The translations under genes and the position numbers were made by a program. From contig NC_073390.1 in NCBI RefSeq assembly GCF_028641065.1, positions 28,458,001 to 28,522,000 on the forward strand: a DNA stretch of 64,000 nucleotides, in the 5' to 3' direction. Below are positions 1 through 64,000 of the stretch, in pieces. The notes under the pieces are model-generated. The model was not told the DNA's origin. It did no database searches and worked only from the letters and a program-made list of their open reading frames with translations. Position 1 is the first letter of the stretch. Each line of letters opens with the position of its first letter. Origin of the DNA: Leucoraja erinacea. Lineage: Eukaryota.

Positions 1-630
1 CCAAGTGGAATATGAGTTTGCATGTGACTTTCATCTGACAATGGAGGAGGCCAAGGACAGGAAGATCAATATGGAAACACATATTCTCCAGCATTTCCAC
101 CATGTTCAACATGATCCCACCACAGCCACATCTTCCCATCCCTCCCTTTCCTTTCTCCCCCCCCCACCCCAACTCTTTGGTTCACCTATCCTTTTCTACC
201 CAAACCACCACCTCCCCAGGCACTTTCCCCAGCAACTGCAGGAGATGTAACTGGTCCCAACACCTCTCACTTCCATCGAGGGCAGCCAGCAGAGACATAG
301 GTTCACATGCACCTCATCAACCTTGTTTACTGTATTTGGTGGTCACAATGTGGCTTCTTTATATCAGCAAGACTAAGCATAGACTATGTGACCATTTTGC
401 TGAACACTTGCACTCTGTCCTCCAAGGTCTGCTGGATCTCACGCTTGCTAACCATTTTAACTCCACTTTCCATACCGACTTTTCAGAGCATAGCCTCTTG
501 CATCTCCCCACCCCCAACTCTCTTTCCAGCTTTTTTGCCAGCACTCCATCAGTCTGAAGAGTCCTGACCCAAATCGTTACCTCCACAAATGCTGCCTAAC
601 CTGAATTCCACCAGCACTTTATGTTTTCCT
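1..630 (+). mobile_element. Degraded Penelope-like element 3' fragment, with a short inverted piece at 1-70
   Basis: Homologous to 5500-6400; GIY-YIG-region remnants (NLVYCIW, LYISKTKHRLCDHFAEH) and a decayed terminal repeat. Confidence 0.75.
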
Positions 631-916
631 CAAACTTGGAACCGATTTTGTCTGTATCAATAAGTGTACTTTTTTTTCCTATTGTAAGATATTAGTACCT
701 GTAACTGAGAAGTTTCCGATAGAATCATTTTGTCTACTAATTGATTGGAAGTAGGGCGGACATTTTCCCAGTAAAAGCCAACAAGCAGAGAGACAAATTA
801 ATGACATACTTGATGAACCTATTGTAACAATAGTCAGAGATTTGTTTTTAAACATGTGCCTGTTCCAAATGGGATATATAAAAAAGGTGGTCCCAAGGGT
901 GTGCTCATTACTGTAC

Positions 917-1101
917 CTGAAATTTGTATTCCAATTCTTCACATTTTTCAAAGAGAACATTGGGTGAAGTTTGAAGGATTTCTGTAACCTGCTGTCCTGT
1001 GAAAATGCATTTATCTTTGAAGAAACGCACAGTGTTGTTCACCTGCTTTGCAGAGAGATTCAGAATGTGTGGGCAATGCACCACAGTACGTTGCAGACGG
1101 C
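917..1101 (-). CDS. MTERF4: MTERF4 coding exon 3 (gene continues left of window)
   Basis: Acceptor tcctttttgcag and donor CAG|gtacag; 185 nt, phase 1 to 0. Encodes (G)RLQRTVVHCPHILNLSAKQVNNTVRFFKDKCIFTGQQVTEILQTSPNVLFEKCEELEYKFQ, matching the recalled vertebrate MTERF4 segment ...KEKCLFTVQQVTKIL...LEYKFQ. Confidence 0.93.
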
Positions 1102-1196
1102 CTGCAAAAAGGATACACAGTCAACATCCAGCTGAGAAACCACAGTGTTCAGATACAGATAAGCCTGGAATTTCCTGCTGGCTGTGAACCACCCAT

Positions 1197-1483
1197 GTTC
1201 AGTTGAGTTTAGTTTGGAGATGCAGCATAGAAACAGGCCCTTCCACTCACCAAGCCCACACTGACACCTTTCAGACCAGTTCCATGTTATCCCACTTTTG
1301 TATAAGGGGCAATTTGCAGAGACCAATTAGTCTTTGAGATGTGGGGGGGGGAAACCAGAGCACCCAGAGGAAACCCACATGATCACAGGGAGAATTAACA
1401 AACTGCGCAGACAGGATCTGAGGTCAGGATCGAACCTGGGTCTCCGCAGCTGTGAGGCAGCAGCTCTACCAATTGAGCTGCCC
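1197..1483 (-). mobile_element. V-SINE (HE1-type)
   Basis: Reverse-complement match to 15011-15316, with B-box GGTTCGATCC, V-core and tail. Confidence 0.75.
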
Positions 1484-2761
1484 TAACACATTCTGATGAC
1501 ACATTCCACTCCTGCGCTTCTGAAATGTCTTCCTTTTTCCTCAGCCATGGATTTCCCCCTATTGTAGTTGACAATGGTCTCCAAATGTGTCTGTATAAAC
1601 CCCCCACATTTTGTGTTCCCTTGTTCCACTCCTTCCATCCTGCCCACCTCCATATTCAATGGATATTTCCTTTGTAATTTCCCTTTGTGTGTACCAGATC
1701 TCGCCAGTTCTGAAGTAAGGCCATTAACTTGTAACATTGTCAGTTTTTGTCTCTCTATAACACTCCCTGGTTTGCTGGGTATATGCAGCATTCTCCTTTA
1801 TTTCAGCATTCTATATCTCACAGTTCTAACACTACTTTCCGTTTCTCTCCCCCCCCCCCCTTCTACTTAAACTTTCCACCAATCTGTAATTAACCCCTTT
1901 CACCACCCTCTTTCATCTGGCAGCAATAACATCATGGTTTCTCTGAGTCACCGACCTATCACATACTCCACTTGTTCTCTCCACATGTGCCCCTTCTCTG
2001 CAACCTAAAACATGCCTGTTTTCTAACTGCCTGGTTTTGATGAAAGGTTGTCCAACTGAAACATTAAATAGTAACTGTTTGACACACGTAGCTGGTCAGG
2101 CAGCATCTGTAGAGAGAAAACTAAGGAAACATTCCAGTTCAAGCCTCATGTGAACTTATGCACCACTTTTGCAGGACCTCGCCATAATTATTCGTATTGG
2201 AAGTCACCACAAGGAACCACCCCGGCATCCTTTAATGATTCATCCGAGGCAGCAAATATCTCACAAAGTCTGCCCTCTCCTTTTCACAGATTCCACTGAA
2301 GCCAATTCCCAGCGGCAACAATTCACTTTCATTTAAATAATAAGGATGTTTTAACTTTATCAGTCTTTACCTACATTTCTTTCCTTATTTTGCAAGTGGA
2401 ATTAAAGGAAATAAAAGAAAACTGAATTATGGAAGATTCTATGAATATGAGGATTCTATGAATTCCAAATTAGCACCATTTGGTGCTAATTACTAAAATA
2501 CTTCTTGTATTTTCTTCAAAAAGTTTGAATTTGTTGGAAGAGAACAGGGATCTGATTTACAGGTGCACTAATAGCTAAATGTAGAGATAACGGTTAATAA
2601 GATTTAAAAAAACAAAACAATGATTAATTTGTAAAGAAAGAAATGCATAAAGTGTGTAAAACCTGAACAGAATACTGATAAGAGCAGGCTAGGAGTTGAT
2701 GTGAACCATTCTAGTCTCCATATATAAAGATTCTGATGATATTGAAACATATACCATCAGG

Positions 2762-3237
2762 AAACTGATTCCTGGGATGTCAGGACTTTCTTATGAAGAA
2801 AGACTGGATAGACTCGGATTGTACTCGCTAGAATTTAGGAGATTGAGGGGGGATCTTATAGAAACTTACAAAATTCTTAAGGGATTGGACAGGCTAGATG
2901 CAGGAAGATTGTTCCCGATGTTGGGGAAGTCCAGGACATGGGGTCACAGCTTAAGGATAGAGGGGAAATCCTTTAGAACCGAGATGAGAAAAACATTTTT
3001 CACGCAGAGTGGTGAATCTCTGGAACTCTCTGCCACAGAAGGTAGTTGAGGCCAGTTCATTGGCTATATTTAAAAGGGAGTTAGATGTGGCCCTTGTGGC
3101 TAGAGGGATCAGGGGGTATGGAGAGAAGGCAGGTACGGGATACCGAGTTGGATGATCAGCCATGATCATATTGAATGACGGTGCAGGCTCGAAGGGCTGA
3201 ATAGCCTACTCCTGCACCTATTTTCTATGTTTCTATG
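2762..3237 (+). mobile_element. CR1/HER1 LINE 3' end (young)
   Basis: Encodes the CR1 ORF2 C-terminus LSYEERLDRLGLYSLEFRRLRGDLIETYKILKG and ends in a (TTTCTATG)2 tail. Confidence 0.92.
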
Positions 3238-4196
3238 AAAGGCTGAAGACTGGTACTCTGTTCTCTAAGAAATTGAAGACTAATGTTAAAGATTGTTCAA
3301 AGGCTTTTCCCCACTTAATCATTAACATTTTTGAAGAGACAGGAACCTGATAATTGTTCTTGTAAATATATTTTGCACTCTCCAGTACTTGTACATCCTT
3401 TCTACATAGGGACTGAAACTGTTTATGCCCTACCCAGCCTCATGTCACCAATGTTCCATCAACATACATCCACCATCAACATAAATCCATTATGAAATGC
3501 AGAAGAAGCTTTAACTCGGGAGCAACTGGAATTCAGGACAATTAATAGCATTTGAAATGTAAAGGGAGGAAATAAAAGGATGAGTGCCCTCGCATAGGGT
3601 GTAAGAAGACTAGACACCAAGCACATCTGGATGGTTTGTTTGCTTTGTAGTAAATGCTACAGCAACAACAAATTCCATTTATATAGCACGTTTAATGTTG
3701 CAAATTGACATGGCACAGTGCAGAACCCTTTTCAAATAAGTTAAAGTTAATGCTGAGCCATATTTTGGGATCAACTACCAGTGTTCAGTCATCTGAACTG
3801 AATTAATTCCACACTTAAGCCAAGAGCCCTGGACTTCAATAGACAGATGACACCATATCCGTCACTGAACTCCATACGAGGCCTTGCTGGGACACTCCAG
3901 CATCATGCGCAGGAAGTGGCCTCTTAGGCAAAGGATCCGTGATGCCACTGATTTTAATAGGGCTGGTGAGTTTTTCAAAATTATATTAGCTTAATGTTCT
4001 TATTTAAAAATGAATAAACGATAAAATTATTGGAAAATTGATTGCTTCCATGTTACTGGGCGTTATAGATGCCTTGAGAAAAGATGCAAACAGCAACTTC
4101 TGCTGGAGACAGGTAATCTGTACCACTGATCCAGGTCAGTAGGAGCACCAATTACAGCAGATCCCATCTGGTCCACCAACCACTACTGAAAATTAC

Positions 4197-4722
4197 CTTC
4201 GCCCAGTCCATGCTTCCGCAGGTTGTCAATGCGTGACTGCAGCTGGTGTTCTTTCTCTCCGAGCAGTTCAGGGCACCTCTCCAACACTTTGAAGGTGCTC
4301 CTTGGGTTAAGGCCAAGGCTCTCAAGGACGTAGAGCACAGGGAGATCCTTCACTGGAATCTGTGCAGCAATTCTGGGATTCAAATCGAGCAGTTGCTTCA
4401 CTTGATCCTGGGTGAATCTCAGATTCAGAAAAGATTCAACCGTATTTGCCAATCCAGAGGCATCTGCATCCAATTTTCCTAAATGTTTGCCTGCAGTATA
4501 TACATTGCTCTCCTTGGAAAAAGAGAAGTGAGCTTTGGTTTTTGGGATCAGATAGGAGTCCAGTGAAATTTTCCAGAAACGATCGAGAATCCTGGCTGAT
4601 GAGATCCCAGCTGGAATAGTTTTGTGAGTCCCTGCGAGCACAGCACGTCTCCCTTGTGTTGGGAGCTGCCAATAGCCAGCAGCTGGCTGGATCCTGTGGG
4701 AGAGCCCACGGCAGCACAGTGC
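4197..4722 (-). CDS. MTERF4: MTERF4 coding exon 2
   Basis: Acceptor ccttttctag and donor GAAG|gtaatt; 526 nt in frame with ORF 4183..4641. Ends LGLNPRSTFKVLERCPELL...LRKHGLGEG, as in MTERF4 LGLNP...LQKLGLGEG. Confidence 0.92.
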
Positions 4723-4819
4723 CTAGAAAAGGACAAGAGTGTGTCAGGAATTATGGTAAATGTATCTGGTCTATGGATTTTAACAGGATCTATGTGAGGA
4801 CTTTTACTGACACTGTGCC

Positions 4820-6403
4820 CTACCCGTACCCTACTCAGCAGAGCTGGTCCTTCCCCTTAATCTACCAACACTCTCCTCCGCCTAGAAGAGCTGGTCCTTA
4901 CTCTAACAACTTCTCCTTCGACTCATCTCTCTTCCTCCAAATCCAAGGCATAGCTATGGGCAGTTGTATGGGCCCCATCTATGCCTGGCTCTTTTAGGGT
5001 ACGTCAAACAATCACTGTTCCAGACATACACTGGCCCTATCCCTGAACTCTACCTCCGTTACATTGATGACTGCATCGGTGCTACCTCTTGCACCTACAC
5101 AGAACTCACTGACTTCATTAACCTTACTACAAATTTCCATCCTGCACTCAAATTCATTGGACAATTTCCCTACCGTTTCTTGATCTCTGTCGCAGGAGAC
5201 AGACTATCAACTGACGTCTATTATAAACCCATTGACTCCCACAGCTATCTAGACTACACTTCTTCCCACCCTGCTTCCTGTAAAGACTCTGTCCCCTACT
5301 GCCAATTCCTCCATCTACTCCACATCTGTGCCCAAGATGAGGTGTTCCATACCAGGACATCGGAGATGTCCTCATTCTTTAGGGAATGGTGGTTCCCCTC
5401 TTCCATCCCAGATGAGGCCCTCAATAGGGTCTCCTCAATATCCCACAGCCCTGCTCTTGCTCCCCCCAGTCGCAACAGGGACAGAGACCCTAGTCCTCAC
5501 CTTCCACCCCATCAGCCATTGCATACAGCACATAACCCTTCGACATTTTCATCACCTGCTACGGGATCCCACCACTAACCACATCTTCCCATCTCCACCC
5601 CTTTCCACTGAGACCGTTCCCTCCGCAACTCCCTGGTCAACTCATCCCTTCCCACCCAAACCATCCCCTCCTCAGGTACTTTCCCCTGCCACCGCAGGAG
5701 ATGAAACACCTGTTCCTGTTCCTATACCCCCCCCCCCCCCCCCCCCCCCGACTCCATCCAACGACCCAAGACAGTCTGGTGACGCAGTGGTTCACTTGCA
5801 CCTCCTCCAACCTCATCTACTGTATCCACTGTTCCAGGTGTGGATTCCTGTATACCAGCGAGACCAAGCGCAGTCTCAGCAATCATTTCTCGGAACACCA
5901 CAGTTCAGTCCGCCTGAAACTACCTGATGTCCCGGTTGCTGAACACTTTAATTCCCCCTCCTATTCCCACACAGACCTTTATGTCCTGGGCCTCCTCCAT
6001 TGTCAGAGTGAGGCCCAGCGCAAATTGGAGGAACAGCACCTCATATATCGCTTGGGTAATTGACACCCCAGTGGTAAGAACATTGACTTCTCTAACTTCA
6101 AGTAATCCTTGCTTTCCCTCCCTCTCCATTCCTCCCCCTTCCCAGTTCTCTGACCAGTCTTACAATCTCGGACTACATTTTATCTCTGTTGTTACCTTCT
6201 CCCAGCTAACAATGATCTATTCTTCATTTTCCTTGATATCCATTCCCTTTGCCTTGTTTTCACACCTTCACGTCCTTATCTATCAATCTCCCTTCCCCCT
6301 GACGTCAGTCTGAAGAAGGGTCTCGACCTGAAACGTCACCCATTCCTTCTCTCCAGAGATGCTGCCTGTCCCGCTGAGTTACTCCAGCTTTTTGTGTCTA
6401 TCT
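4820..6403 (+). mobile_element. 5'-truncated, frameshifted Penelope-like retroelement (RT, GIY-YIG endonuclease, terminal repeat)
   Basis: RT motifs QIQGIAMGS and YLRYIDD; thumb region TDVYYKP; endonuclease region CTSSNLIYCIHCSRCGFLY..ETKR; hammerhead-like core at 6310-6338. Confidence 0.92.
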
Positions 6404-7192
6404 GCAAGTCTTGGGAGTTCAGTATCGGGCCTAACACTTCACCTGTCTGTTGCCAACGTTTCAGAATGGTGCACATGGAGTCCATGTAGGGTCCATTTGA
6501 TGTAAGGACCACAGTGTAGATATTGCTTATGAATTGTGCTGTGTATCGGGCGAGTAATACTATTGGCCACCCAATATGCCGTATATACTGTCAATGTTGG
6601 CAAACAGCTCTTGTCACAATTACATGCACTGTTCCCATTCTATTATTTTCCTTCATTCACATTCTAATCCAATCTTTACTGCAGAGATCTTCGTGCCCCG
6701 GTGCTAACTGAAAATTCCACAGCTTTATTGCTGCCTGAATACATCTCATTTGCCCCTGCGTTTGCTTAGCAACATTGGTAAACCATTGCATTGACTGAAC
6801 CCTTTCCATGGCCTCACTCCTCACCATCGCCAAAACCATCAGTTCTCTTCTCTCATAGACAGACGCAAAGTGGTGGAGTAACTCGGCGGGTCAAGCAGCA
6901 TTTCTGGAGTAAATGGATCGGTATGTTTTGGGTCGAGATCCTTCTTCAGACCCTCAGGCAATGTGTTTTTCATTCCATCCATCCTCTGAATGAAAATAAA
7001 TTCTTCCTCAGATCCACTTCACCTGTGCCTTCTGATTACAGACACCTCTGCGTCCCTCTAAAATACTGAACTTAATTCTCCTATTATAACATAAAATGTT
7101 TTACCCCCTCACAAACACTGAGAACCACCTGCACCTTTGAATCTAATTTTTCTTGTTATGGACAAGCTGCCGCCGCCCCCTCCTCCACTCAC

Positions 7193-7225
7193 CTGCCGCG
7201 CCACCGGCTGCATCCTCAGGCTCAT
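7193..7225 (-). CDS. MTERF4: MTERF4 coding exon 1 (MSLRMQPVARQ; the ATG at 7213 is an alternative start)
   Basis: Lies in a CpG-rich patch. The strong donor CAG|gtgagt is phase 0 and joins exon 2 in frame. The short first exon ending in RQ parallels the recalled human N-terminus MAAFGRQ. Confidence 0.8.
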
Positions 7226-7470
7226 GTCCGCATCCCGGGGCGGTGTGTCTCCGACTCCAGCTCCTCGACACCCGTGTCCGTGGCTGAACGTTCCGCCGCC
7301 GTAGCCGCCCCACCTCGCTCATGGGCATAGCCGACATTTGCACTCGCTCTAACTTTGTCTGTTCACCAACTCGCCGTCTTTAAACTGAAATCCATCTCGG
7401 AAAGACTGCAGTCCCTTGGGAAACACAAGTGACTTCACGGTCAGAGCGCGGATGTTTTATCCTTTTCTCC
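7226..7470 (-). promoter_or_regulatory. MTERF4 CpG-rich 5' UTR / proximal promoter
   Basis: Local CpG enrichment immediately upstream of exon 1. The TSS cannot be determined from sequence. Confidence 0.55.
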
Positions 7471-7729
7471 CAACAGAAAATGACACGAGACTGCAGATGC
7501 TGGAACCCTGAGTGAAACACCTGTCATAACTCTTCCCTCAACCCCATCCATGGGCTTCGACAATCCCTCCAGGTGTGACAGATGTTCACATGTACATCCT
7601 CGAACCTGATCTACAGCATCTAGTGTTCCTGATGTGGGCTCCTGTACATCGGCGAGACTAGGCTGAACTTTAGCTTGATCCACCAAGGCCTCTAGGACCT
7701 CCCGGTCACCAACCATTTTAACTCCCCTA

Positions 7730-8941
7730 CAGGGTGGTTGCACGAAAGGTCACTGGGTCATAGGGCTCGACGCACGGAGCCGCTAAATCCAACTGGAAGA
7801 CATCCGTCACTTCCGGTATATGTTATTAATGCTAGAAACGCGTACTTTCCTACCTGTTAAAAACCGCCAAAATGTTGAATTTTTGCGCTGAAAAAAATTG
7901 TGGGAGTCGGGGTAAGTGTGAGAGACATGTACCCAACTTTAGAATTCCAAACGTGAAGCGAAATGAAGGTATAGAGAAGCGAGAACTGAAGGGACTACAG
8001 CAGCTAAAGTGCTTGGTAAACATTGAAAATATTGGGAATTATCGCGTTTGCTCACTGCATTTCATCAAGTAAGGCATTATTTGTGTTTTTTCTTGATTCC
8101 TTTGGTATCTAAAAAGTCTCAGAAGTGATAAATCTGGCTGTAAATTTTTCTTCAGATGCGTTTTCATTTTGTATGTAAAAACCCACGAGAACCATGGGCG
8201 ATTTAAAAAAATTTACAGCCAGATTTATCACTTCTGAAACTTTTTAGATGCCAAAGGAATCAAGAAAAAACACAAATAATGCCTTAGTTGATGAAATGCA
8301 GTGAGCAAACGGCCAATGTTCGCCAATCACTCTGGCTGTTGTTGTCCCTTCAGCTCTTGTTTCTATCTACCGTCATTTCTCCTCACTTTTGGAATTCTGA
8401 AGTAGGCTAAATGTCTCTCACGCTTATCCCGATTTCCATAATTATTTACAGCGCAAAAATTGACCATTCGGCCCTTCGAGCCTGCACCGCCATTTAATAT
8501 GATCATGGCTGATCATCCAACTCAGTATCCCGTACCTGCCTTTTCTCCATACCCTCTGATCCCCTTGGCCACAAGGGCCACATCTAACTCCCTCTTAAAT
8601 ATAGCCAATGAACTGGCCTCAACTACCCTCTGTGGCAGAGAGTTCCAGAGATTCACCACTCTCTGTGTGAAAAAAGTTCTCCTCATCTCAGTTTTAAAGG
8701 ATTTCCCCCTTATCCTTGCTGTGACCCCTTGTCCTGGACTTCCCCAACATCGGAAACGCTTATCCCGATTTCCAATTATTTACAGCGCAAAAATTGACAA
8801 TTTCAGCGGGTTTTAACGGGCCCGCTACGCTGGAAACAATGGTAAGTGCCTACCTGCAGTTCATCGCGTGTAATCCATTTGGAGTAGCGTAGCAACAGTA
8901 CGGGTCATGAGTCGTGACCCGACTGCCATGAAACCTCCCTA
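7730..8941. mobile_element. Foldback/palindromic non-autonomous DNA element inserted in a Penelope remnant
   Basis: Imperfect terminal IRs (CAGGGTGGTTGCACG vs reverse-complement TAGGGAGGTTTCATG) and a long internal inverted repeat. The flanks 7470-7729 and 8942-9420 are consecutive parts of one Penelope 3' end. Confidence 0.75.
8465..8756 (-). mobile_element. CR1 3' fragment nested in the foldback element
   Basis: High similarity to the reverse complement of about 2910-3205. Confidence 0.9.
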
Positions 8942-10979
8942 TACTGACATGTCTCGCCTGGGCATCCTTCATTGTCATTGTGAAGCCACTCGCAAATTGG
9001 TGGAACAGCATCTCATATTTCATTTGGGTACCTTACACTCCAATACAATTCTCCAATTTCAAATACATTCCACTATCTTTCCTCTCCATTCTCTCCCCCT
9101 TGCCCACTTCATCCACCCTTGTTGTTTAACCAGTTTCACAGTTCACCAAATTGAATCCCTCGAGATCACAGCTTCCCTAGTCAACAATGGGTTGACCAGG
9201 GCACCACTCTGCACGAGGGTCATTTATTGCTGGCCATGATTGGTACTTGTCTTTTCTCGCCACCAGCTCTTCATCACCCGCCCCATCCTCCACTCTCAGT
9301 CTGAAGGGTCCCAACTAAAGACATCAAATCATTTTTCTCCAGAGATGCTGTCTGACCCGCAGAGTTCTCCAGCACATTGTTTCTAATATAAGTATAAACC
9401 AGCATCTACAGTTCTGTTTCTGCTACAGTAACACTGCGGGTCAGAGGGGGTCTGTTTGCACTTGACAAAGGGAGTTCAGTGAAGATTCACCAGACGGGTA
9501 CCTGGCTTTGCCATCACCGTCATAAGTGTAGGAAGGAACTGCAGATACCAGTTTACAATATAATAGATTCTGGAGACAAGTCTCCAGAGATGCTACGTGT
9601 CCCACTGAATTACACATTTTGTGTCTACCTTCTGCTTTAATAAATTTTGGTTTTTATTTTTTTTTAAATTTAAAGCTTCTGATGCACATTTATTTCCTGC
9701 CAAAACACCCAGGAATTATGACACTTCCTCTGCCGCTGAGGACAGGATTCTGTCTGACAGCTGATTGTAAATGTTGTTGTCTCTGGAACAGACAAGTTTG
9801 AGGAGGGATAATTGAGCCGAGCCGAGATGGAATAGGCAAGACTATTTTCCTTTAGCAGAGGGGCACAAAATTTAAAGTAACCTGTAGAAGGATTAGAAAA
9901 AAGAGTGGGGAAAGTGGCGTGTGTGGTACGGTGGAAAGCTTTTTTGTTGTGTGCTATCCAGTCAGCAAAGATTATACATTATTACAAATGTGTAGGAAGG
10001 AACTAACTGCAGATGCTAATTTACACCGAAGATAGACACAAAATGCTGGAGTAACTCAGCAGGACAAGCAGCATCGCTGGATAGAAGGAATGGGTGATGT
10101 TTCAGGTCGAGACCCTTCTTCAGACTTCTATCCAGAGATGCTGCCTGTCCCGCTGAGTCATTCCAGCATTTTGTGTCTAGGTTAGACAACATTTCTGGAG
10201 GACATGGATAGGTCACCTTTTAGTTTTTTGGATCCCCAAGCTAAAAAAAGTGACATTTCAGGTCGAGACCTTTCTTCTGAGTCATTGTCTGGGGGAGGAA
10301 GGAGAGGGGAGAAGCGAGAAAGCTGGAAAAGATGTCATATTCATATCATATTCTGCAACAGTACTTCAGCACCAGCAAGTCTTTCAGAATGTGCAAAGTA
10401 CTTGAGATGTCGTGAAAGTGCTATTTAAATCCAAGTCTTCTTGGCAGGAATTAGTTGCATTTTAATCCCAGTAAAAGTAAACTACTGGGATATTAGTTTC
10501 TTCATTGTGGGATCGAGAAGGCTTCAGATCTGCAGATTTGCTGGTCCCAGCTGACTTGCATTAAATGAAGAGCCAGACTTTTCATTCAAACTTCCAGCTG
10601 CAGAACGGCAAATGAGCAAAGCTCGCTGCTTCCAATTTCTGTCACATGTTTCCCATTGGAAAGCAGGTGTAATATGACCGCAGGACAGAACCTGGTTGCA
10701 GTCATTTAATTGGAGTGTTGCCCATGAGAATAAACAAAAGCGGTTTCGATCAGACTAATTGAAATAGTAAGTTCTATTCCTACAGTTTGGTAGTGTGAAA
10801 GTACAGAACAAATAGGCCAAGATCAGCTCACCCCAGAAAGCAAGCAGGATTCAAGCACATGCTCTCCTTCCCGGAAAGAGGTCAGTATGTGGCCCTAACA
10901 ACATAATTATAATGTAGAGGGAGTCGTGAGGTCTACTTATCTGAGCATTCGTCCGGAAGAATCTTACAAATGGTGTTTT

Positions 10980-11648
10980 ATTTGGGGAACTTAAACCAGA
11001 GCAGGACTTGCACATAAAATGGTAGAGCCTTGGAGTGCTATAGAACAGAAAGACCTAGTACAAGTACATCGTTCCCTGAAAGTGGTAGCACGTAGACAAA
11101 GTGGTGAAAGAGGCATTTGTCATACTTACCTTCTTTGGTCAGGACATTAAGACCACACTTGGAGTATTCTGTACTGTTCTGGAAGGATGTCATTAAGCTG
11201 GAATGGGAGCAGAATATTTTCAAGAACAAGTTAATAGCACTGAGGGCTTGATTTACAGAGACATGCGATAGGTTGAGATTATTTTTCCTGGAGATAAGGG
11301 GTTGAGGGGTGACCTTATAGAAGGTATATAACATCATGAGGGGCATAGATAAAGTGAATGGTCAGTTGTTTCCCCCAGGGTAACCGAGTTCAAAATAGAG
11401 GGCATAGATTTAAAGTGAGGTGAAAGATTTTAAAAGGGATCCGAAAGACAACTTTTCTCACACAAGGAGGTGGGAATGTGGAACGAACTGCCAGATGAAC
11501 TGGTAGAGCCAGGTACAATGAATGTTTAAAATACATTTGGACAGATATGTAATGGGTTAGAGGGATATGGGGCAAAGGGACCAGCTCAGGTAAACATCTT
11601 GGTTGGCTGAGTTGACTTGGGCCTGTTTCGATGCTGTACGACTCCATG
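10980..11648 (+). mobile_element. Older degraded CR1 LINE 3' portion
   Basis: Decayed ORF2 C-terminal motifs (aggggtgaccttatagaa...) and a CR1-type tail. Confidence 0.7.
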
Positions 11649-11691
11649 AAAGAAAATGGGGAGAGAGAAAAAGATCACCTTTACTCATGTT

Positions 11692-12355
11692 TAAGATAGA
11701 ATTGCAGATGCTGGAAAAATTGAAGGTAGACAAAAATGCTGGAGAAACTCAGCAGGTGAGGTAGCATCTATGGAGAGAAGGAATAGGTGAAGTTTCGGGT
11801 TGAGACCCTTCTTCTGATTGATGTGGGGGTGGGGGCGGGAAGAAGAAAGGAAGAGGAAAATGCAGTAGGCTGTGGGAGAGCCGGGAAGGGGAGGGAAAGG
11901 AGGGAGAAAGCAAAGACTATTGGAAATTGGAGGTCAATGTTCATACCACTGGGGTGTAAACTACCCAAGCGAAATATGAGGTGCTGCTCCTCCAATTTGC
12001 GGTGGGACTCACTATGGCCATGGAGGAGACCCAGGTCAGAAAGGTCGGATTCAGAATGGGAGGGGGAGTTGCAGTGCTGAGCCACCGGGAGATAAGGTTG
12101 GTTAATGCGAACTGAGCGGAGGTGTTGGGCGAAGCGAACGCCAAGCCTGCGCTTGGTCTCACCGATGTAGAGCATATACACATTAGCAATCTCACGTGAC
12201 AAGGTCAAACATTAGAGAGCATCCATCTGTAGAAGGGTCTCGACCCGAATCATCACCGTTTCCTTCTCTCCAGAGATGCTGCCTTTCTCTGAGTTACTCC
12301 AGCTTTTTGTGTCTATCCTCGGTTTAAACCAGCATCTGCAGTTCCTTCTTACACA
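11692..12355 (-). mobile_element. Penelope-like 3' fragment with an inverted terminal repeat at 12228-12355
   Basis: Encodes the GIY-YIG region LYIGETKRRLGVRFAQH...RKLEEQHLIFRLGSL; terminal repeats are present in both orientations. Confidence 0.88.
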
Positions 12356-13345
12356 TCATGATATTGGAACTTGACCCTCCGGTCGGGAACAGCTTATTTG
12401 CTCACACTTATTTTTATTGGGAGGAAAACACTATGTGTCAGATGGTGTAATCTGGTAGGAAATAAAGCAATTTAGTGGGGGATATTACCGGATTGCATTG
12501 GAGGTAGTAATGGAATAGATATTCACAAATCACTACATTTATTTATAAGGTTTTAAAAATTAAGCAAAGCAAGTCATATGTTGATTTTCAGAGGGATAGA
12601 ATTGTTTTAAAGCTAATTTATAGCATGGTTTGTACACAGTGTACAATTCTCTGTACATTATTATTATTAAAAGCATGAGGTGTCATTAGATTTGAAGATA
12701 ATACCAAGACTGTGAAGCAGATATCAAAAGGTAAAAAAGCTGGCAAAAGAAGTCTGATACAATCAGGGTCTTCGAGTCACTTGAAGGTCTCAAAGCGTGC
12801 AAAAAAACCAAAACATAAATTAATCTTAGAATAATCCTAAAATATGTAACTCTCTCAGACACAGGTGAAACAAATAGCAAAGATACATTTCTGAGGCAGT
12901 TTATGGGGAGCTACATGAAAGAGAAAGGAACTGAGGATACAATTATGTGGTTAGAGAAAAGATGAGCCTCATGTGAATGTAGGAGTGTTAGTAAAACCAG
13001 TTAGATAATGTGGCCTGTGTGTGGTAGACTCAAATGCAGTTTGAAGGTTTCTTTCTCTTAAACTTAATGTGAAGTTTTCAAATAATGCAATCTTTGAATT
13101 ATGTTTGTGTGTGCTGAAAGTGCAGTTTTACTTTCTTATGCATTCTCACATTTAACACACTTCCAAGAAATTAATAACAATCATTCTAAACGTGAAGGCA
13201 GATTCCTTGCGAGGGGACCACAGTAATGTGGCACTTATTTAAAAACTTCTTGAGGGTGATTACATCTGTACTTGTAGAAAGGCAAGGGGCAATCAGTAGA
13301 ACCAGAAAACCACACATCACCATTCACAAATGAACGCCAGATCTC

Positions 13346-13351
13346 TTTATT
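13346..13351 (-). terminator. Probable poly(A) signal of the TRIM gene
   Basis: AATAAA on the minus strand about 1 kb after the stop, followed by a GU/U-rich stretch (ttcatttgtgaatggtgatgtgtggttttctggttct). Confidence 0.55.
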
Positions 13352-14348
13352 CAAGAACAAAAAACATTTCAAAAAACAAGCTTCATACGATCCAAAGCAT
13401 TCCTTTACATATGCAACGTGTGCAGGTAGCCCACCAAAAGAATAGCCCTTTCCCGTGATAGTTTTGCTTCCGAGACAACACACTGGCACACAATTAACTG
13501 GAACACAATTTGGATAGCAGCAAAAGGATTGGTCCAAGTCAGCATGGATTTGTGAAGGGGAAATCCTGCATGACTAATCCTCTGGAATTTTTTTGAGGCT
13601 GTGACAAGTAAAATGGACGAAGGCGAGCCAGCGGCTGTAGTGTATCGGGACGTTCTGCCTGTCTGATATTTATGCACATCACTAAGTGAATAATTTGATT
13701 TGCTAGATCTATAAAATAGGCGTCTAAGTTTTCACGCAAACCAAATGAAGATAATTCTGGCCATATTCTGACCTATTTCTTTAACAAAGACAGGCCACTT
13801 TCCCCTTGAACTAACCACCACACCCAGGGTTCCCCTTAAAATCCAATTATCTGTTTTTCCTGCTCAGTTATCCAATTCTGTTTCATGTTCACATGTTCAC
13901 AAGGATATCACATGGAAGTGTTGAGACTGGATCCACACGGTTTACCTTCAGTGATCCTTAACAGGATTAAAAAGCATTTGGGCAGCGAACAAAAAAAAAT
14001 GAGACCTTTGCTTGAAGAGAAAAGTGTTGTCAAGTGACACCATGGAAAATAGAATGAAGCACCCAACACAAATATACTTTCAAAAGCACTGAATGAAAGG
14101 GTTGTTTCCAGCAGAACATGGAATGCAGCACAAGCCTACCGCTGGATTTCAAATACCTGAACCTTTTGTGAGGACCACTTCTTCGTGCTGTTGATGGCTG
14201 TTGTGGTCTGTGTCCCCAGGCAGAGGAAGCTGCAAGATCAGAAGATTGGGATCTCTGAGCCACAGGCCGATGATGTTCTGCATCTTTCCTGGTAAAATGA
14301 ACGAGATGGTGGGATGCTGGTCATGCTACATAGCGGCCCTGATACAAA

Positions 14349-14887
14349 TTACTTCAGGGCAGCCAGGGACAGAGTGACACCAGTTCGAAGCCGCAGTGCT
14401 GGGTGGAGCGGTTCAGTGAATGTTCCATGGAAGGTGTACAACAAGGTGATTATTCTGCCTGACACACTGTAAAAGGAGACAATACCACCTTCAAAATCTA
14501 CAAAAACTCCCACCGTGGATGGTTTCCCTGCAAACTCGGCAATCCTCTTCCCATTGTGTAGGCTTGAAAGGACGTATGGACCTGAATGGATGCACCAGGA
14601 CTTCTTGTTAAATCCCAGCAGGCATTCATCTCCCTCCCCCTTTCTGCTGATGCTGGTGTAGCAAACTCCAATGCTCCAGGCACCACCACCCTCCCTCACC
14701 TCTACCTCCCAGTAGGATCGGCCGCAGCTCACACACTGTGTGCCAAGGATCTGAGGCCATCGATCAAACCTGTGGGCACTTCTTTGAAACAGCTGTATTT
14801 GGCTCGATGCGGACACAGTTCGGTTGTTGTCTGTCAGGAGGAGGTAAGGATTGGCCGTGTCTGGATCCAGAGTCGGTGTCTGCCCAT
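14349..14887 (-). CDS. TRIM (TRIM25/16/finTRIM-like) exon 6, PRY-SPRY/B30.2 domain, stop TAA
   Basis: Acceptor ttcattcacag, phase 1. Carries B30.2 motifs TLDPDTANPYLLL, RFDRWPQILG, YWEVEV, VGVFVDFEGGIVSFY and FTEPLHP. Confidence 0.93.
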
Positions 14888-15010
14888 CTGTGAATGAAAG
14901 GAGGCAATGGCATCATTGGCTTTCGACCACACATGACTGAGACCTCAAGGCATTCCCAATACTTGGCCCAGAAAATGCTTTCTGTAGCAAACCTACAGAA
15001 GGTAGGTTTA

Positions 15011-15316
15011 AGGGCAGCACAGCGATAGAGTTGCTGCCTTACAGCGCTTACAGCACCACAGACTCGGGTTCGATCCAGACTACGGGCCTGCCTGTACGGA
15101 GTTTGTACGTTCTCCCCATCACCGCGTGGGTTTTCTCTGAGATATTCAGTTTCCTCCCACACTCCAAAGACGTACAGGTATGTAGATAAATTGGCTTGGT
15201 AAATGTAAAAATTCTCCTTAGTGTGTGTAGGATAATGTTAATATGCGGGCATCGCTGGTCGGCATGGACTCGGTGGGCCGAAGGGCCCGTTTCCACACTG
15301 TATCTCTAAACTAAAC
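15011..15316 (+). mobile_element. Near full-length V-SINE (HE1-type)
   Basis: tRNA-derived head with B-box GGTTCGATCC, V-domain (gagtttgtacgttctcccc...gtttcctcccacactccaaagac) and a CR1-like tail ending ctaaactaaac. Confidence 0.88.
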
Positions 15317-15580
15317 CCGTGAATATTGCACATCGGAAGAACAATCTTTCAGATAAAATGTTAAACCAATGTTCCTTTAGCCCTCAAATATTCCCCGCTG
15401 CTGTTTGAAGAACCGGGGGGGGGGGGGGCTATCCCTGTTTTCCTGGATACATTTGTCCTTTACCCATCATTACCAAGAAAGATTATCTAATCATTCATTT
15501 AACTTTGTGGAAATTACATACCATGTTTTCTTGGTCAACATTCATTAGCATTTTGCTAGCTATAAAATACCCTGGATGAC
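15317..15580 (+). mobile_element. Ancient Deu-domain SINE remnant (SacSINE1/AmnSINE1-like)
   Basis: Recalled similarity: ctttcagataaaatgttaaacc...tttgaagaa...agattatctaatcatt. Confidence 0.45.
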
Positions 15581-17610
15581 CAGAGTCCTGGGATTTTTTA
15601 ACTTCCAGGTAGTGAATTCCAGACCCCATACCCCCTCGTCAAAAGCCTTCCCTCAGATGCATTTTGTTTTGAATGACCTTTGATCTTTGAACTCTTTGTA
15701 AGGGAAATAGGCACTTCTGGATCCCTCATTACTCTATGCACCCAAATTTAGCTTTGCCTCATTTTCTCCAAATCTTAGTCATAGCTATCATTTCAAAACT
15801 CAAACATTCCTATACATCTTCAATCCCATTGCCTATTTCCTGTAATGTGGTGACCAAGACTACAGGCAATAATAACTGTGACCTAATTTATGCTGTTTAC
15901 AATTCTAACATAAAGTCCCTCTTGTAGCCAATGCCTTGATTAATAAAGGAGAGATTCCCTTTGCCTTTTTAATTTAATTGACTAGACTTACTAACTTCAA
16001 GAATCTGTGGCCATCCATTCAAGGTTCCTCTGATCATGCACACTACTCGATATGTACCCATTTACTGTACATTCCCTTATGCATCTCTCCAAATGCATCT
16101 CTCTGCACTACTCTGGCTTAAATTCCATTTGACATGGCTTTGTACAACTGATCAGATCATCTATATTTTCCCTCAGTCTAAACCCTTCCTGCTTGCTGAG
16201 AGCTTTTTTTTTGGATCAGACTGCACACAGGACCTTGTCTAAAGCTTTGTTAAAATATCGGTATATTGCATCAAACACAATGGCCTTGTCAACATTTCTT
16301 GTCACAAAAGGATTCAAATCAAATTCAATCAGGCAAAATCTCCCCTTCACAAAACCATGTTGACTTCAGCCTATTTTATTATGTGCATGTAAGTACTCGG
16401 AAACCTCATCCTTTATAACGGATTCTACAATCTTGACCACTGAAGTCAGACTAATCGGCCTATAGTTTCACCTCAGTTCCTTCTTGAACAGTAGAAAAAC
16501 ATTTACAATTTTCCAATCTTCTGGAACCACTCCTGACTCTAATGATTCTTGAAAGAACATTAGTAAAACCTCCACAATCTCTAAAGCTACCTCTTTCAGA
16601 ACCCTGGGATGTTGTCCATCTGACTTATCCACCATCAGAAACTTTCAGCTTCAGACCTTCCTGCTTAAGTAAGTTCTTTTTTAACTGAGTTGTATGCAAA
16701 AGGAATTTCACTGTACCCTAGGTACACGTGACAATAAAGCATAATTGAAACATTAAAAATCAAACCCAAAGCCTCTACAATATTTTCAATTGCTTCCATC
16801 AACATTATCTAGGTCTGGATGATATGTTAGCAGGATCATGGAATGAGGGCAAAGTAAATATCAAATGGGTAATCTCAATGCGTAGGTTTCAGGATGAATG
16901 TGCACAGACAGCACTGGAGGTTAGATTTGAACCTTGGTCACTGGGGTTGTATGGTAGCAGCTCCATGAGCCGTGCCACTGTGCTGCCCTGAACACATTGC
17001 TTCATGTTACCAAGTTCTCTATAGGTACGATGGTGAAGTAGTTAAGGGCTCCGGTTTCTTTCCACATGCAAAGACACACAAGCTAGAAGGTTAACCTGCT
17101 GCTGTAAATTGCCCTAGTGTGCACGAGTGGTTGAATATAGGGGAAATTGATAGGAACACAAGGAGAATAAAATGGGTGGACACAAAATGCTGGAGTAACT
17201 CAGCGGGACAGGCAGCATCTCTGGAGAGAAGGAATGGGTGACGCATCTGCAGTTCTTTCCTACACTAAAAATAAAATGGGATTAGAGTAATGTGTGATGG
17301 TCAGCATGAAATTGATGGGCCACAGGGTCTGTTTCAATGCTGTGGGATTTTATGTTACTATATAAAAAATAATGGAAATAGGGGGAAATGTTTGCAATCG
17401 TCTGCAGTGAATGCAGTCATTGTGTACAATTGACAAAAATGCTCTGTTTGTGGTCAAAAATACATTGGGGTAGTTGAAAACTGAATGGAAGGAGTTGAAA
17501 ATTAAATTGATAATATTAGCAGAGATGCGTGACATTGGAAGGAAGATTTACGACCTGGAGGATGTCCTACTGCAGAGTGCTTGAATAAAAGATTTGTGTA
17601 AGGTACTTAC

Positions 17611-17738
17611 AAAGCTGGACCATCATCTCTCTGTCCCTCACCTCTTCGGTCCTTTCATTTGTACCTCTTATTCGGTCCATTATTTGTGTCTCACCTGTGT
17701 AAGGTGTGGGTACAAACGGCAGTGAGACATCCTTGAAC
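17611..17738 (-). CDS. TRIM exon 5 (linker)
   Basis: Acceptor ttattttttag and donor T|gtaagt; 128 nt, open, phase 2 to 1, bridging exons 4 and 6 in frame. Confidence 0.82.
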
Positions 17739-18553
17739 CTAAAAAATAAATGTTTACACAGTGAAACTAGTTTTAGCTAGAACAATGAGTGTTACTATAC
17801 AAAGATTTATTAAAAACTTGACTCGGCAAGAACAAATCCTAAATTGGGTATAAAAACTGAGGAGCCTCCTATACAGGTTCAATCCTAGAGAGGTTACATA
17901 TTCAAGAGAATAAGATACTTACATTTCTCTACATTTAGCCGAGACTCAAAAGCAGCTCAATGTCCAGGAATGCTTGGTTTCTCCTGCCACAGGTACTGCC
18001 TGACCTGCTGAGCTTTTCAACATTTTCTGTTTTTATTTCAGAGTTCCAGTACCTGCTGTTTATTGATTTTTAATATAAATTTTAATTCTGCCTGGTACAA
18101 GAATTATCTCATGCCCACTGCCTTCATCCTCTTTGGTGATAAAAGTCATAGTTATGTGCAGTGCAGCCCAAGCAAATAACTGCAGTGCATTCTACACACT
18201 GCACATGCTGCTGCCATTGTGCAGTGGTGGTGAAAGGTTAAGATGTGGGAAATCAAATGTTATTTTGTGTACATCTTTTCAGTGAGACTGGTTTCTTCAG
18301 CTTAAAAAGCTGACATTCCTGTCACTTGTCATTCCTGTTTCCCCCATTAAATGAAACTACAGCGGTTAAAAAACAGTCCATTACCCACAAAATATAAAGA
18401 GCACAAAAAAACAGAATGTCAGTCCTGCAGAACCACCACATCACAATGCTGAAACATTGATAGATAACTATCGACGCACTGGGTTTGTGGCAGTGAACTG
18501 GGACAAATTTGTGCTGTTATGCTTATAAGCTGTCGATTCTAGGTCAATAAGCC

Positions 18554-19089
18554 AGTTCGGTATTCCGAAAAACGCAAGGAATCGTGGGGTTTTTCAAAGG
18601 TCATTTGAGAATTTTAAAAGCCTGGTAGCGGGGGAGAGTGGGGTGTAACAGCAAGAAAAAGGGAGTAGATGCGAGTGGGACACGGGGAGACGTGGGGGAA
18701 GAGAGGTCCGTGGACGGGAGTGTCGGCCCCGACCCGTAGGCAGTGCGGAGGGGAGGCGTCGGCCCCAGCTCGACTCTGCCTGTCCTGCCAGCAGGACGGG
18801 CGGGGTTGAGCTGGAGTGGGTGCTTCTTTTCCGTAGCACCTGTAGTGCCTGCGGGCCTGGGCTGCCGCTGCGACAGGCCAGCGCCCCGCCAGGACAGGCA
18901 AAGCCAAGCTGGAGCACCCCCTCCCCCTCCGCTGCCCCCAGATGGGACACTCGGGAGGGGACGGGGACGGCCCAGCGGCGGCTGGATAGGGACGAGACGC
19001 AAGTCTGCAACAGTGCAGCGGCATGGCTGCCGCAAGTGTTTAGCCCGAGCGACCTAGGATCTGTGTATGCGCAGTCGGAATACTGAACT
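18554..19089. mobile_element. GC/CpG-rich putative non-autonomous DNA transposon
   Basis: Inverted repeats AGTTCGGTATTCCGA (18554-18568) and TCGGAATACTGAACT (19075-19089), one mismatch, bound a sharp GC-content shift. No clear TSD. Confidence 0.6.
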
Positions 19090-19174
19090 TCCCTTTGCAA
19101 AATGTAAACTTTTATGATTAGTTTGTAATTAATATCATTGTATTACTGATGATATCGAACTAATTTTTACTTAC

Positions 19175-19197
19175 CGCTTAGCAATGGAGTTAAATTC
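19175..19197 (-). CDS. TRIM exon 4 (23-nt microexon)
   Basis: tttcttgtttcag|GAATTTAACTCCATTGCTAAGCG|gtaagt. A 23-nt phase 0 to 2 exon is typical of TRIM/B30.2 genes. Confidence 0.85.
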
Positions 19198-20961
19198 CTG
19201 AAACAAGAAATAGAAAACAGACGTAAACAACATAGAACATGAAGTGGAAAAATCATCTTGCATTTACCCACAATGTACTTTAGCATAAATAACATGCCAG
19301 GTTCCTCAAAGAATTGTCAAGCCTCAATGGAAGACACTAAAACGGAAGAATAGCTGTAAAGAAAGCCAAGAAGTACAGGCAAGAGTGAGATACAAGCAGG
19401 AGCCAAACTACACCGATCGATTTCTCTGACAGTCTGCTGCAAGGCGAATGTACGGACAGATTTAAAGATTTGGGCAAGAATTTTAAATTTACTGCACTTG
19501 GAGATGGACAGAGAGTAGACTCAGTATAGTGTAGTAAATGGTGGAGAAGGAGAGGCAAAACCAGGGCCCTTAATATTGATCGCAGCAGTGACAAAGCCAT
19601 GGATTACGGTTTCAACAGCTGCTGGCTGCAATGGAAGCAAGCAGCAGTTCCAGCTGCAACTCTGCATCTAAATTCAAAAAAGCCACAATGGTTTCAATTT
19701 TTTTTAACTCATTAAACAAATCATAAAAGGAATAAATGTAAAATGATCAAGGAATTTAGTGGAAGTTGTAGATTTGAGTTCCATTTCCCCTTAATATTTA
19801 AATTGGATAATCTATCCACATGTAAATGACTGATAGGTGGCTCAATAGCACAGAAGCTGCAGAGGAAGATGGCAGAGCATCAGAGCTGGCTGTCATCAAC
19901 TTGCACACGGATCATTAACCAAACTGTAACAGAGAGGAAACCTCTACACAAATATCCAGCCACCCAGTTTTCTCACCTTGCACTGTAGTTTGGAGCACAG
20001 GATAAGCAGCCTACATAAGCATTAAATAGAAGCAGAGCCAGTCAATAGGAAGGTGATGAAATGAATTTTGTATCAAGTTGAGTAACTAAATTATTTCTTC
20101 ATAGCACTGATGCATTAACTGTTCTCACCCGGGAATTAGTGGAATACATTTCAGCCAGCCAGACCTTTTGCAGACAGAATCAAGGAAAGTACAGCCCCAC
20201 TTTAAACAATTAACACAAAGGTGGCGATTATCCTTAACTTTGAAGGATGATTATGCAAGGTAAATATTCCCCTCACATCTGGCATGCAATATTCCCATTG
20301 CCAATAGTTTTTATTACCCAATTATCCCATTGCCAATAGTTTTTATTATCCAGACATCCCTTCAAGTAATGCACATCCCTGATATTCTCCTCCTGCACTC
20401 ATCCACCTAGTTTTCTTCTCCCTTTATTCACCCCTCCCAAACTCCCCCCTCCTCACCTGGTTTTATCTGCCCATGATTACTTCCACACCTGGTTCCACCC
20501 ATCGCCCTCTATTCCCACTCTCCAGCCTTGTACTGTTATTCACTCACAATCTTTCCTCATTCCTGCGTCAGGGCCTCGATCTGCAACATTGACTTACACC
20601 TTTTGCTGGAAGTGATGATCAATTCATTGAGTTCTTCCAAGGTTCTGTTTTTAGTTCTAGATTCCAGCATCTGCCTATCTTGGCTCACATAACTGGCTAT
20701 CATTTGAGTGATGAGACCAATGAACTGGTCATTAATCGCTTTATTAAAAAAGGAGAAGCTCATAGGGAAATTGGAAGATCAAATGTAAGTATGCCGAGAT
20801 AAACTGACACAAGTATAGAAAATTTGGCCGACTTTCCAACAAACTACTATCTACTCTTCACAATGAAAAGTTGTGAATATGGGGAATCAACTAATTAAAT
20901 ATAATCAATTATATTTAATACAAACACATATGTCATTGTAATTAAAGTCTTTTTGCATTAC

Positions 20962-21195
20962 CTCAATAAACAGGATGTCTTCATTTTTCTCTGAAAGATT
21001 TTTGAGATGGGTCAGAGATTCCTCAAATTCTTTCATCAAATTCTGGAGAGCAAGGATCCTACCATCAATCTCTGATGTTACGCGAATCTGCTCCTTATTC
21101 AAGTGTTCAAAAGCCTCTTTCTCCTCTTCTTCAATCTGCTGCCTGAGAGCCTTATATTTCTTTTCGATGTTTATTTTCTTCGTCTTCATCGCTTC
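20962..21195 (-). CDS. TRIM exon 3 (coiled coil)
   Basis: 234-nt phase 0-0 exon encoding EAMKTKKINIEKKYKALRQQIEEEEKEAF...EDILFIE, with donor GAG|gtaatg. Confidence 0.9.
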
Positions 21196-21872
21196 CTTCA
21201 TTAAGGAAATATTAGTGATTGGACACAGTTCATCACGTCACTGGCATCAGCTACTGCTCAATTGGTGGCTTACTAGTCCCAGTCAGAAGATAGTGGGGGA
21301 AACAAATTGGTGAAAACCCTCAGTGGTAAGGGAATATTGCATTAACAAAGGTGTGATCTTTTGGCTGAACCATTACTTTGATGCCCAACATGTTTTCTCA
21401 AGGAAAATAAAATTTAAATGTTTTCCTCATGAGCTCCTCACAACTAATCTCTCTCAAGATTGTCCAGTGATTAACTCATTGCCGCACAAGCTGTTGTTGG
21501 ACACAAATTGGTTACATGCTTACTACAGAACAGAAACCACTTGTCAAACGCAACAGATCACAAGATAATTTTTCTACATCTTCGAACAAAAAGATGGAAT
21601 TAAATGCAGAAGAAAATTTATATCATCTAATGAAAAAAAATGTAGATACTGCAAATATTGACACACTGATCTGTTTTGTAGTAAATGCCTACGACACACT
21701 GATCTGATTTATAGTAAATGCCTACTATGTTCTGTGTGCTGAAGCAAAGCAAGAATTTCATCATCCTATCAGGGACACATGACAATAAACTCACTTGAAC
21801 TTGGACTTGAAATATTAAATAAATATACAAAATTATCAAGTCACAGCAGTTGTGGAGAAAGAAACAGACCAC

Positions 21873-23082
21873 AGATAAACACAAAAAGCTGGAGTAACTC
21901 AGCAGGACAGGTAGCATCTCTGGAGAGAAGGAATGGGTGACGATTTTGGTGGAAACCCTTCTTCAGACTGGTTAGGTATTAGGGAAACAAGAGATATAGA
22001 CGATGTGGAATGATAACGAACAATGAATGAAAGATATGCAAAAAAGTAACGACGATAAAGGAAAAAGGCCATTGTAAGCCGTTTGCAGGGTGAAAATGAG
22101 AAGCTAGTGCGACTTGGGTGGGGGAGGGATAGAGAGAGCGAGGGAATGCAGGGACTACCTGAAGTGAAAAAAATCAATATTCATACCACTGGGCTGTAAG
22201 CTGCCAGAACAAAATATGAGATGCTGTTCCTCCAATTTGAGTTTAGTCTCACTCTGACAATGGAGGAGACCAAGGACAGAAAGGTCTGTGTGGAAATGGG
22301 AATTAAAGTGTCCAGCAGCTTTGAGATCAGGTTGGTTCATGCGGGCTGAGTGAAGGTGTTCGGCGAAATGATCACCCAGTCTGCGTTTGTCTCGTCGATG
22401 CACAAAAGTCCACATCTTGAACAACGGATACAGTAGATGAGATGGGAGAAGGTGCAAGTGAACCTCTGCCGAACCTGAAAGGACTGTCGGCGTCCCTGGA
22501 CAGTCGAGGGAGGAGGTATAGCGACAGGTGTTGCATCTTCCGCGGTTGCAGGGGAATGTACCTGGGGAGGGGATGGTTTGGGTGGGAAGGGATGAGTTAA
22601 CCAGGGAGCTGTGGAGGGAACAGTCTCTGCGGAAGGCGGAAAGGGGTGGAGATGGGAAAATTTGGCTAGTGGTGGGATCCCGTTGAAGGTGCCGGAAATT
22701 TCGGAAGATTATGTGTTGTATGCGATGGCTGATGGGGTAGATGGCAAGGACTAGGGGGACTATCGCTGTTGAGACTAGAGGGAGGGGGAGCAAGGGCAGA
22801 GCTGCGGGGTACTGAGGAGACACAAGTGAGGGCCTCATCTATGATGGGTGAGGGGAACCCCTGTTCCCTAAAGAATGAGGACTTCTCGGATGTTCTAGAA
22901 TGGAACACCTTATCTTGGGCGCAGATGCGGTGTAGACGGAGGAATTGGGAGTAAGGGATAGAGTCTTTGTGGGAAACAGGGTGGGAAGAAGTGTAGTCGA
23001 GATAGTTCTGGGAGTCAGTGGGTTTGTAATAGACATCAGTCAATAGTCTATTTCTCATGATGGAGACTGTGAGATCAAGAAA
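21873..23082 (-). mobile_element. 5'-truncated Penelope-like retroelement
   Basis: Encodes TDVYYKPTDSQNYLDYTSSHP...SIPYSQFLRL and RRLGDHFAEH...KLEEQHLIF; colinear with 5180-6403. Confidence 0.92.
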
Positions 23083-23146
23083 CAGAACACATTTTACTTG
23101 CTCGGGTGGAAGTTAACTTATCAAGTTGTTGGTCTAGTTTTCTTTT

Positions 23147-23370
23147 GTGACCACTGCCCAGTCCATCATCGGCTCTGACCTCCCCACCATCGAAGGGATC
23201 TATTGCAGTCGCTGCCTCAAAAAGGCTGCCGACATCATCAAGGACTCACACCATCCTAGCCACACACTCGTCTGTCCGCTGTCATCAGGTAGAAGGTACA
23301 GGAGCCCAAAATCCGGTTTCACTGTCCTATCCGGGACACATGACGATAAACTCTCTTGACTTGACTTTTG
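23147..23370 (+). mobile_element. Rex1/Babar LINE 3' fragment
   Basis: TAQSIIGSDLPTIEGIYCSRCLKKAADIIKDSHHPSHTL..LSSGRRYRS is the Rex1/Babar ORF C-terminus; (CTTGA)n tail. Confidence 0.8.
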
Positions 23371-23446
23371 TCTACAGAGGTGCTAGTCCATCTGGTCTAC
23401 CCACCTTCAGACCTTTCAACTTCCCAAATATCTTCTCCTTAAGGGA

Positions 23447-23760
23447 TGTAATGGTGAGGCTTTGTGGCAGGCCCGACTTGCCCGCCGCGCACCGACAGAG
23501 GACCCGGCTCGACCACCGTAGACTCCAAATCGTCCCCGAGCCACCGAGAGGAGGAACGGAGAGAGGTGGGCCACTGAGAACAAAGGGGGAACCGGGGGGG
23601 GCTATGTGGAAGCGTGGTGTCGAGAACAAAGAGGGATGTGAGAGGGTGGAGAGGAGGGGGCTTGATGCCACGTGGGGCAATAGGCAGTAAACAGGGCTTT
23701 TGTAACTTTGTCAGCGGCAGCAGACGGTGACACTAGTGTACTGCCTATGTTGTAAGACAA
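23447..23760 (+). mobile_element. Unclassified GC-rich insertion with 7-bp direct flanks
   Basis: TAAGGGA at 23440-23446 and 23761-23767 flanks a purine/CpG-rich segment. Confidence 0.45.
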
Positions 23761-24007
23761 TAAGGGACCATTCATTAGTAACTGCAACTCTTCTAACTTC
23801 CACCTCCTGACTCTTGGATTTCTTATTTTTAAACTCACCTGGGAGAACAAATAAGGTTTCACTTTTATACCTGTTGTTCCAGACGTGGTCTATGGTCACG
23901 AGTTTATAGAGAAGGATTTAAATCGAGAACCACGACTTAAGGAAGACAGTGGAAAATCCTGAGCAGGGTACGCCACAATTTAAAATCCACAAAAACGATT
24001 TACTCAC

Positions 24008-24103
24008 CAAAGCGTCTTCCTTTTCCTTCTGGAGATCTTTCAGAGCGACTTGCGAGGTTTCAGCGCTGATCCTGAGTTTATCTTGCTGTTCTTCCATGTT
24101 ATT
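24008..24103 (-). CDS. TRIM exon 2 (coiled coil)
   Basis: 96-nt phase 0-0 exon, the canonical TRIM size. Acceptor ctctgctag, donor TTG|gtgagt; encodes NNMEEQQDKLRISAETSQVALKDLQKEKEDAL. Confidence 0.9.
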
Positions 24104-24195
24104 CTAGCAGAGAGCAGCAAAAAAAAAAGTCACTGTAAGCTTTTAAACAAAACAGTGAAATAAAGAGCAACACACCTCCGCCCGCACACTCGTAC

Positions 24196-24726
24196 ACTCA
24201 GCTCGTTCACTGCCTCGCTGATGCTGACAACTTCGTGGCCCTTGTGGCTGCCCAGCAACGCGCAGAAGGTGCAGATGCAGGCGGCGTCGTCCTTGCAGTA
24301 GATCTCCAGCAGCTTCTGGTGCTCGTCACACCTCCCCGATGCCGCGCAACCCACGGCAGGGTGACCTTCCAGCGTCGCGTCCTCGCCTTGCTGCATCGAC
24401 GACGTCTGGCACCCAAGGCAGCTTTTCGCAACAGAGTACTTCTTCTCGGTACAGGGGGCGGCGTCCGGGGACATTTCCAGCGCCTTGTACCGCTCCACTA
24501 TGTTCGCCAGCTGGAAATTCTTCTCCAGGACCGGCCTAACGGCGGAGCCCGCTCGGCATTGCGGGCAGGCGTAAATGCCGGAGTCAGGCTCCCTCCACAC
24601 CTCCTCCACGCAGGCCCGGCAAAAGCTATGCCTGCAGCTGAGAATGACTGGCTCGGCGAAAATCTCCAGGCAAACGGTGCACGTTAATTCTTCCTCTAAC
24701 GGTTCTTGCTGGAGAGCGGCAGCCAT
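24196..24726 (-). CDS. TRIM exon 1: C3HC4 RING, degenerate B-box1, B-box2
   Basis: Starts at aacATGG. RING: LEEELTCTVCLEIFAEPVILSCRHSFCRAC...CPQCR. B-box2: CDEHQKLLEIYCKDDAACICTFCALLGSHKGH. The donor AGT|gtacga is inferred from phase. The six exons total 1551 nt, i.e. 516 aa. Confidence 0.92.
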
Positions 24727-26160
24727 GTTGAAAGACGTGCGACGGAAATGGCGGGCGGAGAGAGCGCCCGTTACACCGCTCGCTCGGTCCAGCGCACGGA
24801 ACGTCCCGGGCAGCAACAAACCAAAGATCCAAGAGGAGCTCTTTGCAACAAACCTTCCCCAACGTGAGGGACTGACGACGCCGGAATCCGGAGCAACTAC
24901 CCGAGGATCTCAGCGGATCACGCAGCATCTGTCGACCAAAGATCTTTGCTGTCGACTGTCCAAGTCAATAGTGTTTTATTGTCACATGTCCCAGTTAGGA
25001 CAATTAAATTCTTACTTGCTACACAGATTCTCTCCACAGATACTGCCTGACCCACTGAATTCCTGTGGCTGTTGGGTTTTTTTTCTCACTCAACCTTGAC
25101 CTGGAAATGAAGAACCAACTAAATGGCCCGTTGAGCGGATTGATTTTATTGGTATTTAGATGGGGTTTTTTAACCAACGTCTCTTCAAACTGGATAGATA
25201 TATATATATGGCGGCGAATCAGGATTCATTGCAGTGCACATCAGTCAGCTGCACACTGCCAATGGAGAGGATTGACGAATGTATAGATAGACAGGAGCCT
25301 GCAAATGAGTTTGGAAAGTCTGCAAAGTAATCACGTTGGGTGGTGATACGGGGTGGGGCATAGGGCCATCAAATCTTCCAAACTCGAAATGACAGCAGAA
25401 AACTCTAATTAAGTAGCAGCGGCCGAGCATCTGATTTGCCCAATATGCTGAATAAGAATAATCAATTTATGATATGGTCTTCATTTTGTGGAAGAATACA
25501 TAAAAATATCTTTTGCACAGTTGTTAAAATGACACGGCTTATACATTTTCTGGAATAAATGTCACACCTAATGTGAGGGTTTTTCTCCAACCATGAGGTA
25601 CCCACTGCCATCACAAACGGTACTCTGGGAAACATGCCCCACATTAGGCCCAATCAAGAGGGTAAGTAATTTAACTTCAATTTGAATGCGGAGCCAGGAG
25701 CAAGAGTGTGCTGTGTCAGTCCCAATCCCAGTCGAATTTTGTTTGAGTTTCGAGCCTTCACTTCACTCTCTCTGCCTCGATCTCCCAACTTTTTAATCCC
25801 TGCAATCTACCCACTTGATCATTGGACATACAATACCCGAATCCTAGCCCTGATTATATTGTACTTTTGATTATTATTGTTTGTATACTCTGTAGCAAGT
25901 AGTTAGGTGGGCGCTATTGAAGCTGATGACTACAAGGGGTGGACTGTAGTGTAAGGGTTAAACAGACAATTTCAGCTAAAATATGGAATGGAGTTATCAG
26001 CTAAATTAGCAACCCTACATTTCCATTGCCTCTCGAAAACGTTTCCAGATGCGTTATCTCCTTGCATTTGTGATCATTGCCTGGGAACGCAGTCTTCAAG
26101 ATTATTCTATGGGAAAGCATAACGTTGGCAAACACAACCCAATAGTTGGGTAGACCACCC

Positions 26161-26174
26161 GCGCCCCCTGCTGG
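26161..26174 (-). promoter_or_regulatory. CTCF core motif
   Basis: The minus strand reads CCAGCAGGGGGCGC, a near-consensus CTCF site between the TRIM and SAP130 promoters. Confidence 0.6.
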
Positions 26175-26436
26175 TAGTAGTGCAGAAACATTGCAGACAA
26201 GGGGGGCTTATGATTGGCTCGGGGAGGGGGCAATGGTGCGGTCTGCTCTAATAAGAAATGCCATAAAGATTAGTGCTGGGCGCCCTTTTGGTGAGAGAAC
26301 CTCAGCCTGTGACCGTGTCGCGAACAGTGCCAGGTGATCAAGAAACATCCCGTGGCGTGCTCTAATGAGTTTGCGAGTGCGTACGGGTTTACGTGAGTGT
26401 ATGCAGAAACACCCTGTGGCCTCCTCTGCTGTGTAC

Positions 26437-26602
26437 TTCAAGAGAGAGCTCGATAGGGCTCTTGAAGATAGCGGAGTCAGGGGATATGGTGAGAAGGCAG
26501 GAACGGGGTACTGATTGGGGATGATTAGCCATGATCACATTGAATGGCGGTGCTGGCTCGAAGGGCCGAATGGCTTACTCCTGCACCTATTGTCTATTGT
26601 CT
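26437..26602 (+). mobile_element. CR1 3' end
   Basis: Same 3' UTR as 3070-3237, with a (TATTGTC)n tail. Confidence 0.85.
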
Positions 26603-26970
26603 GTGAGTGTGTTCGGGGATAGTCAGGGATACGTGAGTGTATGTACCTTATTTAGTAGTGTAATAAAAAACGGAATCAAAATGTATCTGAATCCAGTGAT
26701 TTATCGAACACAACATGGTGGAAAATATATTTGGATGGAAAGAATAGATAAGCATGGGTTGTCTTCATTGATACAGTGGAATATAAAAGCAGGAAGTTGT
26801 GTTAAAACTGTTAACAGAACCATTTAAACTAGAGCTTGGGTAAAGCATACAGTTTTGGTCAGTGCACTAGCAAGAAGATACAGTATATTTGCAGAGGAGA
26901 TTTACAAGAATACTGGTAAATAGCATCTGGATTGAAAAGCCTGGGCTAGAGTCTGAAGAAGGGTCTAGAC

Positions 26971-27401
26971 CAGTGGTTCCCAACCTTTTTTTGGCCATGC
27001 CCCACCTAATCACCTCTAAAATCCTGATGACCCCCCCCCCCCCATGTGGTGATATATAATTCTTATCATTTAAAAAGTGAACTCCGTTTCAGCTGAAGAA
27101 GCTTAAAACGCCAATACCTTGGTTTAAACAAGCTTCAAAAGAACATGGCATCCATGAAAAAGAAAAATGAAATAAACAAAAGACAGTTAAAGTTCTGAGC
27201 AAGAAATTACTAAAAAATTGTAAAAAAAAACATTAGGTGGTATTAAAATAATAATAATGATAAATATGATAATAAAAGAGTAACAAAGAGAGAAAAATCA
27301 AAATCAAAAATTTGGACCCAGACCTCAGTCGCGCTCAATTGCCCCCCTTAAAAATCAAATTGCCCTCCTGTGGGGCGTACGCCCCACGTTGGGAACCACT
27401 G
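26971..27401. mobile_element. hAT-Charlie-type MITE
   Basis: Perfect 14-bp TIRs CAGTGGTTCCCAAC / GTTGGGAACCACTG. The left flank GTCTAGAC fits the NTCTAGAN target; the right flank CTCTAACC is a degenerate TSD. Confidence 0.85.
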
Positions 27402-28654
27402 CTCTAACCATTTCCTTCATTTTCCTAACAAACTGACCTGAAGTCATTTTCACCAATATTTTCAGTATTTTGCTGTCTTCCTCTCAGCTGGGACTTTTCC
27501 GAAATGCAAAGTCCAATAACTATATATTTAAGCAATAATATTCTATTTAATGTGATCTTGAGAGTACATAACATTTTCTGTGATATTCATACACAACAAT
27601 GATAAAAAGATCTTTGCTTTGATTGCACCTACCAACATGCATACATTATTATATTACAATTAATATGTACCGAGGGCAAATATTTATTCCAATGCTCCCC
27701 ATTCCCAATTACTTTTACATTGAAGTGATTGAAATCCAAGTGAAGTTTAAATGGCATCAGAAAAATAAAACCTCTGGAATGGATGATATTCATTATGTGG
27801 ATGGTTGGAGTCAGTATCAGCACAATTATTATATTAAACTTTGAATCTTCAGATGTCCTGGTTCAAGCTAAAACTAAAGACAAATAATAACCTCCTCACA
27901 CATTCCCCTGCAAGTAACTCTGTCACTCCTTTAAAATATGCCCCTTCTTTGAACAAGCTCTTAAACATTGCATCTGAATCAGTTTCCATCTGATTCCACT
28001 CCTTGAGGATGTTCATCTACATGTTCAATTAATAAAACAATGAGATTGGGGACATTTCCATTCAACCTGTCAAAGGAATTTTTTTGGGGGGGGGGGGGGT
28101 TAGAAATAGTCTGAGGTAAACAAACATAATAGTTGAGTGGCAAATGACAATAGTGCTACCCTCCCAATATTTAACCGAAGGAAATAATGGGTTATCGGGG
28201 TTGTATGTTGTGACAGACACCTTGCATGTAATTTTAATATTACATTTATCCCATCCACCTGGATATTCTGGATTAATAAATTAAGGTTTTGTCAATTAAT
28301 TACAAATCAGGATAATTACAAATCAATAACATTAGCCAACTCCGAAATCCGAAGCGCTGAGCATTGGGATCCAGACATCACGGACAACTGGCCTCAGTTC
28401 TCAACTCACATCTGGCAGTGCTCACCGTCTGAACGAGGGGCCGCGGAGCATTTTTTAAAGTGGGGGGCCTGAGCGATTACTGGTCTTGCGGGTACCCGGT
28501 GAGGGAGTGAAGCGACCGAGTGGGGGGAGGGGTACACCCCTCCCACAGTAGGGACTTTTTGAAATTTGATGTATTCAAATCATGTTTTAGTGCATTGTAG
28601 AAGTATGATTTCAATGTTTTCTGTTTGAAGTATTTTTAAGAAGTAACTTTGTAA

Positions 28655-28785
28655 GGGGTAACTTTTTCCGCACAAAGGGTGGTGGGTGTATGGAACAAGC
28701 TGCCAGAGGAGGTAGCTGGGACATGTTGGCAGGTGTGGGCAAGTTGGGCCGAAGGGCCTGTTTTCATACTGTATCACTCTATGTC
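28655..28785 (+). mobile_element. CR1/HER1 3' fragment
   Basis: ORF2-end motif gggtggtgggtgtatggaacaagctgccagaggaggtag and tail gggccgaagggcctgtttt. Confidence 0.7.
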
Positions 28786-28855
28786 TACATTATACCTCCA
28801 CCATGCATGAATGCTTCAAAATCAAGTGGTCGTTTTATTGCCATATATACTCAAG

Positions 28856-29171
28856 CATAGAAACATTGAAAATAGGTGCAGGAGCCAACACTGCCATTCA
28901 ATATGATCATGGCTGTTCATCTAAAATCAGTACCTCTTTCCTGCATTTTCCCCATATCCCTTGATTTCGCTAGTCCTAAGAGCTAAATGTAACACTCTCC
29001 TGAAAATATCCAGTTAATTGGCCTCCACTGCCTTCTGTGGCAGAGAATTCCACAGATTCACAACTCTGTGTGCAGAAAGTTTGTCCTCATCTCAGTCCTA
29101 AATGGCCAACCCTTTATTCTTAAACTGTGATCTCCGGTTCTGAACTCCTCCAACATCGGGAACCTTTTTTC
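28856..29171 (-). mobile_element. CR1 3' fragment
   Basis: Reverse-complement homology to 2910-3237. Confidence 0.85.
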
Positions 29172-29692
29172 TGCAGTTACAGTAAGTGAAAATCTAGCAG
29201 GCAAGCAGGATGCTTTCTCTAACCACCCCCATTTGAAGGCCACTATCTTCCACCACTTCTACCCAGTGCTTGGTACCTCCTTCCAGCAGCCATTGGTTGT
29301 CCTCCAGGATGCACTGAACTGCAGCCTGGTCCATGACGGTCACCAGGGCGAATTCGGCAGACTCTCACGGCAGCGGCGCAACGCTTCCGACGGCCCGGGA
29401 CTCTTGCACTGAGGTTGCTCCAACGCCGGAGCTGCAGCGAGCGACTCGCCAGGCCGGCATACACTCGCCAGCCCCAGCTCCCCGTCCGCATCTGTCCCCG
29501 CCGCTGCTTCTGCTTCCATCCCTCCCTTCACCCCAACTCTCCAACACCCGCAGCCCATACAGTTGATATTAGTTTTGAAATTCTCATTGATCACAGAATT
29601 TCTCACGAGAGCGTGAGAAATTCTGTGATCAGCGTGAGAATTTGGCGAAATGCGTGATTCTCATGCTCAATGCGTGAGAGTTGGCAGCTCTG
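29172..29692. mobile_element. One-ended hAT (Tip100-like) element fragment
   Basis: Ends GTTGGCAGCTCTG (reverse complement CAGAGCTGCCAAC) with subterminal GCGTGAGA repeats. The partner TIR is not seen. Confidence 0.55.
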
Positions 29693-30779
29693 CAATACGT
29701 TACCCATTCATTCTCTCCGAAGATGCTGCCTGTCCCGCTGAGTTACTCCAGCTCTTTGTGTCTATCTTTAGAGTTTCATTGTTCCTTTTGACTTATGAAA
29801 ATAGAACTCTTTTGACTGTTTTCTGCACCCTCTTTAACTTAGTGATACCCTTACTACAGCAGGGACACACAATACTCCAAACTTGGCCTTATTTTAAAAC
29901 AGTAACACAACATCCAAACTCCAGTGCTCAATATGTTTAAGTAGGAACTGCAGATGCTGGAAAATCGAAGGTGGACAAAAATGCTGGAGAAACTCAGCGG
30001 GTGAGGCAGCATCTATGGAGCGAAGGAAATAGGCTTGAAGAAGGGTTTCGGCCCGAAACGTTGCCTATCTCAATATGTAGGAAGGAACTGCAGATGCTGG
30101 TTTAAACCGAAGGGACACAAAATGCTGGAATAACTCAGCGGGACTGGAGTCTGCAGTCTGAAAGGATCTCGACCCGAAACGTCACCCATTCTTTCCATCC
30201 AGATGCTGCCTGTCACGCTGTTGCTCCAGCATTTTGTGTCCAGTACTCAATATCCTAATTGCTGAAGGGAAGGGTGCCACCCTGTCTACTCGTGTTACCA
30301 CCTCCATAGAATTATACATATCCATCCCTACAAAACTCTTCAGCGCAGTTTACTGTGTTTGATGTTGTTTGGAGACTGAGGAAAGACAATTGCGAATGAA
30401 ATTACACGACGTAGATCAGAAATAGGAAGGCCATCTTTCTCTGTTAACGGTGAGGTGAAAAAACAGGGGGCGTACACTTAAAGGCATTGGTGGCGGTACA
30501 GGGAGATCTAATGGCCGCCTCTGGGTTGTAAATTTAACAGGATTCCGCCATAACCATTAATAACAGGCATCAGGGAAAGTGCGTGGCGTGACATCCTATT
30601 TTTGATCAGGCCACGTCGTACAGTGAGTATTTTCTACATGTTTGGCCTCACAAGGCAAGGGGAAACAGCCCATTGCTGGCAGCCCGTTCCTACCCGACCA
30701 CGAAAACAGACAGACAGACACAGTCTGCCACTGCCACACACTCACGAAAGGCCAGAGACTCCCACTCCCAGCAGGCGGC

Positions 30780-31040
30780 GCGGAGGCACTGCTCTGTCAC
30801 GGGTTGCCACGGCAACCGGGTCAGAGTTCACAGCCGCCCAGGACTGACCAATAGAGGCCGAGAGGGCGGGGCCGCGGAGCACTAGCCAATAGAAACACGT
30901 GTTTCACGTTGAATCGCCGCGCTCAGCCTGGTCATCATCCAATGGCAATAGAGAGGATTCCCGAAGCGAGCCAATCAGAGAGCAAGTTGCTTGGGGCGTC
31001 GTCGATGGGCAGAGAAGCCTCGGGAAGCGATTACCCGCAA
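30780..31040 (+). promoter_or_regulatory. SAP130 CpG-island promoter
   Basis: CCAAT boxes at 30848, 30886, 30939 and 30971; GC box GGGCGGGG at 30863; E-box CACGTG at 30896; RFX X-box GTTGCCACGGCAAC at 30803-30816; CpG-rich. Confidence 0.8.
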
Positions 31041-31104
31041 CAGGGGGAAAAAGTGCGAGCGTCGAGGTGACGGAACACAGCGGCTGCTGAGTGTGGGCGC
31101 CGAG
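31040..31104 (+). other. SAP130: Probable non-coding first exon of SAP130 (start approximate)
   Basis: Donor GAG|gtgagg at 31104/31105 lies just downstream of the CCAAT cluster. The ATG-bearing exon has an acceptor at 35402, so an upstream exon is required. Confidence 0.55.
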
Positions 31105-32545
31105 GTGAGGCCCGTGTCGGCGGAAGACGCGCCGGGCCCCGGGTCGTGTCGGCGGGAGACTCGCCGAGACCCGGGCCGTGTCGGCGGGAGACGCTCCGAT
31201 CCCCGTTGGTGGCAGAGGTGGAGATGCACCGGATGATGATCTATTAGTGACTCGGTGGAAAGCGATCAGGAAGTGGGCAGTATCCGAGGTCGGGCGATAC
31301 CGTGGGTAATGTGACTGAAGTGTAGGGAGACAAATCAGCCCTGAGTTTCTTCCGTGGAATATTGGAAAACATCAGACATCGACTGCGTTCTTGTGAAAGG
31401 GGAGACGCATCAGGCCTTGAGCAGTATTAGAGAGAAAAGATGGGCATATTGGGGCGCAATCAGAAATACTGAGGGAAGGGGAAACACATTAGACTCTGGA
31501 CAAGGTTGGAGAGACTGTAACACTACTGAGGCAAGGAGAGATGTCCAATTATGGTCGGTTAGAGAGATGGGGAAAGATATATTAGCTCTGGAATTTGTTA
31601 GTGAGAGTACAAAGACACATCAAGCGCTGATTCCTCTAGAGGATGCACTTTGTCTACAGACTGGATTTTTAAGAGATGAGCATACTTTTAAAGGGAGAAA
31701 GAGACCCTCGGCTTTGGACCATCTTTCTGAGAGGAGGACATTTACTTCTGGTCCTGGACTATATTACTGAGACAGTCCTGACATTAAGACATCAGGCTTT
31801 GAGCTACCTTGGTGTAGGGTGCATTGTTGAGGCGGTGGAGATATATTTATATCAATACAAGTTAGTTTTCAGAGAGGGGGGTGGGGGGAGGAATGTAGTA
31901 GAACAAAGCAATGTATCTGATAGGGTGGGTAGAAATGGCTTGAGGTGGCTGTTGACAGCACATTAAGCTGCTTGGTCTGTCGAAGTCGTACTAATTTTCA
32001 TTTATGAAAATGAATGGTGGCTCACCATCCTTTGATGCAATATTTTGAGTTTTTTGTAAATAGTCTTTGGGGAAGGAGCTTTTCAGTGATTTGAGAAAGT
32101 GACATTAAGTGAAACGACATAAGATTAATGTGCTTGTACAGATGAGAAAGTTTGTCTACTTGGTGAGTTGGAATTTAGGAACTGAATGTCTAATTTAAAT
32201 ACTACAGGTTGCAGTTTGAACATTCACAACTATAGGATGAGTATGTTTCACAAGGGAAGCTAAATGTGGGCTACTTGAGGTGTAACCCCAGTCAGTTGTT
32301 AGTCCCTCTACGGTCTTATTTATATTTAGGTTGCTGTGGAATGGAGTGTGCTTTGCAAGCGTTTAGTGACACGTGAAGCTTGTTTTGTAGAGGAAGGAAG
32401 TTAGACAACAAGATTAAGATTTGGGTTCTGTTTTGTTCCAACTAGGTTTATTTGGGTTATTCCACTAGTTTGAATTGTACAACAATAGCACAAGAAGAGG
32501 TCGCTTAACCTGTTGTGCTAGTTGAACTCTTTGAAAGTAATTATA

Positions 32546-33460
32546 ACCATATAACAATTACAGCACGGAAACAGGCCATCTCGACCCTTCTAGTCCGTGC
32601 CGAACACGTATTCTCCCCTAGTCCCATACACCTGCGTTCAGACCATAACCCTCCATTCCTTTCCCGTCCATATAACTATCCAATTTATTTTTAAATTATA
32701 AAAATGAACCTGCCTCCACCCCCTCATGTTACCCCTAAACTTCTGTCCCTTAATTCTCAAGTCATGTCCCCTTGTTTGAATCTTCCCTACTCTCAGTGGG
32801 AAAAGCTTAAATTCCTTTTAAACAAAAAAACATTTGTTTGCTGAAATGTTTATTGGTTGATGACATGGACTGTTCAGTCATTGTCTTGCTGTTTAATCGG
32901 ATGTAAGTGGGAAGGGAGGCACGAGCCTCCTGAGCTTGGAGACCTATTAGTATGTTGTTTCAAAATGAGCTTTGCTCTGCTATAATCTTTCCAGAATATG
33001 TAAGTTGTTCATAAGTTGTAGGAGCAGAATTAGACCAATTAGCACATCAAGTCTAGTCTGTCATTGCTGATCCATGGCTGGTCTATCTTTCCCTCTCAAC
33101 CCCATTCTCCTGCTTTCTCCCCATAACCACTGACCCCGTACTAATCTAGAATCTATCAATCTCCACCTTAATAAAATATCCATTGACTTGGCCTTCACAG
33201 GCAACGAATTCACCATCCTCTAACTAAAGAAATTCCTCCTCGTCTCCTTTCTAAAGTTACATCCTTTTATTCTGAGGCTATAGCCTCTGGTCCTAGACTC
33301 TCCCACTAGTTGAAACATCCTCTCCACATCCACCCTATTCAGGACTTTCACTATTGGGCAAGTTTCACTTAGGGGCCCCCCTCATCCTTTTAAACTACAG
33401 TAACTATAGGCCCAGTGCCAGCAAACGCTCATCATATGTTAACCCAATCATCCCTGGAAT
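32546..33460 (-). mobile_element. Two CR1 3' fragments (about 32546-32808 and 33001-33460)
   Basis: Reverse-complement CR1 tails and ORF2-end motifs. Confidence 0.75.
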
Positions 33461-33659
33461 TATTTAACTTTATACATACAGGGTTTCATGCTGATAGGGG
33501 AGGTATACAACAACAGCCTCCTTTTGCCCCTCCATATTATTAGATAGTGGAGTTTCCACAGATGCTGCTTGTTCTGGGTATTGTCAGCATTCTCTTCCAT
33601 TTCAAATTTCCAGTCACTCCTGTGTTCTTTATTTCTCAGCTCCAGCATTGATTTCTTTT

Positions 33660-34625
33660 GTAGGTAGACACAAACTGCTGGAGTAACTGAGTGGGACAGG
33701 CAGCATCTCAGTCAGGAGAGAAGGAATGGGTGACTTTCTTCAGACATTTTTTGATTTCTTTCGTGCCTCCTTTGTCCTCATTCATTTTTCATTTACATCT
33801 CTCCAGAACACCTCATCTGCAATTACAAACCATCTATTCTTTAGAGAAAGGAGGAACTGCAGATGCTGGGTTACATAAAAAGCCCCCACAAAGTGCAGGA
33901 GTAACTCAGCAGGTCAGACAGCATCTCTATAGATCATGGGGAGGTGATGTTTCGGGTTGGGACCCCTCTTCAGCCTGATCTTACGGTTTGTTTTGGGGGG
34001 GGGGGGGGGGGGGGGGGGGAGCTGGAGGTGAAAGCTGGAAGAGAGCAGGCCTGGCAAATAATGGGTGGATAGAGGCGAGGGGGTGAACACTTGCGCTCGG
34101 TCCACAAAGGCCTACTGGCTTTCCCAGTTGCTTATCATTTTCAATTTTTCTTCCCATTCCCATACTGACTTGTCTCTCCTGGGTAGACAAAAATGCAGGA
34201 GAAACTTAACGGGTGAGGCAGCATCTATGATGCGAAGGTATAGGTGACATTTCGTGTCAAGACCCTTCTTCAGACTGGGTGGGGGGGGGGAGGAAGAAGA
34301 AAGGAAGAGGCGGAGACATTAGACTGTGGGAGAGCTGGGAAGGGAGGGAAAGGAGGTAGAAAGCAAGGACTACCTGAAATTGTAGAAGTCAATGTTCATA
34401 CTGCTGGGGTGTAAACTGCCCAAGCGAAATATGCGGTGCTGCTCCTCCAATTTGCGGTGGGACTCGCTCTGGCCATGGAGGAGGCCCAGGACAGAAAGGT
34501 CGGATTTGGAATGGGAGGGGGAGTTGAAGTGCTGAGCCACCGGGAGATCAGGTTGGTTAATGTGAACTGAGCCACTATCTCTCCTGGGCATCCTCCATTG
34601 CCAGGGTGAGGCTGCGCGCAAACTA
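33660..34625 (-). mobile_element. Cluster of Penelope-like 3' fragments
   Basis: Encodes NQPDLPVAQHFNSPSH...RKLEEQHRIFRLGSL; close to 11700-12115; several terminal repeats. Confidence 0.85.
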
Positions 34626-35407
34626 TTTTTACTCACTGTCTTTTCTTTTTTTTTTAATATCTTTTTTATTAGAAGCAAACATATTATGGTAAAGTATAGT
34701 TACATATTATAGTAAAAAAAACTTTTCATATACCAATCATACATTATTTAAAATTTTCAATTGTCGATTAATTCTGCTTCTAGTGTTTTTTTATGTAGAT
34801 AGAAAGAGAGAGAAAGAGAAAAAAAATAATTACAAATATCAAAAAAGAGAAAAGGTGGAATGAATTACTTATAATACGTCATTGGAGATAAGTTCGTAGA
34901 TTATAAAGTATAACTTTTCATCTAATCCTGAGTTCAAGCTTCAGTTGGGTTTTCGTGCCAGGCCAATCTATCCCTTCAAGTCTCACTGTCTTTTCTTAGC
35001 TATAATCTTATCTGATTCAGTTTTGTCTTCACCTGACCGCAGGCTTTCTTTGTTCTCTCCACCCATTTCACTTCTCTTGACCATGATGTACATAGTTTCA
35101 AACATTTCCTGCAAGAAACACGATGTGTTGAAGTAACTCAGTGGGTTAGGGAACATAACAACATTGTTCTTTGCTCAAGGTTCCAGTATCCGGATTGTCT
35201 GCAAAATTCCTGTTTTTGAAAAATGATTGACCTGAAGCATTAACTCTATTTCTGTTCGCATCTGTGCTGCCTGACCAGCTGCATATTTTCTGTTTTTATA
35301 TCAACCTTTCAGCATCTGCATCTGTTTTTTGCTTTCTGTTATCTTTTGATTCCTACTGCTGTTCTTGTTGTATAAACTACCATGTGGCTATTTCATTCCA
35401 AGGTCCA

Positions 35408-35528
35408 ATGAGCACCCAACAGTTTCCACGACCTGGTGTGTCTTCATCGAGCTTGGGAGCTGGCCAGACTTCCATCACCAGCATGCAGAACACCAGTGGT
35501 CCAGTGGCACCAGGCAATAGCATAACAG
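35408..35528 (+). CDS. SAP130: SAP130 first coding exon
   Basis: MSTQQFPRPG..., compared with recalled SAP130 MSSQQFPRLG; donor G|gtatgt, phase 1. Confidence 0.9.
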
Positions 35529-36288
35529 GTATGTCTGTTCAACGTTTTTATGTTCCTCAGCAACCTCTAAAGCTTAATTGAATTTGCAATGAATGTTTTG
35601 ACTTCATAAGGCCACGTGCAGATTGAATTGGTTTAAAATAAATTAAATAGGAATGGCATACAAGCTGTTACATGCTTCCAGTTTTTCTCTCCTCCACTTT
35701 CCCACCTCCCTCCCCTCCAATCAATCTGAAGAAGGGTCATGACCCGAAACGTCACCTATCCATTTTCTCCATAGATGCTGCCTGACCTACTGAGTTACTC
35801 CAGCATGTCTATATATGGCCTACAAGCTGACAGGTTTTTATTTAAGATAGGTAGTTCTGCTATAATGGTATAGCCGCTTTCTAAGAAATCTCACGTTATA
35901 GTAAATTGAGTTATAAAATGTCAATAGGCAAAGGACGTTTAGGGACTAGAGAGTTTCAGGCCTTTTTTCTGCAGGATTTTGATACTGCAATCCAAAAATG
36001 CTGACGACTGTATGTTATTTCTTTAATCTAATATCATTGTACTTGTGTCAATAGAAGTGATTGCTTGTCAATTTCAATGGCCACCTGCAGTGAAACTGAC
36101 AGACTGTGTTCTTAAGGGACAACAATGTCCAATTACTGTGATACTACGTGGAAATGTTTTTCGGCAGGACAGCTTTTTTTCTGCTTGCCAATTTTTAAAG
36201 TAACTTTCAGATAGTTTGTGTTATTCATAATTCACATTGTGTATACGTGCATTATAGCAGACCTACTTGTGCACTTAAATGGGCCATA

Positions 36289-36549
36289 ACTGGTCCTAAT
36301 CCTGATTACAGGTGCTGTCTCAACGGAGTTTGTACGTTCTTTCCACGACCAGCGGGTTTTCTCCGGGTGCTCCGGGGTTCATCCCACACTCCAAAGACGT
36401 ACAGGTTTGTAGGTCAATTGGCGTGATAAAATTGTAAATTGTCCCTAGTGTGTGTAGGATAGTGTTAATGTGCGTGGATCGCTGGTTGGTGCGGACTCGA
36501 TGGGCCGAAGGGCCTGTTTCTGCGCTGTATCTCTAAACTAAATTAAACT
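36289..36549 (+). mobile_element. V-SINE (5'-truncated)
   Basis: Matches 15060-15316. Confidence 0.85.
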
Positions 36550-36793
36550 GGGATTTTATCAGAGATGATCTTGGGCTGCAAGGATTTGAGGCGCCTGAAC
36601 ATGTTGAGGTTGTAAAGCCGGAGGATGTTACAGAGAAGGTGGAAAGGGGTGGGGAAGTGCATTGATCCTAAAGGAGATGGTGATCAGGCTTCGAGGAATG
36701 TAGGTACTAAACAATCAAAATGGGATGTTAAGATCAAATCAGACACTTTAGTATAGCTTTACCGTGTATATTAATTATATTGTTGTTCCATAG

Positions 36794-37050
36794 CTGCCAG
36801 TGAGGAGATGAATCGAGATTTGGAGCACTTGCCACGTGAACACTCTAATACTATATCTTCGCTGCCATTCCGAGATGAGAAGCAGGAGACTGTGGTAGTA
36901 CGGCCTTACCCACAAGTGCAGGCACATGCACAGCCATTAGCAACAGCCCAGCACCACATGCAGCAGCCTGGTGTGCCCGTAACTATGGGTGCACCTCCCA
37001 CACACTTGGCGCAGGCCACTCAGCTGACTTTCCCAGAAGGACTGATGAAG
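36794..37050 (+). CDS. SAP130: SAP130 coding exon 2
   Basis: RDEKQETVVVRPYPQVQ...FPEGLMK; AG/GT ends, phase 1 to 0. Confidence 0.93.
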
Positions 37051-38734
37051 GTATGTATGCTTCGGTTTATAAACATTTCTTGGTCTAGCTCTTTCAGATT
37101 TCTGATTATGGTCCAGGAAGAATGGCCTGGGACACTAACTATGTAGCTGACATAGAATTTAATCTGGGCCATTCTCCTATTCTTTGCCAGTGCTCCCTTA
37201 ATCAGTGCATCAGTGAGCATCCCACATCATCCTGTTTTATTTTTCAAAATGTTCCATTCCCAGATGCAAACCCAACATTCTGCAACTCATTATTGTTTCT
37301 TCATACTTTGTGATTGTTTTTTTTAACTATTCTGGGGAAATTGCAGAATCTTGGTTTGTACTTGCTTCGGATTGAATGATTAAGAGATGATCTAATTAAG
37401 GTCCCCGGAATAATGCGTGCATTCAAAATGATAGGTAGAGAAATATTTTTTTTGATGGCAGGAGTGTCAAGGGCAATGGACATGACTCCAAATTAGAGCT
37501 GTTGCAATTAGAAATGAAATCAGGAAGCATATTTTCTGCAAGGAGAGTGAAGATCTGTAACTCTTCCTACAAAGCAGTTGGTACTGTTGGGTAGTTGGAG
37601 CACTGGAATTTGAATATTAGGGTATTAAAGAATGCGGAACCAGAGCGGTAAATGGAGCTAATATGCAAATTATCCACAATTTAATTAGATGGCAAAGCAG
37701 ACTTGAGCAGAATGGCCTCTGTGTTTTCCTGCATGTGTACTGTTGGGTTGGGTTAGTTTAAAGTCTCTATCCTTGGGAGCATGTCAATTATTCAAATTCC
37801 AGTGCCACCTGTACATCCAAGCTCATTAATGCAAATTTGTTGGAGCTTATTTGTTATGAAAGTTAGCATGCTGAATGCAGTCCTTTCCCAGTTCTGTGAT
37901 GTTAGAAATTATATTAGATTGGTCTTATTATACCTTAGTGAAGTTAAATCACTATTCATTCCTTTGCCTGTCAGCATTAAAGACTGGCTCAGAATGATGT
38001 ATCTTCTCAGATGCTGCATTTTGGTGATTTTAGTAATACAGAAGCAATTTGTATAGCTCTTATTTCAAAGGAACAATACAATAAGCTTTCTTATTGTAAA
38101 TGACTTGTGTGGCTGAAGGTAGTGTTAGGCATTGCAGCAAATGCTGTCTTATTTGGGCACAAAAATGCATATCTCTCTGCAGGAGATGCGACTGGTGGTG
38201 AGGGAGACACCAGCTTCAATTATGCCCACCAGCCTATTCAAGTAAACATGTGCTGAACAAACTAGAAATTGTACATTTTCTTCCTGAGTTTTGTACTTGA
38301 CCAAGTAACGCACTGAAAGTGCAGCTTTGCGTTTTTAATTTTTGTGCATGTTTTAAAATAGTGAATGCTGACCTTGTCTTTGGGGAAATCTGCAAGGAGA
38401 GCTATTGAACCTGATGACGTGAGAATGTTGAAATGGTATCTGTCAGGCTATGCTAATATGACCAGTGGTGAATTCTGATCCTTTCAAGCCAGTTCCAAGA
38501 TGATGCCATCAGTATTTGAGTAATTTATTTTGAAGCGCAGCAGAATTATTAACATCCAGACTTCCTTCTTCTGGGTGTTGTAAATGACTGCACCTCTGTA
38601 ATATTGATCACACATCAAAATATGCACATTAGTAGAAAAGATTCAGACAAACTAAAGTTTGACAACTTCTCATAGTTGTGCTGTTGCCATTGAATGCTTT
38701 TCCCCATGAAGTCACACCAGTTTTGTTTTCTCAG

Positions 38735-38899
38735 ACAACACTGAAGTCACCCTTGCCTAGTCGGCCCATTGCTCCTGCTCCATCTGGCCTGGGACACTTG
38801 ACTGTTCCACCTAAAGTTTCTGGACACGTAACTGTTAGCATGGACCCCAGCGTTCCTCAGGCATCTGCAATTCCTGTGGCTACAATCAGTGGGCAGCAG
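38735..38899 (+). CDS. SAP130: SAP130 coding exon 3
   Basis: PSRPIAPAP...PQASAIPVATISGQQ; 165 nt, phase 0-0. Confidence 0.93.
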
Positions 38900-39027
38900 G
38901 TAAGAGCACAACTCTTATATTTGTTCCAAGTCTAAAACACCCGTTTACAGGTGCTCTCAAGAAGACCGTTCAAATTGGTGGTTATGGTATCAGTATTGTG
39001 ACTTGATCTGGATTATCTTCTTTGTAG

Positions 39028-39160
39028 GGACATCCTAACATCCCTCATCTGATGGGCACCAATGTGCAGATGTCTATTATCCGAAATTCTGTGCCAGCCT
39101 CACTCCACATTGGACCGTCCACAGCGCAGACCCACATGTTCTCATCTCATGTGCCTAGAG
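39028..39160 (+). CDS. SAP130: SAP130 coding exon 4
   Basis: GHPNIPHLMGTNVQMSIIR...SHVPR; phase 0 to 1. Confidence 0.92.
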
Positions 39161-39557
39161 GTAATGTACTCTTCAACACCTTTGTCCAAATATAAAATAT
39201 AGCATGATTTTTCTTATCACCCCTTCTCCTTCTCTTTCCCCCCCCCCCCCCCCCCCCCCCCAACCTTTTATTTTTATGCTGTAGGTATTTTTATACACAC
39301 TTTCCATAAACTAGTTAAACTCAGTCTTTTTAACTCGTCCTGCATTATGTTCTTATGTAGAGCTTGTACTCCGCAGACTGCTCTAAATCTGATATAACCA
39401 TTGTTGCCATTATTATTACCACTGCTTGGTTTGGGTGATTTAAAGGAAACCACACTTAGTGCTTTTGTGTAAAGACCATGTCAAAGTTTTGAGGGAGAAC
39501 TACAAGTCAGGGATGTTAAACATCCATGTGTGCTTAAGCAAAGGTTCAGTGAGCTAA

Positions 39558-39755
39558 TGATAGAAGGTACACAAAAAAGCTGGAGAAACTCAGCGGGTGC
39601 AGCAGCATCTATGGAGCGAAGGAATGGGTGATGTTTCAAGAGCCGAAACATCATCCATTCCTTATCTCCAGCGATGCTGCCTATCCCACTGAGTCACTAC
39701 AGCATTTTGTGTCTATCTTCAGTTTAAACCTGCATCTGCAGTTCTTTCCTACACC
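39558..39755. mobile_element. Mini-element of two inverted Penelope terminal-repeat halves with 14-bp TSD
   Basis: GTTCAGTGAGCTAA at 39544-39557 and 39756-39769; central inverted junction gaatgggtgatgtttc...gaaacatcatccattc. Confidence 0.85.
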
Positions 39756-40001
39756 GTTCAGTGAGCTAAACATGCTTCCAGTTAAATTGAATAAATAATA
39801 TGGTTAAGCAGTTTCTATAGCATTATTCAAACAGTCAGAGATATCCATCAATATTCATCAATCAGCAGATTGATCAATTGTTTTGTATGATTACAATACC
39901 AAATCAGTGGAGTTCAAGGAATTAATGGAATGTTTGGTACCTTTCAATACTTTTGAGATTTGATGACATGAATTATTTTTAAAAGCTGATGTCTTCTGTA
40001 G

Positions 40002-40129
40002 GTGCAGCAGTAGCTGCAGCAATATCAAGTTCCAAAGTAACTACGGTCCTGCGCCCTGCTCCAGCGCCGTTACCGACTGCTGGGAATCCTCAGACTGCTG
40101 TGCAACATTCTCTACACTTGCCTATACAG
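40002..40129 (+). CDS. SAP130: SAP130 coding exon 5
   Basis: GAAVAAAISSSKVTTVLRP...LPIQ; phase 1 to 0. Confidence 0.92.
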
Positions 40130-41189
40130 GTAACTATTTAACTGTAAACTATAAGCCCTAGTTAATATTGAAATCTTTACCTTGATGGACTCCTGATAGA
40201 ATGCATTTCTAGAAATTCTTCCGTTATAAAATGGGTGCTGTGTAAACAACTTCCAACTGTTGTATTCCAGGTGCATTGTACAATGTACGTTCAAATTACA
40301 AGTCCCAGATCTTTTGTGTGCAACAAACTAGGTAAAAGGGTCAAAGTTATGTACGTATCTTGCCGCAGTGATCTATCACCAAAGTGACAGCTCTGAAAAA
40401 GCAGTTTCTAATGGAAACTGTGAAGTTTAAGCTTGAGTGGAAAATGGTGGAGATGGTATGTGGTTGGACACCTGGTGCTGCTAACAGACAGTGGGTTATT
40501 GTACCTTTGGAGGTGGTAACGCAGAGAGTGTACGGTGATTGTTGAGGGTTCCGACATCATCCCAGAGGAGTGAGAGACATTCTCCAGCAGTGACCAGGTA
40601 GCAATTTTTTTTAAAAAAGAAGATTGTTTTAACTGACTGGAGTAGTCCTTCATCCGATGGGCAAATCCTGCTTCTGCAATTAGAGCATTTACTGTTTATG
40701 AGTTTGTGAGATCGTGAGTGGCATTAATCATACTTGTCTACCAGTGTTTACTGCACACGCCCAGTGCTCTCAGTGTATAAACACATTGATCGGTACAACA
40801 GTTCCCAGTAATGGTTGCACATGCACAAAGTTGCATCAACGTTCATCACTGTGTGTATGGAAATGCTTTACCATCTGATAGAATTGTTTGGCTGCAGTAT
40901 CTTCCTGTTACTCCCCATGTGTTGAATGGTAAGCCTGAAATCTTGCACGATTCACAAGTCCAACATCTATAAGATTAAATTCACCTTGATCAGGACTCTT
41001 AACTCCCAGACTGATCAATGCTTTTTACAAGTCTTCTAACACAAACCAGGTTTACAGTCGATATCTTTTTCCGCATTCTGTGGCTGCTTAATTATAGCAA
41101 CTATTGTAACAATTGCACACCTTCATCATTTCAATGGTACATGTCTACAATGTAAACCTTGCTGGTTATCATATTTCATTCCAAATTAT

Positions 41190-42115
41190 CTTCAATACAA
41201 CCACATTTAGGCATTTAGATAGGCACATGGATATGCAGGGAATAGAGGGATATGCATCAAGTTCACGATAAAATGGGCCAAAGTCAGCATGGCTTTGTGA
41301 AGGGGAGGTCTTGACAGACACATTTTTTGGAATTCTTTGAAGAAGTAAATAGCAGGACAGAGAAAGGAGAGTCAGTAGATGGTGTTTATCTAGAATTTGA
41401 GAAAGCCTTAGATATGGTGCCACATGGGAGGCTGCTAAGAGCTGATGAGAGCCCATGGTATCTAAGGCATATATCAGGTTGGCTGGATGGTAGAAGGCAA
41501 AGAGTGGGAATAAAGGGGGCTTTTTCTGGTTGGCTGCCAGTGCCTAGCGGAGTTCTACAGGGCTCGGTGCTGGGGTGCTGCTCTTCACGTATATTAATGA
41601 TTTGGATGAGGGGATTGGTTTTGTGATGAAGTTTGCGGATGATATGGAAGTAGGTGCAGGAGAAGTAATGTAGAGAAAACGGACTCTGCAGAAATACTTG
41701 GATAGGTTGGGAGAGTGGGCAGAGAAGTGACAGATGGAATATAGTGTAGCAAAGTGTGGAGTCATGCATTTTGGTAAAATATGAGGGGGGTACCTCATTG
41801 AAACGTGCACAATCATGAAAGACTTGGATAGTGGGAGAGTCTAGGACTAGAGGTGATTAGAATTAAAGGACGATCTTTTAGGAAGCGTTTTTTTTTTTTT
41901 TTTTTAGTCGGACCGTGGTGAATCTGGGAAATTCTTTACCACAGAAGGCGGTGGAGGCAAAGGCAGAGGTAGATGGATTCTTGATTGGTACGGGTGTCAG
42001 GTGTAATGGGGAGAAGGCAGGAGAATGAGGTTGGGAGGGAGAGATAGATCAGCCATGATTGAATGGCAGAGTAGAATTGATGGGCCAAATGGCCTAATTC
42101 TGCTCCTATCACTGA
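41190..42115 (+). mobile_element. CR1 LINE RT fragments with internal deletions
   Basis: RT motifs EFFEEV...VDGVYLEFEKALDMVPHGRL, WLDGRRQRV...SGVLQGSVLG and KFADD. Confidence 0.88.
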
Positions 42116-42520
42116 AGATCCTATTGTGGGCCAAAGGCTTATTACTGCGTTCTGTTCTATGTTCTCTGCATTTGTGTTTTTGTTTGCTTATAGTTCTGCA
42201 TGGTCTGTGCTAGACCTAATGTGATAGCATGAATGGCCTTTTGTGCAATATATGTCCAAGAAGTATATCTTGCACTCTATCTTCCCCTTTGCTCTATCTA
42301 TTATACTCGATTTTGACAATTGTATTTATGTATTATTATCTGGTGTGATTTGGATAAGCATGCAAAATACAGCTTTTATCTGTACCTCAGTACATGTGTT
42401 GTTAATACCAAACCAAACAATTTGAATAGTTGACCTCGCACCTTATCTGCAGTTTGCACCCATTTGAATATCTGACATTACTCCAGTATTTGAATCTTGT
42501 ACATTGATTTTTTTTGGCAG

Positions 42521-42645
42521 TCTCGCCCACCTCCAACCACTTCTACAGCAATCCCTTCAGCAGTGGTAGCAACAGTGTCTGCAACACGGGCCCAGTCTCC
42601 TGTCATTCCAGCAGCAACAGCCCATGGGGCAGATGTAGCACACAG
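42521..42645 (+). CDS. SAP130: SAP130 coding exon 6
   Basis: SRPPPTTSTAIPSAVVATVSATRAQSPVI; phase 0 to 2. Confidence 0.92.
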
Positions 42646-43151
42646 GTAATTTGATGGGAAACAAGCTCTGTATACGTTACTGACAGTGCACAGATTTAAA
42701 TACTTCAATTGGAAGCATTCCATTTAATGAAGAAAGAACCTGCATTCTTTTGTTTTTGGGGGAAATGATGTTTCATTTGCCAATAATTTTCCTTTCTACT
42801 CTGTAATGATTGATGTGTTGCAGTGATTTTGCTGGAATGCTATATTTCATTAGCCTTGTTCATATGCTGTATCTGTTTTTGGAGATCTGCAACTGTTGTT
42901 GCTGGAGTTCATCCAAATCTTTGACAACCGTGCAAGTAAAATGAGTGGACCACTGATAGAAGTCCAGATACGGTTATCAAACTCATTCCTTCTATGCTTA
43001 ATTTTGTTTGCATTGCCATAAGTAATTTTGTTCTCAGATATTTGGACATTAACGGTCCTACTTATAGCCAATATAGTCTCTGATAAAGTTGTAAGTTTTT
43101 GAAAAATGTAATTGTAATTATTTACATCTGTTATATGCTTATGGTTAGTCA

Positions 43152-43845
43152 TGCAGCATAGAAACAGGCCCTTTAGCCTAATTTGTCCCTGCCAACCAAT
43201 ATGCGGCGTCTAAGCTAGTCGCATTTGCCCACGTTTGGCCTATATCCCTCTAAACCTTTCCTATCCATGTACCTGCCCAAGTGTCTTTTAACTGCTGTTA
43301 TCGTTACCTGTCTGAACTACCTCCTCATATACCCACCACCCTATGAGTGAAAAAGTTGCCCCTAGGGTTCATATTGAATCTTCCCCTCTCACCTGAAACC
43401 TATGTACTCTGATTTTTGATTTCCGTAACCAAGGTTAAAGACTGCATTCTTCCTATCTATTCTCCCATCATTTTATACACCTCTCTAAGATCACCTCTCA
43501 GTTTCCTGTGCTGCCAGGAATAAAGTCCTCACTGCCCAACCTCTCTCTGTAGCTCAGCCCTTCAAGTCCTGGCATCATCCTTGTAAATCTCTCTGTACTC
43601 TTTCCAGCTTAATTGCATCCTTTCTCTCGCAGGCTGACCAAAACTAGACACTGTATTCTAAATGTGGCTTTGCCCAAATCTTGTACAACTGTAACATAAT
43701 ATCCAAACTTCTATACTCCATACCCTGACTGATGGTGGCCAATGTACCTAAAGCCGCCTTTACCACCCTGTCTATCAGTGACGCAACTTACTGTGAACTA
43801 TGTACCTGCACTCCTAGATCCTGCTGCTCTACAACACTCCCCAAG
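43152..43845 (-). mobile_element. CR1 3' fragment
   Basis: Reverse-complement CR1 tail and decayed ORF2 end. Confidence 0.75.
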
Positions 43846-44003
43846 AATGTTGAGGATTATGGCGAATAGATGTTAAGTTTGAGTTCAGACTGTGTGTGCC
43901 CTACTTCAAATTTCATTCCTTGTCAGTGAATATTCAGAATTATGTAGAATGCCTTCCGCGAGGTCTCCTGTCTGAATTGTTACTTTCCTCTCCTTGCCTG
44001 CAG

Positions 44004-44154
44004 TAGACCGGCACTGACCATCCAACCTCACCCGTCTGCTGCAACAATTAGTATCCAGCGTACTCAGCAGTCTCGAGATACGACTACTCGCATCACATTG
44101 CCTTCTCACCCTGCAGTGGCTGGCCAGAAACCACAGCTTCATCCTATAACACAG
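44004..44154 (+). CDS. SAP130: SAP130 coding exon 7
   Basis: RPALTIQ...ISIQRTQQSRDTTTRITLPSHPA; phase 2 to 0; CAGTAG tandem acceptor. Confidence 0.92.
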
Positions 44155-45775
44155 GTAAAGTTCCACCTACTTCCCTATACTGTGACTTGGCTCCACAAGT
44201 AAACTTATTAATAATTTTGTCCTAACCCACCAATCCCCCTCTTCTTTGTTGTTCTACTCTGAACTATGTCGGAAAAATCCTTCCAAAATTGGTTTGTTCA
44301 GTGACATGAAAATTACCACTAAAATCAACATGTGGTTTAAGTAAAAGTAAAATACTTTGTTATTTTGTTCTTTACTGTTATAGTCAATTACATTTCTTTG
44401 AAATGTATTTTCTTAATTGGCAAGTGAGAATACTGAATGTTTATTTTTTGTTCATGAACTAAAGACTATGGCTTTGTGGCAAATAATATTTGTGAACAGT
44501 GTGCATTTGATTTTGAGTGTGCATAACTGTATATTCGCCAGTTCTTGAAGCATTTCTTCAGCAGTTTTTCAAATGGGAAGAAAGTTATACAACTGAGGCA
44601 AACGTTTGACAAATTGAATAACACTAGAAGAGCATGATTTGTGAATCTATTAATGCTAACTATAACTTGCATGCATCAGGAATATACACAATTCTCATTT
44701 GTAGGGCATTTTTGCAGCACAAACATTTTTAACTACTTTAACTAACACTCATGACTTTTTGAATGGTACAGATACTGGAGATACTCCTGCTGTTTGTAAT
44801 TGGTGTCCTTCAATCACACATGTCTGAGTAATAAATAATTCCACCATATTTGTACTGTCTTATTGCCATTGTTGGTTAAAATGCATTTTTTTGGCAAGCT
44901 GGCCAACTATGTATCCTTGCATGTGTTATATCTTTTTGAGCTTACGAAATCTTTGTTTTAATCTCTGCTTGTTATAAACCTAAAAGTTAGAATTTAAAAC
45001 AAGAATTTAAACCGTGTGTTGAAAGCATTTTGTGCATGTTCTAGAGTATTGACACCTGCCAGAAGTCCCCCTTGTTGGAAAATTGGACTGTTGTAATTCG
45101 CCTTTGTGTTGATGTCTTTTCTCTTTTGTAATGTGTACAGTGCATGCATTTTACTTACTAGCAGATTAGATCAAAAGTTTTAATTATGTGACCTTCACTC
45201 ACAGTAAAACAAGAAGGACTTCATTTAAAAAAAATCAAGAACCTTAGCAGTTAAAGGGTTCCCACTGGTCCATTGGTTTTATTTTGCCGGCCTCTCCCAC
45301 ATTGCTTTACAAGTGCTGCAATTATACATATGGGCAGCACTGAGACTGATCTTGGCACCTGTATGCTAATTATTGTTGTGACAATGGTTCAGTCACACTG
45401 CTCCAAAGTATTACTGCACATTACCCAACACTTTGCTGTTTATTCTTTTCCCCCTCTTCCCTGTTTTCTCTCATCTCCACAGCATCCAACTGACAATTGT
45501 TCAACAGTGCTGACCTTATTTCCAGTAGATGAGATATCAGTGAGCATGCATGTTAGCTTTTAGGGTTTAGAACAAAGTAAATAAGTCACAATAACAATTT
45601 CTTGAATGTAAAATATTTAGTGCAGAAAAATATAAAAAATGTGATTTTAGGGCTATTGTATTTATTTCAAGGTGACTCTATTTCTGTTATTGATCAGGTG
45701 ATTAATGTAGTAGGTAGCATCAGAACCGTACCTTTAACAGCTTCCAACACCAACAAGCAAGTTCTCTTTCAACAG

Positions 45776-45866
45776 AAAGCCATGTTCAGTACTGGGACAC
45801 CAGTCGCTGCTGCTACAGTGGCACCTATACTTTCAACAAACTCAATCCCTTCTACCACAGGTCAGG
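45776..45866 (+). CDS. SAP130: SAP130 coding exon 8
   Basis: KAMFSTGTPVAAATVAPILSTNSIPS; donor G|gtaagt, phase 0 to 1. Confidence 0.92.
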
Positions 45867-46309
45867 GTAAGTATCTGGTTTCTGGAAAATACTTAATTTC
45901 ATTTTGGACTCTTAAGATAGAAAGCTGTTGACCCCACTTCAAGTGAAAACTCACTTGTGCAGCAGTATAATGTACTCGAAAGACTGTCATTTTGTCTGGA
46001 ACAGCATTTCCTTTAAAACATTAAAAACTGTAGTAATCGGTTATTGCCATTAAAGTTAAACTCAACATAATCAGCAAAATGGTTGAAACATTACATTAAG
46101 AAAATGGTGAATGCAAAGGAATCCAATTTCTATATTTTTTAGAAGTCAACTTTTGTAATGGGAAAAGTTTAATTGATTTTTCATTTTATATCATGTTTCA
46201 GCCTCTCATAATGAACATATCTGAGTTGCTTTTGCAGATGACTATGATTGGTCAGTTGCCCCTTTTTCTTATATTTTTACTCAAAATTATTTTTTTTTCT
46301 TCTGTACAG

Positions 46310-46414
46310 GTGCTGTTTCCCATGCTCAAGTAACAAGCAGTACAATTGTGAACATGACAATGGCTTCCCATACACCTCATGCTCCTGTCGTCACTACGTC
46401 GACTATTCCTGTTG
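46310..46414 (+). CDS. SAP130: SAP130 coding exon 9
   Basis: AVSHAQVTSSTIVNMTMASH...TTSTIPV; phase 1-1. Confidence 0.9.
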
Positions 46415-46779
46415 GTGAGTGAAACCCACTGCCCTGGCTTCAAACTCGCATGTCACAAGAAGACATGACCACTTATTGAAAGGTATCTAGGGTCTAACCG
46501 AAGTCCAGCTAGAGTTTTCAGATATCAACGCATTCACTTGGGAACTTCAGTCTTGACTGGGTTCCTGACTGCTTTGAGAGCACTCTGGAGAGAGTGAAAT
46601 GTTCTGATATGCATTCTCAAAATCCTTTTGCTATTCAGTGGGAATTAGTGAAGTTTCCCTGGATTCGTGATCGTACTGGGCAAGTTCCAAATGCATAGGA
46701 AAGAAAATGATCCCACCAATCTGTGAGGAAATATGTTGAGTAAGAAATCGGAGGGCTAGCTACAAGATTGTTTGAGTAG

Positions 46780-47058
46780 TGTAATGGCAATTTCAAACTT
46801 TCCCAATATCCAACTTTCCGTTGCCATTACTCCACAGGTAGGTGGGAGTGATCGTACGCAGACAAGCAAAAACGGATCTTCCAGTCGTTATTTTCTAGTT
46901 CTTTATTGAAGTAGTTGTACAGACAAAGTGAACATACCATATTCTTATACAAATTGTAGCTTTCCGTTTTTACTATCTGCATACGATCACTCCCACCTAC
47001 CCGTGGAGTAATGGCAATGGAAAGTTGAATATTGGAAAAGTTTGAAATTGCCATTACA
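46780..47058. repeat. Long nested inverted repeat (MITE-like)
   Basis: Arms 46780-46876 and 46963-47058 are near reverse complements. Confidence 0.85.
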
Positions 47059-47561
47059 TCAAAGTAAGAACTGTTTTCTCTCCAAATCCCATGGCTGGTC
47101 TGACCTAGCCACTCCCTGCGACTACGCTATATGTAACGTTCATCTACTTATCAAAAGCTCACCCCCAAGCGTACAAAATAATTCTGCAAGAAATATCTAG
47201 ACAAAACAATAAAATATGCCAACAGTAACTAGTCTAAGCATGAATGGCTCCTACAAGTAGGAACAAACACGAGGTCGATATCTCTTGTTCTAAACCAACA
47301 ATTGTTTTTAATGGGCATCTTGGAATAATTTTCATCAGTTCTTTTATGGATTGGCTAATTTTGGCAGAAAAGCAAATAAACAAAATGCTAGAAATCTGAA
47401 GTAAATCAAGGTGTAGAAATACTCAGTATGAAATTTCAACATAATTCTTTGCAGTTGCGATCTTGGATTACCCAGATGCTTTTCCTGGGTGTAAAACAAA
47501 TGGCTAATAGTTGGAAATGCATTTATCTATTGCTAATGCATACTCTTGTATTGTGTTACAG

Positions 47562-47700
47562 CAAAAGTTGTCCCTCAACCAATAACTCACACTTCTCCGC
47601 GGATCCAACCAGATTACACAGAAAGGGGGAACCTGATTTCTATACCTGGTCACAGGGCGTCACCTAACCCTGTTACAATGGAGACACGGACTGAGAACAG
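47562..47700 (+). CDS. SAP130: SAP130 coding exon 10
   Basis: AKVVPQPITHTSPRIQPDY...GHRASPNPVTMETR; phase 1 to 2. Confidence 0.94.
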
Positions 47701-48642
47701 GTATGGCTGCCTCCAGTGTTTGAGTGAATGTTGGAAGCACAAATGAACATTTGATGGATGCATATCCAACTTCCACCGATTTTTCATTCCACCAATATTT
47801 TCACTGCATCTTTCATCTCCATGCTCTCTCTCCACATGTGCACTTCTATAATAAAGGCACTAATAAAGCCATAATTGCTGGGTGAGGCATATTCACGTAG
47901 CTCCACTTTGTAGTATTAAAGGTGAAAATAGATTATAGTTTACACCTCTAATATACATCCATTGACCTGTTGATAAATACACGTGTAAATATCAGAGTTG
48001 ATCAAGACTATGTTGCACCTTGCAGATACTTCCTACCAGACTAGATAATGGTACAATTATTTTTACATTAAAGTTACCTATTCAAGTCGTCAATAAATTT
48101 TACTAAAGGAGACGTTGTTCTAAAACCTGAACACAGGTGATCATGCATTATGGGCGGGGAGAGAGTTGCGTTCCTAGAAAAGCACACTGGAATAACAGTT
48201 TGTGTCATAATTCCACTTAGTCAGCCCAACTCGTCCCAGCTACCCTAGTCCCACTTGCCTGCACTTGGTCCATAACCCTCCAAACCTGTCCTATCCATGT
48301 ACTTGTCTAACTGTTTCTTAAACAATGGGATAGTCCCAGCCTCCACTACCTCCTCTGGCAGCTTGTTCCATACAACGATATATCAAGAAATGATAATTGG
48401 GAAAAAGTAACTTATGTATTTACATTTTTGTGCATAAATTCCGTGAGAGCTAATTTCTTTTTTCTATCCACAATTTTTGAATTTCTGTTAACTGAACAGC
48501 CATAATCTAAGTCTGTATGTATGTATATATATATAGATGTTTGTTCAAGGATATGGGTAAAATCTTTAGTTGTAAAATCTATGTGGGATTTATCTTAACT
48601 AAGATTTCTTAATTGTTACAATTCCTTTTGCTCTCCATCCAG

Positions 48643-48773
48643 ACAAGTCCCTGTGCAGTTTCAATACTACCTGCCAGCTTATCCACCATCAGCTGCCATC
48701 CCTGGCTACCCAACACTGGCACATACTTTTACCCCAATAACCAGCACAGTATCCACTATACGGCAATACCCAG
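48643..48773 (+). CDS. SAP130: SAP130 coding exon 11
   Basis: VPVQFQYYLPAYPPSA...TPITSTVSTIRQYP; phase 2 to 1. Confidence 0.93.
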
Positions 48774-49791
48774 GTACGAATATACTGAATTATTTAACAT
48801 GCTGTTATGGCAGTACCAGCCAGGATAAACTGAGCAACTGGGAGGGCTCCCATTTGACTAACTAGCCTTTATGTAACATGTTTTAAGTAGCTTCCTCACA
48901 ATTAAAGGGATGTGGTGACAGAAGAAATTCCAAAGGAAATGAAGAGCTGTGGTTGTACAGAGAGATCAGATAAGATGGGTTTATTCTCATAGGAGGCTGT
49001 GGAATGACTCTATGGAGATTCATAAAATTTTGACGGGCACAGATTAGATAGAATCTTTTTTTTCCCCACGTCAGGGGAGTCTAGACCTGGAGAGAGGACA
49101 GATTTAAAGTAAGAAGAGATAAGTTTGACGGTAGTCAACATATGGAACGAGTTGCCATAGGAGATGGAAGTAGATAAAATTACAAAGATTTAAAGGACAG
49201 ATAATTGGATAGAAAAGGAACAAAGGGATGGGGGCCTGATGCAGGCTATTAGGATTAGCATAGGTAGGATCACGGTCAGCATCAACAAGGTGGGTCAAAG
49301 AGGATTGTTGTTGAGATTAATATTTCTGATTCTATTATGGTTGAAGAAGAGAAATGTGATGATCATTTGGTTAAAACAAAATAAAGTATTTTGCATTATA
49401 GAAACAAATAACATTAATTGGAGGGAATGTGTATCTCAAGCTATGAAGACCAATAACTATCGATTCTCCTTTGATTTGTGATGTGGTTATTGCTGGCATA
49501 ACCACCATTTATTGCCTTTGAGAAAGTGGTGGCAGCTACTGGAGCCACTGTTATCCGTTGCTCAAACTCAGGAGGAAAGGTGAGGATTTAGGTCTAGCGG
49601 CGATGAAAGGCTTGTGATATACTCTGAAGTTAAGATGATGTGTGACTTGGAGGAGAAACTGCAGGTAGTGATGTTCCGATGCTGAGGGGAGGGAGGGTTG
49701 GTGTGGTTAAGTTAGCAGAACTGTAATTTAGAGCTCTGGTTGAAAATTTGGTTACTAGAGCTGAAATATGGCAGCTATAGATTTAAATTCA

Positions 49792-50014
49792 GTTTATTTA
49801 AGTTAGAGATACAGCACGGAAACAGGCCCTTCGGCCCACCGGATCCGCGCCGTCCAGCGATCCCTGCACATTAACACCCATGAGGGACAATTTTTACATT
49901 TACCAAGCCAATTAACTTACAAACCTGTACATCTTTGGAATGTGGGAGGAAACCGAAGATCTCGAGAAAACCCACGCAGGTCAAGGAGGGGAACGTACAA
50001 ACACCGTACAGACA
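49792..50014 (-). mobile_element. V-SINE (5'-truncated)
   Basis: Reverse complement of the V-core and tail. Confidence 0.85.
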
Positions 50015-52991
50015 TTTATTTGGAAATAAATGGACAGATTTTGTAATGATGACCATTAAACTACCAGTTTACTCCTGTTTGCTAGATTGCAAATTTGGGG
50101 GGGGGGGGGGGGACAATCGGAGTACGTTCAGCAAGTAACTGCAGTGCATTTTGCAGATAGTGTAACACTGCAGCCACTGTACAGAGTGATGGAGGGAATG
50201 GTTTGTTTAAGTTGCTTAATGGAATGCTGATAGGCTGCTTTGACCTGAATGGTGGCAAACCTTGTTGGAGATGGAGTCATCCAGGGCATTGGAGACTATT
50301 CCATCACATGTGTAGGAAAGAACTGCAGATGCTGGTTTAAATCTAAGGTAGACACAAAATGCTGCAGCAACTCAGTGGGTCAGACAGCATCTCTGGAGAT
50401 GATTTTCTCCCCATTCCTTCTCTCCAGAGATGCTACCTGACCTGCTGAGATACTCCAGCATTTTGTGTCTATCCCATCACATTCCAGACTTGTGCCTTCT
50501 AGATGAATGAATGACTTCGGGGTATCAGGAGGTGAATCACTTGCCACATGATTCCAAGCTACTGACCTGGTCATGTAACCACAGCTTTTTTGTGTCCGGT
50601 CCAGTTAAGTTTCTGCTCGGCCTCCAACTGTAATGGCAGTGGAGTTGGCGGTTTTAGTGTTATTTAATGTGAAGCTTTAGGTGGTGAGAATGAATGAATA
50701 ACTTTATTGACCAAGTATGTACACATACAAGGAATTTGCCTTGGTGCTCCGCTCGCAAGTAAGAACACGACATACAGTAATAAACCATTAAGAATAAAGC
50801 ATAAAACATTAAGAATAAAACATTATAGTTTAAACATGTGAATGAAATAAAATACCAGAGCAAAAGGAGGCTACAGTTGGAGATGGTCAATCTTCTGACA
50901 ATAAACTTGTGTCAGAACACTAGAGGATTGATAATTTTGGCTAGTAAGGAAGAAGTGACACTCTGTATAATTACAGCCATTTTGTAGTTGCAGGCCAGCA
51001 AACCTAGCCTCAGAAGGGCAATGTTAATGAGATTAGTAGGTTTATTTTACAGTTTACGGGAATGAACAACAACAACAGCAAGCATAGAATTTGTTGACTA
51101 TCTCAATTGTCCTTTAAGCTGTTGGTGTGCCAGCTTCTTTGTGGTAGAGATGTACTATGTACAAACAGTGATGCCATATAGGAGAAAATAAAGATGGTGG
51201 CAATCACATGTTTTCCTCCCTTAGTTTATGAGATGAAGAAGTTATAGGCTTGGGAGATACTATCTATGAAGCCTTATTGAGGTGCTGCGCTCCCTCTGAG
51301 ACATGTGCCTGGTAGATGGTGGACAGGCTTTGTGACTTGCGAGGTGTCATCTGCCACGGGACCCCCAGGTGCATAACTAAACTCAGAGCGCAGGAAGAAT
51401 CCAGTAGACCCTGGTACAGGATCTCAAACTGACGTGTCAGCTTGCACCTTTTGTGCAAGTAGAATTGCAACCATCACTAAAGTTCCCATTTTTATATGAT
51501 TCAAAAGGTAATTATTGGGGCAATGCATAGTTGGCATTAGAACATTGTCCTGTCCTGCTCTCTGTCAACTGTTGTAATAATATCAAGAACATTCAACCTC
51601 TCTGCCTCTGGAATTCAGTTTTTTTCCCTCCATGCTTGGACCAGGGCTGTAATGAGGTTTGGATTAATAAACTTGAAAAAAATTGTTATCTGAATGGGAG
51701 AGCTGGAGAATTTAAATTCCATTAATTAAATAGAGACAAGAGGTTGCAGGTACTGGAATCTGGAACAATCTGCTGGAGGAACTCTCCAGCAACTGTGGTA
51801 GGAGAGGAACGGTGTCTGGGGCAGAGTTAGAAAATGTCCACAACCCAGATCCTCTGCATCTAACGTAGGTGTCACATGTTCCATTCCAAACCATGCTGTC
51901 CATGCTATTATAGCTCCACCCCAATCCAAAAGAGGATAAAATGACCATCCAACAGCTTGAAAACCAGATCTTTGGAGCAGACCAAATCGTAGCTCAAACA
52001 CGGGACAGTATTGTGTTTCAGCAATGTTTAGTGATACTTGAGGTGATCATCTTTGACGTGTACAAGATGTTGAGGATAGATATTAAGAAGCTGCTTCATC
52101 TTACAGGAGAGTCTAGAACTAGGGTCTAGGATAAGGAGGTGGCCATTTAAAACTGAAAAGCTATTTCTTCGTACAAAGTGTTGTAATTCCTTTGAATTCT
52201 GAACTTCAGGCCTGTGGATGTTGAGTATATTCGGGAAGAGATTTTTGGACAGGTGGAATTAGGAAATGTGGAGATCTTGCAAAGAACCTGATCTTATTGG
52301 GCAGAGGAGCAAGCTTGAGGGCTTTGTAGTCTACTTCTATTGTTAATGTTTAAAATTGACAGTTTAACTTAATGTCTAAAAAACAACAGAGTGAATGTTT
52401 CCCTTTGCCAATAGGTCAATAACAGGGAGGAAGACAATTTAAAATAATTGGTAAAAGATCATGGTGGTTGACATGACTGCTATCCCGAGGCCTGGGTATT
52501 GGTCTGAAAACAAGAGTTTGAATAATACCACCAGAGCATCTGGGGAATTTAAATTTGTGTAATTAAATGAATCTGGAATTCAAGCAGCCAATTATTTTTT
52601 TTTTTTTCAAACAATGTTTCTATAATGTACATTAGGGAACAAAATTGCCAGATGGGAAGCGATTGTATCCACTTGGTGTGTGGTGAGATGCTGGAACTGT
52701 CTGTTAGAAAGGCAGAGATCTATATTGCATGTTATGCAACTTAAATTAGTTCTAACATAAAGCTAGAGTCCAAGGGCTAGACTATGCATTTGTTTGTTAT
52801 TTTTTACTTCTCGTGTATGTATTCATTAGCTAATTTTGAAGAGTTTATAAGGAATGACCTTGGACTAAATTGGATATTCCTTTTACGACCAAATTAGCTG
52901 TTTGTCCTATAAAGTCTAATTCTATAACTGATTCGTATAAAAAAGGAAATTGCATTGTGTAAAAAAAATTAATATCCACTCTCCGTCTCAG

Positions 52992-53300
52992 TTTCAGCGC
53001 AAGCACCGAGCTCTGTTTCTGCAGCAGCGATTGCAGCTCAGGCTGGTGTAGGTGTAGCGTCTACTGTCCATCTCAACCCCATGCAGCTGATGACTGTGGA
53101 CGCCACGCATACACGTCACATTCAGGGGCTCCAGCCGGCGTCCATCACTGCCCAGGGGCTACAGCCAACTTCATTTGGCCCCCAAGGAATTCAGCCATCT
53201 CCACTTGGAGCTCAGGGAATTCAGTCATCCGCTCTTGGGACCCAGGCTCTGCAGCCTGCATCACTCGGCTCCCAACAGACGTCGGACAACAAACCACCAG
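52992..53300 (+). CDS. SAP130: SAP130 coding exon 12, with five 10-aa QG(L/I)QP-type repeats
   Basis: VSAQAP...GVGVASTVHLNPMQLMTVDA, then QGLQPASITA QGLQPTSFGP QGIQPSPLGA QGIQSSALGT QALQPASLGS; phase 1-1. Confidence 0.94.
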
Positions 53301-53429
53301 GTAAAAGGGAAAGCACACTTTAAAAACCTGCAGGGGTAGTTAATTAATTGGCTTGGCCGTATCTCCTTATAGCCATGCACTTATTAGCACTATCTATCTA
53401 GCATTATCTGCCTAGCTTTATCGTTATCT

Positions 53430-54115
53430 ATCATTTTGACGCATGTCCAGGTCAATATCATAAAACACCAGAGATCCCAGCACAGATCCACATGTCGCAG
53501 ACCCCAGAATAACATCCTTCCACCACAACCCTCTGCCTTCTATGAGGAAGCCAGTTCTGAATCAAAACAACCAAATCGCTGTATATCCCATGCATCTTAA
53601 CCTTCTGGATCAGCCTGCCAATGAGGGCTTCATCAAATGCCTTATTCAAAAACAGTTTCCACTGCCATACCCTCAACGATCACCTTCGCCACCTCCACAC
53701 AAAAAACCTCAAATCAAGTTTGGAAGACATGAACTCCTGTGGATAAAGCCTTGCTGACTGTCCCCAATTACCCCATTCTCTTCCATATGTAAGTAAATCC
53801 TATCTGATTAAAATCCTCTCCAATAGCTTACCAGCCACTGATGTGAGTTTCACTGACCTTTAATTTCCTGGAGCATCTCTATTTCCCTTCTTAAACAGCT
53901 TCACCCCTTGCCTGTGGCTAGAGAAGATGCAAAGATCCTTGTTAAAGCCCCGGCAATCTCCTCTCTTGCTCCTCTCAATAACACGGGATGGATTTCATCA
54001 TGTCCTCTGGTTTTATCCACATTAATACTCTTCAAGAGCCATAACACTATTTTCTTGAACTCAAATTGCCCAGGCATATTTGTATTCCCTACACTGATCT
54101 TCATGTCCTCCATAA
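53430..54115 (-). mobile_element. CR1 RT-region fragment
   Basis: Encodes KAFD...IQNWLPHRRQRVVVEG and VDKTRGHDEIHPVLLRGAREEIAGALTRIFASSLATG. Confidence 0.85.
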
Positions 54116-54577
54116 AGGGGCAGGCTTTACGGGAGGCCTTAAGTGCCTGAACATGGAGCCTAAACAATTAAGAACACTTGTAAGTGGTTGGGTGAAAGGA
54201 ATTGGGTGGATGATCAAGCTGCAATTGGAGGAGGATTATGGCACCAGAGGTGATTCGAATTAAGGAGTGAGACCACAGTGAGATTTGTAAACACATGTGA
54301 TGATTTTAAATGAGTGGCATTGATGTACTGGAAGTTGAATGTTCCATTCAGCCATCATCTCTGTGGAACCAATGTAAGATGTGGAGCAGCATAGTTTTGG
54401 ATGACTGCACATTTACAGAAACCGGAAAATTGGAGGTTAACAAGGTGAATGTCAAAGAATGGGAATGTGAAGTAACTAAAGTGTGTAAGAAGGAACTGCA
54501 GATGCTGGTTTAAACCGAAGATAGATATAAAAAGCTGGAGTAACTCAGCGGGACAGGCAGCATTGTTGGAGAGAAGG

Positions 54578-54619
54578 AATGGGTGACGTTTCGGGTTGAG
54601 ACCCTTCTTCAGACCGATT
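54578..54619 (-). ncRNA. Minimal type-I hammerhead ribozyme-like motif in a Penelope terminal repeat
   Basis: The minus strand reads AATCGGT CTGAAGA A GGGT-CTCA-ACCC GAAA CGTC^ACCCATT: CUGANGA and GAAA boxes, a 4-bp stem II, a GUC triplet and a 6/7-bp stem I. Confidence 0.6.
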
Positions 54620-55701
54620 ATTCGGAGTTAACAGCTTTTGTGCCTATCTTGAAGTAACTAAAACGTGGATGACTTGTCACGTGTGTTGGCAGTGGGGGAG
54701 GCATGATACTCTGGAGGTGAAGTTGATGGGCTGGTGGGTGCAGTATGGAAGCTTGGAGCTCCGTTCAGATCAAGGATACCAGTAATTTGGCCTTGCGTAG
54801 GATAGGAAATTGTATAATTTGCCACTTGGTAGTTGTGGTGGGTTATGAAGATAATGAAGCCTTTGTCTTCCCAATGTTTAATTGAAGAGATTTATTTGCT
54901 CATTTGCATCTGCATATTGAACTTGATGTCTGGCACAGGATGGAAAATGGATCAGAGGTGGCAGTGAGGTGGAGCACTTCATTGTCAGTGTACGTGCAGG
55001 ACATGATATTAATCAGTACTGTCAGAGAAAAGTGAATTCAAATTCTACCCAGAGCCTGAGCATAAGTTCTCTTCTGCATTTGATTTCAGTGGGAAGGAAG
55101 TGCTACACTAAGGTCCCATTTCGTAGACAAAAAACTGAACAAGATCCAACTGTTCTCTAATGCAATGATGTGGTACAGAAAAGGACAGGACATTATCTGT
55201 AGTAATTTAGCTAATATTTGTTTCTATCTATTCGACATTGTGATATTGTCTACATTAGTAACCAGAATATAACGTGCTTCATTGTCTACACATTGTTTTA
55301 GGGCACTGAATAATTAAAATGAAATGCAAGTGTACTTTGGTCCCTTGGGAACAGTGGAAAGTGGATCTTGATCACCTTGATCACGTACACTAATCACTAG
55401 TTCCATGCATCACACATGATATAAGCATCCTGATCAATTTATGAAGGGGTCAGCAATGGCTCTTTCTGTAAACAAGCATTGTTATTTGTGGGAGATTTTT
55501 ATTAATTTCTAGTGGGACATGGGTAACCTTCGGTGCTGAAATGACGAGAATTCCAGGAGCTTAACATTGCAGTTGGGTCCAGACCAGTTGGTGTTACACT
55601 TTGAAATTTGCTTGATGCCAGCTGATTACTTTTAGTTGAATGGTCGTGTCCATTCTGTCTGTATCATGAATGTGTCTTACATGTGCGTCCATGTTATTCA
55701 G

Positions 55702-55876
55702 CAGTGATGTTGACGGATGGAGCAACCATTATAGCCAATCCCATCAGCACGTTCAGCGCGACACCTGCTGTCACAACCGTGATTCAAACCCACACTCCAA
55801 GCAGCAGTACTACTGCTCTAACACAAGGATCTTCGCCACGGCCCAGTATTCTGCGCAAGAAGCCAGCCTCCGATGG
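55702..55876 (+). CDS. SAP130: SAP130 coding exon 13
   Basis: AVMLTDGATIIANPIS...QGSSPRPSILRKKPASDG; phase 1 to 2; CAGCAG tandem acceptor. Confidence 0.93.
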
Positions 55877-57000
55877 GTGAGAGCATTTAACTGTTGCTTT
55901 ACTTTTCCCCAGTCAAGCTGACCAAATTGTGATGAGATAAATGTAACCACCTTTCAATTGCATGGCATGTGTGGCAAAACCTGTCAATTCATGTTAATTA
56001 AATCATCTTGCATTCATCACATGTATTTTTGTAAAAGGAGAAATTGTATGGAAGAAAACTGGATAGATTTATTCTAACTTAAACTGGATTCCAGTTGGCT
56101 TCTTCTGTGGTGTCGTAGAGCAGAGACACAGGCCATCAACCCACAGTGTCTCATGTTAACTATCAAGCTGTCCTTGCACTAATCCCTTTTTTAAATTTAC
56201 ACCCAACCCCCTTACCAACACGGTAGTAGTAGCATTTGTAGTGGTCAGTTAACCTACCAACCTAGTGTTCCTTGGGATGAGGGAGGAAACTGGAGTACCC
56301 AGAAGAAACCCATGTGGTCATAGGGAGAACGTGCAAGCTGCACACAGACAGCATTAGAGGTCAGGATAAACCTTGGGTGTCTGGCAATGAATAAGCTCTC
56401 TTTTAAACTAAGTCACTGTGCTACTCTCTTGTGTTTGCTAATGTTCAAAATGAACAGGCATTTCCAAAGCACATCTGATATCACTTGACAGCAGTGAATG
56501 TTATACCCGTAGCTAATAAATATGCTTTTTGTTAGCCAAAGCAGACAGCTTTTATTAGTCTTGTTCGAAGTGGTTGATATTATTTGGCATAGAAATGGAC
56601 ATGTATCCTCTTAATGGATACCATATGCAAAATAAAATAAGAAAAAACACATTTGTAGAAAAACAGTTGGAGGCAGGCAGCATTTGGAGAGAAACAGTTA
56701 ACGTTTCTGGTCTAAGAAACAGTTCTGACTGTTTCTAGCATTTTCAGCTTTTATTTCAGGTTTCAATATTTTTAAAGATTTTTTTAAATGATCATTGTAT
56801 GTTGAAGTCAGAAAATGGATGAACTTATTGTCCATCTGAACTTGTTGCCGAGAACCATTCAGATGTTTATTCAACTGACTCCAACTTGTAGTATCACTAA
56901 GTTGCAATTATACTTCTACTCCAGGTTATTGTCTGAAATATAAATGTGATGTGATGCTGTTCACCAGCCTAGTTGAAATTGTCATGTCCATTGTTTGCAG

Positions 57001-57105
57001 CATGGCTGTTCGGAAGAGTCTCATCCCGCCACAGCCAACGGAGGCTACGAGCCCGCGATTAGACGGCACAATGCGTAATGCATCAGGATCCCCACGGCCA
57101 GTTGG
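57001..57105 (+). CDS. SAP130: SAP130 coding exon 14 (105-nt symmetric, probable cassette exon)
   Basis: MAVRKSLIPPQPTEATSPRLDGTMRNASGSPRPVG; phase 2-2; ttgcag acceptor and gtgaga donor. Confidence 0.88.
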
Positions 57106-57656
57106 GTGAGAATTGGAATTTTGCGATTGCTCCTATTTATTCAGTTCTTATATTTGCACTGCAGCAAGAGAAGGGTGATGTGCTCTGAGCTCTAAGAAAA
57201 TCCCCCCCATAGCCGATCACCTGGTAATACTATCCTGAGGGCCCAGGTGTACCCATCAAGTAGTTGAGACCAAGAACCGTCTCTGTAGGAACAGTCTCAG
57301 ACTATTTGCACAGTAGTTTGATGAGTGACCAGTTGATCAGTTTTGTGTTGGTTGGTGTGTGAACAGTGTTGGGGTTCTTTTGCATTCACTCAAAGGAACA
57401 CACAATTCTCATCCAAAGACTGCAATTGCGCAGTGTCCCATTCTTTCAGTGCCACGGAAGGCGAATCGTATGAATGCTTGATACTGCTGTGGCGATCTAG
57501 GTTTGTGCATCTCGAGTGAAATGTTCTCCAACCTCCGATTCAAAACTGTAACTAAACCAATCTATCCGTGTGGATGATTGAAAACAGGTATTCATTTGGA
57601 ACAGTTAATTAAACATTTTGATGTTTGATTTGGATTGTTTCTCTTTTTTTTTTCAG

Positions 57657-58015
57657 ACCCAAATCTAAGCCAGAGATCCACGTTTCAATTACCACACCAG
57701 TGGCAGTTGCAATGGAAGCAATCAGCAACCAGAACATGGAACCAATGCCCTTGTCAGGGCAGCCAAATTCTCAGCAGCCTCCGCCACCGATCCCAACACT
57801 CATTGCAGCAGCTACTCCCCATCCTCAGCCTACTTCTTTGTCAACTGTTACAGCAGCAGTCTCTACTACTACTCCAATTTCAGTTTCCATGACTACAGTG
57901 GTAGCTCCTCCATCGCAACCAGTTGCCATCTCTGTACCCGTCTCCATGAGCTCAACATTGCCAGAGATTAAAATCAAACGAGAGAACGAGTCTGTGGATG
58001 CACTGCCTGTATCAA
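57657..58015 (+). CDS. SAP130: SAP130 coding exon 15
   Basis: KSKPEIHVSITTPVAVAME...LPEIKIKRE. The donor A|gtaggt was chosen for phase-1 compatibility, so the 3' end is less certain. Confidence 0.85.
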
Positions 58016-58896
58016 GTAGGTGTTCTCCCTGCAGAGTCCATGTAAAAATTGACTTTGCTGCAATGAATTTTCATCTAATGATGAGGTTACCAATGCTTGC
58101 ATTATTTTTCCGGAGAATGGGGTAGGCAGGCGAACAATGATAACTGCTGAGCCCAGCATCCCATGGCCTAGTGAGAAACGTATTGGAGCATCGTAATCAT
58201 TCAAATTGTTGTCAAGAAAGGCTTTTTTTGGTCAAGGTTTTAAATAGCAAGCATGAGCAACTTGCAGAAGAGTGCACATGTGGATACAATATTCTGTGCC
58301 TACTGTTGAGAAATCTTTGTAAGAATGGGTGGGGTGAGGGGATATTTTTGAGGTAGGACATGGTTGGGGAGAAGTGTGTATGATGCACTGTAAATGTTTT
58401 CTGGCTGTAGCATGTGTGAAAGCATTGTAGTTTAGTAATGCTCACAGGAGAGGGGTCAGTTGGTGCACCAGTCCTCCCAGTTGATTTGCTCATTTATACC
58501 TGTTAATTCGCAGAAATGACCAGGAGTTTCATTAATGTGAAAAGCTAGGATTGTTTGGGTGCTACAACTTTGTTTTCTGGGGTGTTTATTTTTAGTTTTA
58601 TTCATCCATTTCCTGTTTCTGTCCCTCTATCTGAATCTCCTCTTCCAATTCATCATCCTAACTCTCAATGTCAATTCCCTCTTTCTTGCGCTCTCTCTCA
58701 CATGCTTCTACTATTCTCCCATCTGCCTATGTTGCTGCTTGCCTCTCTGGCTTTCATTTCCTTTGTGATCCTCCTCACTTGTTAATGTCCCCCCTCTATT
58801 CATTTTTTTCCACTAAATCCCTCTCTGGCTGTCACTCTTCTCTTCTTCTCACTTTTCTCTTATTATCTCACCCTTTTCGCCATCTCCCATTTGCAG

Positions 58897-59148
58897 TATC
58901 AACGTCCCAGAGCATGTCTGTGTCATCACCGGCTCTGATCCCAATGGTGAACAACCTCAACCTTCCTGGGAACGAGTTGCCGCTTGGTGCGTCCCCCCGG
59001 AAGAAACCCCGCAAACAGCAGCACATTATCTCCACAGAAGAGAGTGAAATGATGGAAACAAACAGCACCGATGAGGAGAAGAATAGCAGCAGCAAGCCGG
59101 TGCTGCTCAAAGCAGAGAAGAGGAAATCGCCGCCAAAGGAATACATAG
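58897..59148 (+). CDS. SAP130: SAP130 coding exon 16
   Basis: GASPRKKPRKQQHIISTEE...KAEKRKSPPKEYI; phase 1-1. Confidence 0.93.
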
Positions 59149-59406
59149 GTAAAATGAATTTTGCAGCCAAAATGAAGGCTGGCATTTGTACTCGCGAGGA
59201 GTGGACCAATGATAGTGTTCTTGGGCTGGGGATAGCGTGGCAGAGATTGGAAGGAAAGTGTGATTTGTAACCCCGAGAGGAGAGAGGTGGCATGTGTCTG
59301 CCTGCCCATTCCTAACCTCAAGCAGTATTTGTATTTTGGCATTGCAAATTGGTGCTTTGTCCACTTTTCTGAAATCTCTTGAACCCACTAAAATCTTGTT
59401 TTGCAG

Positions 59407-59532
59407 ATGAAGAGGGTGTCAGATATGTTCCCGTACGCCCTAGACCTCCAGTTACATTACTTCGACATTACAGGAACCCCTGGAAGGCAGCTTATCATCA
59501 TTTCCAAAGATATAGTGATGTGAAAGTCAAAG
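59407..59532 (+). CDS. SAP130: SAP130 coding exon 17
   Basis: DEEGVRYVPVRPRPPVTLLRHYRNPWKAAYHHFQRYSDVKVK, the conserved SAP130 C-terminal domain. Confidence 0.96.
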
Positions 59533-59744
59533 GTAAGACTTAAGTCAAAGGAAGATTTTCTGTTCCCGCTACATTAGGGATGAACCTTCTGGCAGTGGGA
59601 TTATTTAAACTGTTTCTAGGCAGAGACTTCAACCTTCAACCTCTAACGTGTTTAATGACGTAATCTCTTCAGCATGCAAAATGGTTTGAGCCACGATGAA
59701 CAATTAGTTATCTTATCAAAAAGCAGGTTGTAATTAAATTAGTC

Positions 59745-60719
59745 ACATAACACAGACTCTTTGGCCCACCATGTAGACCATCAAATTACCATTGTTCCAG
59801 TTTTCAGCATTTCAATGCCTTTAAATTCAAGTGTTCATTCATGTACTAAACCATTCTGAGTCTCTGTTTCCACCATCACCTTAGCCAGTGTGTTACAGAT
59901 TCCAACCACCATCCAGGTGAAAAAAAATATTCCTCCTACCGCCTTTAAATTTCCTACCCTGACCTTAAATCTATGGTTTTAGGTATCTCTGCTGTGGGGG
60001 GGAAAGTTTCTTGCGATATACCTCCTTTCTAATTTTGCATACATTGGTCTTCCCTCAACCTCTTCCACTTCAAGAAGAACAAATCCAACCTGTCATTCTG
60101 TCCATTTTACCAACTGATCAATTGTAGCCTGCAACATCACAAATGTTCATGTCACCTGTGAGCTTGCTGATCATATCTTTCACATGCACTTCTGGATATT
60201 TGTATAATGAACAGTAATGGTCCCAACACTGATCCCTCTGATGGTTAGAGGATTCCAATCACAAAAAACAACGTGACCTTTATCCATGCCTCGTATCATC
60301 AGGCCAATTTTGGATTCAATTTGTCAGCTTGCAGTGGACCCTATGGGCTCTGATCTTTAGGAGCTCTCTCCCATGTGAGACCATGACAAGTAACTATTGA
60401 GGTCCATGGACTACATCAAGTGTACTTCCCTCCCTAATACATTTTGGTACCTTTTCAAATAATCCAACCCAGAAAGTCAGACACGTCGACTCTAAACCAT
60501 GCTAACTTTGATTAATCCCAGTCTTTCCAAATACACATTAATCCTGTTTCTCATAATTTGTTTCAGTAAATTCCCCAGCTCTTGCCTCTGACATTGGATT
60601 TGCCATCATGGAATTATCTGGCATGACTCTGTAGCTCTTCTTGAATAAAAGTGCTATAATAAAATTCCTCCAGTCATCTGGCCCTGCAAAGGGTTCCAAA
60701 TCTGTTGGGGTCCTGGCTA

Positions 60720-60751
<32 letters not shown>

Positions 60752-60990
60752 ATTGCAGCCTGGGATATCTCACCTGGTCCAGGGGAATAATCCTTCTTTA
60801 AGCCCATTTTTTATGGATACCATATTCTAAGATTTCACTCTATCTCTACCACACCCTTGAATTCTCCCATTATAATGCCCCTCTCTTTTGTGAACACAGA
60901 TGAGAAGTACTTTACAACCTTTCCTACATTTTCCAAATCCATAAATATTTCCCCTTTAGTCACTAGTATGCCCACCACTTACCTTTCACA
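59745..60990 (-). mobile_element. Old, heavily decayed CR1-like LINE
   Basis: Patchy similarity to the other reverse-orientation CR1 copies; RT-like remnant PDDWRNFIIALLFKK. Confidence 0.6.
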
Positions 60991-61020
60991 TATAACTTAC
61001 CTTTAACATACCTTTAATCA

Positions 61021-61261
61021 TTTTTTACACAGAGAGTGGTGAATCTCTGGAATTCTCTGCCACAGAAGGTAGTTGAGGCCAGTTCATTGGCTATATTTAA
61101 GAGGGAGTTAGATGTGGCCCTTGTGGCTAAAGGTATCAGGGGGTATGAAGAGAAGGCGGGGATGGGATACTGAGTTGGATGATCAGCCATGAACATATTG
61201 AATGGCGGTGCAGGCTCGAAGGGCCGAATGGCCTACTCCTGCACCTATTTTCTATGTTTCT
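61021..61261 (+). mobile_element. Young CR1 3' end
   Basis: Near-identical to 2995-3235. Confidence 0.9.
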
Positions 61262-63338
61262 AAAATACTTTGGGGATTTTCCTTGAATATTTGCACCAGT
61301 GATACTTCATTTCTTTGGCCGCCTAAATTTTCTGCAACTATCACCTGGACTTTCTCTAATCATGCAGAGCCTTCCTGCTTTCAGTTCCCTGTATCTGCTG
61401 TACAGTTGTTTTCTGTCACTATCTCTTGGCACCCAGGGTGCCATGGACTTGCTGGCCTTAGCTTCACCCTAATGGGAACACGTTGTCCCTGAACTGTCAT
61501 CATTTCATCTTTGATTACCTCTGAATACTTGCATGTAACGTCTGCTGCAAGTAACTGATCTCAATCTACTTTTGCTAGATAGACACAAAGTGCTGGAGTA
61601 ACTCAGCGGGTCCGGCAGTATCTCTGGAGAAAAAGGATGGGTCACTTTTCGCTTCTGACCCATCTTCAAACTGACTACGTTTGCTGCACACTATTGCTGA
61701 ATCTTGTCTTGTGATAATGAAAACAGCCTTTCTTCAATTTCTGATGTGTCCCGATACCTTTCCTGAATTATCTTGAAACTTATAGTTATGGTCACTTTAT
61801 CCAAATTGTTTCCCCATAATTCAACCACTTGCCCAGCTGAATCCTCATGATTAGATCCAGTACTGCCCCTTCTCTAGTTTGACTTTAATGGCTCAAAAGG
61901 TTCTCCTCAAATCTTTGCACTCCAAGACAAGCCCAGATAATATTGGGAAAGTTGAAATCCCCTTTTGCTGTAACCCTATGATTCTTATCCCTCTCCATAA
62001 TTTGCCTACATATCTGCTTTTCTGTCACCCAATGACTTTTGAGACACCTGTCGGGTATCCCAGTAAATTAATACCCTGTTTGGTTCTTAAGCTCTGCCAT
62101 ATGGGCAAAAGATAAAGTGCTGGAAGAACTCAATAGGTCAGGTAGCATCTGTGGAGGGAATGGACAGGTGAGGTTTTGGGGTGGGACCCTCTTTTAATCT
62201 GACAGCTGAGTTCCTCCTGCATTTTTTTTTTGCTGAAGATTCCAGCATCTGAAGTTTCTGCCCATATGAACGACTTTGAACAGCCTATTACGATATTGTC
62301 CCTCATTGCTGCAGTAATGGACTCCTTAATCAATATCGCAATGCATCTCCTGTTTTGCATCACACCTATCTGAAGGTTCTATTTCCTGACTGTTGAGTTG
62401 CCAGTTCCAGTGGCAACAATAGTATATTCATATGTGTTAATCAATGCTTTTGACTCTTCTGCCTTGCTGGTTAGACCTTGTGCAATAAAATAGAGGGAAT
62501 TTAGCCTTGTGTTTCTCCCATGTACCTCATCATGTCCATGTCTGGTCTGCCTTCTCGACTTAGCTTTCCTTCCAGAGTTGATGTACGTTCCACATCTCTG
62601 CAAAGTAGCATAAACCCTCTTGGGCTGCACTAGCTGCAGAAGCACGTTACTACTTGTAATTTTACTCTGCCATGTCTCTACTCCAAATCGGCTGTAAAAA
62701 TGTTTCATTTTACTTCTACTATTGAAACGTAAAGTTAATTTGTATTGTTGGTGAAATGTAAGATTTTTGTTAATTGGCAATCGAGCAACATGGGTGATGA
62801 CGTTGTTTATACTATAGTAGCAAGGATTCCAATGTCACTATTATATGCAGAGTAAGAGTCCACCAAAAAATGAGGTAAATTACTAGTTAATAGCTATTTT
62901 GGTCATTGTGGTAGATGTTTACTGAGATAGTGGCGTCTTGAAAATCCATTTAAACCTATCAAAAAGTTAGTTTGGAGCCTAGTTTAAAAGAAATTTACCC
63001 TGGCATTTCTATTAAAATTCCCATTTGAGTTGTTTGAAAAATGGAAATGACCATCTCTGAAATTAGTTTGTGTAATTATTTGAAAGATTAGTTGTTTAAA
63101 TGTCAATCTTTCTTTCAATTTTACATTGTTGATCTGGAGAGCGGTATTGGTCTAATTGTAGGTTTTGAAGGTTGATGGTCTGGTTTATGCTGTCCCGTTT
63201 TACTGGGTTGTTGGGCTTAAATCCACGCTTCGTTGATCTATGTAACTCCATTTATTGCTAAAAGGAAGTAAAATTTCTGTATTTGGTTCCCACTGCATAA
63301 TAACCTTGGACTGATGCCTTCTCTATCTTTAATTGCAG

Positions 63339-63442
63339 AGGAGAAAAAGCCCACATTGCAGGAGATTGCTAATCAGAAAGGAATTGTGTGCAAGGCTCAG
63401 GGTTGGAAAGTACATCTCTGTGCTGCACAACTCATGCAGTTG
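63339..63442 (+). CDS. SAP130: SAP130 coding exon 18 (gene continues right of window)
   Basis: EEKKPTLQEIANQKGIVCKAQGWKVHLCAAQLMQL, donor gtaagt. Confidence 0.95.
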
Positions 63443-64000
63443 GTAAGTGAAATGAAGATTGTCTTTGCCCACTGTGAGGCGTTATATGTGCCACTAAGTG
63501 ACTTGGGTACAATTTTTTAAAACGATTATTATAACGATACCTGTCTTTCACAGTAATCTTCAAGCAAATCTATTTCTAAAATACCAGTAGATTTTTCTGA
63601 ATACATACCCGAATCTTATGAAGCAGGTGTTGCAACTGTCCATGAATGCGTTTCATTTCGCAAGAAATTCTCTTATTTCCTATCTACTCTTGCACTATAG
63701 GCTTCACGGGTAGAAAGGCTGCCAGTGCGGCTGTCAAATCCATCCCAGTCCTGTTCTCCCGTAACTTTATTTCTCGATGTATTTTTGTCGAAACAGAAAT
63801 CTGGAACATGCCTTGTCTACTGAAACTTTTTTTGACATATCCTATTAACCTGACGTTTCAAATCCATAACGATGCAAGTCGGTGGGATTTTTTACCGAAA
63901 ATTGAGTGATTTTTGTTAATTAGCACTGAATATGTATTGGATAAGGGGCTAGAAATTGATTTGCATCGTTTGGAGTCTGTCTACTATTGGGTAAATATCC

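What the first reader, a model, noticed from the sequence alone, without database searches (positions are those of the whole stretch)
54578..54619. Best-formed minimal hammerhead ribozyme among more than 10 Penelope terminal-repeat copies
Seen: the short repeat CTGAAGA-A-GGGTC(TC)GACCC-GAAA-CGTC-A recurs through the window. The cores are intact or nearly so at 6310(+), 10095-10123(-), 33945-33973(-), 34245-34273(-), 35726(+) and 54584-54612(-). They are decayed at 554, 6925, 10251, 11788, 12228, 21938, 30034 and 30158. The 54.6-kb copy also forms a 6/7-bp stem I (AATCGGT/ACCCATT). Established: Penelope-like elements carry minimal type-I hammerheads whose very short palindromic stem III requires dimerisation, and an extra A between A9 and G10.1 occurs in some natural hammerheads. 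Inference: stem III here is only ACGU with no loop, so cleavage would need two copies pairing in cis or trans. Stem I is only 1-2 bp in most other copies.
Basis: partly seen in the sequence, partly recalled or inferred. Interest (0 to 1): 0.7.

Follow-up and report, generated by a model that had tools for sequence, protein, structure and literature searches.

The report
Ordinary Penelope-end hammerhead in skate intron
This is a 169-base leftover of a known jumping gene in a skate intron that carries a known tiny self-cutting-RNA motif facing away from the host gene, and it is likely inactive, although its many sister copies start just ahead of the motif and not at the cut site, which suggests the jumping gene copies itself from uncut RNA.

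Summary
The motif is real: an intact minimal type-I hammerhead core on the minus strand (C3 54612, GUC^A at 54585/54584). It heads a 169-bp insertion with a perfect 13-bp target-site duplication, antisense in a SAP130 intron of a skate genome. It is the 5'-UTR/pLTR end of a Neptune-type Penelope-like element, a known home for such motifs. It is not special: 34 of 387 fragments in 800 kb of unselected DNA pass the same descriptor (about 90,000 genome-wide, extrapolated), and four other copies share its stem-I arm. It does rank first of 69 intact copies for predicted stem I, but a decoy fold dominates (0.77 vs 0.08). Inserted copies decay at neutral rates, and intact cores show no intronic orientation bias (16 sense:17 antisense). 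Side result: 5' ends of short copies pile up 0-8 nt before C3, with no excess at the cleavage site, so integrated copies likely derive from uncut RNA. This scan already noted that pile-up on other shark and skate DNA; the 'extra G' reported there was not reproduced here. Cleavage itself is untested. Verdict: new member of a known kind, low interest.

The parts
54468..54480 (.). target-site duplication, left copy (13 bp)
   Evidence: perfect match to 54650-54662
54481..54518 (-). Penelope 'tail' (about 38 bp optional 3' extension)
   Evidence: 3' ends of 385 fragments are bimodal, with and without this piece
54481..54620 (-). direct short copy: 5' UTR/pLTR end of the Neptune-type element, starting 8 nt before C3
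   Evidence: 6 differences in 87 positions from its subfamily mode
54578..54584 (-). stem I 3' arm; also predicted decoy partner of the stem II 5' arm
   Evidence: sequence; folds
54585..54592 (-). G12-A13-A14, palindromic ACGU (stem III without loop), C17; predicted cleavage between 54585 and 54584
   Evidence: sequence; hammerhead numbering as in PMC4209133
54593..54604 (-). stem II, 4 bp with CUCA loop, G10.1-C11.1 kept
   Evidence: sequence
54605..54612 (-). C3-U4-G5-A6-A7-G8-A9 box plus the extra A
   Evidence: sequence
54613..54619 (-). stem I 5' arm (A-to-G variant of the family's usual arm gives a third proximal pair)
54625..54649 (+). short inverted piece of the same repeat, ending at the tail-less end point
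   Evidence: sequence; read by eye, too short for the profile
54650..54662 (.). target-site duplication, right copy (13 bp)
53300..55700 (+). host intron of SAP130 (flanking coding exons 52991-53299 and 55701-55877)
   Evidence: tblastn of P0002; GT..AG joints on + further downstream
4905..6409 (+). longer decayed copy of the same subfamily: RT and GIY-YIG pieces followed by the hammerhead at 6310
21868..23082 (-). longer decayed copy: RT, CxxC linker and endonuclease pieces, broken hammerhead at 21966

Best explanation
The 54.6-kb motif is the minimal hammerhead at the front of the 5' UTR of a Neptune-type Penelope-like retrotransposon, carried into a SAP130 intron as a short, likely dead insertion that would not cut any RNA at this locus. 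Shown: the insertion's anatomy, its family, its antisense position, neutral decay of copies, no orientation bias, and 5' ends of short copies stopping 0-8 nt before C3 with no excess at the cut site. Inferred: the element's protein nicked the target, primed reverse transcription at the two internal start sites about 95 and 130 nt downstream of C3 (tail-less and tailed ends), and ran off the front of an uncut RNA that begins just before the ribozyme. Inferred: in the source element the ribozyme is kept off by a decoy pairing and cuts only with a partner RNA and/or the element's protein.
For: 12 of 20 long-frame copies have the motif 109-124 nt after the stop of an RT + CxxC + GIY-YIG frame; in tandem unit L126 (3992 bp) the first ATG of the next frame lies about 136 nt after C3. 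13-bp TSD here; TSDs in 24 of 99 solo tailed copies vs 2 of 99 controls. 43 of 65 inverted pairs join one tailed and one tail-less end. End rate per nt 0.060-0.078 at -10..+1 vs 0.005-0.006 downstream; about 58% of 289 solo short copies end at -8..0, about none at -13..-9; 15 of 24 TSD-bounded copies have the TSD end at -10..+4. Cut-site bin: 18 ends among 675 at risk (0.0053/nt) vs 0.0050-0.0067 beside it. Intact cores in gene bodies 16 sense:17 antisense; all 453 fragments 215:238. Core 11 of 11 positions invariant over 7 subfamily modes. PMC11167929: internal RT initiation at two sites explains the tail; uncut RNA is the dominant substrate; the ribozyme needed protein.
Against: No biochemical test. 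Core conservation over subfamilies is only borderline against the downstream UTR (11 of 11 vs 42 of 58, p=0.056). No transcription start was seen in RNA reads, no extra-G cap trace (18 of 62, 17.9 expected), and a TATA-like word lies at -27..-35 in only 11 of 84 long-like copies, so 'RNA front end' is inferred from DNA ends alone. As an isolated 45-mer this copy's predicted minimum-energy fold does contain stems I and II. The orientation test has only 33 intact copies and detects only strong depletion. Read depth on unique sequence at this locus was too low to exclude a minus-strand transcript.
Confidence: 0.85

Rival explanations
1. This copy (or its sub-lineage) is a working dimer ribozyme: the extra stem-I pair lets it cut when two such RNAs meet through ACGU, in a minus-strand transcript or in trans among the many transcribed copies.
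For: Best predicted stem I of 69 intact copies; its double-hammerhead model is -12.3 kcal/mol vs +4.5 to -6.7 for three other 45-mers; a 3-bp stem I is the norm in 50 distinct variants from metagenome contigs (74-80% paired vs 43-55% shuffled); the repeat is abundant in RNA reads on both strands.
Against: Antisense to SAP130; in the full insertion P(stem II)=0.07 and P(stem I)<=0.02; dimer minimum-energy fold is an alternative at -19.5 kcal/mol; no read-end pile-up (libraries poorly suited); no intronic sense depletion; published min-HHR dimers cleave weakly (PMC4209133).
Confidence: 0.12
2. The pile-up of 5' ends comes not from a transcription start but from a block: the folded ribozyme or bound protein stops a 5'-3' exonuclease or the reverse transcriptase at the outer edge of stem I, or a splice acceptor at CAG|UCUGA is used.
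For: The wall at about -8 coincides with the outer end of the 7-nt stem I arm; long copies have a pyrimidine tract and CAG just before the core; D. virilis Penelope has an intron ending at helix I (PMC4209133, PMC2377424); no cap-G trace here.
Against: Stem I is weak in most subfamilies; no shared exon-like sequence was seen upstream of -1 in short copies (part of the listing was cut from view); the mode of ends is at -3, the A of TCAGT, which fits an initiator (consensus recalled, not from a call).
Confidence: 0.3
3. The short copies are a separate SINE- or retrozyme-like element that spreads by itself through ribozyme cleavage and circularisation.
For: Short copies far outnumber long ones (289 solo short vs 81 long in 1.6 Mb); many have their own TSD.
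Against: Short and long copies share the same subfamily letters and upstream edge; units are not bounded by the cut site; this copy is solo, not a tandem unit; the two 3' end points are those of the long elements.
Confidence: 0.07

Closest known systems
Minimal hammerheads (min-HHR) in pLTRs of metazoan Penelope-like elements (Cervera and De la Pena 2014, PMC4209133)
   Same: CUGANGA and GAAA boxes, extra base between 9 and 10.1, G10.1-C11.1, palindromic 15.2-16.2 with no loop 3, place in the pLTR, thousands of dispersed solo copies, opposite-strand pairs; reported in fish Xena, Poseidon and Neptune elements.
   Different: Stem II is 4 bp (7-8 in the Schistosoma families); proximal stem I is 2 bp in most skate subfamilies and 3 here; no shark or skate entry found in the supplement file that could be searched; estimated copy number is far above the 4,000-9,000 given for coelacanth and Xenopus.
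PAc, Poseidon element of Anolis (Frangieh et al. 2024, PMC11167929)
   Same: Hammerhead near the start of the unit, two 3' end points about 35 nt apart (tail), copies made from uncut RNA.
   Different: In PAc the frame starts at stem II; here the first ATG is about 136 nt after C3, so ribozyme and both end points are in the 5' UTR. Different clade (CxxC linker present).
Neptune-clade EN+ PLE insertions (Craig et al. 2021, PMC8557442)
   Same: C-terminal GIY-YIG, CX2-5CxxC linker, partial tandems, inverted 5'-truncated copy, one-sided 30-40 bp tail.
   Different: A sharp wall of 5' ends just before the hammerhead is not described in the passages read.
Non-LTR retrozymes (PMC7229834, listing only; bioRxiv 10.64898/2026.07.22.740005)
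   Same: Non-coding, PLE-derived, type I hammerhead; reported in one chondrichthyan.
   Different: Defined as tandem units each with a hammerhead; this is a solo insertion with TSD and is not delimited by cut sites.

Membership tests
min-HHR of metazoan PLEs | CUGANGA, GAAA and NUH core | tested here: met
   CUGAAGA, GAAA, GUC
min-HHR of metazoan PLEs | extra base between 9 and 10.1; G10.1-C11.1 pair | tested here: met
   A 54605; G 54604 with C 54593
min-HHR of metazoan PLEs | palindromic 15.2-16.2, no loop 3 | tested here: met
   ACGU 54589-54586; kept in 7 of 7 subfamily modes after CpG-decay correction
min-HHR of metazoan PLEs | stems I and II can form and covary | tested here: inconclusive
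   within skate only one-sided changes (U-A to U.G at 10.4-11.4 and 2.1-1.1); two-sided variation of a 3-bp stem I in 50 variants from metagenome contigs (shuffles ignore relatedness); active fold is a minor predicted conformer
min-HHR of metazoan PLEs | located in the pLTR of a PLE | tested here: met
hammerhead ribozyme (functional) | site-specific self-cleavage | not testable with these tools
   no end pile-up in 4 poly(A)-type runs, which cannot show such ends reliably
Rfam hammerhead families | score at Rfam threshold | tested here: not met
   no hammerhead family among 12 matches at E<=5
Neptune-clade EN+ PLE | RT followed by CX2-5CxxC linker and C-terminal GIY-YIG | tested here: met
   linker in 19 of 20, GIY-YIG word in 17 of 20 long-frame loci; RVT_1 and GIY-YIG hits, both under Pfam cut-off
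Neptune-clade EN+ PLE | RT phylogeny separating Neptune from Nematis | not tested
   no reference sequences at hand; Neptune and Poseidon are the clades reported in vertebrates
EN+ PLE insertion | inverted 5'-truncated copy and one-sided tail | tested here: met
   this insertion; 43 of 65 pairs
non-LTR retrozyme | tandem units each carrying a hammerhead | tested here: not met
   solo copy between 13-bp TSDs

The most novel reading that the evidence does not exclude
The roughly one million skate fragments are a fossil record of the element's RNA: the hammerhead is the first 30-odd bases of the mRNA, held off by a built-in decoy (the 3' arm of stem I mimics the 3' arm of stem II in every subfamily), and only uncut RNA is ever integrated. 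Cleavage would then be a protein- or dimer-triggered decapping switch that turns the element down when its RNA is abundant, not a step that makes the template.
Probability: 0.3. Interest if true: 0.6.

Novelty: new member of a known kind. Interest (0 to 1): 0.25.

Why it matters
The single copy matters little. The family statistics bear on an open question, what hammerheads do in endonuclease-positive Penelope elements (called unclear in PMC8557442): with 675 copies spanning the cut site and no excess of ends there, in-vivo integrants agree with the in-vitro result that uncut RNA is the template (PMC11167929), and the absence of intronic orientation bias suggests that tens of thousands of intact cores do not harm host pre-mRNAs. 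The A-to-G stem-I variant is a handy natural gain-of-pairing construct for a cleavage assay.

Tried and rejected
Rfam scan: no hammerhead. Genomic trace of cleavage (5' ends at position 1.1): none. Selection on inserted cores: none after matching by base (A 5.3 vs 6.2%, C 12.0 vs 8.8%, G 10.6 vs 6.1%, T 7.6 vs 6.6%). Intronic orientation bias: none (gene strand inferred from Pfam exon hits; 80 stretches of 10 kb chosen by me between hits). RNA: no RNA holder listed; raw reads of four added runs showed no place where many molecules begin or end. The 3-4:1 excess of single-cell reads antisense to the ribozyme was rejected as evidence of cleavage: it is stronger upstream of the ribozyme, absent from the two bulk runs, and fits oligo-dT priming on A-rich antisense tracts (inference). 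Adapter-like loose ends at 54577 in 74 and 91 single-cell reads lie on the strand opposite the ribozyme next to ATGGG and were read as a template-switch artefact (adapter identity recalled). CpG decay of CGGT as the source of the common CAGT arm: rejected, since CAGT is the form in the youngest long-frame copies and counts are 158 CAGT vs 7 CGGT. Extra cap-derived G: 18 of 62, expected 17.9. The dimer-cleavage paper of Lunse et al. was not held; it is cited only through a review. Literature searches for a shark or skate report: searches gave nothing on point, one search was uninformative; the library lacks most subscription papers and Repbase/Dfam entries were not checked, so absence from print is not established.

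Full report
Observation. The motif is present as described on the minus strand, with C3 at 54612 and the predicted cut between 54585 and 54584. In this copy stem II is 4 bp with a CUCA loop, stem III is the bare palindrome ACGU, and stem I is 3 pairs, a C.C mismatch and 3 pairs. A profile finds 33 fragments of the repeat in the window; 2 of 33 (6310, 54612) pass a full descriptor of core, stem II, palindrome and two stem-I pairs. Rfam finds no hammerhead.

Setting. The genome is a skate's: the flanking gene is SAP130, 100% identical over the matched part to a Leucoraja erinacea protein record. Its coding exons lie on the plus strand, and the motif falls between exons 52991-53299 and 55701-55877 (GT..AG joints on plus). 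The host pre-mRNA therefore carries the complement of the ribozyme. The insertion spans 54481-54649 between perfect 13-bp duplications and consists of a direct copy that starts 8 nt before C3 and ends with the tail, plus a 25-bp inverted piece that ends at the tail-less point.

Family. A protein search of the genome gave 26,005 candidates, 150 scored. I took the 20 with the longest open frames: 19 of 20 have the CX2-5CxxC linker, 17 of 20 the GIY-YIG word, and 12 of 20 have the hammerhead 109-124 nt after the stop. This is the Neptune/Nematis layout (PMC8557442, passages read); no tree was built. In the 3992-bp tandem unit of L126 the next frame's first ATG is about 136 nt after C3, so the short copies are the element's 5' UTR. 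Long decayed copies of this copy's subfamily lie in the window at 4.9-6.4 kb and 21.9-23.1 kb.

How common. In 80 stretches of 10 kb taken at round coordinates of the 34 largest contigs there are 385-387 fragments, 34 of them descriptor-intact. Scaled to 2.19 Gb that is about one million fragments and about 90,000 intact cores (extrapolation). This copy differs from its subfamily mode at 6 of 87 positions. Its third stem-I pair comes from an A-to-G variant shared with L005, L012, L013 and L019, two of which continue into the family's upstream sequence, so it is inherited.

Is the motif under selection? Between lineages, probably: over 7 subfamily modes built from 349 copies (4-20% diverged) all 11 core positions and the ACGU palindrome are invariant, against 42 of 58 downstream positions (p=0.056); changes in stem II keep pairing and the triplet is GUC or GUU. 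The same core with a varying but paired 3-bp stem I occurs in 119 metagenome loci (50 distinct variants; 74-80% paired at pairs 1-3 vs 43-55% shuffled); their hosts were not identified. After insertion, no: core and downstream bases decay alike, and in 800 kb of gene bodies intact cores are 16 sense to 17 antisense.

Folding. As a 45-mer this copy folds stems I and II in its minimum-energy structure; in a 53-nt context P(stem I)=0.08 and a decoy, in which the stem-I 3' arm pairs with GGGU of stem II, has 0.77; in the whole insertion P(stem II)=0.07. My double-hammerhead model (drawn with swapped stems I to avoid a pseudoknot) is -12.3 kcal/mol against -19.5 for the best dimer fold. All subfamily variants at 1.1-1.4 are compatible with the decoy, but these are one-sided changes in related lineages and only suggestive.

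Ends of copies. 3' ends fall in two groups about 35 nt apart, and 43 of 65 inverted pairs join one of each, as expected from the two internal RT start sites shown for the Anolis element (PMC11167929, parts 1-2 of 4 read). 5' ends pile up just before the core: 0.060-0.078 ends per nt at -10..+1 against 0.005-0.006 downstream. A mixture fit on 289 solo short copies from 1.6 Mb puts about 58% at -8..0 (mode -3), about none at -13..-9, about 10% further up and the rest at +1..+14 (inverted pairs and 81 long copies left out). At the cut site there is no excess (18 of 675). Integrated copies thus come from uncut RNA; cut RNA might exist and simply not be integrated. Whether the wall is a transcription start is not shown: no cap-G trace, TATA-like word in 11 of 84 long-like copies, no read-end pile-up.

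Comparison with what is known. Minimal hammerheads in PLE pLTRs, their dispersed solo copies, opposite-strand pairs and weak dimer cleavage are described in PMC4209133 (parts 1-2 of 4 read; one of its supplement files searched, one not readable). The review PMC6765202 (passages) gives the dimer model. PMC2377424 (passages) places the D. virilis start 46 nt before an intron in the pLTR. The bioRxiv retrozyme preprint (part 1 and passages; supplements not seen) covers one chondrichthyan. PMC6155905 was searched by passage and added nothing. Searches for a shark or skate report found none on point. Earlier notes of this scan on other shark and skate DNA report the same short copies and fixed starts; I looked them up after my own counts.

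Verdict. Real motif, known kind, one likely inert copy among very many. Interest 0.25, nearly all of it from the family-level end statistics.

Noticed in passing
window 8045-8313: About 270-bp near-perfect hairpin (only sub-threshold microRNA matches in Rfam); looks like a miniature inverted-repeat element.
   Followed up: no
window 14349-14912 and 24130-24909 (-): PRY/SPRY and RING/B-box exons of a TRIM gene.
   Followed up: no
window 4183-4722 (-): mTERF-domain exon.
   Followed up: no
window 9988-10186, 29932-30241, 39560-39755, 50308-50473, 62112-62263: Head-to-head inverted pairs of the repeat; at 30032 the inverted partner supplies a perfect long stem I, but that core has C3U.
   Followed up: partly
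L126 2044-2184; window 54481-54560: Downstream of the ribozyme an 8-bp complement pairs the body with the tail and encloses a smaller hairpin in the predicted fold; candidate binding or RT-start structure.
   Followed up: partly
long copies, -45..-1 of C3: Pyrimidine tract, a CTRAC/CTGAT-like word and CAG just before the core in most subfamilies: resembles a splice acceptor, an initiator, or both (motifs recalled).
   Followed up: partly
subfamily modes: The oldest subfamily could form a 4-pair stem I with one bulge; younger ones keep only 2-3 pairs, so stem I may have eroded while the family kept spreading.
   Followed up: partly
840 fragments: Minor peak of 5' ends at +20 (G12; 16 ends), perhaps an alignment effect of the stem-II palindrome.
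   Followed up: no
L126 about 3000-3150: Short tandem peptide repeats in the element's N-terminal region.
   Followed up: no
L139-L257: Many other minimal-hammerhead families with the same core in metagenome contigs, several with G or A at position 17 (7 of 50 variants).
   Followed up: partly
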